Assembly: GCA_902596665.1 (NCBI GenBank)
Contig: CACJUN010000001.1
Location: forward strand, 131,680 to 195,679
DNA from: an uncultured SAR86 cluster bacterium
GTDB lineage: Bacteria; Pseudomonadota; Gammaproteobacteria; Magnimaribacterales; AG-339-G14
Direction: 5' to 3'
Length of the DNA: 64,000 bases
Part shown: positions 1 to 64,000 of the stretch, one piece after another
Layout of the letters: the number at the start of each line of letters is the position of its first letter
Numbering within the stretch: the stretch's first letter is position 1
The notes under the pieces: model-generated
Seen by the model: the letters and a program-made list of their open reading frames with translations, nothing else
Told to the model about the DNA's origin: nothing
Databases searched by the model: none
Made by a program: the position numbers and the translations under genes

Positions 1-70
1 TGTTGAAGGCGTATCAAATGTTGTTGATTCTATAAAAGATGCAATAACAGGCGAAGACGACGACAAGTAA
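1..70 (+). CDS. 3' end of upstream gene, probably ribosomal protein S16 with a C-terminal extension (partial)
   Basis: Open frame ...VEGVSNVVDSIKDAITGEDDDK* ends at 70, just before rimM, where rpsP normally lies. Identity rests on synteny only. Confidence 0.45.
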   Translation, partial: VEGVSNVVDSIKDAITGEDDDK

Positions 71-94
71 TATTTATCTTTCTCTATAAATAAA

Positions 95-598
95 ATGGGG
101 TTTACTGACGAAGTAAACCTCATTTTAATTGGAAGATTAGGTAAACCTGTTGGCCTAAAAGGTCACATCAACCTAATAGCTCACTCAGATAATCCATCCG
201 GACTATCTAAATATAAAGAATTTTTCATTGATGCCAACGGCATCCATAAATTTACTTTAGATAAAATATCTAAATCAGGAAAAAAAACTTTAATTAAGTT
301 TGATTCCATAAACTCAATGTCCGAAGCAGAAAAACTGAAAAATCTGGATCTTTTTATTGATGAAGATAATCTACCTGATCTTCCAGATGGCGAATTTTAT
401 TGGAAAGATCTGATCGGGAAAAAAGTGATAAGTTTAAACAACAATTTTAATGGATACGTTAAAGAAATAATGCCGACAGGAGCTAATGATGTTCTTGTAT
501 GCGAGATTAATGATAAGGAAGTTTTAATTCCTTTGATAATAGGTAAGTTTGTAATTGAAATTAGCGAACACATAATAGTGGATTGGGAAATTGACTAA
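95..598 (+). CDS. rimM: 16S rRNA processing protein RimM
   Basis: IGRLGKPVGLKG N-terminus, GEFYWKDLIG, TGANDVL; rimM-trmD-rplS order. Confidence 0.95.
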   Translation: MGFTDEVNLILIGRLGKPVGLKGHINLIAHSDNPSGLSKYKEFFIDANGIHKFTLDKISKSGKKTLIKFDSINSMSEAEKLKNLDLFIDEDNLPDLPDGEFYWKDLIGKKVISLNNNFNGYVKEIMPTGANDVLVCEINDKEVLIPLIIGKFVIEISEHIIVDWEID

Positions 599-1382
599 GA
601 AATATGCTTTTATTTCTGTTTTTCCAGAAATTTTTGTTCCATTCTCTCAATCCGGAATCGTAAAAAAAGCTACAGATTCAGGATTAATTCAAATTAAAAG
701 TTTTAACCCCAGAGATTTTTTAAGTAATAAAGACAGAATAGACGATAAGGTTTACGGGGGAGGGCCAGGAATGGTATTTAAATCAGAACCGATACGGAAA
801 TGCATTAACCATGCTAAAGATACTTTTTCAGGCTCATCTAAAGTAATCCATCTATCAGCATCTGGAGAAACCTTTTCAGCTCAGATAGCTAGAGAGCTTT
901 CTAAAGAGGATTCATTAATATTTTTATCATCGCGATACGAAGGTCTGGATCAGCGCGTCATAGATGCAGAAGTTGATATGGAGATTAGCATTGGAGATTA
1001 TGTATTAACAGGAGGTGAAATTCCGTCTATGGTTCTCTTAGAGGCCATCATCAGATTTATTGATGGAGTGGTTGGCGATGAAGAATCTGTGAAAAATGAT
1101 TCCTTCGAGAATGCTCTTTTGGAACATCCTCAATACACCCGACCAGAAAAAAATGAACTTGGAGAAGTCCCTGAAACCCTATTATCAGGAAATCATGACC
1201 AAATTGAAAAATGGAAGAGAAAACATTCACTTGGTAAGACTTTTTTAAGAAGGCAAGACCTGATCAGACAACATGATCTAAACGAGCAAGATATAAAACT
1301 AATTAAAGAATTTCTTAGTGACCTTGGCTACGAATCTGATAGAATTGCCGAGCTTTTAAGCATAATTAATAATGAAAACTAG
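591..1382 (+). CDS. trmD: tRNA (guanine-N1)-methyltransferase
   Basis: [42 protein letters not shown]. Confidence 0.97.
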
Positions 1383-1722
1383 AAAATCAGTACAGATAGT
1401 CGAAAACGCTCAATTAAAAGAGAACTTACCTGAATTCAATCAGGGAGATACCGTTCTAGTGCAAGTCATTGTTAAAGAAGGGTCAAGGGAGAGAACACAA
1501 CCTTTTGAAGGGGTTGTGATAGGTAGAAAAAATAGGGGTTTAAACTCATCATTTACTGTGAGAAAAATATCAAGCGGTATTGGCGTTGAAAGGACTTTTC
1601 AACTGCATAGTCCTTTGATTAAGTCCGTTGAATTGAAAAGAAAGGGTAAAGTTAGACAATCAAAACTATACTACCTTAGAGAAAGATCTGGAAGGTCAGC
1701 AAGAATTCAAGAAAAAATCTAA
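1372..1722 (+). CDS. rplS: 50S ribosomal protein L19
   Basis: [37 protein letters not shown]. Confidence 0.98.
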
Positions 1723-1734
1723 TCTCTCGTTCTC

Positions 1735-2631
1735 ATGGGAGAAAATAGTTTACAAATAGAAAGCTTTATAGATTCCTTATGGATCGAAAAAGGACTATCT
1801 AAAAATTCATTGGACTCTTACTCAAGAGATCTAAATCTTTTTTTGAAATATTTGGATAAATCAAAAATTGTATTAACCGATGTCACAAGAGCAGAAATCA
1901 TGGAATTTATGTCTTTTAGGCTTTCAAAAGGCTTATCAGCTAAAACCGTATCAAGAAATTTGTCTGTAATAAAAGCTTTTTTTGGTTATCTTGAATCAAG
2001 AAATTTAATTCAAAGTAATCCTACAAAAGATATAGAAAGTCCAAAATTACCCAGAAAGCTGCCTAATACGTTAACTGAGCAACAAATAAATGATCTTCTC
2101 GATGCTCCTGACGAAAAGACAAACTTAGGTTTTAGAGATAAAACAATGATTGAAGCTTTATATTCTTGCGGCATGCGTGTGTCGGAACTTCTTAATCTTA
2201 AGTTGAGTGATATAAATTTTAATCAAGGAGTAATTAGAATTCTTGGAAAGGGTTCTAAAGAAAGAATAGTGCCAATAGGGGAGGAGCTTATAAGCCTATT
2301 AAAAAAATATATTGAACAGATAAGACCCGAGTTACTTAAAAATGTTACAGAGGATCATTTATTTTTAAATTCTCGTGGAGCAGGAATTACGAGACAAGGA
2401 TTTTGGTTGAGAATAAAGGAATATTGTATGAAGGCAAACATTGATTCATCTAAAATATCACCTCATACTTTACGACATGCTTTTGCAACTCACTTGCTGA
2501 ATAATGGAGCCGACTTGAGGGTTGTTCAACTTTTACTTGGACACGCAAGTCTCAATACAACTCAAATCTATACAGAAGTGGCAAACGAAAGACTTAAGTC
2601 TATTCATAAAACTCATCATCCAAGAGGTTAA
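1735..2631 (+). CDS. xerD: site-specific tyrosine recombinase XerD
   Basis: Catalytic R-K-H-R-H-Y set (GMRVSEL, GKGSKER, HTLRHAFATH, LLGHASLNTTQIY); xerD-dsbC synteny. Confidence 0.93.
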   Translation: MGENSLQIESFIDSLWIEKGLSKNSLDSYSRDLNLFLKYLDKSKIVLTDVTRAEIMEFMSFRLSKGLSAKTVSRNLSVIKAFFGYLESRNLIQSNPTKDIESPKLPRKLPNTLTEQQINDLLDAPDEKTNLGFRDKTMIEALYSCGMRVSELLNLKLSDINFNQGVIRILGKGSKERIVPIGEELISLLKKYIEQIRPELLKNVTEDHLFLNSRGAGITRQGFWLRIKEYCMKANIDSSKISPHTLRHAFATHLLNNGADLRVVQLLLGHASLNTTQIYTEVANERLKSIHKTHHPRG

Positions 2632-3339
2632 ATGAAATATTTTTTTACTACTTTATTTATTTTTTTTAGTCTTGTTTTAAGTTCCCAAGATAATAGGTTT
2701 CTTGATTCTTTGAAGTCTATTTTGCCTGCTAGTTTTGAAATTGAATCGGTTTCTGTATCCCCTCAAGAAGGTTTTTATGAAGTTAAACTAAGCGATGGTT
2801 CTTTGCTCTATGTATCAAATGATGGAAAAAGTATTTTCTATGGTGATCTTTTAAGGATCACTGATGAAGGCATTTTAAACCTTAGCGACGAGTCAAAAGC
2901 TAAGGCAAGGCTAGATAAAATTGAAGAACTAGATAAAACTACTTTGATTACATTCAAGGCTAAAAATCCTCTTCATCAAATATATGTATTCACTGATGTA
3001 GATTGTGGTTATTGCAGAAAATTTCACAGTCAAATTCAAGCATACAATGAACTTGGAATTCAGGTAAATTATTTAGCTTTCCCGAGGCAAGGTCTTGCTT
3101 CGGAAGCTGGTCAAAAAATTATATCCGCATGGTGTTCAACTGAAAAAAACAAATCTTTGACCTTGTTAAAGCAAGGTGAGGATATTGAAATCATGAATTG
3201 TCTCAATAATCCAGTGGAATCACACTATAATTTAGGGCGAAGTATGGGCGTCCAAGGGACCCCTGCAATTCTTAAAGAAGATGGAAGCATCATTCCAGGA
3301 TTTATTGAACCAGACAGGCTCATAAAATTACTCAATTAA
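2632..3339 (+). CDS. dsbC: thiol:disulfide isomerase DsbC
   Basis: Signal peptide, [19 protein letters not shown]. Confidence 0.93.
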
Positions 3340-3340
3340 A

Positions 3341-4507
3341 ATGGATAAAGATTTTTCCAGAATAGAACGACTTCCTCGATATGTTTTTGAGGAGATAAAT
3401 CAATTAAAAATTCAAGCTCGTCACGATGGGAAAGACATTATTGATTTTGGCATGGGAAATCCTGATCAAGCTACTCCTGATTTTATAGTTAATAAACTTA
3501 CTGAAACAGTCAATAAAAAAGAAACTCATCGCTATTCTCAATCAAAAGGAATTCCAAGGTTAAGGAAGGCCATCTCAGATTGGTATGATAGAAAATATAA
3601 TGTCTCTATTGATCCAGAAAATGAGGCAATCGTTACAATGGGATCTAAAGAAGGTCTTGGTCATTTAGCTCTCGCAACGATGGATAAAGGAGACGTCATC
3701 CTAGTCCCGAATCCATCTTATCCCATTCATCCTTTTGGCTTTATCATTGCAGGAGCAGATATTAGACATGTCCCTATTGGTCCAGACATTGATTTTTTTA
3801 ATCAACTTGAAGAAGCAATTGCAAATACATTTCCAAAGCCAAGAATGCTTGTTTTAAATTTTCCATCGAACCCTACTACTGAGTGTGTCGATATAGATTT
3901 TTTTGAGCAGGTTGTTGAGATTGCAAAGAAAAATGAAATTTGGGTTATTCATGATTTAGCCTATGCAGATTTATGTTTTGACGATTATAAAGCTCCTTCC
4001 TTTTTAGAAGTAAAAGGAGCAAAAGATATTGGGGTAGAGTTTTTTACACTATCTAAAAGTTACAATATGCCTGGATGGAGAGTTGGTTTTTGTTGTGGAA
4101 ATAAAGATCTTATCGGCGCTCTATCCAGAGTTAAATCATATTATGACTATGGATTATTTACCCCAATTCAAGTTGCATCAATTGTTGCTCTTAATGAAGG
4201 AGATCAAGAAGTTAATAAAATTAGAGATATGTATAAAGAAAGAAGGGATGTCTTATGTGATGGATTAAATAAAATTGGCTGGGAGGTTGAGAAACCAAAA
4301 GCAACTATGTTTGTTTGGGCTAAAATTCCGGATAAATTTAAAATGAAATCTATTGAATTTTCCAAGTTATTACTTAATGAATGTGACGTAGCAGTCTCGC
4401 CTGGAATTGGTTTTGGGCAGTATGGAGATAGCTATGTCAGATTTTCTTTGATCGAGAATAGACAAAGAATAAATCAAGCAGTTAAAGGCATAAAAAAAAT
4501 ATTCTAA
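3341..4507 (+). CDS. alaC: PLP-dependent class I aminotransferase (AlaC/YfdZ-like)
   Basis: [31 protein letters not shown]. Confidence 0.8.
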
Positions 4508-5799
4508 TGGCTCAGCAAAAGATAAAGATTGCTTTATGCGGCGCAGGAAACGTAGGAGGAGCTGTATTGGAACTATTAACAGTAAATGCTGATTTCTATA
4601 AGAAAATGTTTGATACAGACTTTCTAGTAACCGATGTAGTGACAAAAAGCGGGAAATTAAGAGGATATAAGGATAAATTCAATGGAAATATTCACACCGA
4701 TTTTGAGTCAATTATCAATAATGATTCTATTGATGTTGTTATAGAGGTTATGGGCGGAATAGACGATGCATATAAAGTCGCAAAACAAGCTCTTGAATCT
4801 AAAAAAGACTTCATAACTGCTAACAAAGCAATGATGTCTTTACATGGAGATGAGCTATTTAGATTAGCTGAAAAAAATAATTTATTCATTGGATTTGAGG
4901 CTTCTGTTGCAGGAGGAATTCCAATCATAAGGTCGCTTTCTTCAAAAGCAAGAATTGAAAATATTTCTTGGTTTGCAGGAATTCTTAACGGAACAAGCAA
5001 CTATATACTATCCAAAATGGAATCAGACGGTATTGAGTTGAAGGAAGGTGTAAAGCAAGCTCAAGAACTTGGTTTCGCTGAAGCAGATCCAACATTAGAT
5101 CTCAACGGGACTGATGCAGCGCAGAAAGGAAAAGTTTTATCGTACCTCGCTTTCGGTTCAAAATTAGATAGTTCCATTGAATTAGACATTGAAGGAATAG
5201 ATATAGTTGAGAGTATAGACTTCAAGTTTGCTTTGGAACTTGGGTATTCAATCAAACCTTTATCAATAGGATCTTATGAAAAAAATAGACTCATTTTGAA
5301 ATCATTTCCTGCGTTAATTCAACAATCTTCAATACTATCTAAAGTAAATGAAGAGATGAATGCAATAGAGGTTTTTACTAAAGATTCAGGCTCTAATCTT
5401 TTTTATGGTCCGGGAGCCGGACCAAAACCTACTGCATCCTCAATATTATCTGATCTTTTTGACATAGCGCAGAATATTAAGGTTAATTACAGCAAATTCG
5501 GTCAAGGATTAATGGAGATTTCCAATAATACTTTCTCATGTCAGAGATACTTAAGATTGGAAGTGAATGATAGCCCAGGAGTAATGGCCAAAATATCATC
5601 TTTTATAGCAAAGCAAAACTTAAGTATCGAGTCTGTGATTCAGAAGGAAGATTTTTCACAAGATGGTCTAATTCCTATAGTAATTGTCCTCAATGAATGT
5701 AATGAAAATGAATTAGAAGACCTTTTAAATAGCTTTTCTAAAGAGAAGGACCTTTTCAAAAAGATTGTTCATCTTAGAATTTTTAATCCAAATAAATGA
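4507..5799 (+). CDS. hom: homoserine dehydrogenase with C-terminal ACT domain
   Basis: GAGNVGG, TANKA, FEASVAGGIP, GILNGTSNYIL, GFAEADP. Confidence 0.95.
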   Translation: MAQQKIKIALCGAGNVGGAVLELLTVNADFYKKMFDTDFLVTDVVTKSGKLRGYKDKFNGNIHTDFESIINNDSIDVVIEVMGGIDDAYKVAKQALESKKDFITANKAMMSLHGDELFRLAEKNNLFIGFEASVAGGIPIIRSLSSKARIENISWFAGILNGTSNYILSKMESDGIELKEGVKQAQELGFAEADPTLDLNGTDAAQKGKVLSYLAFGSKLDSSIELDIEGIDIVESIDFKFALELGYSIKPLSIGSYEKNRLILKSFPALIQQSSILSKVNEEMNAIEVFTKDSGSNLFYGPGAGPKPTASSILSDLFDIAQNIKVNYSKFGQGLMEISNNTFSCQRYLRLEVNDSPGVMAKISSFIAKQNLSIESVIQKEDFSQDGLIPIVIVLNECNENELEDLLNSFSKEKDLFKKIVHLRIFNPNK

Positions 5800-7163
5800 A
5801 ATACGTAAGTACAAGAGGTGAAGCTAAAGAAGCTTCCTTTGAGAATATTTTAGCTTCAGGTACAGCTTCTGACGGAGGGTTATTTGTTCCATCTGTAATT
5901 CCTAAGCTTCAAAGCGCAGTCATAGATGATATGAAAAATTTGTCCTATACAGAAATAGCTGAGATTGTTATCAAACCGTTCATCGGTGATTTTCTACAAA
6001 AAGATGAATTACAAAAAATAATTTCAGATGCATACAAAAATTTTGAAACCAATGATGTGGTTCAAATTAAAGATTACGAATTTGGGCATGTTTTAGAATT
6101 ATTCCATGGCCCAACACTCGCATTTAAAGATGTTGCCATGCAACTTTTAGGCAGGTTTCTAAACGCAGCCTCAGAGAAGTTAGGAAAAAAAATAGTTATC
6201 TTAGGAGCAACAAGCGGCGATACTGGATCTGCAGCCATTGCAGCATGTCAAAACTTTGAAAATTTACATTCCTTTATATTTTTTCCTGATGGAAAAATAT
6301 CAGAAGTCCAACGAAAACAAATGACAACCTGGAATAAAGATAATGTCGAAGCGGTCTCTGTAACTGGAAATTTCGATGATTGCCAAGACTTTGTAAAAAA
6401 AATGTTTGCAGATACTTCAGAAAATAAAGACATGCTCTTTGCGTCCATTAACTCGATAAATTGGACTAGAATTCTTGCACAAACAGTATATTTCTTTTAT
6501 TTGAGTTCAAGGATCGACAAAAAAGAAATTAATGTCTCAATCCCGTCTGGAAACTTTGGTCATGCATATGCTGGTTGGTATGCAAAAAAGATGGGTCTTA
6601 ATCTTAATAAGATAAACATTGCTACAAACAGAAATAATGTTCTTGATATCTTTTTCAAAAATAATATTTATAGAAAACTCAATACAATGGAATCATTGGC
6701 ACCTAGTATGGATATATCATCTGCTAGTAACTTTGAGAGATTGGTGTTTGATTCGATGGAAGGAGACGGAATCGAGACACAAAAATTAATGAAACAATTC
6801 AAGAAAGAAGGCTTTTCCATCGCTAATAAGCTTTATAAAGATCTCTGTAATGTTTTTGAAAGCCATTCGGTTGCTGATGAAGAAATTCTGGAGGAGATTG
6901 AATTTCTTTATGAAATGACAGGGGATATTTTTGATCCACACACTGCAATTGGGATTAAAAATATTCGTGAAGGAAGCGCTGAAAATTATGTCTGTTTTGC
7001 GACAGCTCACCCCTCAAAGTTTATTGATACCATAAAAAAAGTCATACCTAATTTTTCCGATACTCCTAAAAGACTACAAAAATTCTTAGATTCAGAAGAA
7101 AAATATGAAACCATGAATTACAATTTCTCAGATTTGAAAGAATTCATATTTAATAAGATTTAA
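5796..7163 (+). CDS. thrC: threonine synthase
   Basis: MKYVSTRG, LELFHGPTLAFKDVA, ATSGDTG, SINSINW, PSGNFG. Confidence 0.96.
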   Translation: MKYVSTRGEAKEASFENILASGTASDGGLFVPSVIPKLQSAVIDDMKNLSYTEIAEIVIKPFIGDFLQKDELQKIISDAYKNFETNDVVQIKDYEFGHVLELFHGPTLAFKDVAMQLLGRFLNAASEKLGKKIVILGATSGDTGSAAIAACQNFENLHSFIFFPDGKISEVQRKQMTTWNKDNVEAVSVTGNFDDCQDFVKKMFADTSENKDMLFASINSINWTRILAQTVYFFYLSSRIDKKEINVSIPSGNFGHAYAGWYAKKMGLNLNKINIATNRNNVLDIFFKNNIYRKLNTMESLAPSMDISSASNFERLVFDSMEGDGIETQKLMKQFKKEGFSIANKLYKDLCNVFESHSVADEEILEEIEFLYEMTGDIFDPHTAIGIKNIREGSAENYVCFATAHPSKFIDTIKKVIPNFSDTPKRLQKFLDSEEKYETMNYNFSDLKEFIFNKI

Positions 7164-7165
7164 AG

Positions 7166-8249
7166 ATGCAAGAGATTTCATTAAAGGATCGCTTAATAGC
7201 TGCAAAAAACTCTCTTGATGAGTTAAGGGGGTATCTTTGACTTATCGGATAAAGAGTCAAAATTAAAAGAGATTAATCTAGAACTTGAAAATCCTGAAGT
7301 TTGGCAAGATCAAGAAAAAGCTAAAATACTCAATAAAGAAAAATCTTTCTTAGAAAAAATAATAACCCTATATTCAGAATTATCTTCTAATGTAAATGAT
7401 CTAATTGAATTAGAAGCAATTTCGAGTGATTCAGAGATTAAAGATTTATCTGATGAAGTAGTTAATCTTGAATCACAACTTAAGGAATTGGAATTTCAAA
7501 GAATGTTCTCAAATAAGATGGATCCTAATGATGCTTTTCTTGATATTCAGGCAGGATCAGGAGGGACTGAGGCGCAAGATTGGGCAGAAATGTTGATGAG
7601 AATGTATCTTAGGTGGGGCGAAGATAAAAAATTTACAGTAGAAGTTATAGAGGTTTCTCCAGGTGATGTCGCTGGAATTAAAAGCGCTACAATAAAATAT
7701 TCAGGTGATTATGCTTACGGTTGGCTAAGAACAGAGACCGGAGTTCATAGACTTGTGAGAAAATCACCATTTGATTCAGGAAATAGAAGACATACCTCAT
7801 TTGCATCAATTTTCGTTTCTCCAGAAATAGATGACGATATTGAAGTAGATTTAAATCCTGCAGATATAAGAGTCGATACTTATCGTGCAAGTGGGGCTGG
7901 AGGGCAGCATGTTAATAAGACTGATTCTGCTGTTAGATTGACTCATGAACCAACCGGTATCGTTGTCCAATGTCAAAGTGGAAGATCCCAACATAGAAAT
8001 AAAGAAGAAGCCATGAAACAATTAAGAGCAAGGCTTTATGAGTTGGAACTAAATAAGAAAGAAGAGGAATTGCAGAGCCTAGAAGATTCAAAATCAGATA
8101 TTGGCTGGGGAAGTCAAATAAGGTCATATGTTTTAGATTCGTCTAGAATTAAAGATCTAAGAACTGGAGTAGAGACTTCAAACTGCAATTCAGTCCTGGA
8201 TGGTGATATCAACTTATTTATTGAGGCTAGTTTAAAAGAGGGCATTTAA
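7166..8249 (+). CDS. prfB: peptide chain release factor 2, expressed via programmed +1 frameshift (about 360 aa)
   Basis: ATG at 7166 runs 24 codons to CTT TGA. The +1 frame from GAC (7239) is open to 8249 and contains SPF and GGQ. The ORF track catches only 7488-8249. Confidence 0.96.
7226..7241 (+). promoter_or_regulatory. RF2 +1 frameshift cassette (internal SD AGGGGG, TAT, CTT TGA C)
   Basis: AGGGGGTATCTTTGAC read directly; matches the canonical prfB signal. Confidence 0.96.
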
Positions 8250-9701
8250 TTGAAAGAGCAAGACGAAAATAATTTATTTGAAGTACGAAAAGAAAAATTA
8301 AAGAAACTTAGGGAACAAGGAAAGGACTATCCCAATTCATTCAGGAGAAATGAATTAGCCAAGGAATTAATTCAAGAATACTCAGATTTAAGCAAAGATG
8401 ATTTAGAGAACACAAGTATCAGCGTTAAAGTTGCAGGTCGAATTATGCTTCGAAGGCTTATGGGAAAAGCCAGTTTTACTACGATCCAAGATATGAGCGC
8501 ACAAATTCAGCTTTATTTAAGAGAAGATACTTTAAGTAACTACGATGATTTTAAAACTTGGGATATTGGAGACATCATTGGCGTAGAAGGAGAGCTTTTT
8601 AAAACCAACACAGGGGAACTATCAATCAAGGTAACTGAAGCTATTCTATTAACCAAATCACTAAAACCCTTGCCCGAAAAACATCAAGGACTTGTCGACG
8701 TTGAACAGAGATATCGAAAAAGATATTTAGATCTCTTAGTTAATGAGGAAGCAAGAGAAGTTTTTTTAGCCAGAAGCAAGATTATTTCTGAGACTAGGAA
8801 TTACTTTGATTCAAGTGGGTTTATAGAGGTTGAGACACCAATGATGCATCCCATTCCTGGAGGAGCTGCGGCCAAACCTTTCGTAACTCATCACAATGCT
8901 TTAGGAATGGATTTGTATTTAAGAATTGCTCCAGAACTTTACTTGAAGAGACTTGTTATTGGAGGTTTTGAAAAGGTTTATGAGATTAATAGAAATTTTA
9001 GAAATGAAGGATTATCCACTAAACACAATCCTGAATTTACCATGTTGGAATTTTATACCGCTTATGAAGATTATGAGTTTCAGATGGATTTTGTGGAGGC
9101 ATTAATAAAGCATCTTTCGAATTTAGAACAAAGCAAAAGATCTTTTAAAAAATTTAAAAGAGTATCTTTTGATGAAGCGCTCACTAAAAATACATCTCTT
9201 AATAAAAAAGATTTAGACGATATAGATAGCCTAAGAAAATTTGCAAAAGCACTAAAAATTGAAAATTTCAAAACTTTATCTATTGGCAAATTAAAAGCTG
9301 AAATTTTTGAGTCAGAAGTTGAAGATAAGCTCTCTGAACCAACTTTTATCTATAAATATCCTCTGGAGATTTCTCCTTTATCAAGAAAATCAGAAGGTGA
9401 TGAGGGTTATGTAGATAGATTTGAACTTTTCATAGATGGTAAAGAGATTGCAAATGGTTTTTCTGAGTTAAATGATCCAGAAGACCAGCTAGAAAGATTC
9501 AAAATGCAAATGGAAGATAAAGAAAAGGGTGATGAGGAAGCTATGGAGATGGATTTAGACTATATCGAGGCGCTTGAATACGGCCTTGCACCTTGTGCTG
9601 GTGTTGGCATAGGATTGGATAGATTGGTAATGTTACTTACGGGAATAGATTCCATAAGGGACGTAATTTTATTTCCGCAATTAAAAAACAAAGGGAATTA
9701 G
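8250..9701 (+). CDS. lysS: lysyl-tRNA synthetase (class II)
   Basis: RYRKRYLDL, FIEVETPMM, YLRIAPELYLKRL, RNFRNEG, GIGLDRLVML. Confidence 0.97.
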   Translation: MKEQDENNLFEVRKEKLKKLREQGKDYPNSFRRNELAKELIQEYSDLSKDDLENTSISVKVAGRIMLRRLMGKASFTTIQDMSAQIQLYLREDTLSNYDDFKTWDIGDIIGVEGELFKTNTGELSIKVTEAILLTKSLKPLPEKHQGLVDVEQRYRKRYLDLLVNEEAREVFLARSKIISETRNYFDSSGFIEVETPMMHPIPGGAAAKPFVTHHNALGMDLYLRIAPELYLKRLVIGGFEKVYEINRNFRNEGLSTKHNPEFTMLEFYTAYEDYEFQMDFVEALIKHLSNLEQSKRSFKKFKRVSFDEALTKNTSLNKKDLDDIDSLRKFAKALKIENFKTLSIGKLKAEIFESEVEDKLSEPTFIYKYPLEISPLSRKSEGDEGYVDRFELFIDGKEIANGFSELNDPEDQLERFKMQMEDKEKGDEEAMEMDLDYIEALEYGLAPCAGVGIGLDRLVMLLTGIDSIRDVILFPQLKNKGN

Positions 9702-9705
9702 AAAG

Positions 9706-10908
9706 ATGAGTAAAGATTGGACGAAAATAAGGGCTAAAGTTAAAGATTTCATAGAGAATGAAATCTATCCAAAGGAAACTGAACTAGCTAAAGGAACACC
9801 AGAATCAAGAGAGATGCTTGGCTCCCTAATGCAGCTAGCAAAAGATGAAAAAATTTGGGCTTTAGGGCATCCAACAGACATTGGTGGAGGCGGTATGCCA
9901 TTCATGGAGTATGTCTACGTGAATGAAGTAATCGGTCGTTCGTCTTTTGCGATGGTGGCCCTAGGAACACACTCTCTACAGGATTCAATCATGTTAAGAG
10001 AATTTGCTTCGCCTCATTGGAGAGATCAATACTTAGAGCCTCTTGTTCAAGGAGAAATCTTTCCAAGCTTTGGAATGACAGAGCCGGAAGTTGCGAGTTC
10101 CGATCCAACTCAACTTCAAACTACTGCAATTCTTGAGGACGGTGTCTGGAGAATTAACGGTAGAAAGTGGTTTACAACTGGGGCAGCAAGAGCTGCTTAC
10201 ACAACTGTAATGTGTAGAACTGAATTAGAAGCTCCAAGTCATGGTGCTTTTAGTATGATAATTGTTCCAACCGATAATCCTGGTTATAAAATTGTAAGAA
10301 AAACGCCTGTTTTAGGCATCAACGGTGGTCATTATGAGGTCGAGTACGACAACGTCGAAGTTCCAGAAGAAAATTTATTAGGTCCACGAGGGCAAGGTTT
10401 TATCATTGCTCAGAAAAGACTTGGTCCAGGAAGAATTTTCCATTGCATGAGATGGCTTGGCCAAGCTCAAAGGGCTTTTGATTTACTTTGTGAAAGAATG
10501 CACGAAAGAGAAACTTTCGGCACACCTTTGACAAAAAAACAATTATTGCAAAAATTTGTATTCGATAGTGCTTGTGAGATACAAGCCTCGAGGCATTTAA
10601 CGCTCGATGCAGCAAAAAGGATTGATCAAGGAGATGATGCTCGAATCGAAATCGGTCTTATCAAAGTTGTCGGTGCTGAAATGCTTCACAACGTGATTGA
10701 TAGAGCCATTCAAGTCCATGGCGCTAAAGGACTTACAGACGACACTCCTCTAAGTCTTATGTATCGTCATGCCAGAGAAGCAAGAATATATGATGGTCCT
10801 GATGAAGTGCATATTCAGTCGGTAGCAAGGAGAATCCTAAAAAATTACGAACATAATGGCCCTGGCTGGGATTTTGGTGAAAGAGACGCTTCTTTAGTAT
10901 CTTCTTAG
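9706..10908 (+). CDS. acyl-CoA dehydrogenase (LvaC/ACAD10-11-like)
   Basis: FGMTEP.VASSD, INGRKWFTTG, RLGPGRIFHCMR, RIYDGPDEVH. Confidence 0.88.
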   Translation: MSKDWTKIRAKVKDFIENEIYPKETELAKGTPESREMLGSLMQLAKDEKIWALGHPTDIGGGGMPFMEYVYVNEVIGRSSFAMVALGTHSLQDSIMLREFASPHWRDQYLEPLVQGEIFPSFGMTEPEVASSDPTQLQTTAILEDGVWRINGRKWFTTGAARAAYTTVMCRTELEAPSHGAFSMIIVPTDNPGYKIVRKTPVLGINGGHYEVEYDNVEVPEENLLGPRGQGFIIAQKRLGPGRIFHCMRWLGQAQRAFDLLCERMHERETFGTPLTKKQLLQKFVFDSACEIQASRHLTLDAAKRIDQGDDARIEIGLIKVVGAEMLHNVIDRAIQVHGAKGLTDDTPLSLMYRHAREARIYDGPDEVHIQSVARRILKNYEHNGPGWDFGERDASLVSS

Positions 10909-10909
10909 T

Positions 10910-11872
10910 ATGCAAAATTTTCAGGAATTCTTAGAGAATTCTCTGCAACAAAATATTAAGAAATTGGTTCCCCTTACCGGAGGTGCCTCTGCTGATATAA
11001 ATAGAATTATTCTTGAAAATAACAACGAACTCATTGTCAGACGCTCATTGTCTAAAGAGCAATCAGTCATGGCTGTCCCAAAAAAATTAGAGGCAAAAAT
11101 TCAAAGGATCGTAAGATCAAATAATGCACCAGTCCCTGAAATAATTTTTGAATTCTCAGAAGACGAAGATATCGGTGAAGGTTATGTAATGGAAGCAATT
11201 CCTGGAGAAACTATTCCAAGAAAAATTCTAAGGGATGATAAATATAAAAATGTGCGCAGTAAATTATCTTTTGAGATAGGCAGGTCTCTAGCAACTATTC
11301 ACCAAACTAAATTAGATGAATTAACTGATCTGGATTCAGTAACTTTTGAGGAATCATTAAAAAAACTCTACCAAGTATATTCTAGTTTTGAGCAACCTCA
11401 GCCAGTTTTTGAGTTAGCATTCAAATGGCTAGAGACTCAGGAATTAACAAAATACGACAATGTATTGGTCCATGGAGATTTCCGCTTAGGTAACTTTATT
11501 ATTTCTGAGTCAAACTTAGAATCAATTATAGACTGGGAATTAGCTCACATTGGGAATCCAATGGAGGATATAGGATGGTTGTGCGTGAGATCTTGGCGAT
11601 TTGGAAACGTTCATAAGAGAGTTGGAGGTTTGGGAGATTTAGAAGAGCTTATAGAAGGATATGAATCAATTTCAAATATTAAGATCGATAAGTCTCAAAT
11701 AGATATTTGGCAGCTCTTTGGCTCTTTAAGATGGGGTGTTATTTGTATGATGCAAGCATTCGCACACTTAAGCGGTTCAATAAATTCTATTGAAAAAGCA
11801 GCAATTGGACGAAGGGTTTCTGAGACAGAATATGATTTAATGAATATGATTAAGCACAACAATTTTTTATGA
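10910..11872 (+). CDS. APH-family phosphotransferase (LvaA-like acyl-CoA kinase)
   Basis: LTGGASA, LVHGDFRLGN, IIDWELAHIGNPMEDIGWLC..SWRFG, GRRVSETEYDL. Confidence 0.85.
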   Translation: MQNFQEFLENSLQQNIKKLVPLTGGASADINRIILENNNELIVRRSLSKEQSVMAVPKKLEAKIQRIVRSNNAPVPEIIFEFSEDEDIGEGYVMEAIPGETIPRKILRDDKYKNVRSKLSFEIGRSLATIHQTKLDELTDLDSVTFEESLKKLYQVYSSFEQPQPVFELAFKWLETQELTKYDNVLVHGDFRLGNFIISESNLESIIDWELAHIGNPMEDIGWLCVRSWRFGNVHKRVGGLGDLEELIEGYESISNIKIDKSQIDIWQLFGSLRWGVICMMQAFAHLSGSINSIEKAAIGRRVSETEYDLMNMIKHNNFL

Positions 11873-12222
11873 CAATATTTGACAGACCATCTTCATCAGA
11901 GCTACTGAAGGCAGTTATTGACTTTATAGAAGCTGAAACAAAATCAGATGATTACCCAGCAAACAAAAAATTTAAGCTTCAAATAGTTTCAAACGTTCTT
12001 AATATTGTAAAAAGAGAAATAGATTTAGGAAAAAAAATTAATGATGATTTTAAACATTTAGGTGCCAAATTAATCGAAGATAAAGACTTTTCTATAAGTA
12101 AGCTTGCAGACAAAATCAAAAATAATGAAATTGATGTTTCTGATCAAAATATCATAGATTTTTTGTATGATTTAACAGAAAAGAAAATTGATATTGATAA
12201 CCCAAAATATAAAAAGAATTGA
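11869..12222 (+). CDS. small helical protein (DUF6285/LvaB-like)
   Basis: DRPSSSELLKAVIDFI, NVLNIVKRE, KIDIDNPKY C-terminus; overlaps the phosphotransferase stop. Confidence 0.65.
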   Translation: MTIFDRPSSSELLKAVIDFIEAETKSDDYPANKKFKLQIVSNVLNIVKREIDLGKKINDDFKHLGAKLIEDKDFSISKLADKIKNNEIDVSDQNIIDFLYDLTEKKIDIDNPKYKKN

Positions 12223-12269
12223 TATTTTTCAACCTTATACAATGAAGTAATTCTTGTTATTATTTATAA

Positions 12270-12737
12270 ATGAAACATAAAATTTTAATTCTAATCTTTC
12301 TGTCTCTCTCGTTTTCTTTAGCTTCAACAAAACTTGAAAGTTTAGAGAAAGATCTTTCCCTAATAGTGCATAAGACTGCAACTTGTGGGTGCTGTAAAAA
12401 ATGGATGAAACACCTTGATAGCCTCGGTTTTGAGACCTCTCCAGAAGATCATCAAAATCTTCTTCCCATTAAAGAGAAATATGGAATCAAACCTGAATAC
12501 GGATCTTGCCACACAGCAGTTTCCAAAGAAGGGTATGTTTTTGAGGGGCATGTTCCAGGTGAATACATCTCTCAATTTCTTGCAGAAAACAATCCAAATG
12601 CAATAGGTTTATCTGTTCCTGGTATGCCTATGGGTTCTCCTGGAATGGAAGTTGGAGATAAATTTACACCTTATGATGTTCTAATTTTATATAAAGACGG
12701 AACGAGCGAAATTTATGCTGAAGTAAGAAAAAAGTAG
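12270..12737 (+). CDS. DUF411 periplasmic metal-binding protein
   Basis: Signal peptide, CGCCKKW, SCHTA, EGHVP, GLSVPGMPMGSPGME. Confidence 0.88.
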   Translation: MKHKILILIFLSLSFSLASTKLESLEKDLSLIVHKTATCGCCKKWMKHLDSLGFETSPEDHQNLLPIKEKYGIKPEYGSCHTAVSKEGYVFEGHVPGEYISQFLAENNPNAIGLSVPGMPMGSPGMEVGDKFTPYDVLILYKDGTSEIYAEVRKK

Positions 12738-12897
12738 CCTGTCTAAGGTCTTTATTCTTCATTTAAATTTCAAAAATATCTGATTTTCTAAGTCCTTGAC
12801 AAAATCAAAATAAAAGACACGTAAAAAGGACCAAATTAGGGCAAGATTGCCTAAAATTTTATAATACCCAGATATATAACCATATATGGGGGATATT

Positions 12898-13116
12898 ATG
12901 GAAAATGCATTTAAGATGATCGGTGATCTTGTAAAAGGTCTTACTGGTATTTTAATTGGAGTAATTGCCTTAGGAGTAGTTGCTGGTATTGTTTTTGGAG
13001 AATCTTGGTTCTTCGGAGAAGTGCTAGGAAACCTATTAGCTGTTGTTCAAACTCTTGGTGACAACGGTATTGTAGGTCTTCTTGTTGCAGCAATTCTTAT
13101 CAATTTACTTCGATAA
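12898..13116 (+). CDS. small hydrophobic membrane protein, unknown function (paralog A)
   Basis: ORF track start is 12886; ATG 12898 has SD GGGGGA. Two hydrophobic segments, high-expression-type codons, followed by a terminator. Confidence 0.8.
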   Translation: MENAFKMIGDLVKGLTGILIGVIALGVVAGIVFGESWFFGEVLGNLLAVVQTLGDNGIVGLLVAAILINLLR

Positions 13117-13129
13117 TAAATGCTTTAAT

Positions 13130-13160
13130 AAAACTAGGGGATAACTTCCCCTAGTTTTTT
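13130..13160 (+). terminator. intrinsic terminator
   Basis: AAAACTAGGGGA-TAACT-TCCCCTAGTTTT(TT). Confidence 0.85.
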
Positions 13161-13167
13161 AAATTCG

Positions 13168-13434
13168 ATGCGTAATTTCAAAATAAAAAAACCAATCGAT
13201 AGCTTAAAAGTTCCTAAAATAAAAAAAATAAGGAAGTTTCTTTTTAGGTTTACGGAAATATTAGCTCTATTTGTAGCCGTTTCGGTTCTCTTTGGAGTTA
13301 TTTTTGGACCCGAAACGCCATTTTTTGGCCAAGTATTTCAAAACTTATCATCTGCTTTGAAAGCCTTAGGCGAAGAAGGAATTATTGCTTTAGCATCAAT
13401 TCTTTTAATTGGTCTGATAATAAGAAAAAAATAA
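13168..13434 (+). CDS. small membrane protein, unknown function (paralog B, basic N-terminus)
   Basis: Aligns to paralog A over the ..FG..FFG.V..NL......LG..GI core. Confidence 0.7.
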   Translation: MRNFKIKKPIDSLKVPKIKKIRKFLFRFTEILALFVAVSVLFGVIFGPETPFFGQVFQNLSSALKALGEEGIIALASILLIGLIIRKK

Positions 13435-14430
13435 TTAGGCTATAAGGTCTTTTACTTCTTCTTTCTCTTCTAAGAGCTCATTAGTAGTAATTTCAATTTT
13501 TCCCTTTGCATAGTCATTCAGTTCAAGATCTTGAACGATTTCGACTTTTCCATTTTCCGTCCTGAGTGGATAACCAAATATCAGTCCTTCAGGGACGCCA
13601 TAACTCCCATCAGATGCAACAGCAGCGCTGAACCAGGTGCCTTCCTCTGTATCACTTTCTACATTTTTCACGGTATCTATGGCAGCATTTGCAGCAGATG
13701 CTGCTGAAGAAGCTCCTCTAGCATCTATGATTTCTTTTCCTCTTTGTTGAACTCTGACTAAGAAGTCATTCTCTATCCAATTGCTATCATTTATGATCTC
13801 TGAAACTGATTTCCCATTAATAGATGCATTATCTAGATCAGGATACATAGTTGGACTGTGGTTTCCCCATATAGTCATTCCTTTTATATCCTCTATGGAT
13901 CGATTAGTTTTGATAGAAACCTGAGCTTTTGCTCTATTTGCATCCAATGCGGTCATTGCCATCCACAACTGAGAGTTATTATTCGAGTTAGATTTTCCAA
14001 TAAGCGCATTGGTATTTGCAGGATTTCCAACAACAAGAATTTTTGCGTCTTCTTTTCCTTTAGTTCCAATGGCATTCCCTTGATCTGTGAAAATACCTCC
14101 GTTAACGTGTAAAAGATCACCTCTTTCTTCAATCTTTTTACCGTTAATTGTTATCCCTCTAGGTATACTGCCCACTAGTAAAGCCCAGTCACAATCTTCA
14201 GCCGCTTCATTTATATCAGACGTAGACATAATCGATCCACAATTTGAAAATCCACAATCCTCAAGCTCTAAAACGGTTCCTTGTAATTTATCTAACACTG
14301 GAGGAATTTCGACTAACTTTAGGTTTACCTTTGTATTTGGACCAAAGGTTTCTCCACTGATTAACCTAGGAAGTAAAGAATAAGAGATCTGACCTGCAGC
14401 TCCAGTAACTAGTACGTTTATTTCTTTCAT
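13435..14430 (-). CDS. mdh: malate dehydrogenase (type 2/cytosolic-like)
   Basis: VTGAAGQISY, VGNPANTN, WGNHS, RGASSAASAA. Confidence 0.92.
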   Translation of the reverse strand: MKEINVLVTGAAGQISYSLLPRLISGETFGPNTKVNLKLVEIPPVLDKLQGTVLELEDCGFSNCGSIMSTSDINEAAEDCDWALLVGSIPRGITINGKKIEERGDLLHVNGGIFTDQGNAIGTKGKEDAKILVVGNPANTNALIGKSNSNNNSQLWMAMTALDANRAKAQVSIKTNRSIEDIKGMTIWGNHSPTMYPDLDNASINGKSVSEIINDSNWIENDFLVRVQQRGKEIIDARGASSAASAANAAIDTVKNVESDTEEGTWFSAAVASDGSYGVPEGLIFGYPLRTENGKVEIVQDLELNDYAKGKIEITTNELLEEKEEVKDLIA

Positions 14431-15962
14431 ATTAATTTAAAGTAATTTTTATTGTTTTTATGTTCAACTTTTACAGGAAGATCTAAAAGATCCTTATCAA
14501 GAATGCTTGCAAGGTCTTGATCATCTGATGAATTAGCTAAAAATCTAGAGCCATTCTCTAGAGTGCCAATAATTATTGCACATTCTAGTTTTTTTCTTCC
14601 ATTAATTATTGTGTAAGTATTAATTTTTCCATCACCATTTGCTTGTTCTACCAAATTTTTAATTTTCGTTGAATTTATTTCATTTTGAATGGAATTACTC
14701 TTTTCTAAAGATAACCTCTCTTCAGGCATAGATGAAGAAAGAGTCATGGCAGCATGTTTAGTTAAAAACCAACTATTAGCTGTTAACAAACCTTTACCAG
14801 GATCAGTACGTAATTTTCTTATCATTTCTGATGTAGACATTATCGTATAACTATTTCCTGGTCCTCCAAAATAGGGTAAACCTCCGGTTACTGTTAATGG
14901 TCTTTCAAAATCATCATTTATTCCAATTTCTTTCATAGCAACTTGGACGGCAGATGGAAAACAAGAATAAATATCAAAATATTTATAATCTTCCAAACTG
15001 GTGTTGCTTTGGTTAAAGACATTTGAAACACAAAATTTTATGGCAGGTGAATTAGTAAGGGACGGCCTTTCTGATACATTCCAAACATCATTGGCAATTG
15101 ATAAGCCTGTGAGAAAGATGCATTTATTTTCAGGAATTCCTAATTGTTTTGCGTAACCGTATGAAGTCAAAACCAAAGATGACCCCATGTTTACTCTAAT
15201 GACTGAGTTGAGGTATTTTGTATAAGGATAACCAACATATCTGTTACTTTGAGATACTTCAGAGATATCCTCTGGAGATCTATAAGTTTGAAACCAAGAA
15301 TAAGGATTATCTGCCGCAATCTTTGAGAACTTCGAAAATAAATGAGCACAATCTCTCAGATGTTCATCTGCAGTCTTTTTTTGTTCCTTTCTTATAGCCT
15401 GAGCAAAAAGAGGATAAACATTAGTAGGCAGGTCCATTTTGTGGTTTTTTTCATACTCATTAAAACCAAGTTCATTTTCTCCTATTTCTCGAGGTCTAGT
15501 CTTTGGATCGTCATACCAATCAAGATTCTCTCCAGACTTCAAAATATCTATCATCGTTTTGAGGGTCTCACCTCCACTCAACAAAGCACAATTAATATTT
15601 CCTGAAAGTATATTTTTTGCAGCATCTTCTATGAGAACCTGCGGAGCATTTCCACCCATAGATGTGTAAACAAATTCTTTAGCCCTTATGTTCAGATTGT
15701 TAGCGATAGAATGAGAGATATTTTTGTAGCCAAAACTATCCTGATTGGTAGCTGTGGGATAATCTACTGAAAGCCTAACGGTTCCCACATAGTCTATGTG
15801 TTCGTGTAAATTTTCAATCTGAGTGTCAGCTAAGGCTTTTCTTGCTGTAAGGGAAAAGAGTTCCAGTGGATTAAGCGATTTTTCCAAAGTATTTTTATCG
15901 ACAAAGTCGCCAATACCAATAAAAACGGGCGAGAGATCAAGATCAGATTTTCTTTTTGTCAT
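14427..15962 (-). CDS. thiolase-like protein (TLP-type acetyl-CoA acetyltransferase family) with C-terminal extra domain
   Basis: MGGNAPQ, FDIYSCFPSAVQ, LTVTGGLPYFGGPGN, LTKHA. The track start (16058) overlaps the divergent gene, so ATG 15962 is more likely. Confidence 0.8.
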   Translation of the reverse strand: MTKRKSDLDLSPVFIGIGDFVDKNTLEKSLNPLELFSLTARKALADTQIENLHEHIDYVGTVRLSVDYPTATNQDSFGYKNISHSIANNLNIRAKEFVYTSMGGNAPQVLIEDAAKNILSGNINCALLSGGETLKTMIDILKSGENLDWYDDPKTRPREIGENELGFNEYEKNHKMDLPTNVYPLFAQAIRKEQKKTADEHLRDCAHLFSKFSKIAADNPYSWFQTYRSPEDISEVSQSNRYVGYPYTKYLNSVIRVNMGSSLVLTSYGYAKQLGIPENKCIFLTGLSIANDVWNVSERPSLTNSPAIKFCVSNVFNQSNTSLEDYKYFDIYSCFPSAVQVAMKEIGINDDFERPLTVTGGLPYFGGPGNSYTIMSTSEMIRKLRTDPGKGLLTANSWFLTKHAAMTLSSSMPEERLSLEKSNSIQNEINSTKIKNLVEQANGDGKINTYTIINGRKKLECAIIIGTLENGSRFLANSSDDQDLASILDKDLLDLPVKVEHKNNKNYFKLI

Positions 15963-16035
15963 TAGGTTTGAATGAAGGCTAACAAAGGGTAAGATTACGA
16001 ATTCAAAAAAATTTATTTTATCGAAAGGAGTTCTA

Positions 16036-16944
16036 ATGTCCATAAGGTTTGATGACAAAGTAGCAATAGTAACAGGTGCCGGTGGAGGCTTAGGTAGATC
16101 GCATGCTTTAGATTTAGCGTCTAGGGGTGCAAAAGTAGTTGTAAATGATTTAGGAGGAAGTGTGGATGGTGCTTCTAAAGGGTCATCTTCTGCGGCTGAA
16201 AAAGTTGTTGAGGAAATTAAAGCAGCTGGTGGCGAGGCTATTGCTAATGGAGCTAGCGTTACAGATGTAGATCAAGTCAAAGAGATGGTGCAACAGACCA
16301 TGGACGCTTACGGCCGTATCGATATTCTTGTTAACAATGCAGGAATTTTAAGAGATAAAAGCTTTTCTAAAGTTGAAGATGAAGATTTTAGAATGGTTAT
16401 GGAAGTTCACTTAATGGGCTCTGTTAATTGTACTAAGGCAGTTTGGGAAATAATGAAAGAACAAAACTACGGAAGGATTGTCATGACTTCTTCTTCCAGT
16501 GGACTTTACGGAAATTTTGGTCAAACCAATTACGGTGCTGCAAAAATGGGAGTTGTTGGATTGATGAATACTCTTAAACTTGAAGGCGCAAAATACAATA
16601 TTAAATGTAATGCTTTGGCGCCTGTCGCAGCAACGCGAATGACCGAGGAGTTAATGCCAGGAGAGGTTCTTGAAAGACTAGAGCCTCAGTATGTTACTCC
16701 TGCTGTAACCTATATGGTTTCTGAAGATGCTCCAACAGGGGTCATTATGGCTGCAGGAGCAGGCGTTTTTGCAAGAGTTATGATCCATGAAACAATCGGT
16801 GTAAATCTTGGTACCGCAGATAAAATGGATGCCGAAAATATTGCTGACAATTGGGATCAAATCTCAGATATGAAAGACGCAAAACTTTGTTTTCAAGGCG
16901 GTGATCAATCTATGAAAATTTTTGAATTGATTCAAAAAGGTTGA
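16036..16944 (+). CDS. SDR, MFE-2-type 3-hydroxyacyl-CoA dehydrogenase
   Basis: TGAGGGLG, NDLGG, NNAGILRDKSF, GNFGQTNYGAAK. Confidence 0.88.
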   Translation: MSIRFDDKVAIVTGAGGGLGRSHALDLASRGAKVVVNDLGGSVDGASKGSSSAAEKVVEEIKAAGGEAIANGASVTDVDQVKEMVQQTMDAYGRIDILVNNAGILRDKSFSKVEDEDFRMVMEVHLMGSVNCTKAVWEIMKEQNYGRIVMTSSSSGLYGNFGQTNYGAAKMGVVGLMNTLKLEGAKYNIKCNALAPVAATRMTEELMPGEVLERLEPQYVTPAVTYMVSEDAPTGVIMAAGAGVFARVMIHETIGVNLGTADKMDAENIADNWDQISDMKDAKLCFQGGDQSMKIFELIQKG

Positions 16945-16972
16945 TCTCAAAATACAAATTTAATTAGAAAAC

Positions 16973-17674
16973 TTAGCTCTTTCTCTCTAAAAAATCTGCA
17001 AAGTCCTTCACTTCGTCAGTGATTATGGCTCGTATATTTTTTTTACTTAATTCCCTTAATCTTCTCATTGAATTTAAGGTCCATATAATCAAATCTATTT
17101 TCTTTTCAAGAAGTTTATCGATTGTTTTATTTGAAAGGTCTCTAATATCAATTGATAAGCCATCTGAATTACCTTTTTTGTAAAACTCTAAAATTTTTTT
17201 TATCCCATACCTTTCAATCTGAAGCGTATGAAAACTTTGAAACACCAATTTATTGGGGAATCTTTTTTTTAAAGCCGATACAACATTTTTATCGAAAGAC
17301 AAGAAAGTTATATTCTTTTTTTCTATTCTCAGCTTATCTAAAAATGGGACGGTATTGGCGTCTGACTTTATCTCAATAAAGCATTCTTTATTTTGAGGTA
17401 AAAAGTCTAATACCTCATCCAGAAGAGGAATTCGATTTTCACTATTTCCGAGAGCCTCAAGTTCGGAGAAGTTTGTTTTTTTTATCTCTAGACTTTTTTT
17501 GAACAACCTCGATGTATCTTCATCATGAAAAATTATAGGTTTTTCATCTTTTGATAGTCTTACGTCTATTTCTAAGCCATCTGCGCCTTCTGAAAAGGCT
17601 TTATGGAATGCAGGAAGAGTGTTTTCTTGATCGTTCCTTGTGACACCTCTATGAGCAATTATTTTAGGTGTCAC
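16973..17674 (-). CDS. glycerophosphodiester phosphodiesterase
   Basis: IIAHRG, ENTLPAF, EIDVRLSKD, IFHD, IEIK, WTLN, IITD. Confidence 0.9.
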   Translation of the reverse strand: MTPKIIAHRGVTRNDQENTLPAFHKAFSEGADGLEIDVRLSKDEKPIIFHDEDTSRLFKKSLEIKKTNFSELEALGNSENRIPLLDEVLDFLPQNKECFIEIKSDANTVPFLDKLRIEKKNITFLSFDKNVVSALKKRFPNKLVFQSFHTLQIERYGIKKILEFYKKGNSDGLSIDIRDLSNKTIDKLLEKKIDLIIWTLNSMRRLRELSKKNIRAIITDEVKDFADFLERKS

Positions 17675-17691
17675 AAGTCACTTCAAGCGGC

Positions 17692-18885
17692 TTAATCCCA
17701 GGAGAGTGCGCCGCCAGTTTGATATTCAATAACTCTAGTTTCGAAGAAGTTTTTCTCTTTTCTAAGGTCCATGATTTCGGACATCCAAGGGAAAGGATTT
17801 GAGGCTTTGGGGAAAGCTTCCTCCAAACCAATTTGAGTAAGCCTTCTATTAGCTATGAATTTTAGATATTCCGTCATACTTTCAGAGCTCATGCCAAGGA
17901 TTCCATTAGGCATAGTATCTTCAGCATACTCAATTTCTAGTTGAGTCCCTTGAAGAATCATTTCTCGAGCAGTTGATTGCATTTCTTCATCCCAAAGCTC
18001 TGGATTCTCTATTTTTATTTGATTAATCATGTCTATTCCAAAATTTACATGCATAGACTCATCTCTAAGAATATATTGGAATTGCTCACTTGTGCCTGTC
18101 ATCTTGTTTCTATTACCCATGGAGAGGATTTGTGTAAATCCACAGTAAAAGAAAATACCTTCTAGAACACAATAGAATGCAATTAAGTTTCTTAAAAGAA
18201 TTTTATCGTCTTCAGTTGTTCCTGTTTTGAAGTCAGGATTTGACAAGGATTGAGTGAAAGGGAGGGCCCACGCGGCTTTTTTTGCTACGGATGGAACTTC
18301 TCTATACATATTAAATATTTCTCCCTCATCCATACCTAAGGATTCAATGACATATTGATAAGCATGGGTATGTATTGCTTCTTCCAATGCTTGTCTTAAA
18401 AGGTATTGCCTGCATTCTGGGTTAGTAATGTGTTTGTATACAGACAAAACAATATTATTAGCAACAAGTGAATCTGCAGTTGAGAAAAAACCTAGATTTC
18501 TCATCACGATCATTCTTTCTTGCTCTGAAAGACCGTCCTTACTTTTCCATAAAGCTACATCAGCAGTCATATTTATTTCCTGCGGCATCCAGTGATTGGC
18601 ACTACCATCAAGATATTTTTGCCAGGCCCAGTCGTATTTGAATGGCACAAGTTGATTTACATCTGCTCTACAGTTAATCATTTGTTTCTGATCAACATCC
18701 ACACGTGATGATGCTCCTTCAAGGTCCTCTAATCCTGCTTCAATATCTAGGTCATCGAGTGAAGCAACTCTGAGTGTTTCATCATTAGAAACAGACTTTT
18801 TTGACTCCTCTTTTATAGGACTCTCTATTTCCGTTTTAGGAAGCGGTTTCACTTCCTTTTCTTCAAAATCATCCCAACTAAGCAT
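17692..18885 (-). CDS. nrdB: ribonucleotide reductase class Ia beta subunit
   Basis: [12 protein letters not shown] (Asp ligand), EEAIHTHAY (radical Tyr), [25 protein letters not shown]. Confidence 0.96.
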
Positions 18886-18897
18886 AAATACCTCCTT

Positions 18898-21717
18898 TTA
18901 TTGGCAAGCTTCGCACTCTTCGTCGTCAATAGTGCTTGGATTGTTTACTGCAACTGCAGCTTGAACTTTATTCAATTCTGAATTCGATATGGTAGATTTC
19001 TCTGATGTAGTTGCTCCTTTAGATCTTAAATAGTAGGTTGTTTTTAGACCTCTCAACCAAGCCATCTTATACATTACATCTAGTTTCTTTCCGTTTGGTT
19101 CCGCAACATAAAGGTTTAGAGATTGACTTTGATCTATCCATTTTTGTCTTCTACTCGCAGACTCAATAAGCCATTTAGGTTCAATTTCAAAAGATGTTGC
19201 AAAAATTCTCTTAATTTCATCTGGGACCCTGCTAATTGTTTCTAAGCTGCCATTTAAGTTTTTAAGGTCATAAACCATAACCTCGTCCCACATATCTATT
19301 TCTTTCAATGCGTTGACCAAGTTTTCATTAATTACTGTAAATTCCCCTGATAGATTTGATTTAACAAAAAGATTTGAGTAGGTTGGTTCTATCGACTGAG
19401 TGACTCCGGTAATGTTTGCAATTGTTGCAGTTGGAGCAATTGCCATCACATTTGAATTTCTAATACCTTGTTTTTTGACCTTTTCTTTTAACGTATCCCA
19501 GTCCATTTTTTTCTCTTCATTTTGATCGAGAAATCCTTCTGTTCTATGTTTTTTTAAGATGGATATTGAATCGATAGGAAATATACCCTGACTCCACAAA
19601 GATCCTTCATAAGAACTGTAAGATCCTCTCTCTTTTGCAAGATCAGACGAGGCCTCAATAGCAAAATAGCTAACTGTTTCCATTGAGTCATCTGCTAACT
19701 CAACTGCTTCGTCAGAAGAGTAGGGTATTTTTTTTATTTGCAGGATGTCTTGAAAACCCATTATCCCAAGACCTATTGGTCTATGTTTAAAGTTAGAGTT
19801 TTCTGCTTGCGGAACCGCGTAATAATTTATGTCTATTACGTTGTCTAACATTCTTATAGCGGTTGATATTGTTTTCTGAAGTTTTTCTTTATCTAGGTTG
19901 TTATCTTTATCCAAATGATTTTTTAAATTTACTGAACCTAGGTTACAGACCGCAATTTCATCTTGGGATGTATTCAGTGTTATTTCCGTGCACAGATTAG
20001 ATGAATGGATTACGCCTGTGTGTTGTTGTGGCGATCTTAAATTGCAGGCATCTTTGAAGGTTAGCCAAGGATGACCTGTCTCAAAAAGCATTGAAATTAT
20101 TTTTCTCCAGAGTTCTTCAGCATCTACTTCTTTGTGAGCCTTTATATTTCCTTTTTTTGCCTCCTCCTCATATTTTTCATACTGTTCCTTAAACTCATTA
20201 CCCGTTAAGTCATGTAAATCTTTCGCTTCATTTGGAGAAAAAAGAGTCCAGGTTTCTTTGTTCATAACTCTCTCCATGAACAGGTCAGGTATCCAGTTAG
20301 CAGTATTCATATCGTGAGTTCTTCTTCTATCGTCTCCAGTGTTTTTTCTCAGTTCCAGAAATTCTTCTATATCAAGGTGCCATGTTTCTAAATAAGCGCA
20401 TACTGCACCTTTTCTTTTTCCGCCTTGATTCACTGCTACAGCAGTATCATTTACAACTTTTAAGAAAGGAACAACACCTTGCGACCTACCATTAGTTCCT
20501 TTTATGTGCGCTCCCATTCCCCTAACTGGAGTCCAGTCATTTCCTAGGCCTCCTGCCCATTTAGAAAGCATTGCGTTGTCTCTCATTGCTCCATAGATAC
20601 CATAAAGATCATCAGGCACAGTTGTTAGATAGCATGATGACAATTGAGAATGAAGAGTTCCTGAATTAAACAATGTTGGCGTAGAACTCATATAGTCGAA
20701 ACTCGATAAAAGCTTATAAAATTCTATGGCTTTTTCTTCTTTGTTTTCTTCGTTTAGAGCTAAGCCCATGGATACCCTCATAAAGAAAACTTGAGGTAAT
20801 TCAAATCTAACTTCATCGCTATGGATAAAATATCTGTCATAAAGTGTTTGAAGTCCGAGATAAGTAAATAAGTTATCTCTCTCTGGCATTATTTCTTTGC
20901 CTAGTTTTTCTAAATCCATCTCTGCGAGCTTTGGATTTAACAATTTCAACTCTATGCCTTTTGTTATGAATGAAGATAAGGCCTTTGGATATAAATCTTT
21001 CATATCTTCTTGAAGAGCATCTTTATCTAAGTCTAGGAAACTGAGAGCTTCATATCTTAATGAATCTAGTAAAATTCTTGCTGTTGCAAAAGTATAATTA
21101 GGTTCTTTTTCAACTAAGGCTCGAGAAGCAAGAATCATTGCTTGTTTAATTTCCTCTTCTGGAGCGCCTTCGTATAGGTTTTTTTCAGCTTCGGTAACTA
21201 TCTGATCTGGATTTGTTCCATCTAAGCCTTCACAAGCTTCAGTTGCCACTTTATTAATTCTTGCAACTCCCTTCAGAGGCTCCTCTTTTACCTCTTCTTG
21301 AGAATCTAAGAGTTCTTCTTTTCTAACTTTAGCTCTTGCTTCTCTATATAAAATATATTCTCTAGCAACTTTTCTTTCGTCGGATCTCATCAGCTCTAGC
21401 TCAACTTGATCTTGCACTTCTTCTATGTGGATGGTTCCTCCAGACGGCATTCTATTCCTAAAAGTTGTTTCTACTTTTTTGGATAGTTCATCAACCTTTT
21501 GATGCACACTTGAGGAAGCAGCAGCAGTGCTGCTGTAGACGGCTAAAAAAGCTTTTGTTATTGCTACTTCTATTTTAGAAACATCAAAAAGTACTACTTT
21601 TCCATTTCTTTTAATGATTCTAAGTTGTCCTGGCTTAAGTTCATCGAGAGGAATGCTCTCTGAGATTTTTGTTTCTTTTATACTTTCTGTTTGTTCTGTT
21701 GCTTTTGTTTCTTCCAC
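18898..21717 (-). CDS. nrdA: ribonucleotide reductase class Ia alpha subunit with tandem N-terminal ATP cones
   Basis: IIKRNG cone plus degenerate second cone, TPTLFNSG, SSCYL, SNLCTEI, CNLGS, LKTTYYLR, CEACQ; GTG start. Confidence 0.96.
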   Translation of the reverse strand: MEETKATEQTESIKETKISESIPLDELKPGQLRIIKRNGKVVLFDVSKIEVAITKAFLAVYSSTAAASSSVHQKVDELSKKVETTFRNRMPSGGTIHIEEVQDQVELELMRSDERKVAREYILYREARAKVRKEELLDSQEEVKEEPLKGVARINKVATEACEGLDGTNPDQIVTEAEKNLYEGAPEEEIKQAMILASRALVEKEPNYTFATARILLDSLRYEALSFLDLDKDALQEDMKDLYPKALSSFITKGIELKLLNPKLAEMDLEKLGKEIMPERDNLFTYLGLQTLYDRYFIHSDEVRFELPQVFFMRVSMGLALNEENKEEKAIEFYKLLSSFDYMSSTPTLFNSGTLHSQLSSCYLTTVPDDLYGIYGAMRDNAMLSKWAGGLGNDWTPVRGMGAHIKGTNGRSQGVVPFLKVVNDTAVAVNQGGKRKGAVCAYLETWHLDIEEFLELRKNTGDDRRRTHDMNTANWIPDLFMERVMNKETWTLFSPNEAKDLHDLTGNEFKEQYEKYEEEAKKGNIKAHKEVDAEELWRKIISMLFETGHPWLTFKDACNLRSPQQHTGVIHSSNLCTEITLNTSQDEIAVCNLGSVNLKNHLDKDNNLDKEKLQKTISTAIRMLDNVIDINYYAVPQAENSNFKHRPIGLGIMGFQDILQIKKIPYSSDEAVELADDSMETVSYFAIEASSDLAKERGSYSSYEGSLWSQGIFPIDSISILKKHRTEGFLDQNEEKKMDWDTLKEKVKKQGIRNSNVMAIAPTATIANITGVTQSIEPTYSNLFVKSNLSGEFTVINENLVNALKEIDMWDEVMVYDLKNLNGSLETISRVPDEIKRIFATSFEIEPKWLIESASRRQKWIDQSQSLNLYVAEPNGKKLDVMYKMAWLRGLKTTYYLRSKGATTSEKSTISNSELNKVQAAVAVNNPSTIDDEECEACQ

Positions 21718-21775
21718 TGAAACACCCCAATAATTGGTTTTATAGTCTTTTTGGCTGCTTATAATCCTTAATGAA

Positions 21776-21823
21776 ACACAAGATGTTGTGGTTATAAGAT
21801 CCTAGAAACACAAGATAAAGTGT
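21776..21823. promoter_or_regulatory. tandem NrdR boxes
   Basis: ACACAAGATGTTGTGG (21776-21791) and ACACAAGATAAAGTGT (21808-21823), 32 bp apart, upstream of nrdA; fit acaCwAtATaTwGtgt. Confidence 0.8.
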
Positions 21824-21871
21824 TTTTCTCAAAAAATCAATAGAAAAACCTTTAAAAAACACTTAATTTCT

Positions 21872-21880
21872 TGTGGATAA
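21872..21880 (-). promoter_or_regulatory. perfect DnaA box upstream of nrdAB
   Basis: TGTGGATAA (= TTATCCACA on the minus strand). Confidence 0.65.
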
Positions 21881-21905
21881 TGCTAAATTGTACAAACCTC
21901 AAAAG

Positions 21906-23345
21906 ATGAAATATTTTTTAGTAATAGATCAGGGGACATCCAGCACAAGAGCAATTCTTTTTGATGAGAAATTTGTCGTGGTAAATGTTTCTCAAACCGA
22001 ATTTAAACAATTTTTTCCAAAAGATGGATGGGTTGAGCATGATGCTAATGAAATTTTTGACACGGTTGTAGGCTGCATCAAAGACGTAATGAAAAAGTCC
22101 GAAACAACCCATAACGAAATCATAGCAATTGGAATCACGAATCAAAGAGAAACATGTCTTTTATGGGATAAGAAAGGCAATCCCTTAGGCAAAGCAATTG
22201 TTTGGCAAGACAGAAGAACCGCGGAACTTTGTAATAAATTTAAAAGAGAAGGGCTAGACAAAAAAATTAATCAAATTACTGGCCTGCTGCCTGACCCTTA
22301 TTTCTCAGGTACAAAGTTAAGCTGGCTATTAGAAGATACTGAGACTCCAAAAGACTTTTTCATGGGGACGATCGATACTTTCCTAGTTTGGAAGCTAACA
22401 GAGGGCAGGTCTTATTCCGTTGATGCCACAAATGCCTCTAGAACTCTATTGATGGATATAAACAATGTTTCGTGGTCAGAAGAAATGTGTAATTTACTTA
22501 ATATACCTATTGATAGATTGCCAGAAATCAAAAATTCTGCCGATGAATATGGAGAAACCTCTCTGTTTGGCGGGAAAATCAAAATTTCCGGTATAGCTGG
22601 AGATCAACAAGCAGCTTTACTTGGACAAGGTTGCTTTAAAGTAGGAGAAGCCAAAAGCACTTATGGGACGGGCTGTTTTATGATGCTGAATACTGGACCA
22701 GACGTAAAGCTTTCTAAATCTAAACTGCTTTCCACAATAGGATATCAAATTGATGGGAAAGTAAGTTACGCGCTCGAAGGAAGTATATTTATGGCTGGCG
22801 CTTCTGTTCAATGGCTAAGGGATAATTTAGAGTTTTTCCCCTCCGCCCCGGAAATAGAGAATTTAGCAAAAAATTCGAATAAGAATTCAAATGTTTCCTT
22901 TATCCCAGCATTTACAGGCCTTGGAGCACCTTATTGGGATCCAGAAGCCAGAGGGGCTATTTTTGGGTTATCCAGAGAGACAACAAAAAATGATATTTCT
23001 CAAGCCCTCCTTGAAGCAATTGCATTTCAAACAAAAGATGTTTTTGAATGCATGTCTTCTGATGGAGTAGACCTGAGGTCCCTCAAAATTGATGGCGGAA
23101 TGGTAGAAAATAAATATTTCAATCAAATTTTAGCGGATGTACTAAATTTAAAAATTCTTTTGCCGGATAATAAAGAGGCAACAGCAAAAGGAGCTGCTTT
23201 TCTAGCTTCCTTGGGCTCCAAACATACGAACTCGCTGTCCGACCTCGACGAATTTGTTGGATCGTACGAACAGTTCACTCCGCTGGAATCTAGAGACAGC
23301 AAATATCAGAGCTGGAAGAATTTAGTTACTAAGATTTTAGCTTAG
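21906..23345 (+). CDS. glpK: glycerol kinase
   Basis: IDQGTSSTRA, GITNQRET, WQDRRT, DATNASRT, GDQQAAL, KSTYGTG, YALEGS, FTGLGAPYWD; ATG 21906 preferred over track start 21873. Confidence 0.95.
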   Translation: MKYFLVIDQGTSSTRAILFDEKFVVVNVSQTEFKQFFPKDGWVEHDANEIFDTVVGCIKDVMKKSETTHNEIIAIGITNQRETCLLWDKKGNPLGKAIVWQDRRTAELCNKFKREGLDKKINQITGLLPDPYFSGTKLSWLLEDTETPKDFFMGTIDTFLVWKLTEGRSYSVDATNASRTLLMDINNVSWSEEMCNLLNIPIDRLPEIKNSADEYGETSLFGGKIKISGIAGDQQAALLGQGCFKVGEAKSTYGTGCFMMLNTGPDVKLSKSKLLSTIGYQIDGKVSYALEGSIFMAGASVQWLRDNLEFFPSAPEIENLAKNSNKNSNVSFIPAFTGLGAPYWDPEARGAIFGLSRETTKNDISQALLEAIAFQTKDVFECMSSDGVDLRSLKIDGGMVENKYFNQILADVLNLKILLPDNKEATAKGAAFLASLGSKHTNSLSDLDEFVGSYEQFTPLESRDSKYQSWKNLVTKILA

Positions 23346-24218
23346 TAAATTCTCAATCAATGCTTCTTGAACGTGCATTCTGTTCTCTGCTTGTTGTAAA
23401 ACTTTACTCGAAGGATGTTCCATTAGTTCAAATGTAATTTCTTGACCTCTATGGGCAGGAAGACAGTGAAGGAAGATGCTTTCTTTACCTGTATTTTCAA
23501 TAAGACCAGTATCAACAAAATATCCTTGAAAAGCTCTTTCTTTAGTTTTTTCATCCCCCATAGAGACCCAAACATCTGTGGTAATTATGTCAGCTCCTTT
23601 TGCTGCTTCTTCTCGGGAATTAGCAAAACTGGAATTTTCCTTTGCATAATTGAGGAAAGAAGGGTCAGGTGAATATTCTTTAGGACAATAAATAGAGAGC
23701 TCAAAATCTAATATCTTTGATGCTTCGACGTATGAGTTACATACGTTATTACCATCTCCAATCCAGCAAACTTTTTCAAGTTCATTCGCTGAATTTTCCT
23801 TGAAAGTCATCAAGTCTGCTAATATTTGGCAAGGATGAGATAAATCTGAGAGAGCATTAATTACAGGAACAGAAGAATTAGCTGCAAACATTTCTAATGT
23901 CTCATGCTTATCAACTCTTAAGGCAATTACATCCAACATAGAAGATGCTACTTTTGCTGTATCAGACACTGGTTCTCCTCTAGATAACTGTAGATCAGAT
24001 GAGGACATGAATATTGCATTTCCACCCAAGTTTAAAATTCCTGATTCGAAAGAAATTCTTGTTCTCGTAGAAGGCTTTTCAAAAATTAGACCTAACTTTG
24101 AGCCAACTAGGGTCTTTTCTTTTTGTTTCTGACTTTTCCTTTCAATAGCTCTATCTAAGACATTCAAAATATCTTGATTAGATAAATCTCTAAGATTTAA
24201 GAAATGTTTTGTCGTCAT
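23337..24218 (-). CDS. argF: ornithine carbamoyltransferase
   Basis: FEKPSTRTR, HPCQILAD, GDGNNV, TDVWVSMG, HCLPAHRG, QAENR. Confidence 0.93.
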   Translation of the reverse strand: MTTKHFLNLRDLSNQDILNVLDRAIERKSQKQKEKTLVGSKLGLIFEKPSTRTRISFESGILNLGGNAIFMSSSDLQLSRGEPVSDTAKVASSMLDVIALRVDKHETLEMFAANSSVPVINALSDLSHPCQILADLMTFKENSANELEKVCWIGDGNNVCNSYVEASKILDFELSIYCPKEYSPDPSFLNYAKENSSFANSREEAAKGADIITTDVWVSMGDEKTKERAFQGYFVDTGLIENTGKESIFLHCLPAHRGQEITFELMEHPSSKVLQQAENRMHVQEALIENLLS

Positions 24219-24281
24219 AGATAATGCGGGATAGAATCTTAGCTTTCAAAAATAATACTATAGATAAAAACAAAAAACCTT

Positions 24282-25469
24282 ATGAATTACAAAGTTAAAA
24301 CTATTAATAATATTTCCGATAAGGGTTTGGATATCCTTAAAAATAAAGGTTACGCAGTTGGAGAAGAAGAATCTGAACCTGACGCCATAATTTTAAGAAG
24401 CCATAAATTACAAATGAGCGAAATTCCTTCATCGGTTAAAGCAATAGTCAGAGCAGGAGCAGGAGTTAACAACATTCCTGTTGAAGAGTGTTCACAAATT
24501 GGTATTCCTGTCTTCAATACACCAGGAGCGAATGCTAATGCAGTTAAGGAAATGGTTTTAGCTGCTTTATTGATGTCATCTAGAGGAATATTTGATGGTG
24601 TGAAGTTTGTTCATGGAATTGAAGACGTTTCAAAAGAAAACTTGAAAGCTCATATTGAAAGTGGAAAAAAATCATTTAAGGGTAGAGAACTTAAAGATGG
24701 ATGTTTAGGAGTAGTGGGTATGGGTGCAATTGGCGCCAAGGTAGCAGAAATGGGGGTAATGTTAGGCATGAGAGTGATTGGCTTTGATCCTCAGATCACA
24801 GTTGAGGCAGCATGGGCGCTTCCAAATGAAGTAGAACGTAAAGAGACAATAGAAGAGATATTTAAAGAGTCTGACTATGTGACTCTTCATGTTCCAGCAA
24901 ATGAACATACAACAGGAATGATAAATAAGGACCTTCTCTCACATAGCAATAAAGGATTGAGATTAATTAATTTTGCGAGAGACGAGATTGTTAACAGTGA
25001 AGCCATAATTGATGCTTTAGAAAACGATAAACTCAATAAATATGTTACGGATTTTGCCGATTTACCCTTAATAGAGCGATCTAAGTCAAACGAGGATGTC
25101 GTTTTATTGCCTCATATCGGGGCTAGCACAATGCAAGCGGAAGAAAATTGCTCAGTTATGGCAGCGAATCAAATAATTAACTTTCTAGAACATGGAAATA
25201 TTAAAAATTCAGTAAATTATCCGCAAATCATTGAACCCATGGAAACAAGTTATAGGCTAACCATTGCTAATAAGAACGTTTCTGGAATGATAGGAAAAAT
25301 TACGGCAATTATTGCTGAAGAAGGCTTAAATATCATTGATATGAAGAATAGAAGTAGAGATGATATTGCTTACAATGTAATCGATCTGGACTCAGAGCCA
25401 TCAACTAAATCAATTGAAGCCATAAAAGGCGAAGAAAACATAATAAATGTGAGGCAAATTAATGGATAA
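24282..25469 (+). CDS. serA: D-3-phosphoglycerate dehydrogenase with ACT domain
   Basis: RAGAGVNNI, FNTPGANANAVKE, GMGAIG, LPHIGAST..AEENC. Confidence 0.85.
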   Translation: MNYKVKTINNISDKGLDILKNKGYAVGEEESEPDAIILRSHKLQMSEIPSSVKAIVRAGAGVNNIPVEECSQIGIPVFNTPGANANAVKEMVLAALLMSSRGIFDGVKFVHGIEDVSKENLKAHIESGKKSFKGRELKDGCLGVVGMGAIGAKVAEMGVMLGMRVIGFDPQITVEAAWALPNEVERKETIEEIFKESDYVTLHVPANEHTTGMINKDLLSHSNKGLRLINFARDEIVNSEAIIDALENDKLNKYVTDFADLPLIERSKSNEDVVLLPHIGASTMQAEENCSVMAANQIINFLEHGNIKNSVNYPQIIEPMETSYRLTIANKNVSGMIGKITAIIAEEGLNIIDMKNRSRDDIAYNVIDLDSEPSTKSIEAIKGEENIINVRQING

Positions 25470-26220
25470 GAAAGTTGCAATCATCACGGGCGGTAGTAGA
25501 GGTGTCGGAGCTGATTTAGCGAAACTATGTGCAGAGAAAGGCTGGAATATGACAATCACTTGTTCTAATTCAATTGATGACGCAAAGAATGTTGCCAAAG
25601 AGTGCGAAAAACTGGGATCTGAAGTCCTTGTATTGCAATCAGATGTTTCTTTAGATAAAGATTGTGAGGAAACAGTTTCTAAAACAATAGAAAAGTGGGG
25701 CAGGCTTGATTCTCTGGTAAATAATGCTGGGAAAACTAAGTTTAATGCTCATCATAATTTGGAAGGATTATCTTCGGATGATTTTATTGATCTTTATTCC
25801 ACTAATACTGTAGGCCCTTATCAAATGATTAAATATGCTAAAGATCATCTCATGAAAGCTGAAAGCCCAAGCATTGTTAATATTGCCTCTATTGCTGGCG
25901 TTATGGGGATTGGAAGCTCGGTTGCATATGCTGCATCAAAAGGGGCGTTAATAAATATGACTAAATCTTTAGCAAGGGCGCTTGGTCCTATTAGGATAAA
26001 TGCTATTTGTCCTGGTTTTATCCAAGGAGACTGGCTGAGAGGCGGGCTAGGCGATGAAGCCTATGAATTAACAAAAAAATCTATTGAGGATATGGCTCCA
26101 TTAAGCCTAACTTGCACACCAAGACAGGTTGCAGAGACCACATTTCATTTTATGACAGAATCGGTGACCGTAACTGGAGAGACTTTGATCTTAGATGGAG
26201 GTATGCACCTAGGGCGCTAA
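25462..26220 (+). CDS. short-chain dehydrogenase/reductase
   Basis: TGGSRGVG, NNAG, YAASK, NAICPG. Confidence 0.9.
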   Translation: MDKKVAIITGGSRGVGADLAKLCAEKGWNMTITCSNSIDDAKNVAKECEKLGSEVLVLQSDVSLDKDCEETVSKTIEKWGRLDSLVNNAGKTKFNAHHNLEGLSSDDFIDLYSTNTVGPYQMIKYAKDHLMKAESPSIVNIASIAGVMGIGSSVAYAASKGALINMTKSLARALGPIRINAICPGFIQGDWLRGGLGDEAYELTKKSIEDMAPLSLTCTPRQVAETTFHFMTESVTVTGETLILDGGMHLGR

Positions 26221-26221
26221 A

Positions 26222-27313
26222 TTAATAATAATTCTCTGCGTGCTTCTTTGAAAAGGGAATAACTTCATCGTAACGACCTTCTTTAACTTTATTAACCCAT
26301 TCAGGGTCCGAGAGTAAAGCTCTGCCCACAGCAACCATATCAAATTCCTTGTCATCCATTCGTTTAACTAAATCATCAATTGGAGCTGATTTAACTTCGT
26401 CTTCTCCTTGATAAAAACCTATGAAATCTGACTCCAGACCTACACTGCCAACAGTAATGGTGGGTAAACCGGTTATTTTTTTTGTCCAACCTGCCAAATT
26501 AAGATTAGATCCCTCAAACTCTGGTTCCCAAAACCTTCTGTTGCTAGCATGAATTACATCAACTCCTGCATCAACAAGCGGTCTAAGAAGAGTCTCTAAA
26601 TCATCCTGATTTTTTGCTAACTTTGCTTCGTAGTCTTGCTGTTTCCATTGAGAAAACCTTATAGCTATGCAGAAATCATTACCTACCTTAGCTCTAGCTC
26701 TTTTTATTATTTCGGATGCAAAAGATGACCTTAATTGGATACTTCCCCCAAAACCATCTTTTCTTTGATTCGTATCTTCCCAGAAAAATTGATCTATCAA
26801 ATATCCATGAGCGCCATGTAATTCAACTCCATCAAAACCTAAATCCTTGATAATTTCGATATCTTTTACATAAATTTCGATCATATTTTCTACATCATCA
26901 GCTGTCATTTCATATGCAACCTTTTTATCTTTTCTAACTAAGCCGGAGGGAGTGAACCCCGGAACATCTGGTTCTGGCGGCAAGCCAGGTTTTCTTATTG
27001 CTCCCACATGCCAGAGTTGACAGAAAATTTTGGAATCATATTTGTGAACTTGAGATATTACGTTCCTCCAGCCTTCATGAGCTTCAGGTTTCAAACCCGG
27101 TACATCAGGATATCCACTAGAAGAAGGGTGAGATACCTCAACTCCTTCGGTGATAATAAGGCCAACACCACCCTTAGCTCTTCTTTCGTAATAGTCAGCA
27201 ACATTTTGACCAGGAATTCCACTGGGAGACTTATTCCTTGTCATTGGCGCCATGGCAAATCTATTCGGAATATCTAAGTTATTAATTTTTATAGGATTAA
27301 AAAGTGTTTCCAT
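26222..27313 (-). CDS. NADH:flavin oxidoreductase (Old Yellow Enzyme family)
   Basis: MAPMTR, QLWHVG, ELHGAHGYLIDQF, RFSQWK, VAVGRALL.DP. Confidence 0.92.
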   Translation of the reverse strand: METLFNPIKINNLDIPNRFAMAPMTRNKSPSGIPGQNVADYYERRAKGGVGLIITEGVEVSHPSSSGYPDVPGLKPEAHEGWRNVISQVHKYDSKIFCQLWHVGAIRKPGLPPEPDVPGFTPSGLVRKDKKVAYEMTADDVENMIEIYVKDIEIIKDLGFDGVELHGAHGYLIDQFFWEDTNQRKDGFGGSIQLRSSFASEIIKRARAKVGNDFCIAIRFSQWKQQDYEAKLAKNQDDLETLLRPLVDAGVDVIHASNRRFWEPEFEGSNLNLAGWTKKITGLPTITVGSVGLESDFIGFYQGEDEVKSAPIDDLVKRMDDKEFDMVAVGRALLSDPEWVNKVKEGRYDEVIPFSKKHAENYY

Positions 27314-27491
27314 GTTGTTAGTTAATTTTGTACTTGATTATTTATAAGATTATCACCTAAAAAAATCATTTTTTAAAACTATTTTGATGTTTTTTCATGT
27401 GACTTACACACATTGAAAACTTTGTAAATACCTAAAAGTGCATTTTTTAAGATTATTTGAAAATTTTTCTTACTCAATAGTCTAATTTATA

Positions 27492-27504
27492 TAAGTTATT
27501 GATT
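27492..27504 (-). promoter_or_regulatory. IHF binding site
   Basis: AATCAATAACTTA on the minus strand = exact WATCAANNNNTTR, in an AT-rich tract. Confidence 0.65.
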
Positions 27505-27590
27505 TTATTGATATTATTTATATTGATCAAAATTTGATCAAATTGACTCAAACCTTTAATTCATAGTCTATGCGTTTAATCCTGGCTTAT

Positions 27591-27625
27591 TTATCCAAAG
27601 ACTTATCCACAGTTTCTGTGGATAA
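27591..27625. promoter_or_regulatory. cluster of three DnaA boxes (DARS-like or oriC-like)
   Basis: TTATCCAAA (27591-99), TTATCCACA (27603-11), TGTGGATAA (27617-25). Confidence 0.75.
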
Positions 27626-27649
27626 AATTTTTTGATATTCTAGTGGTAA

Positions 27650-28327
27650 ATGTCCTTAAAAATTGACCTTACTCAATCGTGGCTCAATCATCTTGAAGAT
27701 GAATTTAGTAAGACATATATGATTGAAATCAAAGATTTTTTAAGAAATCAAATTAGTCAAAGAAAAACTATCTATCCACCTGGTAAAGAAATATTTAACT
27801 GCTTTAATCTTACCTCTTACGAAGACACTAAAGTAGTGATTCTGGGTCAAGATCCTTATCATGGAGCTGGTCAAGCTCACGGTTTGAGCTTTTCTGTCAA
27901 AGATAATATCTCTATACCGCCCTCGCTCAAAAATATATTTAAGGAATTAAATTCTGACTTAAAGATTAATATACCTTGTTCAGGAAATTTGACTTCTTGG
28001 GCTTTAGAGGGAGTGCTGCTCCTCAATAGCTCTCTTACAGTAGAGTCAAATAATCCGAACTCACATCAAAATATCGGATGGAAATTTTTTACAGATAAAG
28101 TAATCGAAGTTTTGGGTAATAAAAAGGATATGGTTTACATTCTTTGGGGTAAAAATGCACAACTTAAAAAATCTTTAATAAATACTCAAGAAAACTTAGT
28201 TATTGAGTCAGCGCATCCTTCACCATTTTCTGCCGATAAAGGTTTCTTTGGATCAAAGCCGTTTAGCAAAACAAATGATTACCTCATTGATAAGGGGAAG
28301 GGGCCAATTAATTGGAAATTAGTTTAA
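27650..28327 (+). CDS. ung: uracil-DNA glycosylase
   Basis: ILGQDPYHG, GLSFSV, GVLLLN, LWG, HPSPFS. Confidence 0.96.
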   Translation: MSLKIDLTQSWLNHLEDEFSKTYMIEIKDFLRNQISQRKTIYPPGKEIFNCFNLTSYEDTKVVILGQDPYHGAGQAHGLSFSVKDNISIPPSLKNIFKELNSDLKINIPCSGNLTSWALEGVLLLNSSLTVESNNPNSHQNIGWKFFTDKVIEVLGNKKDMVYILWGKNAQLKKSLINTQENLVIESAHPSPFSADKGFFGSKPFSKTNDYLIDKGKGPINWKLV

Positions 28328-28999
28328 TTCTAAAGACTTAATGCCTGTATTTTCAGTATTGTTTTTTAAGGAATCAAAATTTTTTGTTTTTCCGCTCACT
28401 AAGTATTTGCCATTTACATATTCAAGGATATTTCCAACCTTTTTATCATTTATAGTAAATACTTCATTAAATGACTTGTTTGTGTCATCAATTTCAACTC
28501 TAGCAATGGAAAAAATGCCAGGCGATCTGTAATGCATCCTTGCAATAATTTCTTGTCCAGTAAAACATCCTTTTTGAAAGTCAATTCTCCCGTTTTTATC
28601 GTATCCTAATTCTTGAGGAGTATATTTTTCAGAGTTATCTGAGTATATTTCTGGATCAAGGTTATCGATTATTGAGCTTTTCCAAGCTTCATCATCGATA
28701 TAATCACTCACATTTTCATCTCTTTCCTCAATTGATACTTTAGAGAAAACAGCATACTTTTTTAACGTATCCGCTAGTTTTTTTACAACAGATTGATGAG
28801 TGATTAAATGAAATTGGTCATTACTGATTTTTTTACATAAAAAACTAGCTATAACTCTCCCTTTTAAGTTGCAAATGGCTGAACGATCGATTTGTTCAAT
28901 TTTTTGTTTTGATACGTCTGTTGAAATCTGTCCCTGCAAGAAATCAATTGAGTCTTTTCCTTCAACTACTATAATTCTGTGATATTTTGATATGAGCAC
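28319..28999 (-). CDS. ygfZ: folate-binding protein YgfZ
   Basis: FLQGQIS.DV, KGRV, KGCFTGQEIIAR. Confidence 0.9.
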   Translation of the reverse strand: MLISKYHRIIVVEGKDSIDFLQGQISTDVSKQKIEQIDRSAICNLKGRVIASFLCKKISNDQFHLITHQSVVKKLADTLKKYAVFSKVSIEERDENVSDYIDDEAWKSSIIDNLDPEIYSDNSEKYTPQELGYDKNGRIDFQKGCFTGQEIIARMHYRSPGIFSIARVEIDDTNKSFNEVFTINDKKVGNILEYVNGKYLVSGKTKNFDSLKNNTENTGIKSLELN

Positions 29000-29018
29000 G
29001 CATGAATTTTAACAAAAT

Positions 29019-29255
29019 ATGGAATCACTAAGGAACGAAATTAATTTTAGGTCAAGAAGAGGTCTTCAGGAGCTTGATATTCTTCTAAAAAGATTCTTGG
29101 AAAAACATTTATCTAATTTAGAGGAATCTAGCTTAAAAGCGCTTATCGAGATATTAGATATGGAAGATAATGATTTGGCAGATTTGTTAATTTATAAGAC
29201 TGAGACCCCTAAAGAAGCTCATAGGGCTATTATCAAAAAAATTTTAAGTGCTTGA
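29019..29255 (+). CDS. sdhE: FAD assembly factor SdhE
   Basis: RSRRGLQELD (RG.xE motif), EDNDL; divergent from ygfZ. Confidence 0.85.
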   Translation: MESLRNEINFRSRRGLQELDILLKRFLEKHLSNLEESSLKALIEILDMEDNDLADLLIYKTETPKEAHRAIIKKILSA

Positions 29256-29256
29256 T

Positions 29257-29283
29257 AAACTTTTTAACAAAAAAATTGTCAAA
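29257..29283 (+). promoter_or_regulatory. candidate sigmaE autoregulatory promoter
   Basis: AAACTT-N16-TCAAA (consensus GAACTT-N16-TCAAA), 5 nt before the rpoE GTG. Confidence 0.5.
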
Positions 29284-29288
29284 CTAAA

Positions 29289-29870
29289 GTGAATTCAGAA
29301 AAAACATTAATCAAACTCAGTAAGGAAGGCAATAAACATGCTTTTGAGGCCCTAGTCATTAAACATCAAGATAAGTTAATGGGTTCATTAAACAAAATTT
29401 TCAAAAATCCAACTTTTTCTGAAGACATAGCTCAGGAAGCTTTTATTAAGGCTTATATAAATATCGGAGGCTTCAAGGAAGATAGTGCTTTTTTTACCTG
29501 GCTTTACCGAATTGCAGTAAATACAGCAAAGAATCATCTTTCTAGTAAATATAACAAAAATGAAATTATCGAGTCTGAAATAGATGAAAACATCCTTACT
29601 CAGATAGGCATTGATTCACCAAGCCCGGAATCAATTTTAGAAGCCAATACTTTGAGAGATAAGCTTTTTCAATGTCTTAATGACATGCCAGAAGAGATTA
29701 AATCTGCCATAACTCTTAGAGAATTCAATGGCCTTAACTACGAGGAGATTGCAAAAATATGTAATTGTCCAGTTGGTACGGTAAGGTCAAGAATATTCAG
29801 AGGGAGGCAAATATTAGATGAAATACAAATTTCTATAAATAACGAGGCGAAAAAGAATAATGGAAGATAG
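29289..29870 (+). CDS. rpoE: ECF sigma factor RpoE/AlgU
   Basis: DIAQEAFIKAY, FFTWLYRIAVNTAKN, CPVGTVRSRIFRGR. Confidence 0.93.
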   Translation: MNSEKTLIKLSKEGNKHAFEALVIKHQDKLMGSLNKIFKNPTFSEDIAQEAFIKAYINIGGFKEDSAFFTWLYRIAVNTAKNHLSSKYNKNEIIESEIDENILTQIGIDSPSPESILEANTLRDKLFQCLNDMPEEIKSAITLREFNGLNYEEIAKICNCPVGTVRSRIFRGRQILDEIQISINNEAKKNNGR

Positions 29871-30561
29871 CATAGAACATAGACTGTCTGCTCTGCTAGA
29901 TGGAGAAACGTCTGAATTTGAGACTAGACGGCTTATTGAAGAAATAAATAAAAATCCTGAGATTAAGAATCTTTGGATAAGAATGAATAAGACCAAATCC
30001 TTACTGACTGCAGAAATAGATTTCTCTGCAAGAAATATCGCTTCATCAGTCATTGAAGAGTTAGATGCTTCTAACATCAAACAAGTAAAATTCTCAAATG
30101 ATAAAAAATCAAAACAATTAAAGTATTACGGTTTTGCATTTGGTGTTTTATTATCACTGGGCCTTGTTTTTCAACCCTTTGTAACTCAAGAAAAAGAGTC
30201 GTTTAAGTCAACTTCTGTTATACCTGCGCTATCAATTGGAAATATTCCGGTATCATCAAATGAAAGTTATTTGCAAGAGATAGGTAACAATCTAAAAGGC
30301 AGCCTCAAGAAAATAGAATTTATGGAAGAAGGGGACATAATCGCAAATTACGTAGAGAACGATTCAAAAAGGAGTTTTAAGCTTAGAGTTTTATTCAGAG
30401 ACCTTTCAATAGAAGATAGAATTAAGTTATCTTCTACGGGAATAACGGTCCATTCTTTGGCAAACGATAAACCAGTAGTCATAAACTTATCAAGCGATGA
30501 AATCAATAACCAAGGCTTGGTTGAATTGTCGAACAGGATTTTTTTAAATTTAAGGAAATAA
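29860..30561 (+). CDS. rseA: anti-sigma factor RseA/MucA-like
   Basis: LSALLDGE N-terminus, single TM, position after rpoE. Confidence 0.75.
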   Translation: MEDSIEHRLSALLDGETSEFETRRLIEEINKNPEIKNLWIRMNKTKSLLTAEIDFSARNIASSVIEELDASNIKQVKFSNDKKSKQLKYYGFAFGVLLSLGLVFQPFVTQEKESFKSTSVIPALSIGNIPVSSNESYLQEIGNNLKGSLKKIEFMEEGDIIANYVENDSKRSFKLRVLFRDLSIEDRIKLSSTGITVHSLANDKPVVINLSSDEINNQGLVELSNRIFLNLRK

Positions 30562-30562
30562 A

Positions 30563-31981
30563 ATGAAAAAATTTTCAATATCACTGATTTTTCTTCTGCT
30601 TAGCATTTCTGTAACAGCAGATTATCCAGATTTTTCTGACTTAGTTGATGAAGCAGCTCCTGCTGTAGTGAATGTAAGTGTCATTAAAACAATCAGCACC
30701 CAGAACAGGATGAATCCTTTTAGTAGAAGACAAAATCCATTTGATGATTTTTTTAATTTCCCTTTTCCATTTGAAGATGAACCCAGAAGAGAGCAAGAAA
30801 GAGAGGTCAGATCAGGTGGCTCTGGTTTTATTATTTCAAAAGACGGTTACATAATAACGAATCATCATGTCGTAGAAGATGCTTCACAGATTTTTGTCAG
30901 TCTAAACGATAGGCGAGAATTCATAGCTGAACTTATTGGAAGTGATAAAAAATCTGATGTAGCTCTACTGAAGATATCTGCAAAAGAATCCTTACCTTTT
31001 TTAGATTTGGGAGACTCTGATGATGTGGATGTAGGTGACTGGGTACTAGCCATTGGTTCGCCTTATAGACTAAATTTTTCGGTCACAGCAGGAATTATTA
31101 GCGCCAAAGCTAGAAGTGTTCCTGGTCAAGGAACTTCTTATATTCCTTTTTTACAATCTGATGTTGCGATTAATCCAGGAAATTCAGGAGGTCCTCTATT
31201 CAATTTAGATGGTGAAGTAATCGGTATCAATGCAATGATTTACTCAAACAGAGGGGGATACATGGGGATTTCTTTCACAATACCTATCAACTATGCCCAA
31301 GAAATTATTGATCAATTAAGAGAAGATGGTTTTGTTAAAAGAGGCTGGTTAGGAGTAAGCGTTCAAGAAGTAACAAAGGATCTAGCGGATTCTTTTGGAT
31401 TGGATGTACCTAGAGGAGCACTAATTGGAAGCGTTTTAACCGATAGCCCTGCTGAATCTTCAGGCCTTAAAGATGGTGACGTAATTGTAGATTTTGATGG
31501 GAATGAAATTATTTACTCAGGTGATCTACCAATGGTTGTCGGTAGAATCTCCCCTGGAGAGGAAGTCAAGGCTACTGTTTACAGAGACGGTAGAAAAAAA
31601 TCTATCAGGGTGACTGTAGGAGAACTAGAAGAACCTGAAGAGGATAGTAACCCAATTGCTTCAGCACCAAAAAATAACAGACTTGGTATGATGGTTGAAG
31701 ATTTTGAAGACATAGCTGAGAGAAGAAATACGGACGTTGAAAAGATAAAAGAAAATTTTGGCGTTAAAGAAGGCGTAGTGGTAAGCAGGGTAGTTTCTGG
31801 GCCTGCCTTTGATGCAGGGCTGAGAAGAGGAGATGTGATCACAAGAATCGGCATGACTAATGTTTCGTCCAAAACAGAATATGAAAATGCTCTTGAAGAT
31901 TTGAATAATGAAAATGTTATCCCTTTAAGGTTTGTAAGAAACAAAAATGGTGCATTTGTTACGATAAAAATTAAAAAATAA
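30563..31981 (+). CDS. degP: DegP/MucD periplasmic serine protease with two PDZ domains
   Basis: GSGFII, TNHHVV, SDVALLK, INPGNSGGPL, RGWLGV. Confidence 0.92.
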   Translation: MKKFSISLIFLLLSISVTADYPDFSDLVDEAAPAVVNVSVIKTISTQNRMNPFSRRQNPFDDFFNFPFPFEDEPRREQEREVRSGGSGFIISKDGYIITNHHVVEDASQIFVSLNDRREFIAELIGSDKKSDVALLKISAKESLPFLDLGDSDDVDVGDWVLAIGSPYRLNFSVTAGIISAKARSVPGQGTSYIPFLQSDVAINPGNSGGPLFNLDGEVIGINAMIYSNRGGYMGISFTIPINYAQEIIDQLREDGFVKRGWLGVSVQEVTKDLADSFGLDVPRGALIGSVLTDSPAESSGLKDGDVIVDFDGNEIIYSGDLPMVVGRISPGEEVKATVYRDGRKKSIRVTVGELEEPEEDSNPIASAPKNNRLGMMVEDFEDIAERRNTDVEKIKENFGVKEGVVVSRVVSGPAFDAGLRRGDVITRIGMTNVSSKTEYENALEDLNNENVIPLRFVRNKNGAFVTIKIKK

Positions 31982-32018
31982 GGGATAATTGTCCAGCTTT
32001 TTTAAAAAGCACTAAATA

Positions 32019-33800
32019 ATGGACAACATAAGAAATTTTTCGATCATAGCTCACATTGATCACGGTAAATCCACTCTAGCTGATAGGCTCATAGAACACT
32101 GTGGAGGCTTATCTTCTAGAGAGATGAAAGAGCAAGTCTTAGATTCTCTCGAACTTGAAAGAGAAAGGGGCATAACAATCAAGGCTCAATCTGTTTTTCT
32201 TGAATACTCAACTAAAGAAGGGACTAATTATCAACTAAACCTAATTGATACTCCGGGACATGTAGACTTTTCTTACGAAGTTTCGAGATCTCTGGCAGCA
32301 TGTGAAGGAGCAATTCTCCTCGTTGATGCTTCACAAGGCGTTGAAGCTCAGACAGTTTCAACTTGTTATACAGCGATAGAGCAGGGCGTTAATATTTTTC
32401 CTGTATTGAATAAAATCGATCTTCCTCAAGCCGACCCAGATAAGGTTAGGAAGGAAATTGAAGAAATTATAGGAATAGATGCGTCTGATTGCCCTGAAAT
32501 CAGTGCAAAGAATGGACAGGGTATTGATAATCTTCTTGAACAATTAGTAGTTCAAGTTCCGCCCCCAGATGATACAGATGATTCTCTACAAGCTCTCATA
32601 ATTGACTCATGGTTTGATCAATACCTTGGGGTAGTGTCTCTGATAAGAATTTTTTCTGGATCAATAGACCTAGGTCAAAAAGTAAAAATTAGTTCAAATA
32701 ATCAAATTCATACTGTTGAAAAAATTGGTGTATTCACTCCAAAACCTGAAGATAGAAAATCACTCTCCAAAGGAGATGTTGGATTTATTTGTGCGGGGGT
32801 AAGAGAGGTAAGAGGAGCTCCAGTAGGTGACACTATATGTTTACCTAAAGATACAAAAATACTTCCTGGATTTAAAAAGATTAATCCTCAGGTTTTTGCT
32901 GCTTTATACCCTCTAGACTCAGGAGAATTTGAATCATTTAGAGAATCTTTAGAAAAATTAGCCATTAATGATGCGGCTTTATCTTTTCACCCGGAGCAGA
33001 GTCAAGCTTTAGGGTCTGGTTTTAGATGTGGGTTTTTAGGCACTCTTCATATGGAAATTGTGATTGAGAGAATTAAAAGAGAGTATGGCATAGAGCTTCT
33101 AGCTACAGCTCCTACGGTTGTTTATGAAATTGAAAACAAGGGAGGAGAGATTGAGGAAGTTGAAAACCCTAGCAAATTTCCTGATCCTGCTTCTATCGAA
33201 AAGATTCGTGAACCTATTGCGAAAGCTACCGTGCTTACTCCAGAAACCTATGTAGGAAACGTAATCGAATTATGCGTTGAAAAAAGAGGCGTACAGAAAT
33301 CATTAAGGTATGTCGGTGGGCAAATTGAATTAGTTTATGACTTACCTATGAATGAGATAATTTTAGATTTTTTTGATCGGCTAAAATCAACTAGCAAAGG
33401 ATACGCTTCTCTTGATTATGATTTTGATCGTTTTCAAGAAAGCCAAATGGTGAAAATGGATATCTTATTAAATGGAGAAAAAGTTGATGCCCTAAGCTCT
33501 ATGGTTCACAAATCCCAATCTGATTTTAAAGGAAGGCAACTCGTTAAATCGTTAAGAGAAGTTATTCCTCGTCAGATGTATGATGTCGCTATCCAAGCTG
33601 CAATAGGAGGAAAGATTCTTGCAAGAGAAACAGTCAAAGCTTTTAGAAAAGATGTTACTGCTAAACTCTATGGAGGAGATGTTACTAGAAAGAAAAAACT
33701 TTTAGAGAAACAAAAAGCTGGGAAGAAAAAAATGAGACATATTGGAAAGGTTGAAGTTCCCCAAGAAGCTTTCCTTTCAGTACTGAAAGTAAATAAATAA
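32019..33800 (+). CDS. lepA: elongation factor 4
   Basis: [48 protein letters not shown]. Confidence 0.98.
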
Positions 33801-34780
33801 TGAATTATTATTTTCTTCTTTATTTTTCTTTGCTGATCTCTTTATTAGGTATTGTTGGCTGGTTAGTTTCCGAGGCTAAATACGAAGGACGACACTCAAA
33901 ATTAATTAACAGAATAACCTTTGTTTTTCCATTTTTTGCTCTTTATGCTTGGTTTAGACTGAATCTAGACTTTGGCGTAGTTCTTGTTTTTTTGACTTTT
34001 GGCTCCCTGTTGATTTGGCTGCTTGCCAAATATTTAGCCATTCCTAGAGCAAGCAAAGAGAGTAGAAGTTTTTTTATCATCATATTAGCAATAACGATCT
34101 TTCGTTCTTTTTTATATGAACCTTTCCAAATTCCTTCATCTTCTATGTTTCCAGGATTGAAAATAGGAGATTTTTTGTTAGTAGAGAAATTTACATATGG
34201 ATTAAGAAACCCAGTAAATCAAAAAACTTTCATTCCTACAGGAAAACCAAAAAGAGGTGATGTGGTAATTTTTGTTCCAGAACACACTAAATGTAGCTCT
34301 GATTTTGATATTGCTAATCCTAGAGGATCTTATTCATCAGATAGAGAGAAAAATCAGAGAATGTATTACTGGAGCATCTTGTCTGAAAATTGCACTTCAC
34401 AGGGTGTTAAATATATTAAGAGGGTAATAGCTGAACCAGGCGATGAAGTTATTTATAGAAATAAAGAATTCATAATTAACGGCATTAAACTTGACCAAAA
34501 AATTCTTGATAAGAGAGATCAAGAGGAATTAATCGAGGAAATAAACGAAGGCAAGGAATATATTGTTCGAAAACTTTCTAGAAAACCTGAGAACGGTTCC
34601 TGGAATGTTCCCGAAGGATATTATTTTCTTGCTGGAGATAATAGAGATAACAGCCTTGATAGCAGAAGATGGGGACTAGTTCCACAAGAAGAAATTACCG
34701 GTAAAGCCTCACTAATCTGGATGCATTGGGAGTGTTTTTCGTGTTTGCCGTCATTGTCAAGAAATGGACTTATCAAATAA
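33800..34780 (+). CDS. lepB: signal peptidase I
   Basis: PFQIPSSSMFPGL (Ser), YIKRV (Lys), GDNRDNSLDSRRWG. Confidence 0.95.
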   Translation: MNYYFLLYFSLLISLLGIVGWLVSEAKYEGRHSKLINRITFVFPFFALYAWFRLNLDFGVVLVFLTFGSLLIWLLAKYLAIPRASKESRSFFIIILAITIFRSFLYEPFQIPSSSMFPGLKIGDFLLVEKFTYGLRNPVNQKTFIPTGKPKRGDVVIFVPEHTKCSSDFDIANPRGSYSSDREKNQRMYYWSILSENCTSQGVKYIKRVIAEPGDEVIYRNKEFIINGIKLDQKILDKRDQEELIEEINEGKEYIVRKLSRKPENGSWNVPEGYYFLAGDNRDNSLDSRRWGLVPQEEITGKASLIWMHWECFSCLPSLSRNGLIK

Positions 34781-35429
34781 TTTAGATTCTTTAGAGGAAC
34801 TACTCTCATATAAATTTTCTAAAAGAGAATTATTAAAACTTTCACTAACTCATAGGAGTTTTTCTCAAGAAAATAATGAAATTTATGAATTTTTAGGCGA
34901 CTCAATTATTAATCTGTGCGCATCAATCTGGCTAATGAATAAAAATAAAGATTTAAGTGAGGGTGAGTTAAGTTCTCTAAGATCAAAAATTGTTAGCAGA
35001 AAAAATCTAGGAAGGCTTGCTAAAAATTTTAAATTGGAGGAATTTGTAATACTGGGAAATTCAATTAGTAGAAAAAAAATCCATCAAACAGAAATTTTAG
35101 GGAATACTTTTGAGTCATTAGTTGCCGCCATCTACTTCGATTCAAACTTTGAGAATACTTCTAATTGGTTGTCTCAAGTTTTTGAAAAATACAGCGATTT
35201 GATGGATTTATCTCTGGAAAAAGACTCAAAAACAGAGCTCCAAGAGCTCCTGCAAAAAAGGCAACTACCTTTACCAAAATATCTGAATACTTCACCGAAA
35301 GAAGGTTTATTCGAAAGCTCCATAGTATCTGAACATAACAAACACTTTTTAGGTAAAGGCTCGAGTATCAAAGAGGCAGAGAAAGATGCTGCTGAAAATT
35401 ATTTGAAACACTTGATGAAAGATGAGTAA
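34764..35429 (+). CDS. rnc: ribonuclease III
   Basis: LTHRS, NE..EFLGDS, dsRBD KDSKTELQELLQ; synteny. Confidence 0.93.
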   Translation: MDLSNNLDSLEELLSYKFSKRELLKLSLTHRSFSQENNEIYEFLGDSIINLCASIWLMNKNKDLSEGELSSLRSKIVSRKNLGRLAKNFKLEEFVILGNSISRKKIHQTEILGNTFESLVAAIYFDSNFENTSNWLSQVFEKYSDLMDLSLEKDSKTELQELLQKRQLPLPKYLNTSPKEGLFESSIVSEHNKHFLGKGSSIKEAEKDAAENYLKHLMKDE

Positions 35430-36324
35430 GTTTGGATTTATATCAATAGTTGGAAAAACTAATGTTGGTAAATCTACCTTGCTCAATAAAATTTTGGAAA
35501 GAAAGTTAGCGATTACATCAAGGAAGCCTCAAACCACAAGAAATAGAATTCTAGGAGCATGGAATCATGAAGATATGCAGGCAATATTTCTTGATACGCC
35601 CGGTGTTCATACTGGCCATAAAAAAGCTCTAAATAAATATATGAATCAGGTGGCAATGCATGCTTTAAAGAATGTTGACCTTATTTTGTTCATTGTCGAT
35701 CGAGATAGATGGGGTGAGGAAGAAGAAAGAATTATCAAGCAATTAAACGGATCTAAAATCCCCGTAATTCTGGTGATAAATAAGATAGACAGGATAAAGA
35801 ATAAAGAAGATTTGTTACCAACAATAGAAAAATTAAAAGCAAAGTTTGATTTTGAAGAGATCATCCCTATATCAGCCCTGAAAAATAAAAATGCTCCAAA
35901 AGAGCTGTATGAAGTAATTATTAATTATCTACCTCATGGCCAACCGCATTACGAAGAAGATTTTGTAACAGACTTGTCTAAGGAATTTTTTATCTCAGAG
36001 ATAATCAGAGAAAAGGCCATAAATAGGTTGGGCGATGAACTACCTTACAGCATCAGCATCATCATAGATGCCTTAAAGGAAGATAAGAAATTACTCAGTA
36101 TTTCTGCAACCATTTACGTGGATAGTAAGTCACATAAACCTATATTGCTGGGTAAAAAAGGGGATATGATGAAATCTATTGGAACGGCAGCAAGAAAAGA
36201 AATTCAATTTGAGTACGATAAAAAAGTATTTTTAGAATTATGGGTGAAAGTCAAAAAAAAATGGACCGATGATGTTAACTGGATCTCTCAACTTGGCTAC
36301 GACTTGAAAAAATATGAAAACTAG
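35422..36324 (+). CDS. era: GTPase Era
   Basis: GKTNVGKSTL, KPQTTR, DTPG, NKID, KH domain. Confidence 0.96.
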   Translation: MSKFGFISIVGKTNVGKSTLLNKILERKLAITSRKPQTTRNRILGAWNHEDMQAIFLDTPGVHTGHKKALNKYMNQVAMHALKNVDLILFIVDRDRWGEEEERIIKQLNGSKIPVILVINKIDRIKNKEDLLPTIEKLKAKFDFEEIIPISALKNKNAPKELYEVIINYLPHGQPHYEEDFVTDLSKEFFISEIIREKAINRLGDELPYSISIIIDALKEDKKLLSISATIYVDSKSHKPILLGKKGDMMKSIGTAARKEIQFEYDKKVFLELWVKVKKKWTDDVNWISQLGYDLKKYEN

Positions 36325-37006
36325 AAATAGTCTAGCCTTTCTTCTACATGCAAGAGATTATTCAGAGACAAGCGTTATAGCAAGTTTTTTGACAAAGGAT
36401 TTTGGAATCCTCAATGCTTTGTTAAAAGGTGCTAAACGAAAAGGGAGTAAATTTGCAAATATCTTATCGCCAGGCTCAGAACTTTATATCAGTTACTCTG
36501 ATAAAAATGCCCTGAAAACCATCTTCGAATGTGAAATAAATAAGCAAATTCCAATAGCACCAAAAAATCTTAAAATTCTTATTTACCTCAATGAACTGAT
36601 TTTAAAAATTTTTGAAAAAGAACATGATATTCCTGTCGTATTTAAAGACTATGATGAATTAATGAGCCTTATGACAATAGATAATAAAGATGAGATCCTA
36701 GAGCTATCTTTAAGAAATTTTGAATATAGATTAATTACAGATTTAGGTTATGGTTTTGATTTGACTAAAAATGATATAGGAAGCTCAATTGAACCCGATC
36801 AGGATTATCTATTCAGTCCATTAAGAGGAATATATTCCTTGGATAAAGGAGAAATAGAATCATCCTTTAAAGGGCAGCATTTATTAGATTTTATGTCTGG
36901 AAAGTTTTCAAATAATATGACTAAGAAAGTAATAAAATCTATTTTTAGAGAATCATTGGAAGCGATCCTGGGTAAAGAGTTGAATGCAAGAAAATATTTC
37001 AATTAA
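36314..37006 (+). CDS. recO: DNA repair protein RecO
   Basis: LHARDYSETS, KGAKR, YLNEL; follows era. Confidence 0.85.
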   Translation: MKTRNSLAFLLHARDYSETSVIASFLTKDFGILNALLKGAKRKGSKFANILSPGSELYISYSDKNALKTIFECEINKQIPIAPKNLKILIYLNELILKIFEKEHDIPVVFKDYDELMSLMTIDNKDEILELSLRNFEYRLITDLGYGFDLTKNDIGSSIEPDQDYLFSPLRGIYSLDKGEIESSFKGQHLLDFMSGKFSNNMTKKVIKSIFRESLEAILGKELNARKYFN

Positions 37007-37397
37007 TAAAAAGCTGAGAAGTGGTATAGATCTCATTGAGATTAAAAGACTAGAAAAATCTTATGAAAAATTTGGAATGCGAATGCTAACAAGACTTTAT
37101 GATGAAAGTGAAATTGATATTTTTTCAAAAAGAAAAGGTTACAACGGTGCAAGGTACCTTGCTAAAAATTTTGCTGGAAAGGAAGCTGTTTCAAAAGTTT
37201 TAGGGTATGGTTTCACGAACGGAGTTCGTCCTAGAGATATTATTATTCATAGACGTTATGGCGGCCCAGAAGTGGAACTTAAAGGGAAAGCGAAAGATAT
37301 CGCTAAAAAAATAAAATTAACTGAAATATCCATAAGTCTAAGTGATACCGATTCTCTTGCCGTTGCCGTTGCTCACGCCATAAAAGAGGATACTTAA
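36984..37397 (+). CDS. acpS: holo-ACP synthase
   Basis: [25 protein letters not shown]. Confidence 0.9.
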
Positions 37398-38047
37398 TGA
37401 GAATTATTTTACTTGGGCCACCAGGAGCAGGAAAAGGAACTCAAGCTGAAAAAATAATACAGGCTCTCAATATACCTCATATCTCCACCGGAAATATGCT
37501 TAGAGAAGCCATTGAGGAGGGGTCGCCTTTAGGAATTGAAGCTAAAAAGGTCATGGATAAAGGAGCACTTGTTTCTGATGACATTATTGTAGGATTGGTA
37601 GTGGAAAGATTAAAAAAACCTGACTGCTCAAATGGAGTCTTATTTGATGGTTTTCCAAGAACAATTCCTCAGGCCCAAGCATTAGATGATGCCAATGTAG
37701 GAATTGATTTAATTATTGAAATTCAACTAGATGATGAAAATATTATTGAAAGAATGTCTGGAAGAAGAGTTCACATATCGTCTGGCAGGAACTACCACGT
37801 TAAATTTAATCCCCCAAAAAAGGAAGGTTTTGATGACTTAACTGGGGAAGAGTTAATTCAAAGAGATGATGATAAAAGAGAGGTGGTTGAAGAGAGATTG
37901 GTTGTCTATAGAAATCAGACTGAGCCATTAATAAGTTTCTACAAAGCCAAGCAAACAAATAATGATCTTGATTATCTTACAGTTGATGGTTCCGGGAGCG
38001 TTGAATCAATCAGTCAATTTATTCTAAATTTCTTCAGAAATAAGTGA
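37397..38047 (+). CDS. adk: adenylate kinase
   Basis: [31 protein letters not shown]. Confidence 0.97.
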
Positions 38048-38700
38048 ACGTACTTGCAATCGAAACGTCTGCAATATATTGCTCAATTGCAGTTTTCAAA
38101 GATGGGCAAATATTTTTTAAAGAAGATACGAACAAAAGTCAGCATGGAAAAGTCATTCTTGCATTGATCGATGAGCTTTTGGACCAATCTCAATTATCCC
38201 TGGAGCAATTAGATAAAATTTTAATAAGTTACGGTCCAGGATCTTTTACGGGCTTGAGAATCGGATGTGGAGTTGCTCAATCCTTTAACTTAATTCACAG
38301 AATTAAATGTTTCGGAATCTCTAGCCTCAAAGTTCTAGCTTCAACTGCTTATCAAAATGAATTAAAAGGAAAAGTAGTCAGTTTAATTAGCTTAGGTATG
38401 GGAGAATTTGCTGCCTCAAAATTTGATGAAAAAGAAAGTCTTTTAGATAGCAAAACTGAGGAATTTATCTTGCAAAATGAGGATCTTGCAACTTTCTTTA
38501 AGGAGCATAAAGATTATCATGTGATAACTTCGTCAGAAAATACAGATATGATGAATATTCTTAAAAGCAAAAATTTTTCTTTTATACAGCCTGAGGCAAA
38601 AAGTATGTTCGAGTTTATTACCAGCAGTGATTTAGCGTCTCCACAGGGCGATAGCTTTATAGTGCCGAATTACCTATCCAATAAAGATCACTGGAAATAG
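38044..38700 (+). CDS. tsaB: tRNA threonylcarbamoyladenosine protein TsaB
   Basis: [17 protein letters not shown]. Confidence 0.88.
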
Positions 38701-38706
38701 TTCCAC

Positions 38707-39486
38707 ATGGATTTAATTCAGATAGTCGTTTTATCAATAGTACAAGGAATAACCGAATTTCTTCCTATAAGTAGTTCAGCTCATTTGATCCTAATTTCAA
38801 AGTTGTCTGGCTGGCAGGATCAAGGAATACTCTTTGATATATATGTTCATGGCGGTAGCCTTTTTGCGATAATTTACGCCTTTAGAAAGGAAGTCAGCGT
38901 ATTAATTCAAAGAGTATTTTCCCCTTACAAGCAAAATCTATTTTTGTGTTTAATAGTAGCAACCTTACCTGTTGCATTAGTTGGTTTCCTAGGAGGGGAT
39001 TTTATTGAACAGAATTTTCGTTCTTTGGAATTTCTAATTCTCACCACTTTTTTATTTGCAATTTTCTTATACATTGCAGATAAATACGGTAGAAAAACGA
39101 ATTCAATCGAATCCATTGATCTCAAAGATTCTTTTATCGTTGGCATGTTTCAAATATTTGCTCTCATGCCAGGGGTCTCAAGATCGGCCATCACTATGAT
39201 CGGAGCTTTAATATTAAGCTATAGCAGGGAAGATGCAGCTAGATTCTCTTTTCTTTTATCAATACCTACATTGTCGGCAGTCTTATTGGGAAGCTCTATA
39301 GAAGCAATTCAATCAGAAGAGACCATTGACTGGTCTATTTTAATTCTTGGCGGATTAATTTCCTTTGCTATATCGCTTTTATGCATTAATTTATTTTTAT
39401 CTTTCATACAAAAAATAGGATTCACTCCCTTTGTTTTGTACAGAATTATCCTATCGATCACATTAGTTGGAATCTTGTGGATTTAG
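38707..39486 (+). CDS. uppP: undecaprenyl-diphosphate phosphatase
   Basis: QGITEFLPISSSAH, PGVSRSAIT, ARFSFLLSIP. Confidence 0.95.
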   Translation: MDLIQIVVLSIVQGITEFLPISSSAHLILISKLSGWQDQGILFDIYVHGGSLFAIIYAFRKEVSVLIQRVFSPYKQNLFLCLIVATLPVALVGFLGGDFIEQNFRSLEFLILTTFLFAIFLYIADKYGRKTNSIESIDLKDSFIVGMFQIFALMPGVSRSAITMIGALILSYSREDAARFSFLLSIPTLSAVLLGSSIEAIQSEETIDWSILILGGLISFAISLLCINLFLSFIQKIGFTPFVLYRIILSITLVGILWI

Positions 39487-40184
39487 TAATTGATAAGCTT
39501 GACGATAATTTAAAACTTAGAGAATTTGCTGCTAGGCATCAGATACCTGCAGTATCGGATATAGGTTCATCGAAATTGAAATATTTAGTTACTGAAAGAA
39601 ATGAACAATTTCTGTTCAAAGATCTCAGAAGAAAAAAATCACATTTTTTTTCTTTAGATCTCAAGCCTATGAATGTTGATAAAATTTTTAAATCCAATTT
39701 TTCAAAATGTTTCCTTTCCCTTGATAAAAATTTACATGTATTTGACTCTACAGCCGGTTTATTAAATGATTCTGTTCACATTGCTAATATGGGTTTCCAA
39801 GTTACCGCAGTAGAGAAGATCTCATGGCTATATGAAGTCATGAAAAATGAGCTAGATTTAGCAAAATTAGGAGACTCTGTATTAGAAAACATCAATCTCC
39901 AGTATGGAGACTCGCTTGAATTAGCAGAAAAAACGAAGCCCGATGTTATTTATTTTGATCCGGTCTTTGATCTCAAAAAAAAAGCAACTGCTAAACAACC
40001 TATGGAACTTCTTAGAACAATAGCATCAGATAAAAATCCTCAAGACTGCATTAAACATCTTCTAGACTGCTGTTCAGAAAGATTAATCTATAAACGACAC
40101 AAAAAACAAAAATCAACTTTTCAAAAATTTATTACTTTTTCTGTTATGGGAAAGTCTGTTGCCTTTGACGTGTATCAAAAATAA
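39477..40184 (+). CDS. rsmJ: class I SAM methyltransferase, RsmJ-like
   Basis: VFDSTAGL..DS, YFDPVF, KRH. Confidence 0.65.
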   Translation: MDLVIDKLDDNLKLREFAARHQIPAVSDIGSSKLKYLVTERNEQFLFKDLRRKKSHFFSLDLKPMNVDKIFKSNFSKCFLSLDKNLHVFDSTAGLLNDSVHIANMGFQVTAVEKISWLYEVMKNELDLAKLGDSVLENINLQYGDSLELAEKTKPDVIYFDPVFDLKKKATAKQPMELLRTIASDKNPQDCIKHLLDCCSERLIYKRHKKQKSTFQKFITFSVMGKSVAFDVYQK

Positions 40185-40209
40185 AAGAGGCTGCAACAGC
40201 AGCCTCTTT
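40184..40209. terminator. hairpin between convergent genes (probable bidirectional terminator)
   Basis: AAAGAGGCTGC-AACA-GCAGCCTCTTT. Confidence 0.8.
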
Positions 40210-40222
40210 GTAGAAAATAATA

Positions 40223-40684
40223 TTAGGCTTTTTCGCCGTTTATAACTTTCCCAGAATTTATCTCAATCTTCTTAGGTTTTTCTGATTCAGGAACAATCCT
40301 TTCCATGTTAATGGATAAAAGACCATTATTTAAATCAGCTCCTTTCACAAGAATCTCAGGAGATAAGGTGAATTGAAGCAGAAAAGATCTTGCTGCTATT
40401 CCTCTATGCACAACGTTACTTTTATCGTTTTTCTGATTATCGTGCTTGATGGATAAAACATTATCTTTAGTTTCTACTTCGATATCTTTATCACCAAGAC
40501 CAGCAACAGCAACTTCAATCGTGTACTCATTACCGTCCCTTCTTAGATTATAGGGAGGATAACTAGAAGACCTTGTCTCAGGTAATTCGCTGAAAGTTCT
40601 AAGTGAATCGAAAAGGTTTTCAAAACCCAACCATCTTGATGAAAAGAAAGGATCAGAAAGATCCAATAAACTTCTATTAGTCAT
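40223..40684 (-). CDS. ibpA: small heat-shock protein (Hsp20/IbpA)
   Basis: GFENLF, YPPYN, IEVAVAG, HRGIAARSF, GLLSI...PE..KPKKIEI. Confidence 0.9.
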   Translation of the reverse strand: MTNRSLLDLSDPFFSSRWLGFENLFDSLRTFSELPETRSSSYPPYNLRRDGNEYTIEVAVAGLGDKDIEVETKDNVLSIKHDNQKNDKSNVVHRGIAARSFLLQFTLSPEILVKGADLNNGLLSINMERIVPESEKPKKIEINSGKVINGEKA

Positions 40685-40690
40685 AATTTT

Positions 40691-40776
40691 ACTCCTTAAT
40701 AAAGCAAGTTAATTTCAAATGGCACCTCTAATAAGCGTGCCTCCAAAGGATAGATCCATAAAGCAATCTATCTCAA
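40691..40776 (-). promoter_or_regulatory. ROSE-like RNA thermometer in the sHsp 5' UTR
   Basis: Minus-strand ACUUGCUU pairs with AAGGAGU (SD) with a bulged G; two upstream hairpins. Confidence 0.7.
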
Positions 40777-40781
40777 TATTT

Positions 40782-40809
40782 ATATTGGGATTAAATAAGT
40801 AAATTCAAG
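40782..40809 (-). promoter_or_regulatory. sigma32 promoter
   Basis: CTTGAA-N14-CCCAATAT on the minus strand; the -35 overlaps the plsB stop. Confidence 0.7.
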
Positions 40810-43243
40810 AGTTATAGGAAGTTTGATTCAACTCCTCGCGCCAATCAGGCATTATGAATTTAGAGGCAGCAACTTGCATTTTTTTTGTAATTCTTGATGC
40901 GTAAATAAGTCCGTGTTCATCTTCTTTAACAAAGCGTTGCTCTATCAACTTTGATAAGAATTGCATAAAAGTCCATCTATCTGAAAATTCTGGCGCCATC
41001 CAGTCATACTTAGCTTGAAGATTCGTTGCTATTTCTTTACAAGATATTTCCAATTGATTCTTGGAAATATGCTCGCTTTGATTTTTCCATAGCTGCAACA
41101 TAAGAATATAAAACCTATCTATTGTTGGTTGGATCATTCTTCCCAGAGATTTTGTTTCCAAATAGTGAGGCGAATCAAAAGAAGGTCTCTTGTATAAATC
41201 TCTGTCATTAGACAATAATTTTAGTGCTACTAAAGCGTCTAACCGCTTATCAATTTCAAGTTTTAGCTCCTCGTTATTCCATTTTAAAAACAGCTCTCCC
41301 TTCAAATAAGGATAGAGCATTTCTATGATTTCTATAATTTCATTCTTCGAAACTTCTTCTCTTGCCTGAAAAATGCCGCAAATAAAAGACTCTAATGCCA
41401 GCAAATGGAGAATGGTATTTCTGTAGAAACTCATCATTGCTCCTTGTGCTTTATCTAATTTAACAAGAGACTTCTCACCATCCTCTAGCTTTGGAATTAG
41501 TTTTAACGCATTAACTTGTTCAAGTAATTTTTTGCTTGATTGATTAGGGAGGATTGTTTTATTGGAATATCGTGATGAATTCATTAGAGAAATATATAGA
41601 TCTATTCGACTCTCAAGTTTATCTTTTGGAAGACTATGATTATTTGAATTCAAAAGGGCTGCTGCAACCAGACTTGAAGAGGTTACTACAGTACTCTCGT
41701 TTATGTTCATCATGATTTTCTCACCTAATTTTGGCGTTGCATTAAATAGCCAAGCATTATCGTCAGAAGATAACCCATCTGTTTGCGAATTATTGTTTTC
41801 CCAGCCTGGGTTTTGAGCATCAAGGAAATCTTTTAAATCAATTGGATCTCCAAATTGCAAATAGGCATTACCTAGAAAACCTCTAAAATCACTGGCGACT
41901 CTGAAGATATCTGAAATTCTCTCTTTTCGTTTTTTCTCACCCATGAGTTCAGATAAATATGAATTTCCTTCAAGAACTTTCTCATAATTAATACTTACTG
42001 GTATAAATTTCACAGGTTTTTCGGTTCTGCTCTTAAATGATCTTATTAACATGGAAAGAAGGCCAGGTCTTGGTGGAAGCAACTTGCCTGATCTGCTTCT
42101 AGCACCTTCAGGAAAAAACTCGATTGAATTACCCCTGATTAAAAGTTTTTTTAGGTGTTCAAAAAATACAATCGAATAAAGTCTATTTTCACTAAAAGAT
42201 CTTCTCATGAAGAAAGCACCGCCGTTTCTGAGAATTCGGCCAAGAATAGGTAAATTTAAATTTATACCAGCCGCTATTTGAGGCAGCATTAAGTCATTTT
42301 TATAAAGGATGTAAGAAAGTGCTAGATAATCAACATGACTTCTATGACAGGGAGTAAAAATTAAGGAATTATCAACAGCAAGATTTTTTACTTTTTCTAA
42401 CCCTATAAACTTAAGCTCCTCATATCTATTGTTCCAAAACCAGGATAAAGCAGCATCGTATAATGAACCTACCACCGTATAGGACACGTCTGAGCAAATC
42501 TCTTCTGCATATTTTATTGCTCTTCTATTGAGAAGCATGGCTTTCCTCTTATTGCTTCCAGCCTCAGATTCAATGTATTTATTAATTTCTTTTGAATTCA
42601 CTAAAGTTTTAATCCAATTTCTTCTGTGAGAAACATCCAACCCGAGAATAGCTTGTTTATTTTTTCTGAAACGACCTCGCAACAACCTTTCTGTCTTAAG
42701 AAGAATTTTTTCTGGAGATTCTCTATCTTCGAAAATATCTTCCATCTCTAACGCATTTAAAAATCTAACTTTTACTTGCCTGCCGTTGATAAGTAACCGA
42801 AGGTATCTTTTAATAATTGATGTTCCTTCCCAAGATTCAGAAAATAATTTTTTCATAAGACTATCTTGGCTTTCTGCACCTTTTCCCCAGTAAACATCTA
42901 CCGGAATTATTTTTAATTTTTTAGAAATATCTGGATATCTGCTTATTTCATAAAGATCATCAGAGTGTTTTCTTTTTGATCTGGCCCAGGGAAGAAGTTG
43001 TTTAGGTTCCCTCAATTGAAAATAGTTTCTATTGATTGGAGAAATTGCTCTTCTATTACTGGGCCTTATAAAGCCCATTTTTTTGCAGATCTTATCTACT
43101 GCCGCAAGATTCGTAGAAGAGTCGTTAGATAGAGCAAAAATAAACTCGCCCTTGAGTAATTCAGGGATATTGTCATTTTCAAATTCAGCTTCAGCGCGAA
43201 TGAATGCCTTAAGAAATCCGTTAAAGATGTTAATATTCGCCAT
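40805..43243 (-). CDS. plsB: glycerol-3-phosphate 1-O-acyltransferase
   Basis: PCHRSHVDY, AAGINL, GAFFMRR, FFPEGARSRSG, YEKVLEG. Confidence 0.93.
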   Translation of the reverse strand: MANINIFNGFLKAFIRAEAEFENDNIPELLKGEFIFALSNDSSTNLAAVDKICKKMGFIRPSNRRAISPINRNYFQLREPKQLLPWARSKRKHSDDLYEISRYPDISKKLKIIPVDVYWGKGAESQDSLMKKLFSESWEGTSIIKRYLRLLINGRQVKVRFLNALEMEDIFEDRESPEKILLKTERLLRGRFRKNKQAILGLDVSHRRNWIKTLVNSKEINKYIESEAGSNKRKAMLLNRRAIKYAEEICSDVSYTVVGSLYDAALSWFWNNRYEELKFIGLEKVKNLAVDNSLIFTPCHRSHVDYLALSYILYKNDLMLPQIAAGINLNLPILGRILRNGGAFFMRRSFSENRLYSIVFFEHLKKLLIRGNSIEFFPEGARSRSGKLLPPRPGLLSMLIRSFKSRTEKPVKFIPVSINYEKVLEGNSYLSELMGEKKRKERISDIFRVASDFRGFLGNAYLQFGDPIDLKDFLDAQNPGWENNNSQTDGLSSDDNAWLFNATPKLGEKIMMNINESTVVTSSSLVAAALLNSNNHSLPKDKLESRIDLYISLMNSSRYSNKTILPNQSSKKLLEQVNALKLIPKLEDGEKSLVKLDKAQGAMMSFYRNTILHLLALESFICGIFQAREEVSKNEIIEIIEMLYPYLKGELFLKWNNEELKLEIDKRLDALVALKLLSNDRDLYKRPSFDSPHYLETKSLGRMIQPTIDRFYILMLQLWKNQSEHISKNQLEISCKEIATNLQAKYDWMAPEFSDRWTFMQFLSKLIEQRFVKEDEHGLIYASRITKKMQVAASKFIMPDWREELNQTSYNS

Positions 43244-43296
43244 TAGATTGAATCCGCTAAGTAAATTTCAGATTTCGAATGAATTTTACATGATTT

Positions 43297-43382
43297 GCCG
43301 GAGTGGCGGAATTGGTAGACGCGCTCGATTCAAAATCGAGTGCCCACAAGGCGTGAGAGTTCGAGTCTCTCCTCCGGCACCA
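43297..43382 (+). tRNA. tRNA-Leu(CAA)
   Basis: GCCGGAG/CTCCGGC acceptor, CTCGA-TTCAAAA-TCGAG anticodon arm, long variable arm, GTTCGAG T-loop, encoded CCA. Confidence 0.96.
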
Positions 43383-43395
43383 AAAGTGAGGAATT

Positions 43396-43716
43396 ATGAA
43401 AGAAGTAGAAATTTTAACTGCCCAAACATCAGGTTTTTTTGGAACGCAACTCATAATGATTTTTGGGTTTATATTGTTGCTCTATTTTTTGCTCATCAGA
43501 CCACAAAATAAAAGACTCAAGGCTCATCAAGAGTTAGTAAAGAACTTAGAAATTGGAGACGAAGTCATCACCTCCGGGGGCATAGTATGCACTTTAGTTA
43601 AACTTTCAGATGCTTATGTGACTGCCAGAACTGGAAATAATCAAGAAATAGTTTTACAACGTCAGCAGATCAACAGCGTTCTTCCAAAAGGAACCGTAAA
43701 ATCTTTATTTGAATAA
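43396..43716 (+). CDS. yajC: preprotein translocase subunit YajC
   Basis: YFLLIRPQNKR, GDEVITSGGI, VLPKGT. Confidence 0.93.
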   Translation: MKEVEILTAQTSGFFGTQLIMIFGFILLLYFLLIRPQNKRLKAHQELVKNLEIGDEVITSGGIVCTLVKLSDAYVTARTGNNQEIVLQRQQINSVLPKGTVKSLFE

Positions 43717-43718
43717 AA

Positions 43719-45548
43719 TTGAATAATTTCTCTTTGTGGAAATACATCCTTGTTTTGGGTGTGTTCTTATTTGGAATTATTTACGCTTTGCCAAATCTGA
43801 GCCCGCCAGATCCAGCTGTTCAAGTTTCCCTTCAAAGTGCAGGTGACTCTTTTGATAGTCGCCTAGTTCAGTCTGTTAGAAATATAGTCAGAAAAGAAGG
43901 CATCTTAGACGAAAATATCGAGGTAAATCAGAAATCATTACTTATAAGAACAGATTCATACGAAGAACAAATCAAATTAAAGGATGAATTGCGACGTGAA
44001 TTAGGGCCAGATTATGTTGTTGCTCTAAATTTAGCTTACTCAACGCCCGATTGGCTCCAAAATCTTAATGCTTCTCCTTTAAAACTTGGTTTAGATTTAA
44101 GAGGAGGAATCTACTTTTTATTAGAGGTAGATACTGACTCACTTATCGAAACAAGGCTTGAGGCTAACGCAGAAGATTTTAAAAGAAGGCTCAGAGAGGA
44201 ATCTTTAAACTTTAGATCCATAGAAAGCGACAAAGAATCAGTTACTTTTCTTTTTGCGACTGACGAAGATAAATCAGACTCTTTGTCATTCCTAAGAGGC
44301 TTTTTAACAGATTTTGAAATCATCGAAGAATTTGAATCATTTAAAATAAAATTTTCTAGAGAAGGCATTACATCAATACAAGATTATGCAGTTCAGCAAA
44401 ATTTAACTACTCTCAGAAATAGAGTTAATGAGTTAGGCGTATCTGAACCTGTGGTTCAAAGAGAAGGGGCCAAAAGAATTTCTGTTCAGTTACCTGGAAT
44501 ACAAGATACTGCTGAGGCTAAAAAAATAATTGGTAAAACTGCTAATTTAGAATTCAGACTCGAAGCAAATAATCGAACGCTGAGATCAAGAAAAGAACCT
44601 TTTGATTTCAGGGGAGTTAGCGTTGATCTTGAGAAAAATATTATCATTTCTGGAGACAAGGTAGCTGATGCAAATGTTGGATATGATGAAAGCGGATTTC
44701 CACAAGTTAACATTACTTTAGATGGAGAGGGCGGAGCCAAAATGCATAGGTCGACAAGAAATAATGTCGGCAGAAAAATGGCTGTTCTTTTCATAGAAAG
44801 AAAGTCAGCAGCCAAAGAAGTTGTTCTGCCTGACGGAACTTTAGATTTGATCATTGAACCAGTAATCACTAAGAGGGTTATAAGTCTGGCAACAATTCAA
44901 TCTGCACTGCCTAACAGATTCAGGATCACTGGACTTGATTCACCTAATGAGGCATCCGAATTAGCATTATTGCTGCGTGCAGGTGCTTTAGCAGCTCCAA
45001 TGGAGTTTGTTGAGGAAAGCACAGTAGGCCCAAGTCTCGGAGCTGAAAATATTCGATTGGGAATTCAGTCTTTAATCCTAGGGCTCTTTTTAGTTCTGAT
45101 ATTCATGGTGGTTTATTACAAAATCTTTGGCCTATTTGCCAACATAGCAGTAATTTTTAACCTAATTCTCATTACAGCAATCATGTCAATTTTATCCGCC
45201 ACTCTGACCTTGCCGGGTATTGCAGGAATTGTTTTAACCGTTGGTATGGCTGTCGATGCCAACGTTTTAATTTTCTCAAGGATTCGAGAAGAACTTAAAA
45301 ATAACTCACGAGCTACAGATGCAATTATTGCTGGCTACGACAGAGCTTTTGTTACCATTCTTGATGCAAATATTACTACTTTAATTGTTGCTGTTATTCT
45401 CTATGCTATAGGCACAGGTCCTATAAAAGGCTTTGCTATCACTTTAAGTATTGGAATAGTTACCTCGATGTTCACATCAATTTTAGGAACCAGAGCGATG
45501 GTTTCATTGATATATCGAAAAAATAACGTAAGGAGGCTTTGGATCTAA
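43719..45548 (+). CDS. secD: protein translocase subunit SecD
   Basis: LKLGLDLRGG, RNRVNELGVSEP, VQLPG, VGPSLG, GMAVDANVLI. Confidence 0.97.
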   Translation: MNNFSLWKYILVLGVFLFGIIYALPNLSPPDPAVQVSLQSAGDSFDSRLVQSVRNIVRKEGILDENIEVNQKSLLIRTDSYEEQIKLKDELRRELGPDYVVALNLAYSTPDWLQNLNASPLKLGLDLRGGIYFLLEVDTDSLIETRLEANAEDFKRRLREESLNFRSIESDKESVTFLFATDEDKSDSLSFLRGFLTDFEIIEEFESFKIKFSREGITSIQDYAVQQNLTTLRNRVNELGVSEPVVQREGAKRISVQLPGIQDTAEAKKIIGKTANLEFRLEANNRTLRSRKEPFDFRGVSVDLEKNIIISGDKVADANVGYDESGFPQVNITLDGEGGAKMHRSTRNNVGRKMAVLFIERKSAAKEVVLPDGTLDLIIEPVITKRVISLATIQSALPNRFRITGLDSPNEASELALLLRAGALAAPMEFVEESTVGPSLGAENIRLGIQSLILGLFLVLIFMVVYYKIFGLFANIAVIFNLILITAIMSILSATLTLPGIAGIVLTVGMAVDANVLIFSRIREELKNNSRATDAIIAGYDRAFVTILDANITTLIVAVILYAIGTGPIKGFAITLSIGIVTSMFTSILGTRAMVSLIYRKNNVRRLWI

Positions 45549-46450
45549 TGAACTTTAATCTAGATTTTCTAAGATTCAGATTCATTGCACTGATTGCATC
45601 GGTTTCTTTTATTTTGGTATCTCTTGCTACGATTTCTATTCAACAACTGCAACTAGGTTTGGATTTCACCGGAGGAACGCTTGTAGAAGTAGGATTCTCT
45701 GAAGCTGTTGATCCAGAGGAGATTAGAACTTATCTTGAAGGGAAACAAATAGATGCACTAGTTCAAGCTTTTGGTTCTGATAAAGACTTACTAATTAAAA
45801 TTCCGAGTTCAGAGAATATTGAAAATGCGAATATTGTCATTGATTCTTTGCAGCAGCAATATTCATTTCAATTAAGAAGATCAGGCTTTGTTGGCCCCCA
45901 AGTTGGAGGTGAATTAAGAGATCAGGGAGGCCTGGGTCTTTTAGCAGCTCTTTTAGTAATGATGATATACATCATGTTTAGGTTTCAATATAAATTTGCA
46001 ATTGGAGCTGTAGTTGCCCTTTTTCATGATGTGTTGATCGTTTTGGGTATATTCTCGATACTTAGATTGGAATTTGATCTTTCAGTCTTAGCAGCACTGA
46101 TGGCGGTTATTGGATATTCTTTAAACGATACAATTGTCGTATCAGACAGGATTAGAGAAAATTTTAGAGCCAAGAGAAAGCTAAATAGCGAACAAGTCAT
46201 TAATAGATCTCTCAACAATACTTTAGGTAGAACTTTAATCACCTCACTGACAACTTTATTGGTTCTTTTTTCATTGTTATTTTTAGGCGGAGAGATTATT
46301 AGAAATTTTGCAATCGCCTTATCGATTGGAGTGGTTGTTGGAACATATTCTTCTATTTATGTCCTAACAAATGTTTTGCTATCAATGAACATTACTGCTG
46401 ATGATCTTGCAGAAAGAACTAAAGACAGTTTTGACGATGGAATGCCTTAA
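45548..46450 (+). CDS. secF: protein translocase subunit SecF
   Basis: LGLDFTGG, VGPQVG, HDVLI, GYSLNDTIVVSDRIRE, GTYSSIY. Confidence 0.97.
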   Translation: MNFNLDFLRFRFIALIASVSFILVSLATISIQQLQLGLDFTGGTLVEVGFSEAVDPEEIRTYLEGKQIDALVQAFGSDKDLLIKIPSSENIENANIVIDSLQQQYSFQLRRSGFVGPQVGGELRDQGGLGLLAALLVMMIYIMFRFQYKFAIGAVVALFHDVLIVLGIFSILRLEFDLSVLAALMAVIGYSLNDTIVVSDRIRENFRAKRKLNSEQVINRSLNNTLGRTLITSLTTLLVLFSLLFLGGEIIRNFAIALSIGVVVGTYSSIYVLTNVLLSMNITADDLAERTKDSFDDGMP

Positions 46451-47238
46451 GAGGTTGCGTCTCTGAGAGCCTTAATCATTTGAGGCATGCATTTAGGACT
46501 GCAGGCAATTAAATGATGGCTATCATAGGGATCAGGGTTTCCCAAAAGATCACTGACAAGTCCACCTGCTTCTTTGACTAGCAATATTCCAGCAGCAACA
46601 TCCCACTGCTTCAAACCATAACCCCAAAAACCATCTAGATACCCAGCTGCTACGTAAGCAAGGTCGAGAGCTGTAGATCCAGTTCGCCTGATAGTTAAAC
46701 CGTTTGAATATAAATTCCTCATAGCCATCAATTGATCCAATTTAGGCTCATTATCTTCGTCTAAATGAGATGACGAAGAGAGAAGGGATCCTCTTAAGCT
46801 TTTAATTTTACTTACCCTTATTCTTGTTTGATTGAGATAAGCTCCTTTGCCTTTACTAGCAGTGAACTCATCATTTCTAGAAACATCTACGATAATTGCA
46901 TGTTCAGGTTTTCCATTTATATAGCAAGCGATAGAAATAGAAAAATACGGAAATCCATGAATGAAGTTTGTGGTTCCATCAAGCGGATCAATTATCCACT
47001 TACACTCAGCCTTAGGATTTCCAACAAACCCCAGTTCTTCGCCCTGAAAAGAATGATCAGGGAAAGATTCCCTTATTGTATCCACAAGTATTGTTTCAAC
47101 TTTCTTATCGACTTGAGTTACAAAATCAACTGGAGCTTTCTCGGATATAGTCAGCTTTTCTCTTCTTTTATAAAAGTAGTGAATTTCCTTAGCAGCTAGA
47201 CGGGCAGCTTTGATTGCGATGTTTACTTTTGGCTCCAT
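46447..47238 (-). CDS. suhB: inositol monophosphatase family SuhB
   Basis: DFVTQVD, WIIDPLDGTTNFIHG, RRTGS, WDVAAG. Confidence 0.92.
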   Translation of the reverse strand: MEPKVNIAIKAARLAAKEIHYFYKRREKLTISEKAPVDFVTQVDKKVETILVDTIRESFPDHSFQGEELGFVGNPKAECKWIIDPLDGTTNFIHGFPYFSISIACYINGKPEHAIIVDVSRNDEFTASKGKGAYLNQTRIRVSKIKSLRGSLLSSSSHLDEDNEPKLDQLMAMRNLYSNGLTIRRTGSTALDLAYVAAGYLDGFWGYGLKQWDVAAGILLVKEAGGLVSDLLGNPDPYDSHHLIACSPKCMPQMIKALRDATS

Positions 47239-47294
47239 AAGGGATGCTAGTGTAACAGACGATGATGAATCATAATTAGATCGGAAGATTTATT

Positions 47295-48020
47295 ATGAAA
47301 ATATTTCAAAATTTAAATTTTGTTCTTGTAGAAACATCTCATCCTGGAAACATAGGAGCATGTGCTCGAGCAATGAACTCGATGGGTATCTGTAACTTAT
47401 CTCTAGTAAATCCGAAAGAGTTTCCAAGTAAAGAATCTGAGGCAAGAGCCAAATCAGGAAGAAAAGTTTTAGATCAAGCGAACATTCATGACAATTTAAA
47501 TGAGGCCATAAATACATCTAACTTAGTAATTGGAACAAGTGCACGATCACGTTCCATGCCATGGCCAATGATGGAGATAAATAACTTGGGAAAAGTCATC
47601 AATGAATCTTTAGTCAGAAAAGAAAAAGTTTCGATAGTTTTTGGTAATGAAGCTGTTGGTCTAGACAATGAAGATCTTGGAAAATGTGATTTTCATTTGC
47701 AGATTCCCACCTCAGAAGATAGTTCATTGAATTTATCTCATGCAGTTCAGATAGTTGCTCATGAAATTTATAAAGGATCATCTTCATCAGATCTTTCTAC
47801 CCAAACTAGAGAAGTTGAATTAGCTTCAAGTCAGCAAAAAGAAAAATTAATCGAACACATTGAATTAGTTTTAGAGCTGTTAGATTTTTATGATCATCAA
47901 AACCCTAAACAAGTGCCTGCTCGATTAAGAAGATTGATAAAAAGAATGCAGCTCGACAAACTTGAAATAGGAATACTGAGGGGCATTTTATCTAATTTAG
48001 AAGAACGTCTTAACAAATAA
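47295..48020 (+). CDS. trmJ: tRNA/rRNA 2'-O-methyltransferase TrmJ
   Basis: LVETSHPGNIGACARAM, GTSARSR, FGNE..GL.NE, SLNLSHAVQ. Confidence 0.9.
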   Translation: MKIFQNLNFVLVETSHPGNIGACARAMNSMGICNLSLVNPKEFPSKESEARAKSGRKVLDQANIHDNLNEAINTSNLVIGTSARSRSMPWPMMEINNLGKVINESLVRKEKVSIVFGNEAVGLDNEDLGKCDFHLQIPTSEDSSLNLSHAVQIVAHEIYKGSSSSDLSTQTREVELASSQQKEKLIEHIELVLELLDFYDHQNPKQVPARLRRLIKRMQLDKLEIGILRGILSNLEERLNK

Positions 48021-48052
48021 ACTAGTCATGTTAAAATCGCTTCTCCTGAATT

Positions 48053-48127
48053 GTCCCCTTCGTCTAGTGGTTAGGACACCGGGTTTTCATCTCGGCAACA
48101 GGGGTTCGAATCCCCTAGGGGACGCCA
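48053..48127 (+). tRNA. tRNA-Glu(TTC)
   Basis: GTCCCCT/AGGGGAC acceptor, CCGGG-TTTTCAT-CTCGG anticodon arm, GTTCGAATC, CCA. Confidence 0.96.
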
Positions 48128-48137
48128 CTAAAAGACA

Positions 48138-48227
48138 TGCTCAATTTTGATGCATATCTACTTTTTAAGTTAAAAAATTTCAAAAATCCAAAAAAAACTT
48201 AGTTTTTCTTTGCACTAAATTAGTTCA
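48138..48227. promoter_or_regulatory. two NtrC-like 17-bp boxes upstream of glnK
   Basis: TGCTCAATTTTGATGCA (48138-54) and TGCACTAAATTAGTTCA (48211-27), versus TGCACCA-N3-TGGTGCA. Confidence 0.55.
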
Positions 48228-48278
48228 ATTTGATCTATGTAAATCCTTAACATTATTACAACTTAGTTGTTGAGCTCT

Positions 48279-48617
48279 ATGAAGTTACTCACTTTAATTG
48301 TAAAACCGTCAAAGACTGAATTAGTCAAGGAAGCATTAGATGCATCTGGTATTGGTGGGGCAACAATTCTTGATGCTTCAGGTTATGGGTCACAAAGGGG
48401 TCAATCTGAAACTTACAGAGGAACTGAATATCGCATCGATACCAATCCCAAAGTAATGTTTCAAGTTGCCTGTGATGATGACGATACATCTTCAATCATC
48501 GAAGCAGTTAAAAATGCTGCAGGCACAGGAAAGATAGGCGACGGGAAAATTTTCATTACTGAATTAACTGATGTAGTGAGAATTAGAACAGGTGAGACAG
48601 GCTCAAAAGCTATTTAA
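48279..48617 (+). CDS. glnK: P-II nitrogen regulatory protein
   Basis: GYGSQRG, YRGTEY (Tyr51), TGKIGDGKIF, VRIRTGE; upstream of amtB; ATG 48279 gives 112 aa. Confidence 0.93.
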   Translation: MKLLTLIVKPSKTELVKEALDASGIGGATILDASGYGSQRGQSETYRGTEYRIDTNPKVMFQVACDDDDTSSIIEAVKNAAGTGKIGDGKIFITELTDVVRIRTGETGSKAI

Positions 48618-48633
48618 TTTTTAGGAGTATTAA

Positions 48634-49869
48634 ATGGATGAAATAAAATTTGCGGTAGATACCTTTTACGCAATTATGGCTGGTGCCTTAGTTATGTGGA
48701 TGGCTGCTGGTTTCACAATGTTGGAAGCTGGATTGGTTCAAAAGAAAGACGTATCAGAAATCGTAACAAAAAATTTAGGTTTATATTCAATTGCTTGCAT
48801 CATGTATCTAGCATGCGGATTTATTTTAATGTATCCCGGATCCTCATTAATAGATGGAGTTATCCCAGGTATTGGATCTTCATGGGGTCTATCAACAGCT
48901 CTTCCAATAGAAGAAATTGGAATGGAATACGGAATGGACTATTCTCAACAAGCTGACTTCTTTTTCCAAGTAGTCTTTGTTGCGACAGCTATGTCAATTG
49001 TTTCAGGAGCAGTAGCTGGAAGAATGAAACTTTTACCATTCTTCTTGTTCGCAGTTATCCTTACTGGTTTCATTTATCCTATTCAAGGTTACTGGAATTG
49101 GGGTGGTGGTTTCTTGAGTTCTGGTGGTTATTCAGACTACGCTGGTTCAGGAACAGTTCACTTATGTGGAGCAGCTGCAGCTTTAGCTTTAGTAACAGTC
49201 CTCGGTCCTCGAAACGGAAAGTACGGCATGGATGGTTCAGTGAATGCTATGCCAGGTTCAAACATTCCGATCGCCGCATTAGGAGCATGGATACTTTGGT
49301 TGGGTTGGTTTGGATTCAACGGTGGATCTGAGTTAATTATTAGTGACGAAGCAAGCGCTATAGCAGTGAGCCAAGTATTCATGAATACAAACATGGCCGC
49401 AGCAGGCGGTGTAGTTGCTGCATTACTCACAAGTCTTTTTGCGACTGGCAAAATGGATGTCACAATGGCCATCAATGGTGCCATTGCTGGTTTGGTAGCC
49501 ATTACTGCTGGTCCAAGTGCACCTTCAGGTGGTGAGGCAGTTATCATCGGTGCTATCGGTGGTGTAATAGTCTATTTCTCAATTTTATTCTTCGAGAAAC
49601 GCTTAAAAATAGATGATCCAGTCGGAGCTATATCTGCTCACGGTATAGTAGGTATTTACGGAGTAATGGTTGTTCCATTTACTTCAGATGCCTCATTCTT
49701 ATGGCAGCTCTACGGTGTTGTTGCTATCGCAGGATTCACTTATGTTGCTAGTTTAATAGCTATCTACGTCATCAATATGTTCTTATCAATAAGGGCTACT
49801 GATGAAGAACAAGCGGCAGGTCTTGATTCCACTGAAATTGGAGTAGAGGCTTACCCAGAGTTCGACTAA
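48634..49869 (+). CDS. amtB: ammonium transporter
   Basis: WMAAGFTMLEAG, DYAGSGTVH, GWFGFNGGS, IDDPVGAISAHG. Confidence 0.96.
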   Translation: MDEIKFAVDTFYAIMAGALVMWMAAGFTMLEAGLVQKKDVSEIVTKNLGLYSIACIMYLACGFILMYPGSSLIDGVIPGIGSSWGLSTALPIEEIGMEYGMDYSQQADFFFQVVFVATAMSIVSGAVAGRMKLLPFFLFAVILTGFIYPIQGYWNWGGGFLSSGGYSDYAGSGTVHLCGAAAALALVTVLGPRNGKYGMDGSVNAMPGSNIPIAALGAWILWLGWFGFNGGSELIISDEASAIAVSQVFMNTNMAAAGGVVAALLTSLFATGKMDVTMAINGAIAGLVAITAGPSAPSGGEAVIIGAIGGVIVYFSILFFEKRLKIDDPVGAISAHGIVGIYGVMVVPFTSDASFLWQLYGVVAIAGFTYVASLIAIYVINMFLSIRATDEEQAAGLDSTEIGVEAYPEFD

Positions 49870-49886
49870 GTTTATTTTCCTCCCGT

Positions 49887-49917
49887 AAACAGGCGAGATT
49901 TTATCTCGCCTGTTTTT
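49887..49917 (+). terminator. intrinsic terminator after amtB
   Basis: AAACAGGCGAGAT-TTT-ATCTCGCCTGTTTTT. Confidence 0.9.
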
Positions 49918-49936
49918 ATTTGTTTTTTAAAAAAAA

Positions 49937-49945
49937 TGGTATAAT
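49937..49945 (+). promoter_or_regulatory. extended -10 sigma70 promoter
   Basis: TGgTATAAT ends 7 nt before the riboswitch 5' end. Confidence 0.7.
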
Positions 49946-49952
49946 TGATTTA

Positions 49953-50088
49953 CGTTCATTTAGTATTTTTCATTAAATTTACTAAACGGAAGTAGGGAGA
50001 TAGGAAAACCTCTTTCTTTGATCTAAAAGAAAGGTAAGCAAGTACCAAGAAATTGGGAACGAGACCGAATATCTACCGAAGGAACGCG
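49953..50088 (+). ncRNA. glutamine riboswitch, glnA-motif type, with enlarged P3
   Basis: CGUUCA-[P2 UUUAGUA/UACUAAA]-CGGAAGUAGG-[P3]-CCGAAGGAACGCG; P1 = CGUUC/GAACG. Matches the glnA RNA core as recalled. Confidence 0.85.
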
Positions 50089-50148
50089 TTGATAAGGGTG
50101 TATACCGATTGGTATATGTACGTTTGAAACGAAAACTGGAGGAACGAT

Positions 50149-50310
50149 ATGACTACTTACTATAGAGGCGTTGAAGTTTCTGGTGAAGTTAAGTCTAAGT
50201 CTAACAAGGCTACTGATTTAAACTACAGAGGAACTAAGCACGACGCAAACGTTGTCAAAAAGTCGTCTAAAACACCTGGTATTTACCGTGGTGTTGAGAC
50301 TGCTGCATAA
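50149..50310 (+). CDS. 53-aa peptide with three YRG repeats (DUF4278-like); not in the ORF track
   Basis: SD GGAGGA (50138-43); MTTYYRGVEVSGEVKSKSNKATDLNYRGTKHDANVVKKSSKTPGIYRGVETAA*; optimal-type codons; own terminator. Confidence 0.88.
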   Translation: MTTYYRGVEVSGEVKSKSNKATDLNYRGTKHDANVVKKSSKTPGIYRGVETAA

Positions 50311-50326
50311 CATAAGGTTATGAATT

Positions 50327-50356
50327 AAAGGGAGGTTTTTTGACCTCCCTTTTTTT
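50327..50356 (+). terminator. intrinsic terminator
   Basis: AAAGGGAGGT-TTTTTG-ACCTCCCTTT plus T-tract. Confidence 0.9.
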
Positions 50357-50386
50357 ATTTAAACATTATCAGGTAGAATCTTTCGA

Positions 50387-51286
50387 ATGGCACATTTAAA
50401 GCACTTATCATCGGATACGTCAGCGGATAACATAATTGAGGTTTTGCATGACGATGCAGGTGTTATTATCGACAACGTTCTTGATTCAGAGTTTTTGGAA
50501 GCTTTAAATAATGAGTTGGACCCTTTTTTGTCACATGATAACTTTGGCCGAGATGAATTTACGGGATTTAAGACAAAAAGAATCGGCGCACTGATTGCTA
50601 GATCTGAAAAATGCAGAGAATTAGCTTTAGACCCCCTTATAAATGAATCAGCAAAGAATTTTCTTCAGCCTTATTGTGATGGTTTGCAATTGCATTTTAC
50701 TTCGGCTGTAAGCATCGGACCTGGTGAGTCTCCTCAAATTCTCCACAGAGATAGAGGCATTTGGGGCGGGTATCTTCCAAGAAAAGTTGAACCCTTGTTC
50801 AGTACCATTTGGGCTGCATCTAAATTTACTAAAGAAAACGGGGCCACTCAGATTGTACCCGGTTCTCATAAATGGGATAAAGACCGACTTCCTAATTCAG
50901 ATGAAATAGCATACGCTGAAATGGAAGCTGGTTCGGTGCTCATTTATACAGGCACGGTCTTGCACGGCGGCGGCGAGAATATCACGTCAGATGAAATTAG
51001 AACAGGTGTTTTCCTTCATTACGCTGTGAACTGGATAAGACAAGAAGAAAATCAATACTTGTCCTGTCCACCAGAAATAGCTAAAGGTCTTAGTCCTGAG
51101 CTTAGGTCGCTTATAGGCTATTCAAAAGGTGGGTATGTCCTCGGATTTTACTCAGATCCTTATGACGATAGTGCAAAATATGAATCGGTTTCACCAGAGA
51201 ATATGTTCAGTGATTCATTTGACAGATTTTCTGACATTCCTGACCCAAAAGATTTGGTTAATAAATCTATAAAATCAAACCAATAA
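50387..51286 (+). CDS. phytanoyl-CoA dioxygenase family Fe/2OG oxygenase
   Basis: QILHRD (HxD), FTKENGATQIVPGSH.W, LHGGG.N, RQEENQYL. Confidence 0.88.
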   Translation: MAHLKHLSSDTSADNIIEVLHDDAGVIIDNVLDSEFLEALNNELDPFLSHDNFGRDEFTGFKTKRIGALIARSEKCRELALDPLINESAKNFLQPYCDGLQLHFTSAVSIGPGESPQILHRDRGIWGGYLPRKVEPLFSTIWAASKFTKENGATQIVPGSHKWDKDRLPNSDEIAYAEMEAGSVLIYTGTVLHGGGENITSDEIRTGVFLHYAVNWIRQEENQYLSCPPEIAKGLSPELRSLIGYSKGGYVLGFYSDPYDDSAKYESVSPENMFSDSFDRFSDIPDPKDLVNKSIKSNQ

Positions 51287-51305
51287 TTTAATTTTAACTA
51301 TACAA

Positions 51306-53909
51306 GTGAAATTCTTATTTTACTCTTTGCTATTTTTTTCAGTCTTTTTGTCTGCTGAAGAGGAAATAGTTGTTACTGGTTCATATATAAAAAATACCGA
51401 CAATGAATTAAGTCCAATAGAAACCTTCTCTAGAGACGATTATCTCAAATTTAACACGATGTCTTTGTCTGAAATTTCTAGATATGTTCCTTCTATTTCT
51501 GGATCGCATTTTCAAACTAATTCAATGGATGGAGAAGATCAAGGAATGTCAGCAATCACATTAAGAGGCCTTGATCACGCTTCAACCCTGTTAATGATCA
51601 ATACAAAAAGACAAACTTTCGCAGGAACACCATCTCAAGAAGGAGAAGGATATATTGATGCAAACGTCATTCCTGAGATTGCAATAAAATCCATTGAAAT
51701 CCTCAAAGAAGGGGCTACATCTATTTATGGATCAGATGCTGTTGCTGGAGTGGTAAATGTTTTTACTCAAAAAGATTTTGAAGGGTTCTTGCTCAGATCG
51801 GATCATCAGATCACTGAGTCTCATAAACAAAACGATAATAAAGTAGGTTTTTTGTATGGGTTCAAAAACGATAAAAACAAACTTGTCTTTGGATTAGAAA
51901 GTTTTTATAGGTCTCCGTTATCTGCAAGACAAATCGATGGAATCGCCGACTTATCAATCAGTACATTTGGAAAGACTTTTATTACAACTGAAAAGGAAGA
52001 GATTTCATCTGGACCTTATCAAGGCATCTACGAAAAAGGAGAAAAAATCCCTGATCCTAATTGCGAGAATAATGGTGGAATCTTGCTTGGAGGATTTTGT
52101 AAATTTGCTTACGGAGAAAGATTTAACATCATAAATAAAGAAAGACATAATAAAGCTTATTTCAATTTAAATACTTCTATTGAAGATTCTTATCTCATTT
52201 CTAACGACCTCAATATTATCTATGCAAAAGTAAATGTTCTAGATAACCCCCAGTCTCCTTCCTATCCAGCACTTCCTTTTCTAACAAGGAATATTTTTCC
52301 TGATGAAGGAGGTAGTCCTTTTAAAAATGAAATTAAATGGCGAGGAAGACCTCTTGGTTCAAATTATCCTTCACCTTTTTCAACAAAAGATATTTATCAG
52401 TACCATGTGACTGATTCTATGAAATTTTCCTTTTTTGATAATGACTTTTTAGACATATCAATTACTCATAGCGCTCATAGTAATCTTGCTGTAAGACCAG
52501 ACATAATTAATTCAAGATTTCTAGAAGCTCTTGCTGGCAGAGGGGGAGAGAAAAAAAATCTGTCTTGGAATTTGTTCAGCGATACTAACGAGGATGAGTT
52601 AGTTCAATACGTCAGTGGGAACCTTGTAGCAAAAAAGAAAGGATCCTTGAGTTCAATTGATGGAATATATTTAACAAATTTAAATGATTTTGATTTTTCT
52701 GCTGGATTCCAGATAGCAAGGGATTCTTTAGATATCAAATACAATGATTTAGGAAGAATAGAAGTTGATAAAGAGGGACAAATTACAAAACAAGCAGACC
52801 TTTTTTTTCTGGGGGGTGGAACAGATGTTAATAAATCAAGATCAAAGGCTGCTTTATTTGGAGAACTCAATAAGTCTATTTCGCAAACTTTAGATATAAG
52901 AGCAGCCTTGAGATATGAGGATTTTAAGAATGAAAATTCATTGGATCCGAAAATATCATTGGGGTTTCAACCTAATGATATTTTTTCTTTAAGGTTCTCT
53001 ACAGGCACTTCTTTCACTATGCCTTCAATGTCTCAAATGTTTGGATCAGATATAGTTCTGGGTAGTGTAAGGGATGTTAATGGCAGTGTTTTTGTTAGGC
53101 AGGGTCAAACAGGAAATCCTAGATTAAAACCTGCTAAATCTATTAATTCCAACCTTGGTTTTATCTTTTATCCTAGAGAAGAGTATTCATTAAGCTTTGA
53201 TTTTTTTGAAATTAACTATAAAGATCGAATTGAAGCTGAAAGTGCTCAAGCTATAGTTTTAAATAATCCAAATAGTTCAAAAATCACTAGGAACTCTTCA
53301 GGAGAAATTATTGGCGTCATCGCTTCTTATGTGAACGAAGAAAAATCAATTATCTCTGGAATGGACTTTGAATTTAACTCTTTATTTGACTTGTATGATT
53401 TTGGTTCTTTAAATTTGAAAATAACATCCACAACGCTCTTTTCTTTTTTAACTCCTGAGCATCATGAACATAATGATGATACAGAAGATCACGATCATCA
53501 CAGAGATGACGAAAAATTAATTAATAGAGTAGGTAAATTTAATTACGATGCCCACATACACTCGCTTCCTAAAAATAAAATTAATTTCTTTCTTGATTGG
53601 GAATATAGCGAATTTTTACTTAGTTGGACTTCGAGATACTTATCTGGATATACGAATGAAAGACAGCTAAGTGATTACGCGATATCCTTGGGTTATACAA
53701 ATAAAGTAAGTTCTTTTCTAATTCATGACTTATCAATCACGAGACCAATAAACTTAAAGGATGGAACTATAGACTTAAAGTTTGGAATTATAAATTTGAC
53801 AAACGAGCCTGCACCAAAATTATTTGACGCTCCTGATTTTAGTTTTGATACCAGGCTTCATGATCCTACAGGAAGAACTTTTACTTTTTCTATTCAGTAT
53901 CAGCTGTAG
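51306..53909 (+). CDS. TonB-dependent outer-membrane receptor
   Basis: EEIVVTGS, LRGL, IEILKEGATSIYGSDAVAGVVN, RYEDF, LKPAKS, GRTFTFSIQYQL. Confidence 0.92.
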   Translation: MKFLFYSLLFFSVFLSAEEEIVVTGSYIKNTDNELSPIETFSRDDYLKFNTMSLSEISRYVPSISGSHFQTNSMDGEDQGMSAITLRGLDHASTLLMINTKRQTFAGTPSQEGEGYIDANVIPEIAIKSIEILKEGATSIYGSDAVAGVVNVFTQKDFEGFLLRSDHQITESHKQNDNKVGFLYGFKNDKNKLVFGLESFYRSPLSARQIDGIADLSISTFGKTFITTEKEEISSGPYQGIYEKGEKIPDPNCENNGGILLGGFCKFAYGERFNIINKERHNKAYFNLNTSIEDSYLISNDLNIIYAKVNVLDNPQSPSYPALPFLTRNIFPDEGGSPFKNEIKWRGRPLGSNYPSPFSTKDIYQYHVTDSMKFSFFDNDFLDISITHSAHSNLAVRPDIINSRFLEALAGRGGEKKNLSWNLFSDTNEDELVQYVSGNLVAKKKGSLSSIDGIYLTNLNDFDFSAGFQIARDSLDIKYNDLGRIEVDKEGQITKQADLFFLGGGTDVNKSRSKAALFGELNKSISQTLDIRAALRYEDFKNENSLDPKISLGFQPNDIFSLRFSTGTSFTMPSMSQMFGSDIVLGSVRDVNGSVFVRQGQTGNPRLKPAKSINSNLGFIFYPREEYSLSFDFFEINYKDRIEAESAQAIVLNNPNSSKITRNSSGEIIGVIASYVNEEKSIISGMDFEFNSLFDLYDFGSLNLKITSTTLFSFLTPEHHEHNDDTEDHDHHRDDEKLINRVGKFNYDAHIHSLPKNKINFFLDWEYSEFLLSWTSRYLSGYTNERQLSDYAISLGYTNKVSSFLIHDLSITRPINLKDGTIDLKFGIINLTNEPAPKLFDAPDFSFDTRLHDPTGRTFTFSIQYQL

Positions 53910-54318
53910 CTTCTTTAACAACTGGCTTACTGTTTGCTGCACTTCTCATCAGCAGGGCGGTACCTAAAATCCAAACGGATAAAACGACCTCTACAAATAA
54001 TTGAGTTTGAACTTCGCCTCCTAAGTACATTACGTGATAAATATTAAAACCTAAGGCAAACAGGTAAATTAATCCAGCAGCTAAGAGCCAAGATGATCTA
54101 AAAGTAAAGAATGCAAAAAGACAAAATAGAGAGGATGCAGCAAAAAAAGCTGTAAAGTCTCTAAAAAGTGAATTTTGTCCATGATTCGACATGGCTTCAT
54201 AATCAATTCCAAATCCCAAAGCAGTGGTTGCCGGATCTGTAAACCATTGGTAACTAACCAAGCCAAGCAAAATGCATGGGATTAGAGACATCAGGCGAAT
54301 AACAAATTTATTTCTCAT
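53890..54318 (-). CDS. four-TM membrane protein (DUF4345-like)
   Basis: Four hydrophobic segments; family assignment tentative. Confidence 0.6.
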   Translation of the reverse strand: MRNKFVIRLMSLIPCILLGLVSYQWFTDPATTALGFGIDYEAMSNHGQNSLFRDFTAFFAASSLFCLFAFFTFRSSWLLAAGLIYLFALGFNIYHVMYLGGEVQTQLFVEVVLSVWILGTALLMRSAANSKPVVKEATADTE

Positions 54319-54761
54319 GCAAACATTTTATATCTTAATTTATAGAAAATTCCACCAGATAGCCCCCCAGCCATAACATGGAGAAACGTACCGATGCTAG
54401 TTCTATTTCCAGCAATTACCTCCGTCTCATAGAGCAGCTCAACAGTTCCGATCAAGACAAGCCACATAGTAAGAGCTGAAATAATAAAGTATCGAGCAAA
54501 ATCAGATATAGCAGATAATCTTGAAGTATATCTAGAGATGATCAGACTAAGACCTACTGGAATCATTAGAATTAAAAATAAAATAGCTCCTAAATTAATG
54601 AAATCTGAAAGTAAGACTTCAAAAACTATTTTTGTACCTATGGGCATATTCATGGAATTTAACCAAATAAGGTTTGAGAAGGAAGTAATCGGAACAATGA
54701 GCAAAGTCAGTATTAACGTTGCCAACAGATATAAGGAAAAATTTTTAAATAAGATTTTCAC
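54315..54761 (-). CDS. uncharacterised membrane protein
   Basis: Hydrophobic ORF with IAGNRT..G motif; overlaps the next gene by 4 nt. Confidence 0.7.
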   Translation of the reverse strand: MKILFKNFSLYLLATLILTLLIVPITSFSNLIWLNSMNMPIGTKIVFEVLLSDFINLGAILFLILMIPVGLSLIISRYTSRLSAISDFARYFIISALTMWLVLIGTVELLYETEVIAGNRTSIGTFLHVMAGGLSGGIFYKLRYKMFA

Positions 54762-54811
54762 TGTTCAGAACTTTTCTGTGAGAAAATCGCATTCTATTAT
54801 CAATCCGCATT

Positions 54812-56371
54812 ATGCTCAAAAATTTTATTTTTTTAATTTTTCTTTCATCTAGTTTTGGAATTTATTCTCAGCAATTAGATTACTCCTCAAATACATTATT
54901 GGATGGTTTAAATCAGCCCTGGGGCATGGATTTGATTTCTGAAAATAAGATATTAATTACAGAGAAAGTTGGAAATCTTAAACTTTTGAACTTATCTTCT
55001 GGAGAGGTGCAGAATATTAAAGGCCTTCCTAAGATTCACTTTAGAAATCAAGGAGGATTGTCTGAAATTAAAGTCAGTCCAAACTTCAAAGAAGATAAAA
55101 CAATTTATTTCTCTTACACAAGTTTGAACCTTTCAGATGGGACCAATACCTTGGCTGTATCTTCAGCTTCTTTAAATGGAGAAAATCTAGAAAACGTTAA
55201 CGAAATTTTTAGAGCAAAGGCAAATAGGAGAACTGGCGCTCATTATGGAGCAAAAATACTTTTTCTTAGAGACGGCACTTTACTAATTTCAAGCGGAGAT
55301 GGCTTTGATCACAGAGAGAAAGCTCAATTTCTTGATAACCACTTTGGAAAATTAATTAGAATCAATAAAGATGGGTCTGTGCCAGATGATAATCCTTTCG
55401 TTAATGTTGATGGATCCCTCGAAGATATCTTTTCTTACGGTCATAGAAATCCTCAAGGATTAATCCAACTTAACAATGGAACAATCATTGAACATGAGCA
55501 TGGGCCTTTTGGTGGTGACGAGATAAATATTATTCGACCAGGTAAAAATTACGGTTGGCCTGCCATTACCTACGGGCGTGACTATTCTGGGGCAATCATA
55601 TCTCCTTTTACAGAAATGGATGGCATGGAGCAGCCAGTTAAATATTGGGTACCGTCGATTGCACCCTCTGGAATGATTTATTACACAGGTGATGCTTTTC
55701 CTGAATGGAAAAATTCTTTAATGATTTCATCTTTAAAAGCTAAGAAAGTTTCCAAAATTTCGTTCAATAATAGAATGAGCTCATCTGAAGATAATTTATT
55801 TCAAGAGTTAAATCATAGGTTTAGAAACATTCTTCAGCATCCCAATGGAAATATATTCCTATTATCTGATGGACCGAGAGGTAAGTTAATTGAAATTAGT
55901 CCATTAAAGAATCTAGAAATTGTTACACCTGATGGAATAACTGCCTTCTTTTTAAGAAATCCCGAATCCCTTCAAGTTCCTGCAAAACCTTATGATATTT
56001 CTGCAGATGCAGATGTTTTGTTAAAGAATGCATTAGATTCTTTAGATAAAAATAAAAAATTATTGTTAATTCTTGGAGGTAATTGGTGCCCGGATTGCAG
56101 AGTTCTTGCCGGCATGCTGAAAAGTCAAAATGTAAATGAAGTAATTGAAAAAAACTACGTTGTCCAGCACATTGATGTAGGAAGGTTTGATAAAAACCTA
56201 CACATACCAAAAAAATTTGGAATTGAAAATTTATATGGAGTTCCAACTGTTTTAGTCATTGATCAAGATGAAGATGTTCTTAATTCACCTTTTATTGAGG
56301 ATTGGACAACTGCTAGAACAAAAAAACCGGAAGATTTAACCGATTATCTTTCTAAATGGATAGAAGGATAA
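54812..56371 (+). CDS. PQQ-dependent sugar dehydrogenase (YliI/GSDH) fused to a C-terminal thioredoxin-like domain
   Basis: LNQPWGM, HYGAKI, SYGHRNPQG, EHGPFGGDEIN, NYGWP, SIAPSG; then GGNWCPDC...GVPT. Confidence 0.88.
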   Translation: MLKNFIFLIFLSSSFGIYSQQLDYSSNTLLDGLNQPWGMDLISENKILITEKVGNLKLLNLSSGEVQNIKGLPKIHFRNQGGLSEIKVSPNFKEDKTIYFSYTSLNLSDGTNTLAVSSASLNGENLENVNEIFRAKANRRTGAHYGAKILFLRDGTLLISSGDGFDHREKAQFLDNHFGKLIRINKDGSVPDDNPFVNVDGSLEDIFSYGHRNPQGLIQLNNGTIIEHEHGPFGGDEINIIRPGKNYGWPAITYGRDYSGAIISPFTEMDGMEQPVKYWVPSIAPSGMIYYTGDAFPEWKNSLMISSLKAKKVSKISFNNRMSSSEDNLFQELNHRFRNILQHPNGNIFLLSDGPRGKLIEISPLKNLEIVTPDGITAFFLRNPESLQVPAKPYDISADADVLLKNALDSLDKNKKLLLILGGNWCPDCRVLAGMLKSQNVNEVIEKNYVVQHIDVGRFDKNLHIPKKFGIENLYGVPTVLVIDQDEDVLNSPFIEDWTTARTKKPEDLTDYLSKWIEG

Positions 56372-56374
56372 AAT

Positions 56375-57742
56375 TTGAATTCTTTAGATAAAAGTGAAAA
56401 TGAAGAACTGGTAGATTCTCCATCCAGTCCAGAAACTTTATCAGTCTGGGGTCTTGCTTGGCCATCAATTTTAAATAACATCTTATTTGCTTTTGTAAGT
56501 ATTGTTGCCCTAAAAGCTGTTGGTTCTTTAGGAACAGAAGCTATGGCTGCTGTAGGAACAGGCCAAAGGATATTCTTTTTTTTACAGGCAGTTCTCATGG
56601 CAACGGCTACAGGCACGCATGCTTTAGTAGCAAGAGCAATTGGAGGAAATAAACCAATCGAGGCAGCCGAAGTAACTTTGTTATCGACCATAGTTGCCAT
56701 AATCTTTGGAGTTACTTCCACTTTAATATTTTTTATTGCTGGAGATGAAATTATTGGAGCCTTTGGGCTTGATGAGCTCAGTCAGAAATTGGCGGTGGAA
56801 TATTTACAGATATCTCTATCTTTTGTCCCTGGTTTGGCAATCTTATTTATTGTCGGTGCAGCGTTAAGAGCAGCTGGGGATGTAATCACTCCATTGATAA
56901 TAAATCTAATCGTTAATGTAATTAATGTTTTTCTTCTAATTGCTTTAGTCAACGGTCAGTTTGGATTTGAGGCGATGGGTGTAGTAGGGGCGGCATATGC
57001 TTGGGGTATTTCATTTTCTATTGGGGCAGTTCTTGCTTTATGCATATGGTTTAGTAATCGATTTATTATTCCGATGCCAACGCTAAAATTTTATACATTT
57101 TCAAGATTAAAAAATCTCATAGAAATTTCCGTTCCTGCAGGAATAGAATCCGTTGTCTTCAATTTTGGCCTCTTGGCCTATTTTTGGATTATTTCGGTCT
57201 ATGGAAACGAGCCCATTGCAGCATATAACGTAGCTATCAATATACTAATGATTAGCTTTATGATTGGTCATGGCTTCTCGATTGCAGGCGCTACATTAAC
57301 TGGACAATATTTAGGGGCTGAAAATCCCAAGGAAGCTAGAAGAAGCGGTTGGAAATCTGCCAGATTGACCGTGTTTTCCATGACTATTGTCGGATTAGTA
57401 ATAGCAATATTTTCCAGACCCGTTTCAGGATTTTTTATAGATGATTCTGAAGTAATAAGGTTAACAGTGGTATTTTTGTGGATTTTTGCTCTGTTACAAC
57501 CGCTTATGGGCATAGAATTTTCTCTGGGTGGAGCTCTCAGAGGCGCAGGAGATACAAAATCACCCTTAATTATTACTATGATAGGTCTGATTTTCTTTAG
57601 ATTGGTCCTTGCTTCGATATTTCTTTTATTAAAAATGCCTGTTGAGATAGTTTTTTCAGCCTTAATCGCTGATTATTTAGCTAAAGGTATCTTATTTACA
57701 ATGCGTTTCAAATCTGGCAGGTGGGTAAAAGCATTAAACTAG
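56375..57742 (+). CDS. MATE family efflux transporter
   Basis: About 12 TM; LRAAGDVITP and LRGAGDTKSP repeats. Confidence 0.9.
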   Translation: MNSLDKSENEELVDSPSSPETLSVWGLAWPSILNNILFAFVSIVALKAVGSLGTEAMAAVGTGQRIFFFLQAVLMATATGTHALVARAIGGNKPIEAAEVTLLSTIVAIIFGVTSTLIFFIAGDEIIGAFGLDELSQKLAVEYLQISLSFVPGLAILFIVGAALRAAGDVITPLIINLIVNVINVFLLIALVNGQFGFEAMGVVGAAYAWGISFSIGAVLALCIWFSNRFIIPMPTLKFYTFSRLKNLIEISVPAGIESVVFNFGLLAYFWIISVYGNEPIAAYNVAINILMISFMIGHGFSIAGATLTGQYLGAENPKEARRSGWKSARLTVFSMTIVGLVIAIFSRPVSGFFIDDSEVIRLTVVFLWIFALLQPLMGIEFSLGGALRGAGDTKSPLIITMIGLIFFRLVLASIFLLLKMPVEIVFSALIADYLAKGILFTMRFKSGRWVKALN

Positions 57743-57822
57743 CTTTTTAATCATTATTTTGGCAGAATGCAAACTGTTATATTTTGTATATAAAATTTTA
57801 AACTTATTTAAATAGGTGAATT

Positions 57823-58521
57823 ATGGGAGAAATATTAGCTGTTGACGATTACGTTGGTATATCGTTTTGGTTAGCTACCGCTATCATGTTAGCTGCAACT
57901 GTTTTCTTTTTTGTTGAAAGATCAGATGTTCCGGCTAAATGGAAAACATCTCTTACTGTCGCTGGTTTAGTGACTGGTATTGCCTTTTGGCACTACTTAT
58001 ACATGAGAGGTGTTTGGATTTATGCAGGTGAAACTCCGACTGTATTCAGATACATCGACTGGTTGATCACTGTACCTCTTCAAATTGTTGAGTTTTATTT
58101 AATTATTGCTGCTGTTACAGCAGTTAGCTCAGCCGTATTCTGGAAACTTCTAATTGCATCACTTGTGATGTTAATTGGTGGTTTCATTGGAGAAGCAGGT
58201 CTTGGTGATGTAGTCGTATGGTGGATCGTTGGAATGATCGCTTGGCTTTACATCATTTATGAAATCTTCATGGGTGAAACTGCAAAAGCAAACGCTGGCA
58301 GTGGACACCTTGCAAGTCAACAAGCATTCAACACAATCAAATGGATTGTGACTATTGGTTGGGCAATTTACCCAATTGGATACGCTTGGGGTTACTTCGG
58401 AGATGGTTTAAATGAAGATGCTCTAAACATTGTTTATAACCTTGCAGATTTAATTAATAAAGCTGCGTTCGGTTTAGCAATTTGGGCAGCTGCTAAAAAA
58501 GCGTCCGGTCACGTAACGTAA
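57823..58521 (+). CDS. proteorhodopsin, DTE proton pump, Gln105 (blue-tuned)
   Basis: WHYLYM (His75), RYIDWLITVPLQIVEF (D97/T101/Q105/E108), DLINKAAFG (retinal Lys). Confidence 0.97.
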   Translation: MGEILAVDDYVGISFWLATAIMLAATVFFFVERSDVPAKWKTSLTVAGLVTGIAFWHYLYMRGVWIYAGETPTVFRYIDWLITVPLQIVEFYLIIAAVTAVSSAVFWKLLIASLVMLIGGFIGEAGLGDVVVWWIVGMIAWLYIIYEIFMGETAKANAGSGHLASQQAFNTIKWIVTIGWAIYPIGYAWGYFGDGLNEDALNIVYNLADLINKAAFGLAIWAAAKKASGHVT

Positions 58522-58533
58522 CCAACTGCACAT

Positions 58534-58565
58534 AAAAAAACCCCAGTATTTACTGGGGTTTTTTT
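58534..58565. terminator. bidirectional intrinsic terminator
   Basis: AAAAAAACCCCAGTA-TT-TACTGGGGTTTTTTT between convergent genes. Confidence 0.9.
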
Positions 58566-59301
58566 ATATAACTACTTCGGATCCAGGATCTTTGTAAACA
58601 TTTATATTGTTACTTTTAAAAATTCCCAAATTTTCTTTTCCAATTTTTAGAAAATAGCTTATCAAGCCTTTTGTTTCTGCTGGATCAGATCCTTGAATCA
58701 TGATGTTTTTACATTCAAGTTCTTTTAATATTTCTAGAGTAGTTTCAGAGGAATTTGAAAGAGGCAGCAAGCCAAGAATTTTAACCTCCTCGGTGGTAAG
58801 AATAGCGCAATCAGCTTTTAAATTTTTTTGTTTGATACGAGAGGGCTTATCAACATGACTTTCAAAATATAAAACCTTGCCTCCTTGAACTATCTCAAAA
58901 CTAAAAGTCCAAAGATAATTATAGGGAAAACCAGCATCATGAGCTTTGATTGTAAGATCACCAATGTTTTTTTGGATACCATTTTTTAATATTTCAATAT
59001 TATTAAACCCAAGTTTCTTTAATTTTTTTTCTGAAGGTTTGCTAGTTAGGACCAGCGTACTAGGATCAAATCTTTTCAAACTTTTTTCATGAAAATGATC
59101 TTCAAAAGGAGCACTTATCAATATGCATTTTACTTTACTGATCATCTCATCGGTGATGAGAGCATTTTCATTTCTGGCGCGGTTTATGAAGAAATTTGAT
59201 TTAGGTTGCATTACCTTATCAAGCCAAGGATCTATTATTATTGAGACATCATCAGACTCTATATACCAAGACTGATAATCATCAATTTTTTTAATCTTCA
59301 T
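58564..59301 (-). CDS. MBL-fold metallo-hydrolase-like protein
   Basis: IIIDPWL, ILISAPFEDHFH (atypical HxHxDH), YFESH. Confidence 0.7.
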   Translation of the reverse strand: MKIKKIDDYQSWYIESDDVSIIIDPWLDKVMQPKSNFFINRARNENALITDEMISKVKCILISAPFEDHFHEKSLKRFDPSTLVLTSKPSEKKLKKLGFNNIEILKNGIQKNIGDLTIKAHDAGFPYNYLWTFSFEIVQGGKVLYFESHVDKPSRIKQKNLKADCAILTTEEVKILGLLPLSNSSETTLEILKELECKNIMIQGSDPAETKGLISYFLKIGKENLGIFKSNNINVYKDPGSEVVI

Positions 59302-59337
59302 GAATCAAATTATTCTAAGATCATTATTACCTAAAGC

Positions 59338-59694
59338 ATGGAAAGTATATTAGAAAATATATTCGTTTTCGAAGATTTATCACTTAGAGGATTTGTCTTT
59401 GGCTTTGTCCATGTTGCATTGATTCTTATAGGTTATTACACAGGATGGAGTATTAATAGATTTTTGAAGATTCTCTCAAAAGGTTATATAGCCAGCATAA
59501 TAGGAGCTGCTAGTGCTCACGTAATAGCTGATTTAGTAGCATCCCTTATTGATCCATCAATCCGACCTATGACTACAGGCATTCTGGTAGGCGGAATTAT
59601 TCCCCTATTATTGATACCGATTTTTGAAAAGTATGTTGTGAAAAGCGATGATCACATAATGGTAGGGGATCACGAGGATATAAAAAGGATTTAG
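59338..59694 (+). CDS. small three-TM membrane protein
   Basis: Hydrophobic segments with intramembrane His/Asp; His/acidic tail. Confidence 0.7.
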   Translation: MESILENIFVFEDLSLRGFVFGFVHVALILIGYYTGWSINRFLKILSKGYIASIIGAASAHVIADLVASLIDPSIRPMTTGILVGGIIPLLLIPIFEKYVVKSDDHIMVGDHEDIKRI

Positions 59695-59719
59695 AACAAG
59701 AACATTCTTGAAAGCAATA

Positions 59720-60637
59720 CTAACTAAATCTTCCCGAGACCATTTCTAAGAAAATCTTTGCTACTTGCGGTTTTATCCACTTTTTATTTATAGCAATCAT
59801 CGCATTTAGTTTTTCTGGATAATTTTTAATAGGGATAGTTCTAAGCTGCTCTTTTGAATTCAGTAAATCGAATTCATAAAAAATTCCGATGCCATTTCCT
59901 TTTTCAACCATTCTCAAGTGAAGATTTTGATCTGCTGAAACCAAAGAGACTCTATCAACAATATCAGAATAAGGAACTTCTTCTCCTATTTCCTTTTCAT
60001 AAAAATTATGGAACCAAGCTGGAGGAAGCGTTGTATAAATATTATGATCAAAAATCTTTTCAATTGATATTTCAGTTTCATTAAAAATCTTATGATCATC
60101 TCTGGCATAAAACTTTGGTGCATTAATTTTTATAGGAATCACATCTAAAGTAGCTAAATTTTTATTTGAGTCTGGTCGTATGATGCGTTGATCATAACTA
60201 ATGAGAATATCAAATTTATTAGCCTTTAACTGTGCAACACCGGAATAAGTTGAGAGATAAAAAAATCTATATTTAATATCTGGATATATTCCCATCATTT
60301 CAGAAATAATAGGTTCAAGAATGGTCCCAGACAGGTAAGGATCTAAGCCAATTTTCAATAAGCCTGCATCTGAATTATTGATTAAACTTATTTGATTAAC
60401 GATCTTTTCCTCAATATCAACTATCTCATCTGTTAGAGAAAGTAGCATCTCACCGTACACAGTAGGTTTAGTTTTGCCATTCTCTCTTTGAAAAAACTTT
60501 ACGCCGTAATGATTTTCTAATTTTTTTATATTTTGGCTCAGAGCAGATTGGGTTAGACCGATGCTTTTTGAGGCTTTTCCAAATGATTCATGCTTAATTA
60601 AAGCTTGCGCTGATTTAAATAATTTAATGCTGCTCAT
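59720..60637 (-). CDS. LysR-family transcriptional regulator
   Basis: SFGKASKSIGLTQSALSQNIKKLE...FFQR, KPTVYG; about 300 aa. Confidence 0.9.
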   Translation of the reverse strand: MSSIKLFKSAQALIKHESFGKASKSIGLTQSALSQNIKKLENHYGVKFFQRENGKTKPTVYGEMLLSLTDEIVDIEEKIVNQISLINNSDAGLLKIGLDPYLSGTILEPIISEMMGIYPDIKYRFFYLSTYSGVAQLKANKFDILISYDQRIIRPDSNKNLATLDVIPIKINAPKFYARDDHKIFNETEISIEKIFDHNIYTTLPPAWFHNFYEKEIGEEVPYSDIVDRVSLVSADQNLHLRMVEKGNGIGIFYEFDLLNSKEQLRTIPIKNYPEKLNAMIAINKKWIKPQVAKIFLEMVSGRFS

Positions 60638-60729
60638 CTATATATAAGTAAGGTTAATAATGAAAATTAGGAAATTTAATTATAAGTAAAACTACTATAG
60701 TATCAATTTAAATAACTAATATTAATTAG

Positions 60730-61380
60730 CTAATGATTATGAATATGTGGAGGATGGTCGTTTTCAAAAGTTCCCTCAGGCGGTCCGTAATCTATTCCCG
60801 AAAGAGTCATATTGGTGATTACACTGTTCCCATTTTTGGCACTGTTGACAGTATAAAAATTCCCATCGCTAAAAACAGAACCGGTGATTAAAAAACTTCC
60901 TGCAACAATTGTTGAATTACCTACATCATCTTGACTGAAAGACTTAACCACTTTATTGCCTATTTTCATTTCAAGCTTACCGATATTAAGCTCTAAGGTT
61001 TTATTATCTTGGACATCAATCAAGACTTTGTCGCCAACAATTAAATCTGCAACTGTTGATTTGAAGTTAGTCATCAAGAGGAATGCATCAGAGTTTGCAT
61101 CTTGCACATTGTAATCTTCAGGTATTTGAATAGTTTTTACTTCGTGAGTTATTGGGGTAGTTCTATTACTGAATTTTGTAACATCTCCATTAAATGAGGC
61201 GTCATCCTCAGCTATTGAAACCGAAATCTCTTTCCCATTAATTCTTTTTGTTTGAAAATTGTACTTATCAGCAAGGTTAACCGGAAAAATTTCTTTTACT
61301 GCAATCTTTTCTTCATCCTCATTAAAGTAAAAATAAAGACCCAAAGAAATTAATAGAAAAAGGATTATAGCTTTTATCAT
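60730..61380 (-). CDS. N-terminally anchored periplasmic protein, putative protease prodomain/chaperone (CpaB-like)
   Basis: N-terminal TM, beta-rich LIVGDKVLI...ITGSVFS.G.FYTV, C-terminal DHPPHIHNH; abuts the protease stop. Confidence 0.55.
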   Translation of the reverse strand: MIKAIILFLLISLGLYFYFNEDEEKIAVKEIFPVNLADKYNFQTKRINGKEISVSIAEDDASFNGDVTKFSNRTTPITHEVKTIQIPEDYNVQDANSDAFLLMTNFKSTVADLIVGDKVLIDVQDNKTLELNIGKLEMKIGNKVVKSFSQDDVGNSTIVAGSFLITGSVFSDGNFYTVNSAKNGNSVITNMTLSGIDYGPPEGTFENDHPPHIHNH

Positions 61381-64000
61381 TTACTGTACTAATGGATCTA
61401 AAGGAGCACTATCAAATTGATCTGATACTCCATCGTTATCATCATCATCTTCGCCAACAAAATTATTATCCATTCCATCACCATCTGTATCTACTGAGAC
61501 AAGTTGCCAAACTTCGCCGTGATGTTCAAATTGAGCGATACCAACTTCTGGATGAAGGTAGAACTTATTAAAATAAGATGCGCTTTCTTTTGCATCACTG
61601 CTGTATTGCTGTTGAACTAGCATAAATGTGATGTAGTCACCGTAAGGAGTACTTACAGCTTGGTATCTATTTTCAATACCTGAAAAGGCAGGAAGGTTAT
61701 ATGGCAAAGATTCTTTAGCATACTCAGTTGGATCTTTACCCTTGAATGTATGAACAGCTAAAAAGCCTCCTGCAACTCCGTTCCACCTATCGACAAGATA
61801 TTCGAATCCTTTAAAAGCACAATCAAACTCTTGGTAGTGACCAGGAGAGAAGGTTGCACTAAGAAAAGGACATCCTAATGAAGAGTCGAGATCATATCTT
61901 AAGGCTGGACCTCCTTGATAAATTGGTCTCAAATTAGATCCATCGCTAGCAGGCCAATTTTTATTATCGTCATAAGCAGAGAGAAAATAGTGACCTTCAG
62001 GGCTTATTCTAAATCTAAACACGGTTTGAGAAGGATCGTAAAATCCAGCCCAGCGTGGTTCTTCGCCTTCAATAAAATCTCCATGGCCAAGAGCTCCCAC
62101 AGGGCAGTTATGCTTGGTAGGATGCCTGTTATCATCGAAATTATCACAAATCTCTTGTCTGGTAGAGCAGTGTTTAGCATAAGAAATATATCCACAATAT
62201 TCTTTGCCAAGATCTTCTACAAATCTAAATTCTTGATATGAAGTACCATCAATCGTTACTGGATCGTCTTCGATAACGAGCATTCTTTTTGTTCTTTGTC
62301 CGTTAGTGAAGGTGTATTCACCACCATCAATCAAAGGAAATAACATTCTTGATGATACAGCCGGAGAGGTCGCGGATGAATCGTATCTATCCATATCAAC
62401 CTGATTATTACCGGCAACTTCACCAGCCAGTTGAGCTTCTTTGTGTTCCCAAAGATTGGCGTAGTAATAAGACCACTCGTTAAATAAATCTCTTGCCATC
62501 TCTCCGCCGCTATCAACACTGCTGTCGTAGATATTTCCATCCTCATTTCCATCCACTGGAGGTTTTTGACAGACGATTGGTTCACTGTTCAAATCATCGT
62601 TAGGTACACAAGTTCTTGAAGAACTTGTTTCCATAACAGTTGAAGAGCTATGAGATTGAGTAATAACCTGATCCGGAGGAACTTTCATACTACCTCCACC
62701 ATTCATAAGAGTATCTTTTCCTATATTTTCAAAGTTTACTCCAGCACATAAAGACCCTTTTGGACTTGTATTACTGTTTTCCGGCCTATTATGTGCAGCA
62801 CACATTGTATGACCGATTTCATGCCATAGAGTATCTATATAGTCATACCACAAAACAGGAGCTATCTCTGGAGCCATGCTTCCTGGCACCATGTTTTCTT
62901 GTTCTTCGGGATTGTTACCTGTACTAAAGCCTGAAAGTATATTGATGCCTTCCCAAGTTGCGAGAAAATTAGCATCGGTATCCCAATCCCTTTTGCTGCC
63001 AGCTACACCGCTAACAGGAGCTTTAGGATTATTGTTTTCTAAATTAGTCATTAAAACCATATGAAAATCTGCTTCTACCGCGTCATGCGCTGCTCTTCTT
63101 TGATTGAGTGCTTCGTTACATTGATCTGTTTCAAACACATATTCTTCGTAATTGGTGCAACCGTTTGAATACCATAAAGGGAAATAAGGGTGATCGAGAG
63201 AATCTTCAGAAATCGGAGCGTCCCAAAAATCTGATCCCACAATGTTCCATTCAAGTTTAATCCTCTGATTGACGTACATCTCATTGATCACCTCAAACAT
63301 GAAGGCTGCTCTGGTATCCATAGCAGATTTACCTGCTTCTCCATCACCAAAGTGAACTTGACTATCCTTGGAATACCATAAATAAACATTGGCCACTTTA
63401 GGCGGGGCAGCTTCAGCAGCTGCCTGAGCAGCTGCATCTTCAGCAGCAATCTCAGCTTGTTGAGCCTCATAATCAGCTACCATTTGTTCAGCCAGACTCA
63501 ATGGTTCAGGTTCAGGGGGAGAATTTTCGACTAACTCCGCAATGACTTCATTAACATTTTCATTTTCGTTAGCGCTTGCCAAGTCGGTATCTTCAATATC
63601 CTCAGCAGTGATTTCATCGCCAGCAGCTTGAATCACTATATCAACACTAGCTTGAAGTTCATCATTATTCGAGGCCGACCAATTGATGTCATCACTTTCA
63701 TCTACAGCTAGTCCTGAATCTGGTATCTGAGAGCTCAAATCCTGAGAAAGTATCGGTGCTTCATTAACTTTTAATCTTGTTGCATCAATACTTAAAGTTG
63801 CAGATAAAGTCTCAACAATCGATTCTGCGTTATATGAATCAATTTTTTCATCCGAAGCAGTACCCTCAACTATTTCAACTACATCGCTTAAAAAAGTAGT
63901 CACCCCAAAGGATAAGACCGCTTTAGTTGTTTCATCATCTTGATCGGCAGATATGGTGGAAACTAAATTCGCTACGGCATTTACAACGTTTGATAACTTA
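61381..64000 (-). CDS. large acidic secreted metzincin (reprolysin/M12B-like) with TSP3-like C-terminus; 5' end outside the window
   Basis: HEIGHTMCAAH (62791-62823), Met-turn DTLM, DTDGDG...DDDNDGVSDQFDSAP.DP. Frame stays open from the track start (63903) to the window edge. Confidence 0.8.
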   Translation of the reverse strand, partial: KLSNVVNAVANLVSTISADQDDETTKAVLSFGVTTFLSDVVEIVEGTASDEKIDSYNAESIVETLSATLSIDATRLKVNEAPILSQDLSSQIPDSGLAVDESDDINWSASNNDELQASVDIVIQAAGDEITAEDIEDTDLASANENENVNEVIAELVENSPPEPEPLSLAEQMVADYEAQQAEIAAEDAAAQAAAEAAPPKVANVYLWYSKDSQVHFGDGEAGKSAMDTRAAFMFEVINEMYVNQRIKLEWNIVGSDFWDAPISEDSLDHPYFPLWYSNGCTNYEEYVFETDQCNEALNQRRAAHDAVEADFHMVLMTNLENNNPKAPVSGVAGSKRDWDTDANFLATWEGINILSGFSTGNNPEEQENMVPGSMAPEIAPVLWYDYIDTLWHEIGHTMCAAHNRPENSNTSPKGSLCAGVNFENIGKDTLMNGGGSMKVPPDQVITQSHSSSTVMETSSSRTCVPNDDLNSEPIVCQKPPVDGNEDGNIYDSSVDSGGEMARDLFNEWSYYYANLWEHKEAQLAGEVAGNNQVDMDRYDSSATSPAVSSRMLFPLIDGGEYTFTNGQRTKRMLVIEDDPVTIDGTSYQEFRFVEDLGKEYCGYISYAKHCSTRQEICDNFDDNRHPTKHNCPVGALGHGDFIEGEEPRWAGFYDPSQTVFRFRISPEGHYFLSAYDDNKNWPASDGSNLRPIYQGGPALRYDLDSSLGCPFLSATFSPGHYQEFDCAFKGFEYLVDRWNGVAGGFLAVHTFKGKDPTEYAKESLPYNLPAFSGIENRYQAVSTPYGDYITFMLVQQQYSSDAKESASYFNKFYLHPEVGIAQFEHHGEVWQLVSVDTDGDGMDNNFVGEDDDDNDGVSDQFDSAPLDPLVQ

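Follow-up and report, generated by a model that had tools for sequence, protein, structure and literature searches.

The window, by which we mean the whole 64,000-nucleotide stretch of DNA that was analysed, carries a single riboswitch. An Rfam scan of its full length returned one match to RF01739, the Glutamine riboswitch (glnA leader), at 49951-50090 on the + strand (40.6 bits, E 2.2e-05, gathering threshold 35), the alignment spanning model positions 1-53 of 53, and no match at the gathering threshold to RF01704 (Glutamine-II, Downstream-peptide) anywhere in the window. Genes for a PII protein and for Amt (Pfam) lie immediately upstream, and a predicted terminator at 49887-49915 ends amt. 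Downstream is the regulated gene, a 53-aa ORF with three YRG motifs (50149-50310, + strand; ORF list and Pfam), whose product is DUF4278-like, its match to DUF4278 in Pfam (E 1e-4, 23 bits) falling just under the cut-off of 25.3. The riboswitch and the peptide form a stand-alone unit with a terminator on either side, the closing one being an intrinsic terminator predicted at 50327-50352 (+ strand). An extended -10 promoter element, TGgTATAAT (49937-49945, + strand), can be read from the sequence and would place the start at about 49952-49953, the first base of the aptamer; it comes without a -35 element and was hence unlisted by the promoter consensus scan. Between aptamer and ORF, the 3′ tail and expression platform (50087-50148, + strand) end in a Shine-Dalgarno (SD) sequence, GGAGG, at 50138-50142, and belong to a linker class common to many homologues (cgttga.aagggtgt-hairpin-atgtacg..aaacgaaaactggagg). 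Single-cell genomes labelled SAR86 cluster contain near-identical riboswitches, which places the window in a SAR86-type gammaproteobacterium.

P1, P2 and both E-loop strands align with the RF01739 consensus, and all elements of the aptamer lie on the + strand. The 5′ strand of P1, CGUUC (49953-49957), pairs with 50082-50086 in the Rfam alignment and is followed by the P2 hairpin (49959-49986; 7 bp with a 14-nt loop) and by J2/3 with the 5′ strand of the aptamer's own E-loop, CGGAAGUA (49987-49994). The two E-loop strands, GGAAGUA at 49988-49994 and GAAG at 50078-50081, match the consensus and are invariant among the homologues described below, as is the GAACG that forms the 3′ strand of P1 (E-loop and P1 3′ strands together, 50078-50086), and the 3′ tail GC of the glnA RNA motif is present. 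The closing GG and CC of P3 enclose 79 nt, compared with a 6-nt P3 loop in the RF01739 model. A first-pass annotation had marked 49995-50077 as an expanded P3, and this interval is exactly the P3 of the RF01739 match. The P3 5′ strand, GGGAGAUA (49995-50002), pairs with the 3′ strand, UAUCUACC (50070-50077), around a G49997/A50075 mismatch.

Homologues were collected in two scans. The first sought glnA core strings 60-90 nt apart in one genome per species, IMG/VR viral contigs and JGI metagenomes, and yielded a large family with the same insert, plus tandem aptamers and a few chance matches. The second used strings from inside the insert only; run on viral contigs, it returned 109 viral stretches and newly fetched 75 instances (45 distinct), which carry the glnA flanks GGAAGUA and GAAGGAAC in all but one case, cut by the contig end. 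This insert-only scan of viral contigs found no copy of the domain outside glnA. The collection comprises at least 221 instances (112 distinct), of which 145 are viral, at least 38 come from metagenomes and 37 from genomes, in addition to the window itself; the carriers are SAR86 genomes, Melnitz/pelagimyophage-like viral contigs and marine metagenomes. In all of these copies the insert is nested in the P3 of glnA. With a single RF01739 match in the window and a conserved insert confined to glnA P3, the earlier description of a nested rather than tandem extra domain was accurate.

From 96 distinct full-length copies we made an alignment (A1) and a covariance model (R1) comprising P1, P2, the P3 extension and two inner hairpins, to which the copies were realigned (A2). 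In A2, which was fitted to R1 and so favours it, 96.0% of cells are standard-paired compared with 77.4% with shuffled partners, and the covariation score is 0.491 compared with 0.150 after shuffling, a level reached by 0 of 500 shuffles. When the partners were slid by 1-3 columns the score was at most 0.12, and in an independent sample, obtained with the insert-only pattern so that the glnA flanks were unused, it was 0.578 vs 0.178. Since the slide controls and the independent sample agree, a covariation artefact is unlikely.

The signal is found in each of the inner helices. Pairs of P3 change on both sides at 4 of 7 positions in the 96 homologues and at 6 of 7 in the independent sample, the extension occurring as AGAUA/UAUCU, AAAC/GUUU, UAAAG/CUUUA and GAC/GUC, which bears out the proposal that GG/CC (49995-96 / 50076-77) and AGAUA/UAUCU (49998-50002 / 50070-74) close the insert. 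Hairpin 1 (50012-50033, + strand; CUUUCUUU/AAAGAAAG with the loop GAUCUA), which had also been predicted at first pass, shows compensatory change in 4 of 5 tested pairs with an invariant closing C-G, and in the 112 distinct copies its stem ranges from 2 to 20 bp with a variable loop. In hairpin 2 (50045-50056, + strand; CCAA GAAA UUGG) both tested pairs covary (CG, GC, AU, UG). Its loop is variable, so the GAAA tetraloop noted earlier as a cap is present in the window but is not a conserved feature, a GNRA loop occurring in about one third of the 112 distinct copies. Within the aptamer proper, 5 of 5 tested P2 pairs change on both sides, P2 ranging across homologues from 4 bp with a tetraloop up to 8 bp with 11 nt, and P1 is without variation (96 of 96), as expected for the glnA family. 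RNAalifold, blind to the structure in R1, recovered P1, P2, hairpin 1 and hairpin 2. Folding energy gave no excess over dinucleotide shuffles (z = -0.83 for the 83-nt interval and -1.08 for the whole aptamer of 140 nt), and the fold drawn at first pass is partly reproduced by the minimum free energy and centroid predictions for the 83-nt and 140-nt RNAs, which resemble it. As the z-scores are no better than those of shuffles, support for the fold is comparative rather than energetic. Judged by covariation, the comparison shows that the P3 extension, hairpin 1 and hairpin 2 are real helices. The homologue collection and covariation check that the first-pass annotation had suggested thus found a conserved insert in which the P3 extension and both hairpins covary.

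Other parts of the earlier drawing did not survive this comparison. A GG-AAAA-CC mini-hairpin at the start of the junction would require position 50003 to pair with the invariant C50010; the 96 copies have G there in 56 cases, U in 33 and A in 7, and the pair is broken without compensation in 40 of 96. Because this mini-hairpin fails, the junction is three-way, formed by P3, hairpin 1 and the arm, instead of the multi-way junction with an extra mini-hairpin that had been envisaged. The arm had been drawn at 50033-50066 as a GGU/ACC helix leading to the CCAA/UUGG hairpin; the hairpin covaries and stands, but 63 of 96 copies lack U50035-A50064, the third pair of GGU/ACC, and show no compensation, and G50033 had been used twice, being already the invariant closing base of hairpin 1.

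The bases of the junction are under strong selection. A total of 29 bases are identical in 96 of 96 copies: GAAAACCUC (50004-12), G50033-G50034, AGC (50037-39), AGUA (50041-44), GAA (50057-59) and GAGACCGA (50061-68). Positions 50003, 50035, 50036 and 50069, all loops and all stems vary among the 96 sequences. Read along the + strand, the domain thus consists of a 5′ junction strand (50003-50011), in which the variable G50003 is followed by GAAAACCU, identical at 50004-50011 in 96 of 96 copies and required in all 112 distinct ones; hairpin 1; the arm 5′ strand G-UA-AGC-A-AGUA (50034-50044), in which only G50034, AGC and the loop-E-type AGUA are invariant; hairpin 2; the arm 3′ strand GAACGAG (50057-50063), with GAA opposite AGUA, G50061 opposite C50039, invariant GAA and GAG, and C or A at 50060; and a 3′ junction strand (50064-50069) of invariant ACCGA and variable A50069. 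The connector from the E-loop to the junction comes in two lengths, measuring about 3 bp in 13 of the distinct copies and 7-9 bp in all others. On this comparative evidence the ~67-nt three-armed domain is real and selected, its junction being the same in more than 200 bacterial and phage copies.

Within the arm, coupled changes indicate which strands are opposed. Among the 112 distinct copies, an extra U after AGC is accompanied by an extra A opposite (GAAC-A-GAG) in 19 of 19 cases, and the 93 others have neither (93 of 93); G occurs at 50040 in three copies, each of which (3 of 3) has A50060 alongside. Since the U/A insertions are coupled, as are G50040 and A50060, strands 50037-50044 and 50057-50063 face each other. 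The AGUA and GAA directly abut the covarying hairpin 2. The second loop-E motif that had been recognised in AGUA/GAA is therefore upheld, being invariant, placed on facing strands next to a covarying helix, and marked by the same signature as that beside the aptamer's P3. From its sequence we infer that the arm is a loop-E/bulged-G-type (sarcin-ricin-type) module capped by hairpin 2. In relatives from the Halieaceae the corresponding arm is an ordinary 9-bp helix, which supports a continuous helical arm and shows its loop E to be type-specific.

The base of the junction resembles a different architectural motif. The invariant ACC-GA (50064-68) lies opposite the invariant GA (50004-05), a sequence match to the k-turn pattern in which ACC (50064-66) would be the candidate 3-nt loop, followed by G50067-A50068, and G50004-A50005 the candidate sheared partners of A50068-G50067. 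The 50003/50069 pair that adjoins this k-turn-like GA occurs as A.U, A.G, C-G, C.U and C.A. Two arrangements of the would-be C helix are possible: GAG (50061-63) might pair with CUC (50010-12) as a Watson-Crick helix, leaving 4 extra bases on the non-bulged strand, or it might face AGC (50037-39) with one Watson-Crick pair, in which case hairpin 1 would be the T helix with a 6-nt connector. Covariation does not decide between such pairings because the bases involved never vary. Under the definitions of PMC10573300, most of the invariant bases are assignable to the two motifs, 7 nt to the loop E and about 13 nt to the k-turn-like element.

Wherever the ORF after the insert was readable, its product is a YRG peptide of ~55 aa. 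Copies with a complete downstream YRG ORF encode 40-59 aa, mostly 52-57, with three YRG motifs, or two in a few cases, and a protein homology search with the 53-aa peptide returned 13 close relatives. The intervening linkers, by comparison, fall into at least four classes, including short ones in which the tail after P1 is itself SD-complementary, and the domain is independent of the expression platform, being kept unchanged across them. Elsewhere the P3 of glnA takes other forms. Upstream of the same type of peptide, other marine gammaproteobacteria (Halieaceae, OM182 and a Methylococcaceae-like group) have other branched P3 inserts with two hairpins; cyanobacterial copies with a long P3 precede longer DUF4278 proteins, and the tandem aptamers of SAR11 are followed by amt, glnA or small peptides. 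At least 120 copies with a simple P3 were found in viral contigs, with a P3 interior of 4-15 nt (121 phage copies); among the matches listed, about a quarter of the simple-P3 viral copies precede YRG peptides, mostly with two motifs. P3 length is therefore bimodal, and YRG genes in general can be controlled without the domain. One carrier of the branched domain is a 146-kb viral contig (L096) in which the cassette lies between tail-tube and major-head genes and whose capsid protein is 68.5% identical to that of Methylophilales phage Melnitz and 64% identical to that of Pelagibacter phage HTVC008M. A blastn search of 50,697 deposited phage records, with Melnitz among them, found no branched domain.

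Covariation, the invariant junction and the Rfam match together show that a three-way-junction domain under selection has been added to a glutamine-I aptamer, and the question is what this domain does. The reading we prefer, to which we would give a probability of roughly 0.45, is that 49953-50086 represents a distinct subclass of glutamine-I (glnA-type) riboswitch whose P3 opens into a three-way junction in place of a terminal loop, and that the domain is a self-folding architectural module, a loop-E arm on a k-turn-like junction, that caps P3 and tunes the glutamine response. P3 would leave the E-loop and, after a connector of ~3-9 bp, enter the three-way junction with hairpin 1 (50012-50033) and the irregular arm (50034-50063). 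The invariant strands would form known architectural modules, a loop-E stack in the arm and a k-turn/k-junction-like kink with tandem G50004.A50068 / A50005.G50067 beside P3 and ACC as its 3-nt loop, and with both modules the domain would fold by itself into a rigid cap. In locking P3 and, through it, the neighbouring E-loop and glutamine pocket, this cap would shift the folding equilibrium and the effective response to glutamine. The tuned response would be that of a translational ON switch for the IF17-like 3xYRG peptide; an ON direction has been reported for the gifB glutamine riboswitch by Klahn et al. 2018 (PMC6212724). A locked P3 would be expected to shift the response because P3 abuts the E-loop and is reported to move on glutamine binding. 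The crystallised glutamine riboswitch carried a foreign U1A loop on P3, whose tip is thus tolerant of change, and the conformation of P3 changes upon binding (PMC5393176). As other gammaproteobacteria carry different branched P3 inserts in the same gene context, architecture seems a better account than one specific pocket. If the domain is such a cap, it would add neither a second glutamine aptamer nor a part of the expression platform.

Several observations sit uneasily with a simple cap. Twenty-nine invariant bases in ~67 nt, kept in streamlined genomes and phages, should exceed what a stabilising cap needs, and the predicted folding energy is no better than that of shuffles. The equally AT-rich glnA aptamers of SAR11 and of many phages make do with a P3 tip of 4-15 nt, and some of these also precede YRG peptides. 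For the k-turn to form, the non-bulged strand would have to accommodate 4 extra bases or else the C helix would have to begin with a non-Watson-Crick pair, and in the Halieaceae version the G.A pairs are missing. A tertiary clamp had been raised at first pass and is unlikely, the connector being either ~3 bp or ~7-9 bp and the hairpin loops unconserved; docking of this kind was set aside on the same bimodal connector (~3 vs 7-9 bp), a P2 of 4-8 bp and the lack of any conserved hairpin loop.

The main rival is a second input, favoured by how many invariant bases the streamlined genomes keep. The invariant junction might bind another effector, either a small molecule that reports nitrogen status or a protein, making the RNA a nested two-input switch, and the protein might even be the basic 3xYRG peptide itself acting in feedback. 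We regard this as rather unlikely, and the fuller claim, that the junction is a second sensor nested in the glutamine aptamer and passes two signals through one P1 and one platform, as a little less likely again. About 29 invariant junction bases surrounded by freely varying stems and loops are the conservation pattern of an aptamer core, the sequence of the domain stays constant whatever the length of the P3 connector or the platform, as would that of a self-contained unit, and the association with 3xYRG peptide genes is strict. Modules of the loop-E and k-turn type, moreover, are classical binding sites for proteins. However, the insert alone matches no Rfam family, most of its invariant bases are explained by architectural motifs, and no candidate ligand or protein is identifiable from the sequence. 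Other gammaproteobacterial lineages have unrelated junction sequences at the same position and in the same gene context, and a single conserved ligand is disfavoured because the junction is replaced in this lineage-specific way. K-junctions, for their part, have been reported not to bind L7Ae (PMC10573300).

A role for the domain within the expression platform appears very improbable. The invariant CCUC(Y) at 50009-50013 might act as an anti-SD, pairing with GGAGG (50138-50142) in the OFF state and being sequestered in the junction when the aptamer is folded. CCUC is, by eye and uncounted, the only such motif in the purine-rich leader of the window, it is nearly always followed by a pyrimidine (U in 64, C in 31 and A in 1), which gives five possible pairs with GGAGG, and unconstrained folding pairs the SD chiefly with it in about 20 of 100 leaders. 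In the other 80 or so, however, the SD is paired elsewhere or open, and the invariance of the loop-E arm would be left unexplained. Opening of the junction is also not obviously coupled to glutamine, because a stable P3 separates the distal junction from the ligand site. The domain is unchanged with short platforms whose tail is a good anti-SD, for example CAUUUCUUUU vs AAGGGAGAAGUG, and an anti-SD role was set aside since these short canonical platforms, with a tail that is SD-complementary as expected for the canonical mechanism, keep the domain.

A relation to the aptamer itself is conceivable, in that the order of elements in the insert parallels that of glnA and may point to an ancient duplication. 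If the glnA three-way junction had been duplicated into its own P3 and had degenerated with an aptamer-like fold retained, CUC/GAG would be P1′, hairpin 1 P2′, AAGUA...GAAC the E-loop′ and hairpin 2 P3′; the parallel extends to the pattern G.AAGUA-helix-GAA.GA.C.G, the aptamer reading ACGGAAGUA-P3-GAAGGAACG and the insert AGCAAGUA-hp2-GAACGAGACCG. We consider such a copy marginally less probable than the anti-SD role. At E<=10 the glnA model does not match the insert by itself, which also lacks the glutamine-core strings CGUUC/GAACG and CGG, and in the Halieaceae homologues the base of the arm pairs within the arm and not with the 5′ junction strand. Searched against Rfam at E<=10, the insert alone (49997-50075) gave only a chance CRISPR-repeat match and none to glnA, and as no such match appears even at this threshold, a nested second glutamine aptamer was rejected. 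Neutral expansion, with the insert as tolerated junk or a recently spread, functionless mobile cassette in a permissive P3, is scarcely credible: the tip of P3 was dispensable in the crystallised construct (PMC5393176) and P3 length varies widely among glnA RNAs, the long cyanobacterial P3 included, but 29 perfectly conserved bases, compensatory change in the helices and free loops and linkers in both bacteria and phages are incompatible with it.

The cap reading and its main competitor carry different implications. A domain that merely stiffens P3 would offer a clean natural case of peripheral modules tuning a minimal aptamer; one that binds something would make the RNA a nested two-input riboswitch, an architecture undescribed for any riboswitch. 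A construct of 137 nt (49952-50088 of the window) is defined for tests. Glutamine riboswitches are among the smallest and weakest-binding and have been described as cyanobacterial control of glutamine-synthetase inactivating factors. To these is added a widespread, sharply conserved subclass with a large extra domain, hosted by SAR86, a group that ranks with the most abundant heterotrophic bacteria of ocean surface waters, and by phages related to those of SAR11 and OM43, and tied to 3xYRG peptides that resemble (IF17/DUF4278-like) glutamine-synthetase inactivating factors.

With the glnA RNA (RF01739) of Weinberg et al. 2010 (PMC2864571), the window shares P1 CGUUC/GAACG, P2, the E-loop GGAAGUA/GAAG, P3 and the tail GC, as well as a gene context of a DUF4278-like peptide downstream and glnK-amt nearby. 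It differs in having within P3 a conserved three-way-junction domain of ~67 nt, handled by the RF01739 model as an insertion, which suggests that dividing or enlarging the family would allow the domain to be modelled, and in that the hosts here are SAR86 gammaproteobacteria and uncultured myophages and not cyanobacteria. The glutamine riboswitch family, its tandem forms and its presence in SAR86 are already known. Sequences with exactly this insert are in the Weinberg et al. 2010 glnA alignment (PMC2864571), where it stands in unaligned columns, and because the members were thus already known it is only the domain that seems to be undescribed; the suggestion of a new riboswitch variant, made at first pass, holds to that extent. 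The literature searched gave no description of the branched P3, the invariant junction, the loop-E arm or the link to 3xYRG peptides, and an earlier remark in Ames & Breaker 2011 or Ren et al. 2015 is possible. Tandem glnA aptamers (Weinberg 2010; SAR11) likewise bring extra structured RNA to one platform in a marine setting, but they are two complete aptamers side by side, whereas the window has one aptamer with a non-aptamer domain inside its P3. Glutamine riboswitches in T4-like Melnitz-like/pelagimyophage genomes are known from Buchholz et al. 2022 (PMC9004378). These are also of the phage-borne glnA type, in phages of streamlined marine heterotrophs; the carriers of the branched domain are uncultured relatives whose cassette encodes a 3xYRG peptide.

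Beyond the glutamine family, there is a likeness to the k-turns and k-junctions of TPP riboswitches and DUF-3268 RNA (PMC4005666, PMC10573300), with which the window would share a candidate 3-nt loop, ACC, followed by G-A, a facing G-A, an adjoining helix whose first pair is often non-canonical, and a third helix on the non-bulged strand. The likeness is one of sequence only, and it is imperfect: the window has six connecting bases where those junctions have about two, and under the arm model its putative C helix would start with a pair that is not Watson-Crick. At the level of the whole riboswitch, the P6 extension of cobalamin riboswitches and the P2 of lysine riboswitches (loop E and k-turn) are likewise optional structured peripheral domains on a small ligand core that define subclasses. 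Those peripheral elements make known tertiary contacts to the core, whereas the variable connector and unconserved loops of the domain in the window argue against a fixed contact of this kind.

The branched riboswitch, a glnA aptamer with a three-way-junction domain in its P3, is joined to its peptide gene by a linker of about 60 nt (window 50087-50148, forward strand) with the arrangement cgttgagaagggtgt-hairpin-atgtacgaaatcgaaacgaaaactggagg, which is conserved in phage as well as SAR86 copies. Immediately 5′ of the Shine-Dalgarno sequence, the linker carries GAAAAC, and the identical hexamer is found in the junction strand of the domain. A second copy of the P1 3′ strand, GAACG, lies at window 50142-50146, overlapping the Shine-Dalgarno 3′ end. 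When the whole leader is folded to minimum energy, the P1 5′ strand (49953-49957) pairs with this second copy rather than with 50082-50086; the predicted pairing is a possible OFF-state helix, particular to this SAR86 subclade.

The P3 position of other marine gammaproteobacteria holds different two-hairpin branched inserts, which also lie 5′ of 3xYRG peptides (short ORFs with three YRG motifs). These were observed in Halieaceae (loci L018, L022, L038, L043, L051 and L192), in OM182 (L017, L204 and L221), and at L003, L009, L049, L228 and L032. The Halieaceae insert can be aligned with the window's domain, although it has a plain helix in place of the loop-E module.

Eight metagenome loci (L156, L161, L217, L233, L235, L252, L255 and L259) share a conserved arrangement, CGGAAGUA-AG-CCGACGCGGAACGG-AUCGUUCAUA-[long hairpin]-UACGCAAACGCCGACU-GAAGGAACG, whose hairpins covary and which looks like two glnA aptamers with swapped or hybrid E-loop halves. 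Tandem simple glnA aptamers (L010, L011, L020 and other tandem loci) occur in SAR11-type and some SAR86 genomes, where they precede genes for an ammonium transporter, glutamine synthetase or non-YRG peptides of 35-43 aa; a single lineage therefore has distinct riboswitch architectures for distinct nitrogen genes.

Viral instances of the branched riboswitch number about 145; a blastn search did not find it among 50,697 deposited phage records. On L096, a 146-kb T4-like viral contig whose capsid is 68.5% identical to that of the Methylophilales phage Melnitz, the riboswitch and 3xYRG peptide gene (4250-4620, reverse strand) form a cassette between the tail-tube and major-head genes, flanked by 3666-4247 and 5936-7246.

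In the window, the regulated ORF (50149-50310, forward strand) encodes a basic 53-aa peptide with three YRG motifs, whose match to DUF4278 falls slightly under threshold, and the riboswitch-peptide unit is immediately preceded by a glnK-like PII gene and amt (48267-49869). This unit resembles an IF17-type glutamine-synthetase inactivating factor under a glutamine riboswitch. However, the inactivating-factor system described by Klahn et al. 2018 (PMC6212724) is cyanobacterial, with additional unassigned metagenome reads, whereas the window's host is SAR86.

Follow-up and report, generated by a model that had tools for sequence, protein, structure and literature searches.

One end of the 64-kb window (the whole stretch of SAR86 DNA that was analysed) carries a two-gene module on the minus strand, in which the gene for a predicted lipid-anchored zinc protease is followed, with no gap, by that for a small membrane-anchored protein. 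The two genes are co-inherited in two deeply diverged clades, and the small gene is under purifying selection in both (dN/dS of 0.12–0.19; 0.12 for the gene described here). These observations support the small gene as a genuine, co-inherited partner of the protease and the two products as a functional pair. Few heterotrophs of the surface ocean are as abundant as SAR86 bacteria, whose attack on extracellular protein has received little description; a metzincin held out on a stalk by a lipid anchor, together with a partner of its own, would give one concrete and testable part of the SAR86 proteolysis machinery.

Organization and expression of the locus

The large open reading frame runs from position 63999 to a TAA stop codon at 61381–61383 and is open to the window edge (61381–64000, minus strand). 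It comprises the C-terminal 872 codons and the stop codon of a lipoprotein zinc metallopeptidase of about 1,137 residues, the first 265 of which fall beyond the window end; the GTG start called for it at 63903 merely reflects the cut at the window edge. The partner, a protein of 216 residues from an orphan family, is encoded at 60730–61380 on the same strand. Its ATG (61378–61380) directly follows the protease stop codon, in the same frame and with 0-nt spacing, and the abutting codons at 61381/61380 agree with a sequence-only reading of this DNA that had noted a large acidic protein ending immediately before a 216-residue frame.

Both SAR86 genes are transcribed in situ, in the sea: metatranscriptome contigs, in which carry-over of DNA is possible, cover the protease and partner genes, and one contig crosses their junction (61271–61455). 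Scans for promoters and terminators at the locus gave no informative signal, with fewer sites than in shuffled sequence. As in the systems used for comparison (PMC4713064), the small gene is encoded beside its putative effector and is apparently co-regulated with it, as judged by the 0-nt spacing and the RNA-derived contig over the junction.

Architecture of the large protein

The missing 5′ end of the protease gene was reconstructed from full-length relatives, chiefly the 99%-identical homologue at the SAR86 locus L008 (L008:4612–8025), with which 861 of the 872 residues in the window are identical. This homologue begins MSRIFNLSVKKFFKFFLILFVVAC-GGGGGGG, a lipoprotein signal that ends in ..LFVVAC and is followed by seven glycines. 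A lipobox and Gly linker also occur at the SAR86 locus L006 (..IIVTAC-GGGG) and in the second clade (..VLIVSC-GGGG), and the lipobox Cys of the large protein is therefore read outside the window, from relatives. The order of parts in the full-length proteins is lipobox Cys, Gly7 linker, N-terminal domain, acidic stalk, catalytic domain, a domain of about 290 residues and a repeat tail; the lipoprotein signal, the Gly7 linker, the N-terminal domain and the start of the stalk lie beyond the window. The protein had previously been called secreted. The term is imprecise, as the signal in the 99%-identical relative is that of a lipoprotein and not of a plain soluble exoprotein.

The large protein is acidic (pI 4.15, 17% D+E). 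The visible part of the stalk (63502–63999, minus strand) was delimited by composition and is collinear by BLASTP with the N-terminal 390 residues of the second-clade protein (E = 2 × 10−11); the full-length stalk has about 280 residues, 25% D+E and no Cys. Direct reading identifies an Ala-rich linker that ends in PPK (LSLAEQMVADYEAQQAEIAAEDAAAQAAAEAAPPK; 63397–63501, minus strand). An acidic region and an Ala-rich linker ending in PP thus precede the catalytic domain, as first described, and Pfam detected no cis prodomain upstream of that domain. The C-terminal domain of about 291 residues (61495–62367, minus strand; 6 Cys) is common to the second clade (BLASTP E = 9 × 10−8 and 3 × 10−13 over its end, and 0.003 over its start) and found no match in a Pfam scan. 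It is followed by an Asp-rich acidic repeat tail (DTDGDGMDNN..DDDDNDGVSD; 61384–61494, minus strand), identified by direct reading and conserved in the second clade, which we take to be thrombospondin-type-3-like and probably calcium-binding. Close SAR86 relatives were all that word-indexed searches for homologues of the large protein yielded, and NCBIfam had no match for either protein.

A diverged metzincin catalytic domain

The catalytic domain (62431–63405, minus strand; about 325 residues, 6 Cys) is a diverged reprolysin-like, metzincin-type domain that was recognized from sub-threshold Pfam matches and from its collinearity with the second-clade homologue. The zinc-binding motif HEIGHTMCAAH (62791–62823, minus strand) contains the three His residues and the catalytic Glu, with a Cys replacing the usual Gly; HExxHxxxxxH would be expected by chance about 0.0007 times in the large protein. 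The motif aligns with HELGHNLGSGH and HEIGHNLGLAH of two reprolysin-like relatives and is kept as HEIGHTMCAKH in a SAR86 clade of 59% identity. The eighth position (HExxHxxGxxH) is Cys in both SAR86 clades and Gly in the second clade and in Xanthomonas. In the Met-turn DTLMN (62701–62715, minus strand), the T and M are invariant relative to GTIMS of the second clade and NTIMA of Xanthomonas, and the Met lies 28 residues past the third His, a spacing identical to that in the Xanthomonas enzyme. The zinc motif and Met-turn of the earlier reading are therefore in place and align with those of reprolysin-like relatives.

Pfam matches of the SAR86 protein to Reprolysin_5, Reprolysin_3, Reprolysin_4 and Reprolysin_2 are below threshold (E = 0.007–0.1), with Reprolysin_5 reaching 17 bits on the window protein against a cutoff of 27 (E = 0.007). 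The collinear second-clade homologue, a lipoprotein of 1,042 residues, passes the thresholds for Reprolysin_5 (43 bits, cutoff 27), Reprolysin_4 (35 bits) and Reprolysin_3 (34.5 bits). Alignment of the SAR86 and second-clade catalytic domains alone by hhalign is weak (E = 0.038). Searches of the PDB by sequence and profile returned only noise for the full-length protease, for its catalytic domain in SAR86 and for the small protein, and the second-clade catalytic domain gave no more than a weak match to fragilysin (E = 0.21). In the Xanthomonas relative (the plasmid enzyme WP_033481893.1), an N-terminal stretch of about 160 residues separates the signal peptide from the catalytic domain; neither marine protein has a comparable stretch immediately upstream of its own catalytic domain.

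The evidence supports the large protein as a metzincin-type, reprolysin-like zinc peptidase of predicted activity with no recognisable cis prodomain, in line with the metzincin identity first proposed. Activity is assumed, as the catalytic domain falls below Pfam thresholds, aligns weakly between clades and has Cys in place of Gly. These sub-threshold scores and the substituted Gly, together with large insertions in the domain and the lack of matches in PDB searches, would also fit a surface adhesin or binding protein that carries a decayed metzincin domain, and the partner of such an inactive protein would not be a latency factor. We nevertheless consider decay quite improbable, because selection for catalysis would be expected to preserve just what both SAR86 clades retain at 59% identity, namely the Met-turn, the catalytic Glu and all three zinc His residues.

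Co-inheritance in a second clade

An exhaustive HMMER profile search with the small protein, covering 1.84 billion representative proteins, yielded only SAR86 fragments and one remote protein, P0023 (E = 3 × 10−4). The P0023 gene is arranged tail-to-tail with the gene for the 1,042-residue lipoprotein, the stop codons overlapping in TTAA, and this lipoprotein has its N-terminal region (E = 2 × 10−11), C-terminal domain (E = 3 × 10−13) and repeat tail in common with the SAR86 protein. Although the search took no account of gene context, the one remote relative that it found for the small protein is encoded next to a distant homologue of the protease. A metagenome scan added only three close relatives of the second clade. 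Both genes are present in all 18 of the loci examined, seven of which were fetched via the large protein and eleven via the small protein, and neither gene was found alone. A lack of co-occurrence had been named as grounds for rejecting the pairing; the genes occur together in both clades.

The flanking genes and the gene orientation differ between the two clades, and the adjacency is kept at 20–27% protein identity. The genes abut on the same strand in SAR86 but converge in the second clade, and co-transcription is therefore not conserved. The two proteins probably work together, given that just one further lineage has either gene and that the two adjoin there too. An alternative is that there is no functional link and an unrelated membrane protein sits beside the protease by descent, and the locus would then comprise a diverged lipoprotein of the reprolysin-like kind and, beside it, a membrane protein of an orphan family. 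The known clades number two, both of marine Gammaproteobacteria, and thus provide few independent observations; the genes are convergent in one of them, and a search for a domain in common or a known interaction motif between the small and large proteins was negative, as was comparison of the small family with the large proteins’ own domains. Set against this are the persistence of the adjacency at such low identity while the surroundings and the orientation of one gene changed, the presence of both genes in 18 of 18 loci and the abutting stop and start codons in SAR86, and on balance we think an accidental neighbour unlikely.

The partner protein

The N terminus of the partner is a signal-anchor or transmembrane helix (IKAIILFLLISLGLYFYF; 61324–61377, minus strand), identified by hydrophobicity (mean Kyte–Doolittle value of 2.18 for residues 1–19), with an equivalent helix in the second clade. 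The sequence NEDEEK follows the helix and, with F at position −1, there is no signal-peptidase site; the N-terminal anchor of the sequence-only reading is therefore upheld. In both clades an N-terminal transmembrane helix is joined to a C-terminal body, which the acidic flank after the helix would place in the periplasm. Alignment with the second clade by hhalign covers residues 50–180 (probability 95%, E = 3.8 × 10−8), and this alignment and its invariant columns define a conserved core at residues 105–178 (NFKSTVADLIVGD ... GSVFSDGNFYTV; 60847–61068, minus strand). The small protein contains no Cys and hence no cysteine switch. AlphaFold2 models of it have pLDDT values of 32 with a 4-sequence alignment and 38.8 with 8 sequences that include the remote clade, too low for either model to be used.

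We compared the small protein with families of known helpers and inhibitors. Searches of all PDB chains by phmmer and profiles (E ≤ 10) did not return CpaB; the PDB holds the CpaA–CpaB complex 6O38 (PMC7542363). The Pfam comparison gave no match to SRPBCC, Lif (Lipase_chap) or Pep_M12B_propep, with the propeptide scan taken to E ≤ 10. The proposed kinship with CpaB therefore finds no counterpart in PDB chains (6O38 included) or in the SRPBCC families of Pfam. The comparison with M12B prodomains fared no better: for the small core there was no likeness to the propeptide in Pfam, and none by hhalign against the cis N-terminal region of the Xanthomonas protein. Membership of the Lif family was rejected, as neither Pfam nor NCBIfam gave a match. 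Serralysin-type inhibitors (Inh/AprI) and similar proteins were not matched in Pfam, NCBIfam or the PDB, nor did the partner resemble any Lol, Slam, pilotin or metallochaperone family.

A His-rich tail specific to one sub-clade

The partner ends in DHPPHIHNH, as had been described, within a clade-specific C-terminal extension (EGTFENDHPPHIHNH; 60733–60777, minus strand) that occurs only in relatives of more than 90% identity. The HPPHIHNH tail is kept in all of these relatives; His209 varies as H/Q/Y among those of 92–99% identity, and HIHNH is replaced by LPSN in the clade at 62%. The second-clade proteins have no His-rich tail and end in ..GEDFIMP, and the tail is not confidently alignable between clades. 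No His is invariant in the small family. From this distribution, the His-rich tail appears to be a late addition in one sub-clade and not a conserved mechanism.

These observations bear on the model of the sequence-only reading, in which the partner is a CpaB-like chaperone or trans-prodomain for a substrate of a type II secretion system (T2SS), and the His residues at its end coordinate the active-site zinc as a ‘histidine switch’. The adjacent gene, the N-terminal anchor and the retention of HPPHIHNH above 90% identity would suit this model, as would the precedent of the CpaB tail, which occupies and blocks the CpaA active site (PMC7542363). However, the variable His209, the LPSN of the 62% clade, the absence of any invariant His and the second clade without a His-rich tail leave the switch unsupported, with no conserved His and a tail limited to one sub-clade, and the partner resembles neither CpaB in 6O38 nor the SRPBCC families. 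Secretion by a T2SS is likewise not supported, as the substrate is a lipoprotein and no T2SS gene is present in the 64-kb window, in which a motif scan and Pfam searches of 40 further open reading frames showed only housekeeping genes; the SAR86 literature yielded nothing on secretion systems. We therefore regard the CpaB-like model with its switch as very improbable.

Proposed function and comparison with known systems

In our estimate there is an even chance that the partner acts as a periplasmic folding chaperone and/or latency keeper for the lipoprotein metzincin, as its genomic context suggests. The protease would be exported by the Sec pathway and lipidated on Cys24, with the Gly7 linker, the small N-terminal domain and the acidic stalk of about 280 residues holding out the catalytic, 290-residue and repeat parts, the last of which probably binds calcium through its Asp-rich repeats. 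The partner, 216 residues held by one N-terminal membrane anchor with the remainder predicted to be periplasmic, would meet the protease in the periplasm during transit and take on there the task performed by the cis prodomain of ordinary metzincins and, in trans, by CpaB or Lif. From there the protease would pass on to the outer membrane or the surface of the cell and cleave proteins or peptides at that site.

The same two genes could form a system with another job, such as an aid to surface export or sorting, tethering or regulation of the enzyme, or the supply of zinc to it, the His-rich tail serving as an arm that captures metal where seawater is poor in zinc. The co-inheritance evidence applies equally to these roles, the large protein of each clade is a lipoprotein with an unusual Gly linker, and one sub-clade does have the His-rich tail. 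The partner is, however, unlike Lol, Slam, pilotin and metallochaperone proteins in sequence, the tail is not conserved and the reading is wholly inferential, so we give such roles a small but appreciable chance.

To our knowledge, the list of trans-acting metzincin helpers is very short, and CpaB is the only one that has been characterised. Both CpaB and the Lif-type chaperones are encoded by adjacent genes, are N-terminally membrane-anchored and reside in the periplasm (PMC4713064). CpaA and CpaB of Acinetobacter are an adamalysin-like T2SS protease and its membrane-bound chaperone (PMC4713064, PMC6299215, PMC7542363). The SAR86 enzyme is likewise a predicted reprolysin/adamalysin-like zinc protease without a cis prodomain, and its partner gene is, like that of CpaB, immediately downstream (a gap of 22 bp in Acinetobacter and 0 bp in SAR86) and encodes one N-terminal transmembrane helix and a predicted periplasmic body. 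In contrast to CpaA, the SAR86 protease is a lipoprotein with a long stalk and different accessory domains, and in contrast to CpaB, the partner has no CpaB/SRPBCC sequence similarity, its tail is not conserved and its gene is convergent in the second clade. By analogy, then, the partner may be functionally of the CpaB type without being a CpaB relative.

With Lif, LipB and LipH the partner has in common an adjacent gene and an anchored, periplasmic helper that would be dedicated to one exported enzyme, whereas the client of Lif is a lipase and Lif is an all-helical family that the partner does not match. The inhibitors of serralysins (Inh/AprI) and the potempins of Tannerella are also small proteins encoded beside a metzincin that they meet in the periplasm and may silence. 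These inhibitors are soluble or lipoprotein β-barrels with cleaved signals; the SAR86 partner differs in being held by an uncleaved helix and has no Pfam or PDB similarity to them. The cis prodomains of M12B enzymes and of WP_033481893.1 are of similar size (about 160–190 residues) and would have the same role in folding and latency, but the partner is encoded in trans, is membrane-anchored and lacks Cys.

A bolder proposal, which we advance tentatively and consider improbable as a whole, is that the 216-residue protein is the first member of a new family of maturation or latency factors that are tethered to the inner membrane, act in trans, have a fold of their own, are functionally equivalent to prodomains and serve surface lipoprotein metzincins in the most abundant Gammaproteobacteria of the ocean; one SAR86 sub-clade would have gained a His-rich arm that handles zinc, by delivery or capping, in zinc-poor seawater. 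If the partner is indeed dedicated to the protease, it would represent a second, unrelated family of trans-acting metzincin helpers, and the solution would have arisen more than once. PulA, SslE and InvL are surface lipoprotein hydrolases that leave the cell through a T2SS (PMC12802150); the SAR86 protease resembles them as a large lipidated enzyme that is probably located outside the cell, and its locus has no T2SS, pilotin or GspN gene nearby.

Recurrence of the gene pair

The small gene (60730–61380, minus strand) encodes 216 amino acids and starts at ATG 61378–61380, the codon directly after the protease stop. Its product opens with a 19-residue hydrophobic segment (mean Kyte–Doolittle 2.18) followed by NEDEEK, has F at position −1 and thus no signal-peptidase site, contains no Cys and ends in DHPPHIHNH. 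A word-indexed search recovered SAR86 relatives only (62–94% identity), and 1.84 billion representative proteins, searched exhaustively with an HMMER profile, yielded fragments of these same SAR86 proteins plus one remote match, the 193-aa protein P0023 (E = 3e-4). Kinship with P0023, which represents a second, remote clade of marine Gammaproteobacteria, was confirmed by hhalign over residues 50–180 (probability 95%, E = 3.8e-8). Several database ‘homologues’ (P0011, P0013, P0014 and P0020) are chimeric sequences or frameshifted ends, and would mislead automated alignment.

We looked up the location of the P0023 gene blind to its context. It and a large neighbouring gene are arranged tail-to-tail, with TTAA common to both stop codons, and this neighbour encodes a 1042–1043-aa lipoprotein homologous to the SAR86 protease. 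G+C content in the contigs of this clade is 31%, and the protein carries the label ‘Gammaproteobacteria bacterium’ in one source. The surroundings differ between the lineages: a TonB-dependent receptor, LysR and proteorhodopsin flank the SAR86 pair, whereas a glycosyltransferase is found at all P0023-clade loci, with an unannotated ORF as well at one (L016). One gene of the pair is inverted between the clades and protein identity is just 20–27%, yet the two genes are still neighbours. Both were present at all 18 loci examined (11 fetched via the small protein and 7 via the large), and this recurrence is the decisive result for a partnership. That the two genes are functionally unlinked is, in our judgement, unlikely. 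The small gene has dN/dS values of 0.12–0.19 in the SAR86 and P0023 clades. Marine metatranscriptome contigs, from a type of library that can contain DNA, cover both SAR86 genes, and one crosses their junction (61271–61455).

Both SAR86 clades share one gene order, namely protease, partner, LysR, MBL-fold protein, proteorhodopsin and MatE; in the window, proteorhodopsin (57823–58521, plus strand) is at a distance of three to four genes from the pair. A 118-aa ORF (59338–59694, plus strand) sits between the genes for LysR and the MBL-fold protein; it has predicted membrane segments and weak Pfam hints only (Mntp, MscL), and is not called as a gene in the related long contigs. Just past the window end, a TonB-dependent receptor (791 aa, Plug domain; 2199–4574, minus strand, in L008, a near-identical SAR86 locus) is divergent from the protease gene and 37 nt from its start in both SAR86 clades. 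This receptor, which does not accompany the pair in the P0023 clade, could take up protease products, a link that is not conserved.

A probable diverged peptidase with a lipoprotein signal

The protease frame is open on the minus strand from the window edge (63999) to TAA 61381–61383; GTG 63903 in the ORF list is merely the first in-window start codon, and the true protein start lies beyond the window. When one genome per species was scanned, four SAR86 assemblies, from single cells or metagenomes, proved to encode relatives at 92–99% identity. The L008 protein (99% identical, 861 of 872 residues the same) supplies the whole 1137-aa sequence, which comprises the lipoprotein signal MSRIFNLSVKKFFKFFLILFVVAC, seven Gly, an N-terminal domain (~90 aa), an acidic stalk (~280 aa, D+E 25%, no Cys), an Ala-rich linker, the catalytic region (~345 aa, 6 Cys), a further domain (~290 aa, 6 Cys) and an Asp-rich repeat tail of 37 aa. 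L006, from a SAR86 clade at 59% identity, follows the same plan, with lipobox IIVTAC and then a Gly run. Given these two signals, the large protein (pI 4.15) is predicted to be a lipoprotein rather than a plain soluble exoprotein. At 61447–61475, in the Asp-rich tail, contigs of three metatranscriptomes diverge from the window on both sides (with unmatched ends as long as 255 letters), which suggests strain variants differing in repeat content. In the polished long-read assemblies L001–L004, frameshifts split the protease gene into 2–6 called genes.

The large protein has the zinc motif HEIGHTMCAAH (62791–62823, minus strand) and Met-turn DTLMN (62701–62715, minus strand); from the composition of the protein, about 0.0007 HExxHxxxxxH motifs would be expected by chance. 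Taken alone, the window protein has sub-threshold matches to four Reprolysin families in Pfam (best Reprolysin_5, E = 0.007, 17 bits against a cutoff of 27) and no PDB match. Its P0023-clade counterpart exceeds the Pfam thresholds for Reprolysin_5, _4 and _3. This second protein consists of the signal MISKLFIWIFSVLIVSC and GGGG, an N-terminal domain and stalk homologous to those of SAR86, Big_9/cadherin domains, a canonical reprolysin domain (HELGHNLGSGH ... GTIMSY), and a C-terminal domain and Asp-rich tail as in SAR86. Homology between the two is collinear, covering the N-terminal 390 aa (E = 2e-11), the start of the C-terminal domain (E = 0.003) and the C-terminal end (E = 3e-13).

The catalytic domains by themselves align weakly (hhalign E = 0.038), and that of SAR86 has large insertions, with Cys replacing the Gly usual in the motif. 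The motif and T-x-M turn are intact and kept across the two SAR86 clades, and an alignment of the SAR86 protein, the P0023-clade protein and a Xanthomonas plasmid ‘reprolysin-like metallopeptidase’ keeps H, E, G, H, H, T and M without exception. On the strength of the conserved motif and turn, this three-way alignment and collinearity with a protein that passes Pfam, we regard the large protein as a reprolysin-like peptidase, diverged but probably active; a catalytically dead adhesin is quite improbable. The Cys within HTMCAAH and a second Cys 17–18 residues on (about 62740–62750; SLCAG or SLCMG), kept in both SAR86 clades, may form a disulfide pinning the active-site helix.

A proposed role for the small protein

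A sequence-only reading had described the ORFs, zinc motif, Met-turn, anchor and His-rich tail correctly, and had proposed a CpaA/CpaB-like pair in which terminal His residues of the partner act on the catalytic zinc as a ‘histidine switch’. Its core, a dedicated partner for a protease without its own cis prodomain, has held up to the extent that its tests were feasible: the two genes occur together, and Pfam and NCBIfam recognize no prodomain upstream of the catalytic domain. The specific model fares otherwise. CpaB, described as SRPBCC-like (PMC4713064) and deposited in the PDB as 6O38 (PMC7542363), shows no similarity to the small protein at E ≤ 10 in PDB sequence and profile searches. Residue 209 is H, Q or Y among relatives at 92–99% identity, HIHNH becomes LPSN in the 62%-identity clade, and P0023-clade proteins lack a His-rich tail, ending ..GEDFIMP opposite GIDYGPP in one alignment in which tails are not confidently alignable between clades; no His is invariant at any position in the family. 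The protease, moreover, is a predicted lipoprotein and no T2SS gene lies within the 64-kb window, so that export may run via T2SS, via some other route for surface lipoproteins or just via Lol. The CpaB and His-switch model as originally put is thus barely tenable.

The family matched nothing significant or consistent in Pfam (members scanned singly), NCBIfam or the PDB (by sequence or profile), nor did comparison with the large proteins' own domains or with the Xanthomonas enzyme's N-terminal region reveal any such similarity. AlphaFold2 models of the small protein have pLDDT values of 32 and 39.

We favour, with about even confidence, a partner that acts as a periplasmic folding helper and/or latency keeper for a lipidated protease in transit. 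The precursor would cross the inner membrane by Sec and be lipidated, its 12 Cys would be oxidized in the periplasm and, still near the inner membrane, it would meet the periplasmic body of the anchored partner, which would aid folding and/or silence the enzyme until it departs to the outer membrane or surface. CpaB and Lif do this same job in trans; in the Xanthomonas relative, a stretch of ~160 aa that separates the signal peptide from the catalytic domain could do it in cis. A different function within this system, for instance aiding export or delivering metal, would fit the co-occurrence too; we consider it possible but somewhat unlikely. The case for the pair comes from comparative genomics. 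A protease with an adjacent membrane-anchored helper is an already known type of system; the SAR86 helper family appears from its sequence to be new and unrelated to the known helper family, and the client, a predicted stalked lipoprotein, and the host, a dominant ocean bacterium, would also set it apart.

Other features of the window

An envelope and housekeeping run (29289–37006, plus strand) encodes an ECF sigma factor, a 233-aa ORF, a DegP/DegQ-like protease, LepA, signal peptidase I, RNase III, Era and RecO; the 233-aa ORF, which has no Pfam match, is possibly an anti-sigma factor. SecD and SecF are encoded at 43719–46450 and DsbC at 2632–3339. An RF-1/PCRF-domain ORF (7488–8249) is missing its N-terminal portion in the frame read, and CTTTGAC stands just upstream of it (7235–7241, plus strand), an arrangement resembling the classical programmed +1 frameshift of prfB. 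A glutamine riboswitch of the glnA-leader type lies at 49951–50090 (plus strand; Rfam RF01739, 40.6 bits against a cutoff of 35).
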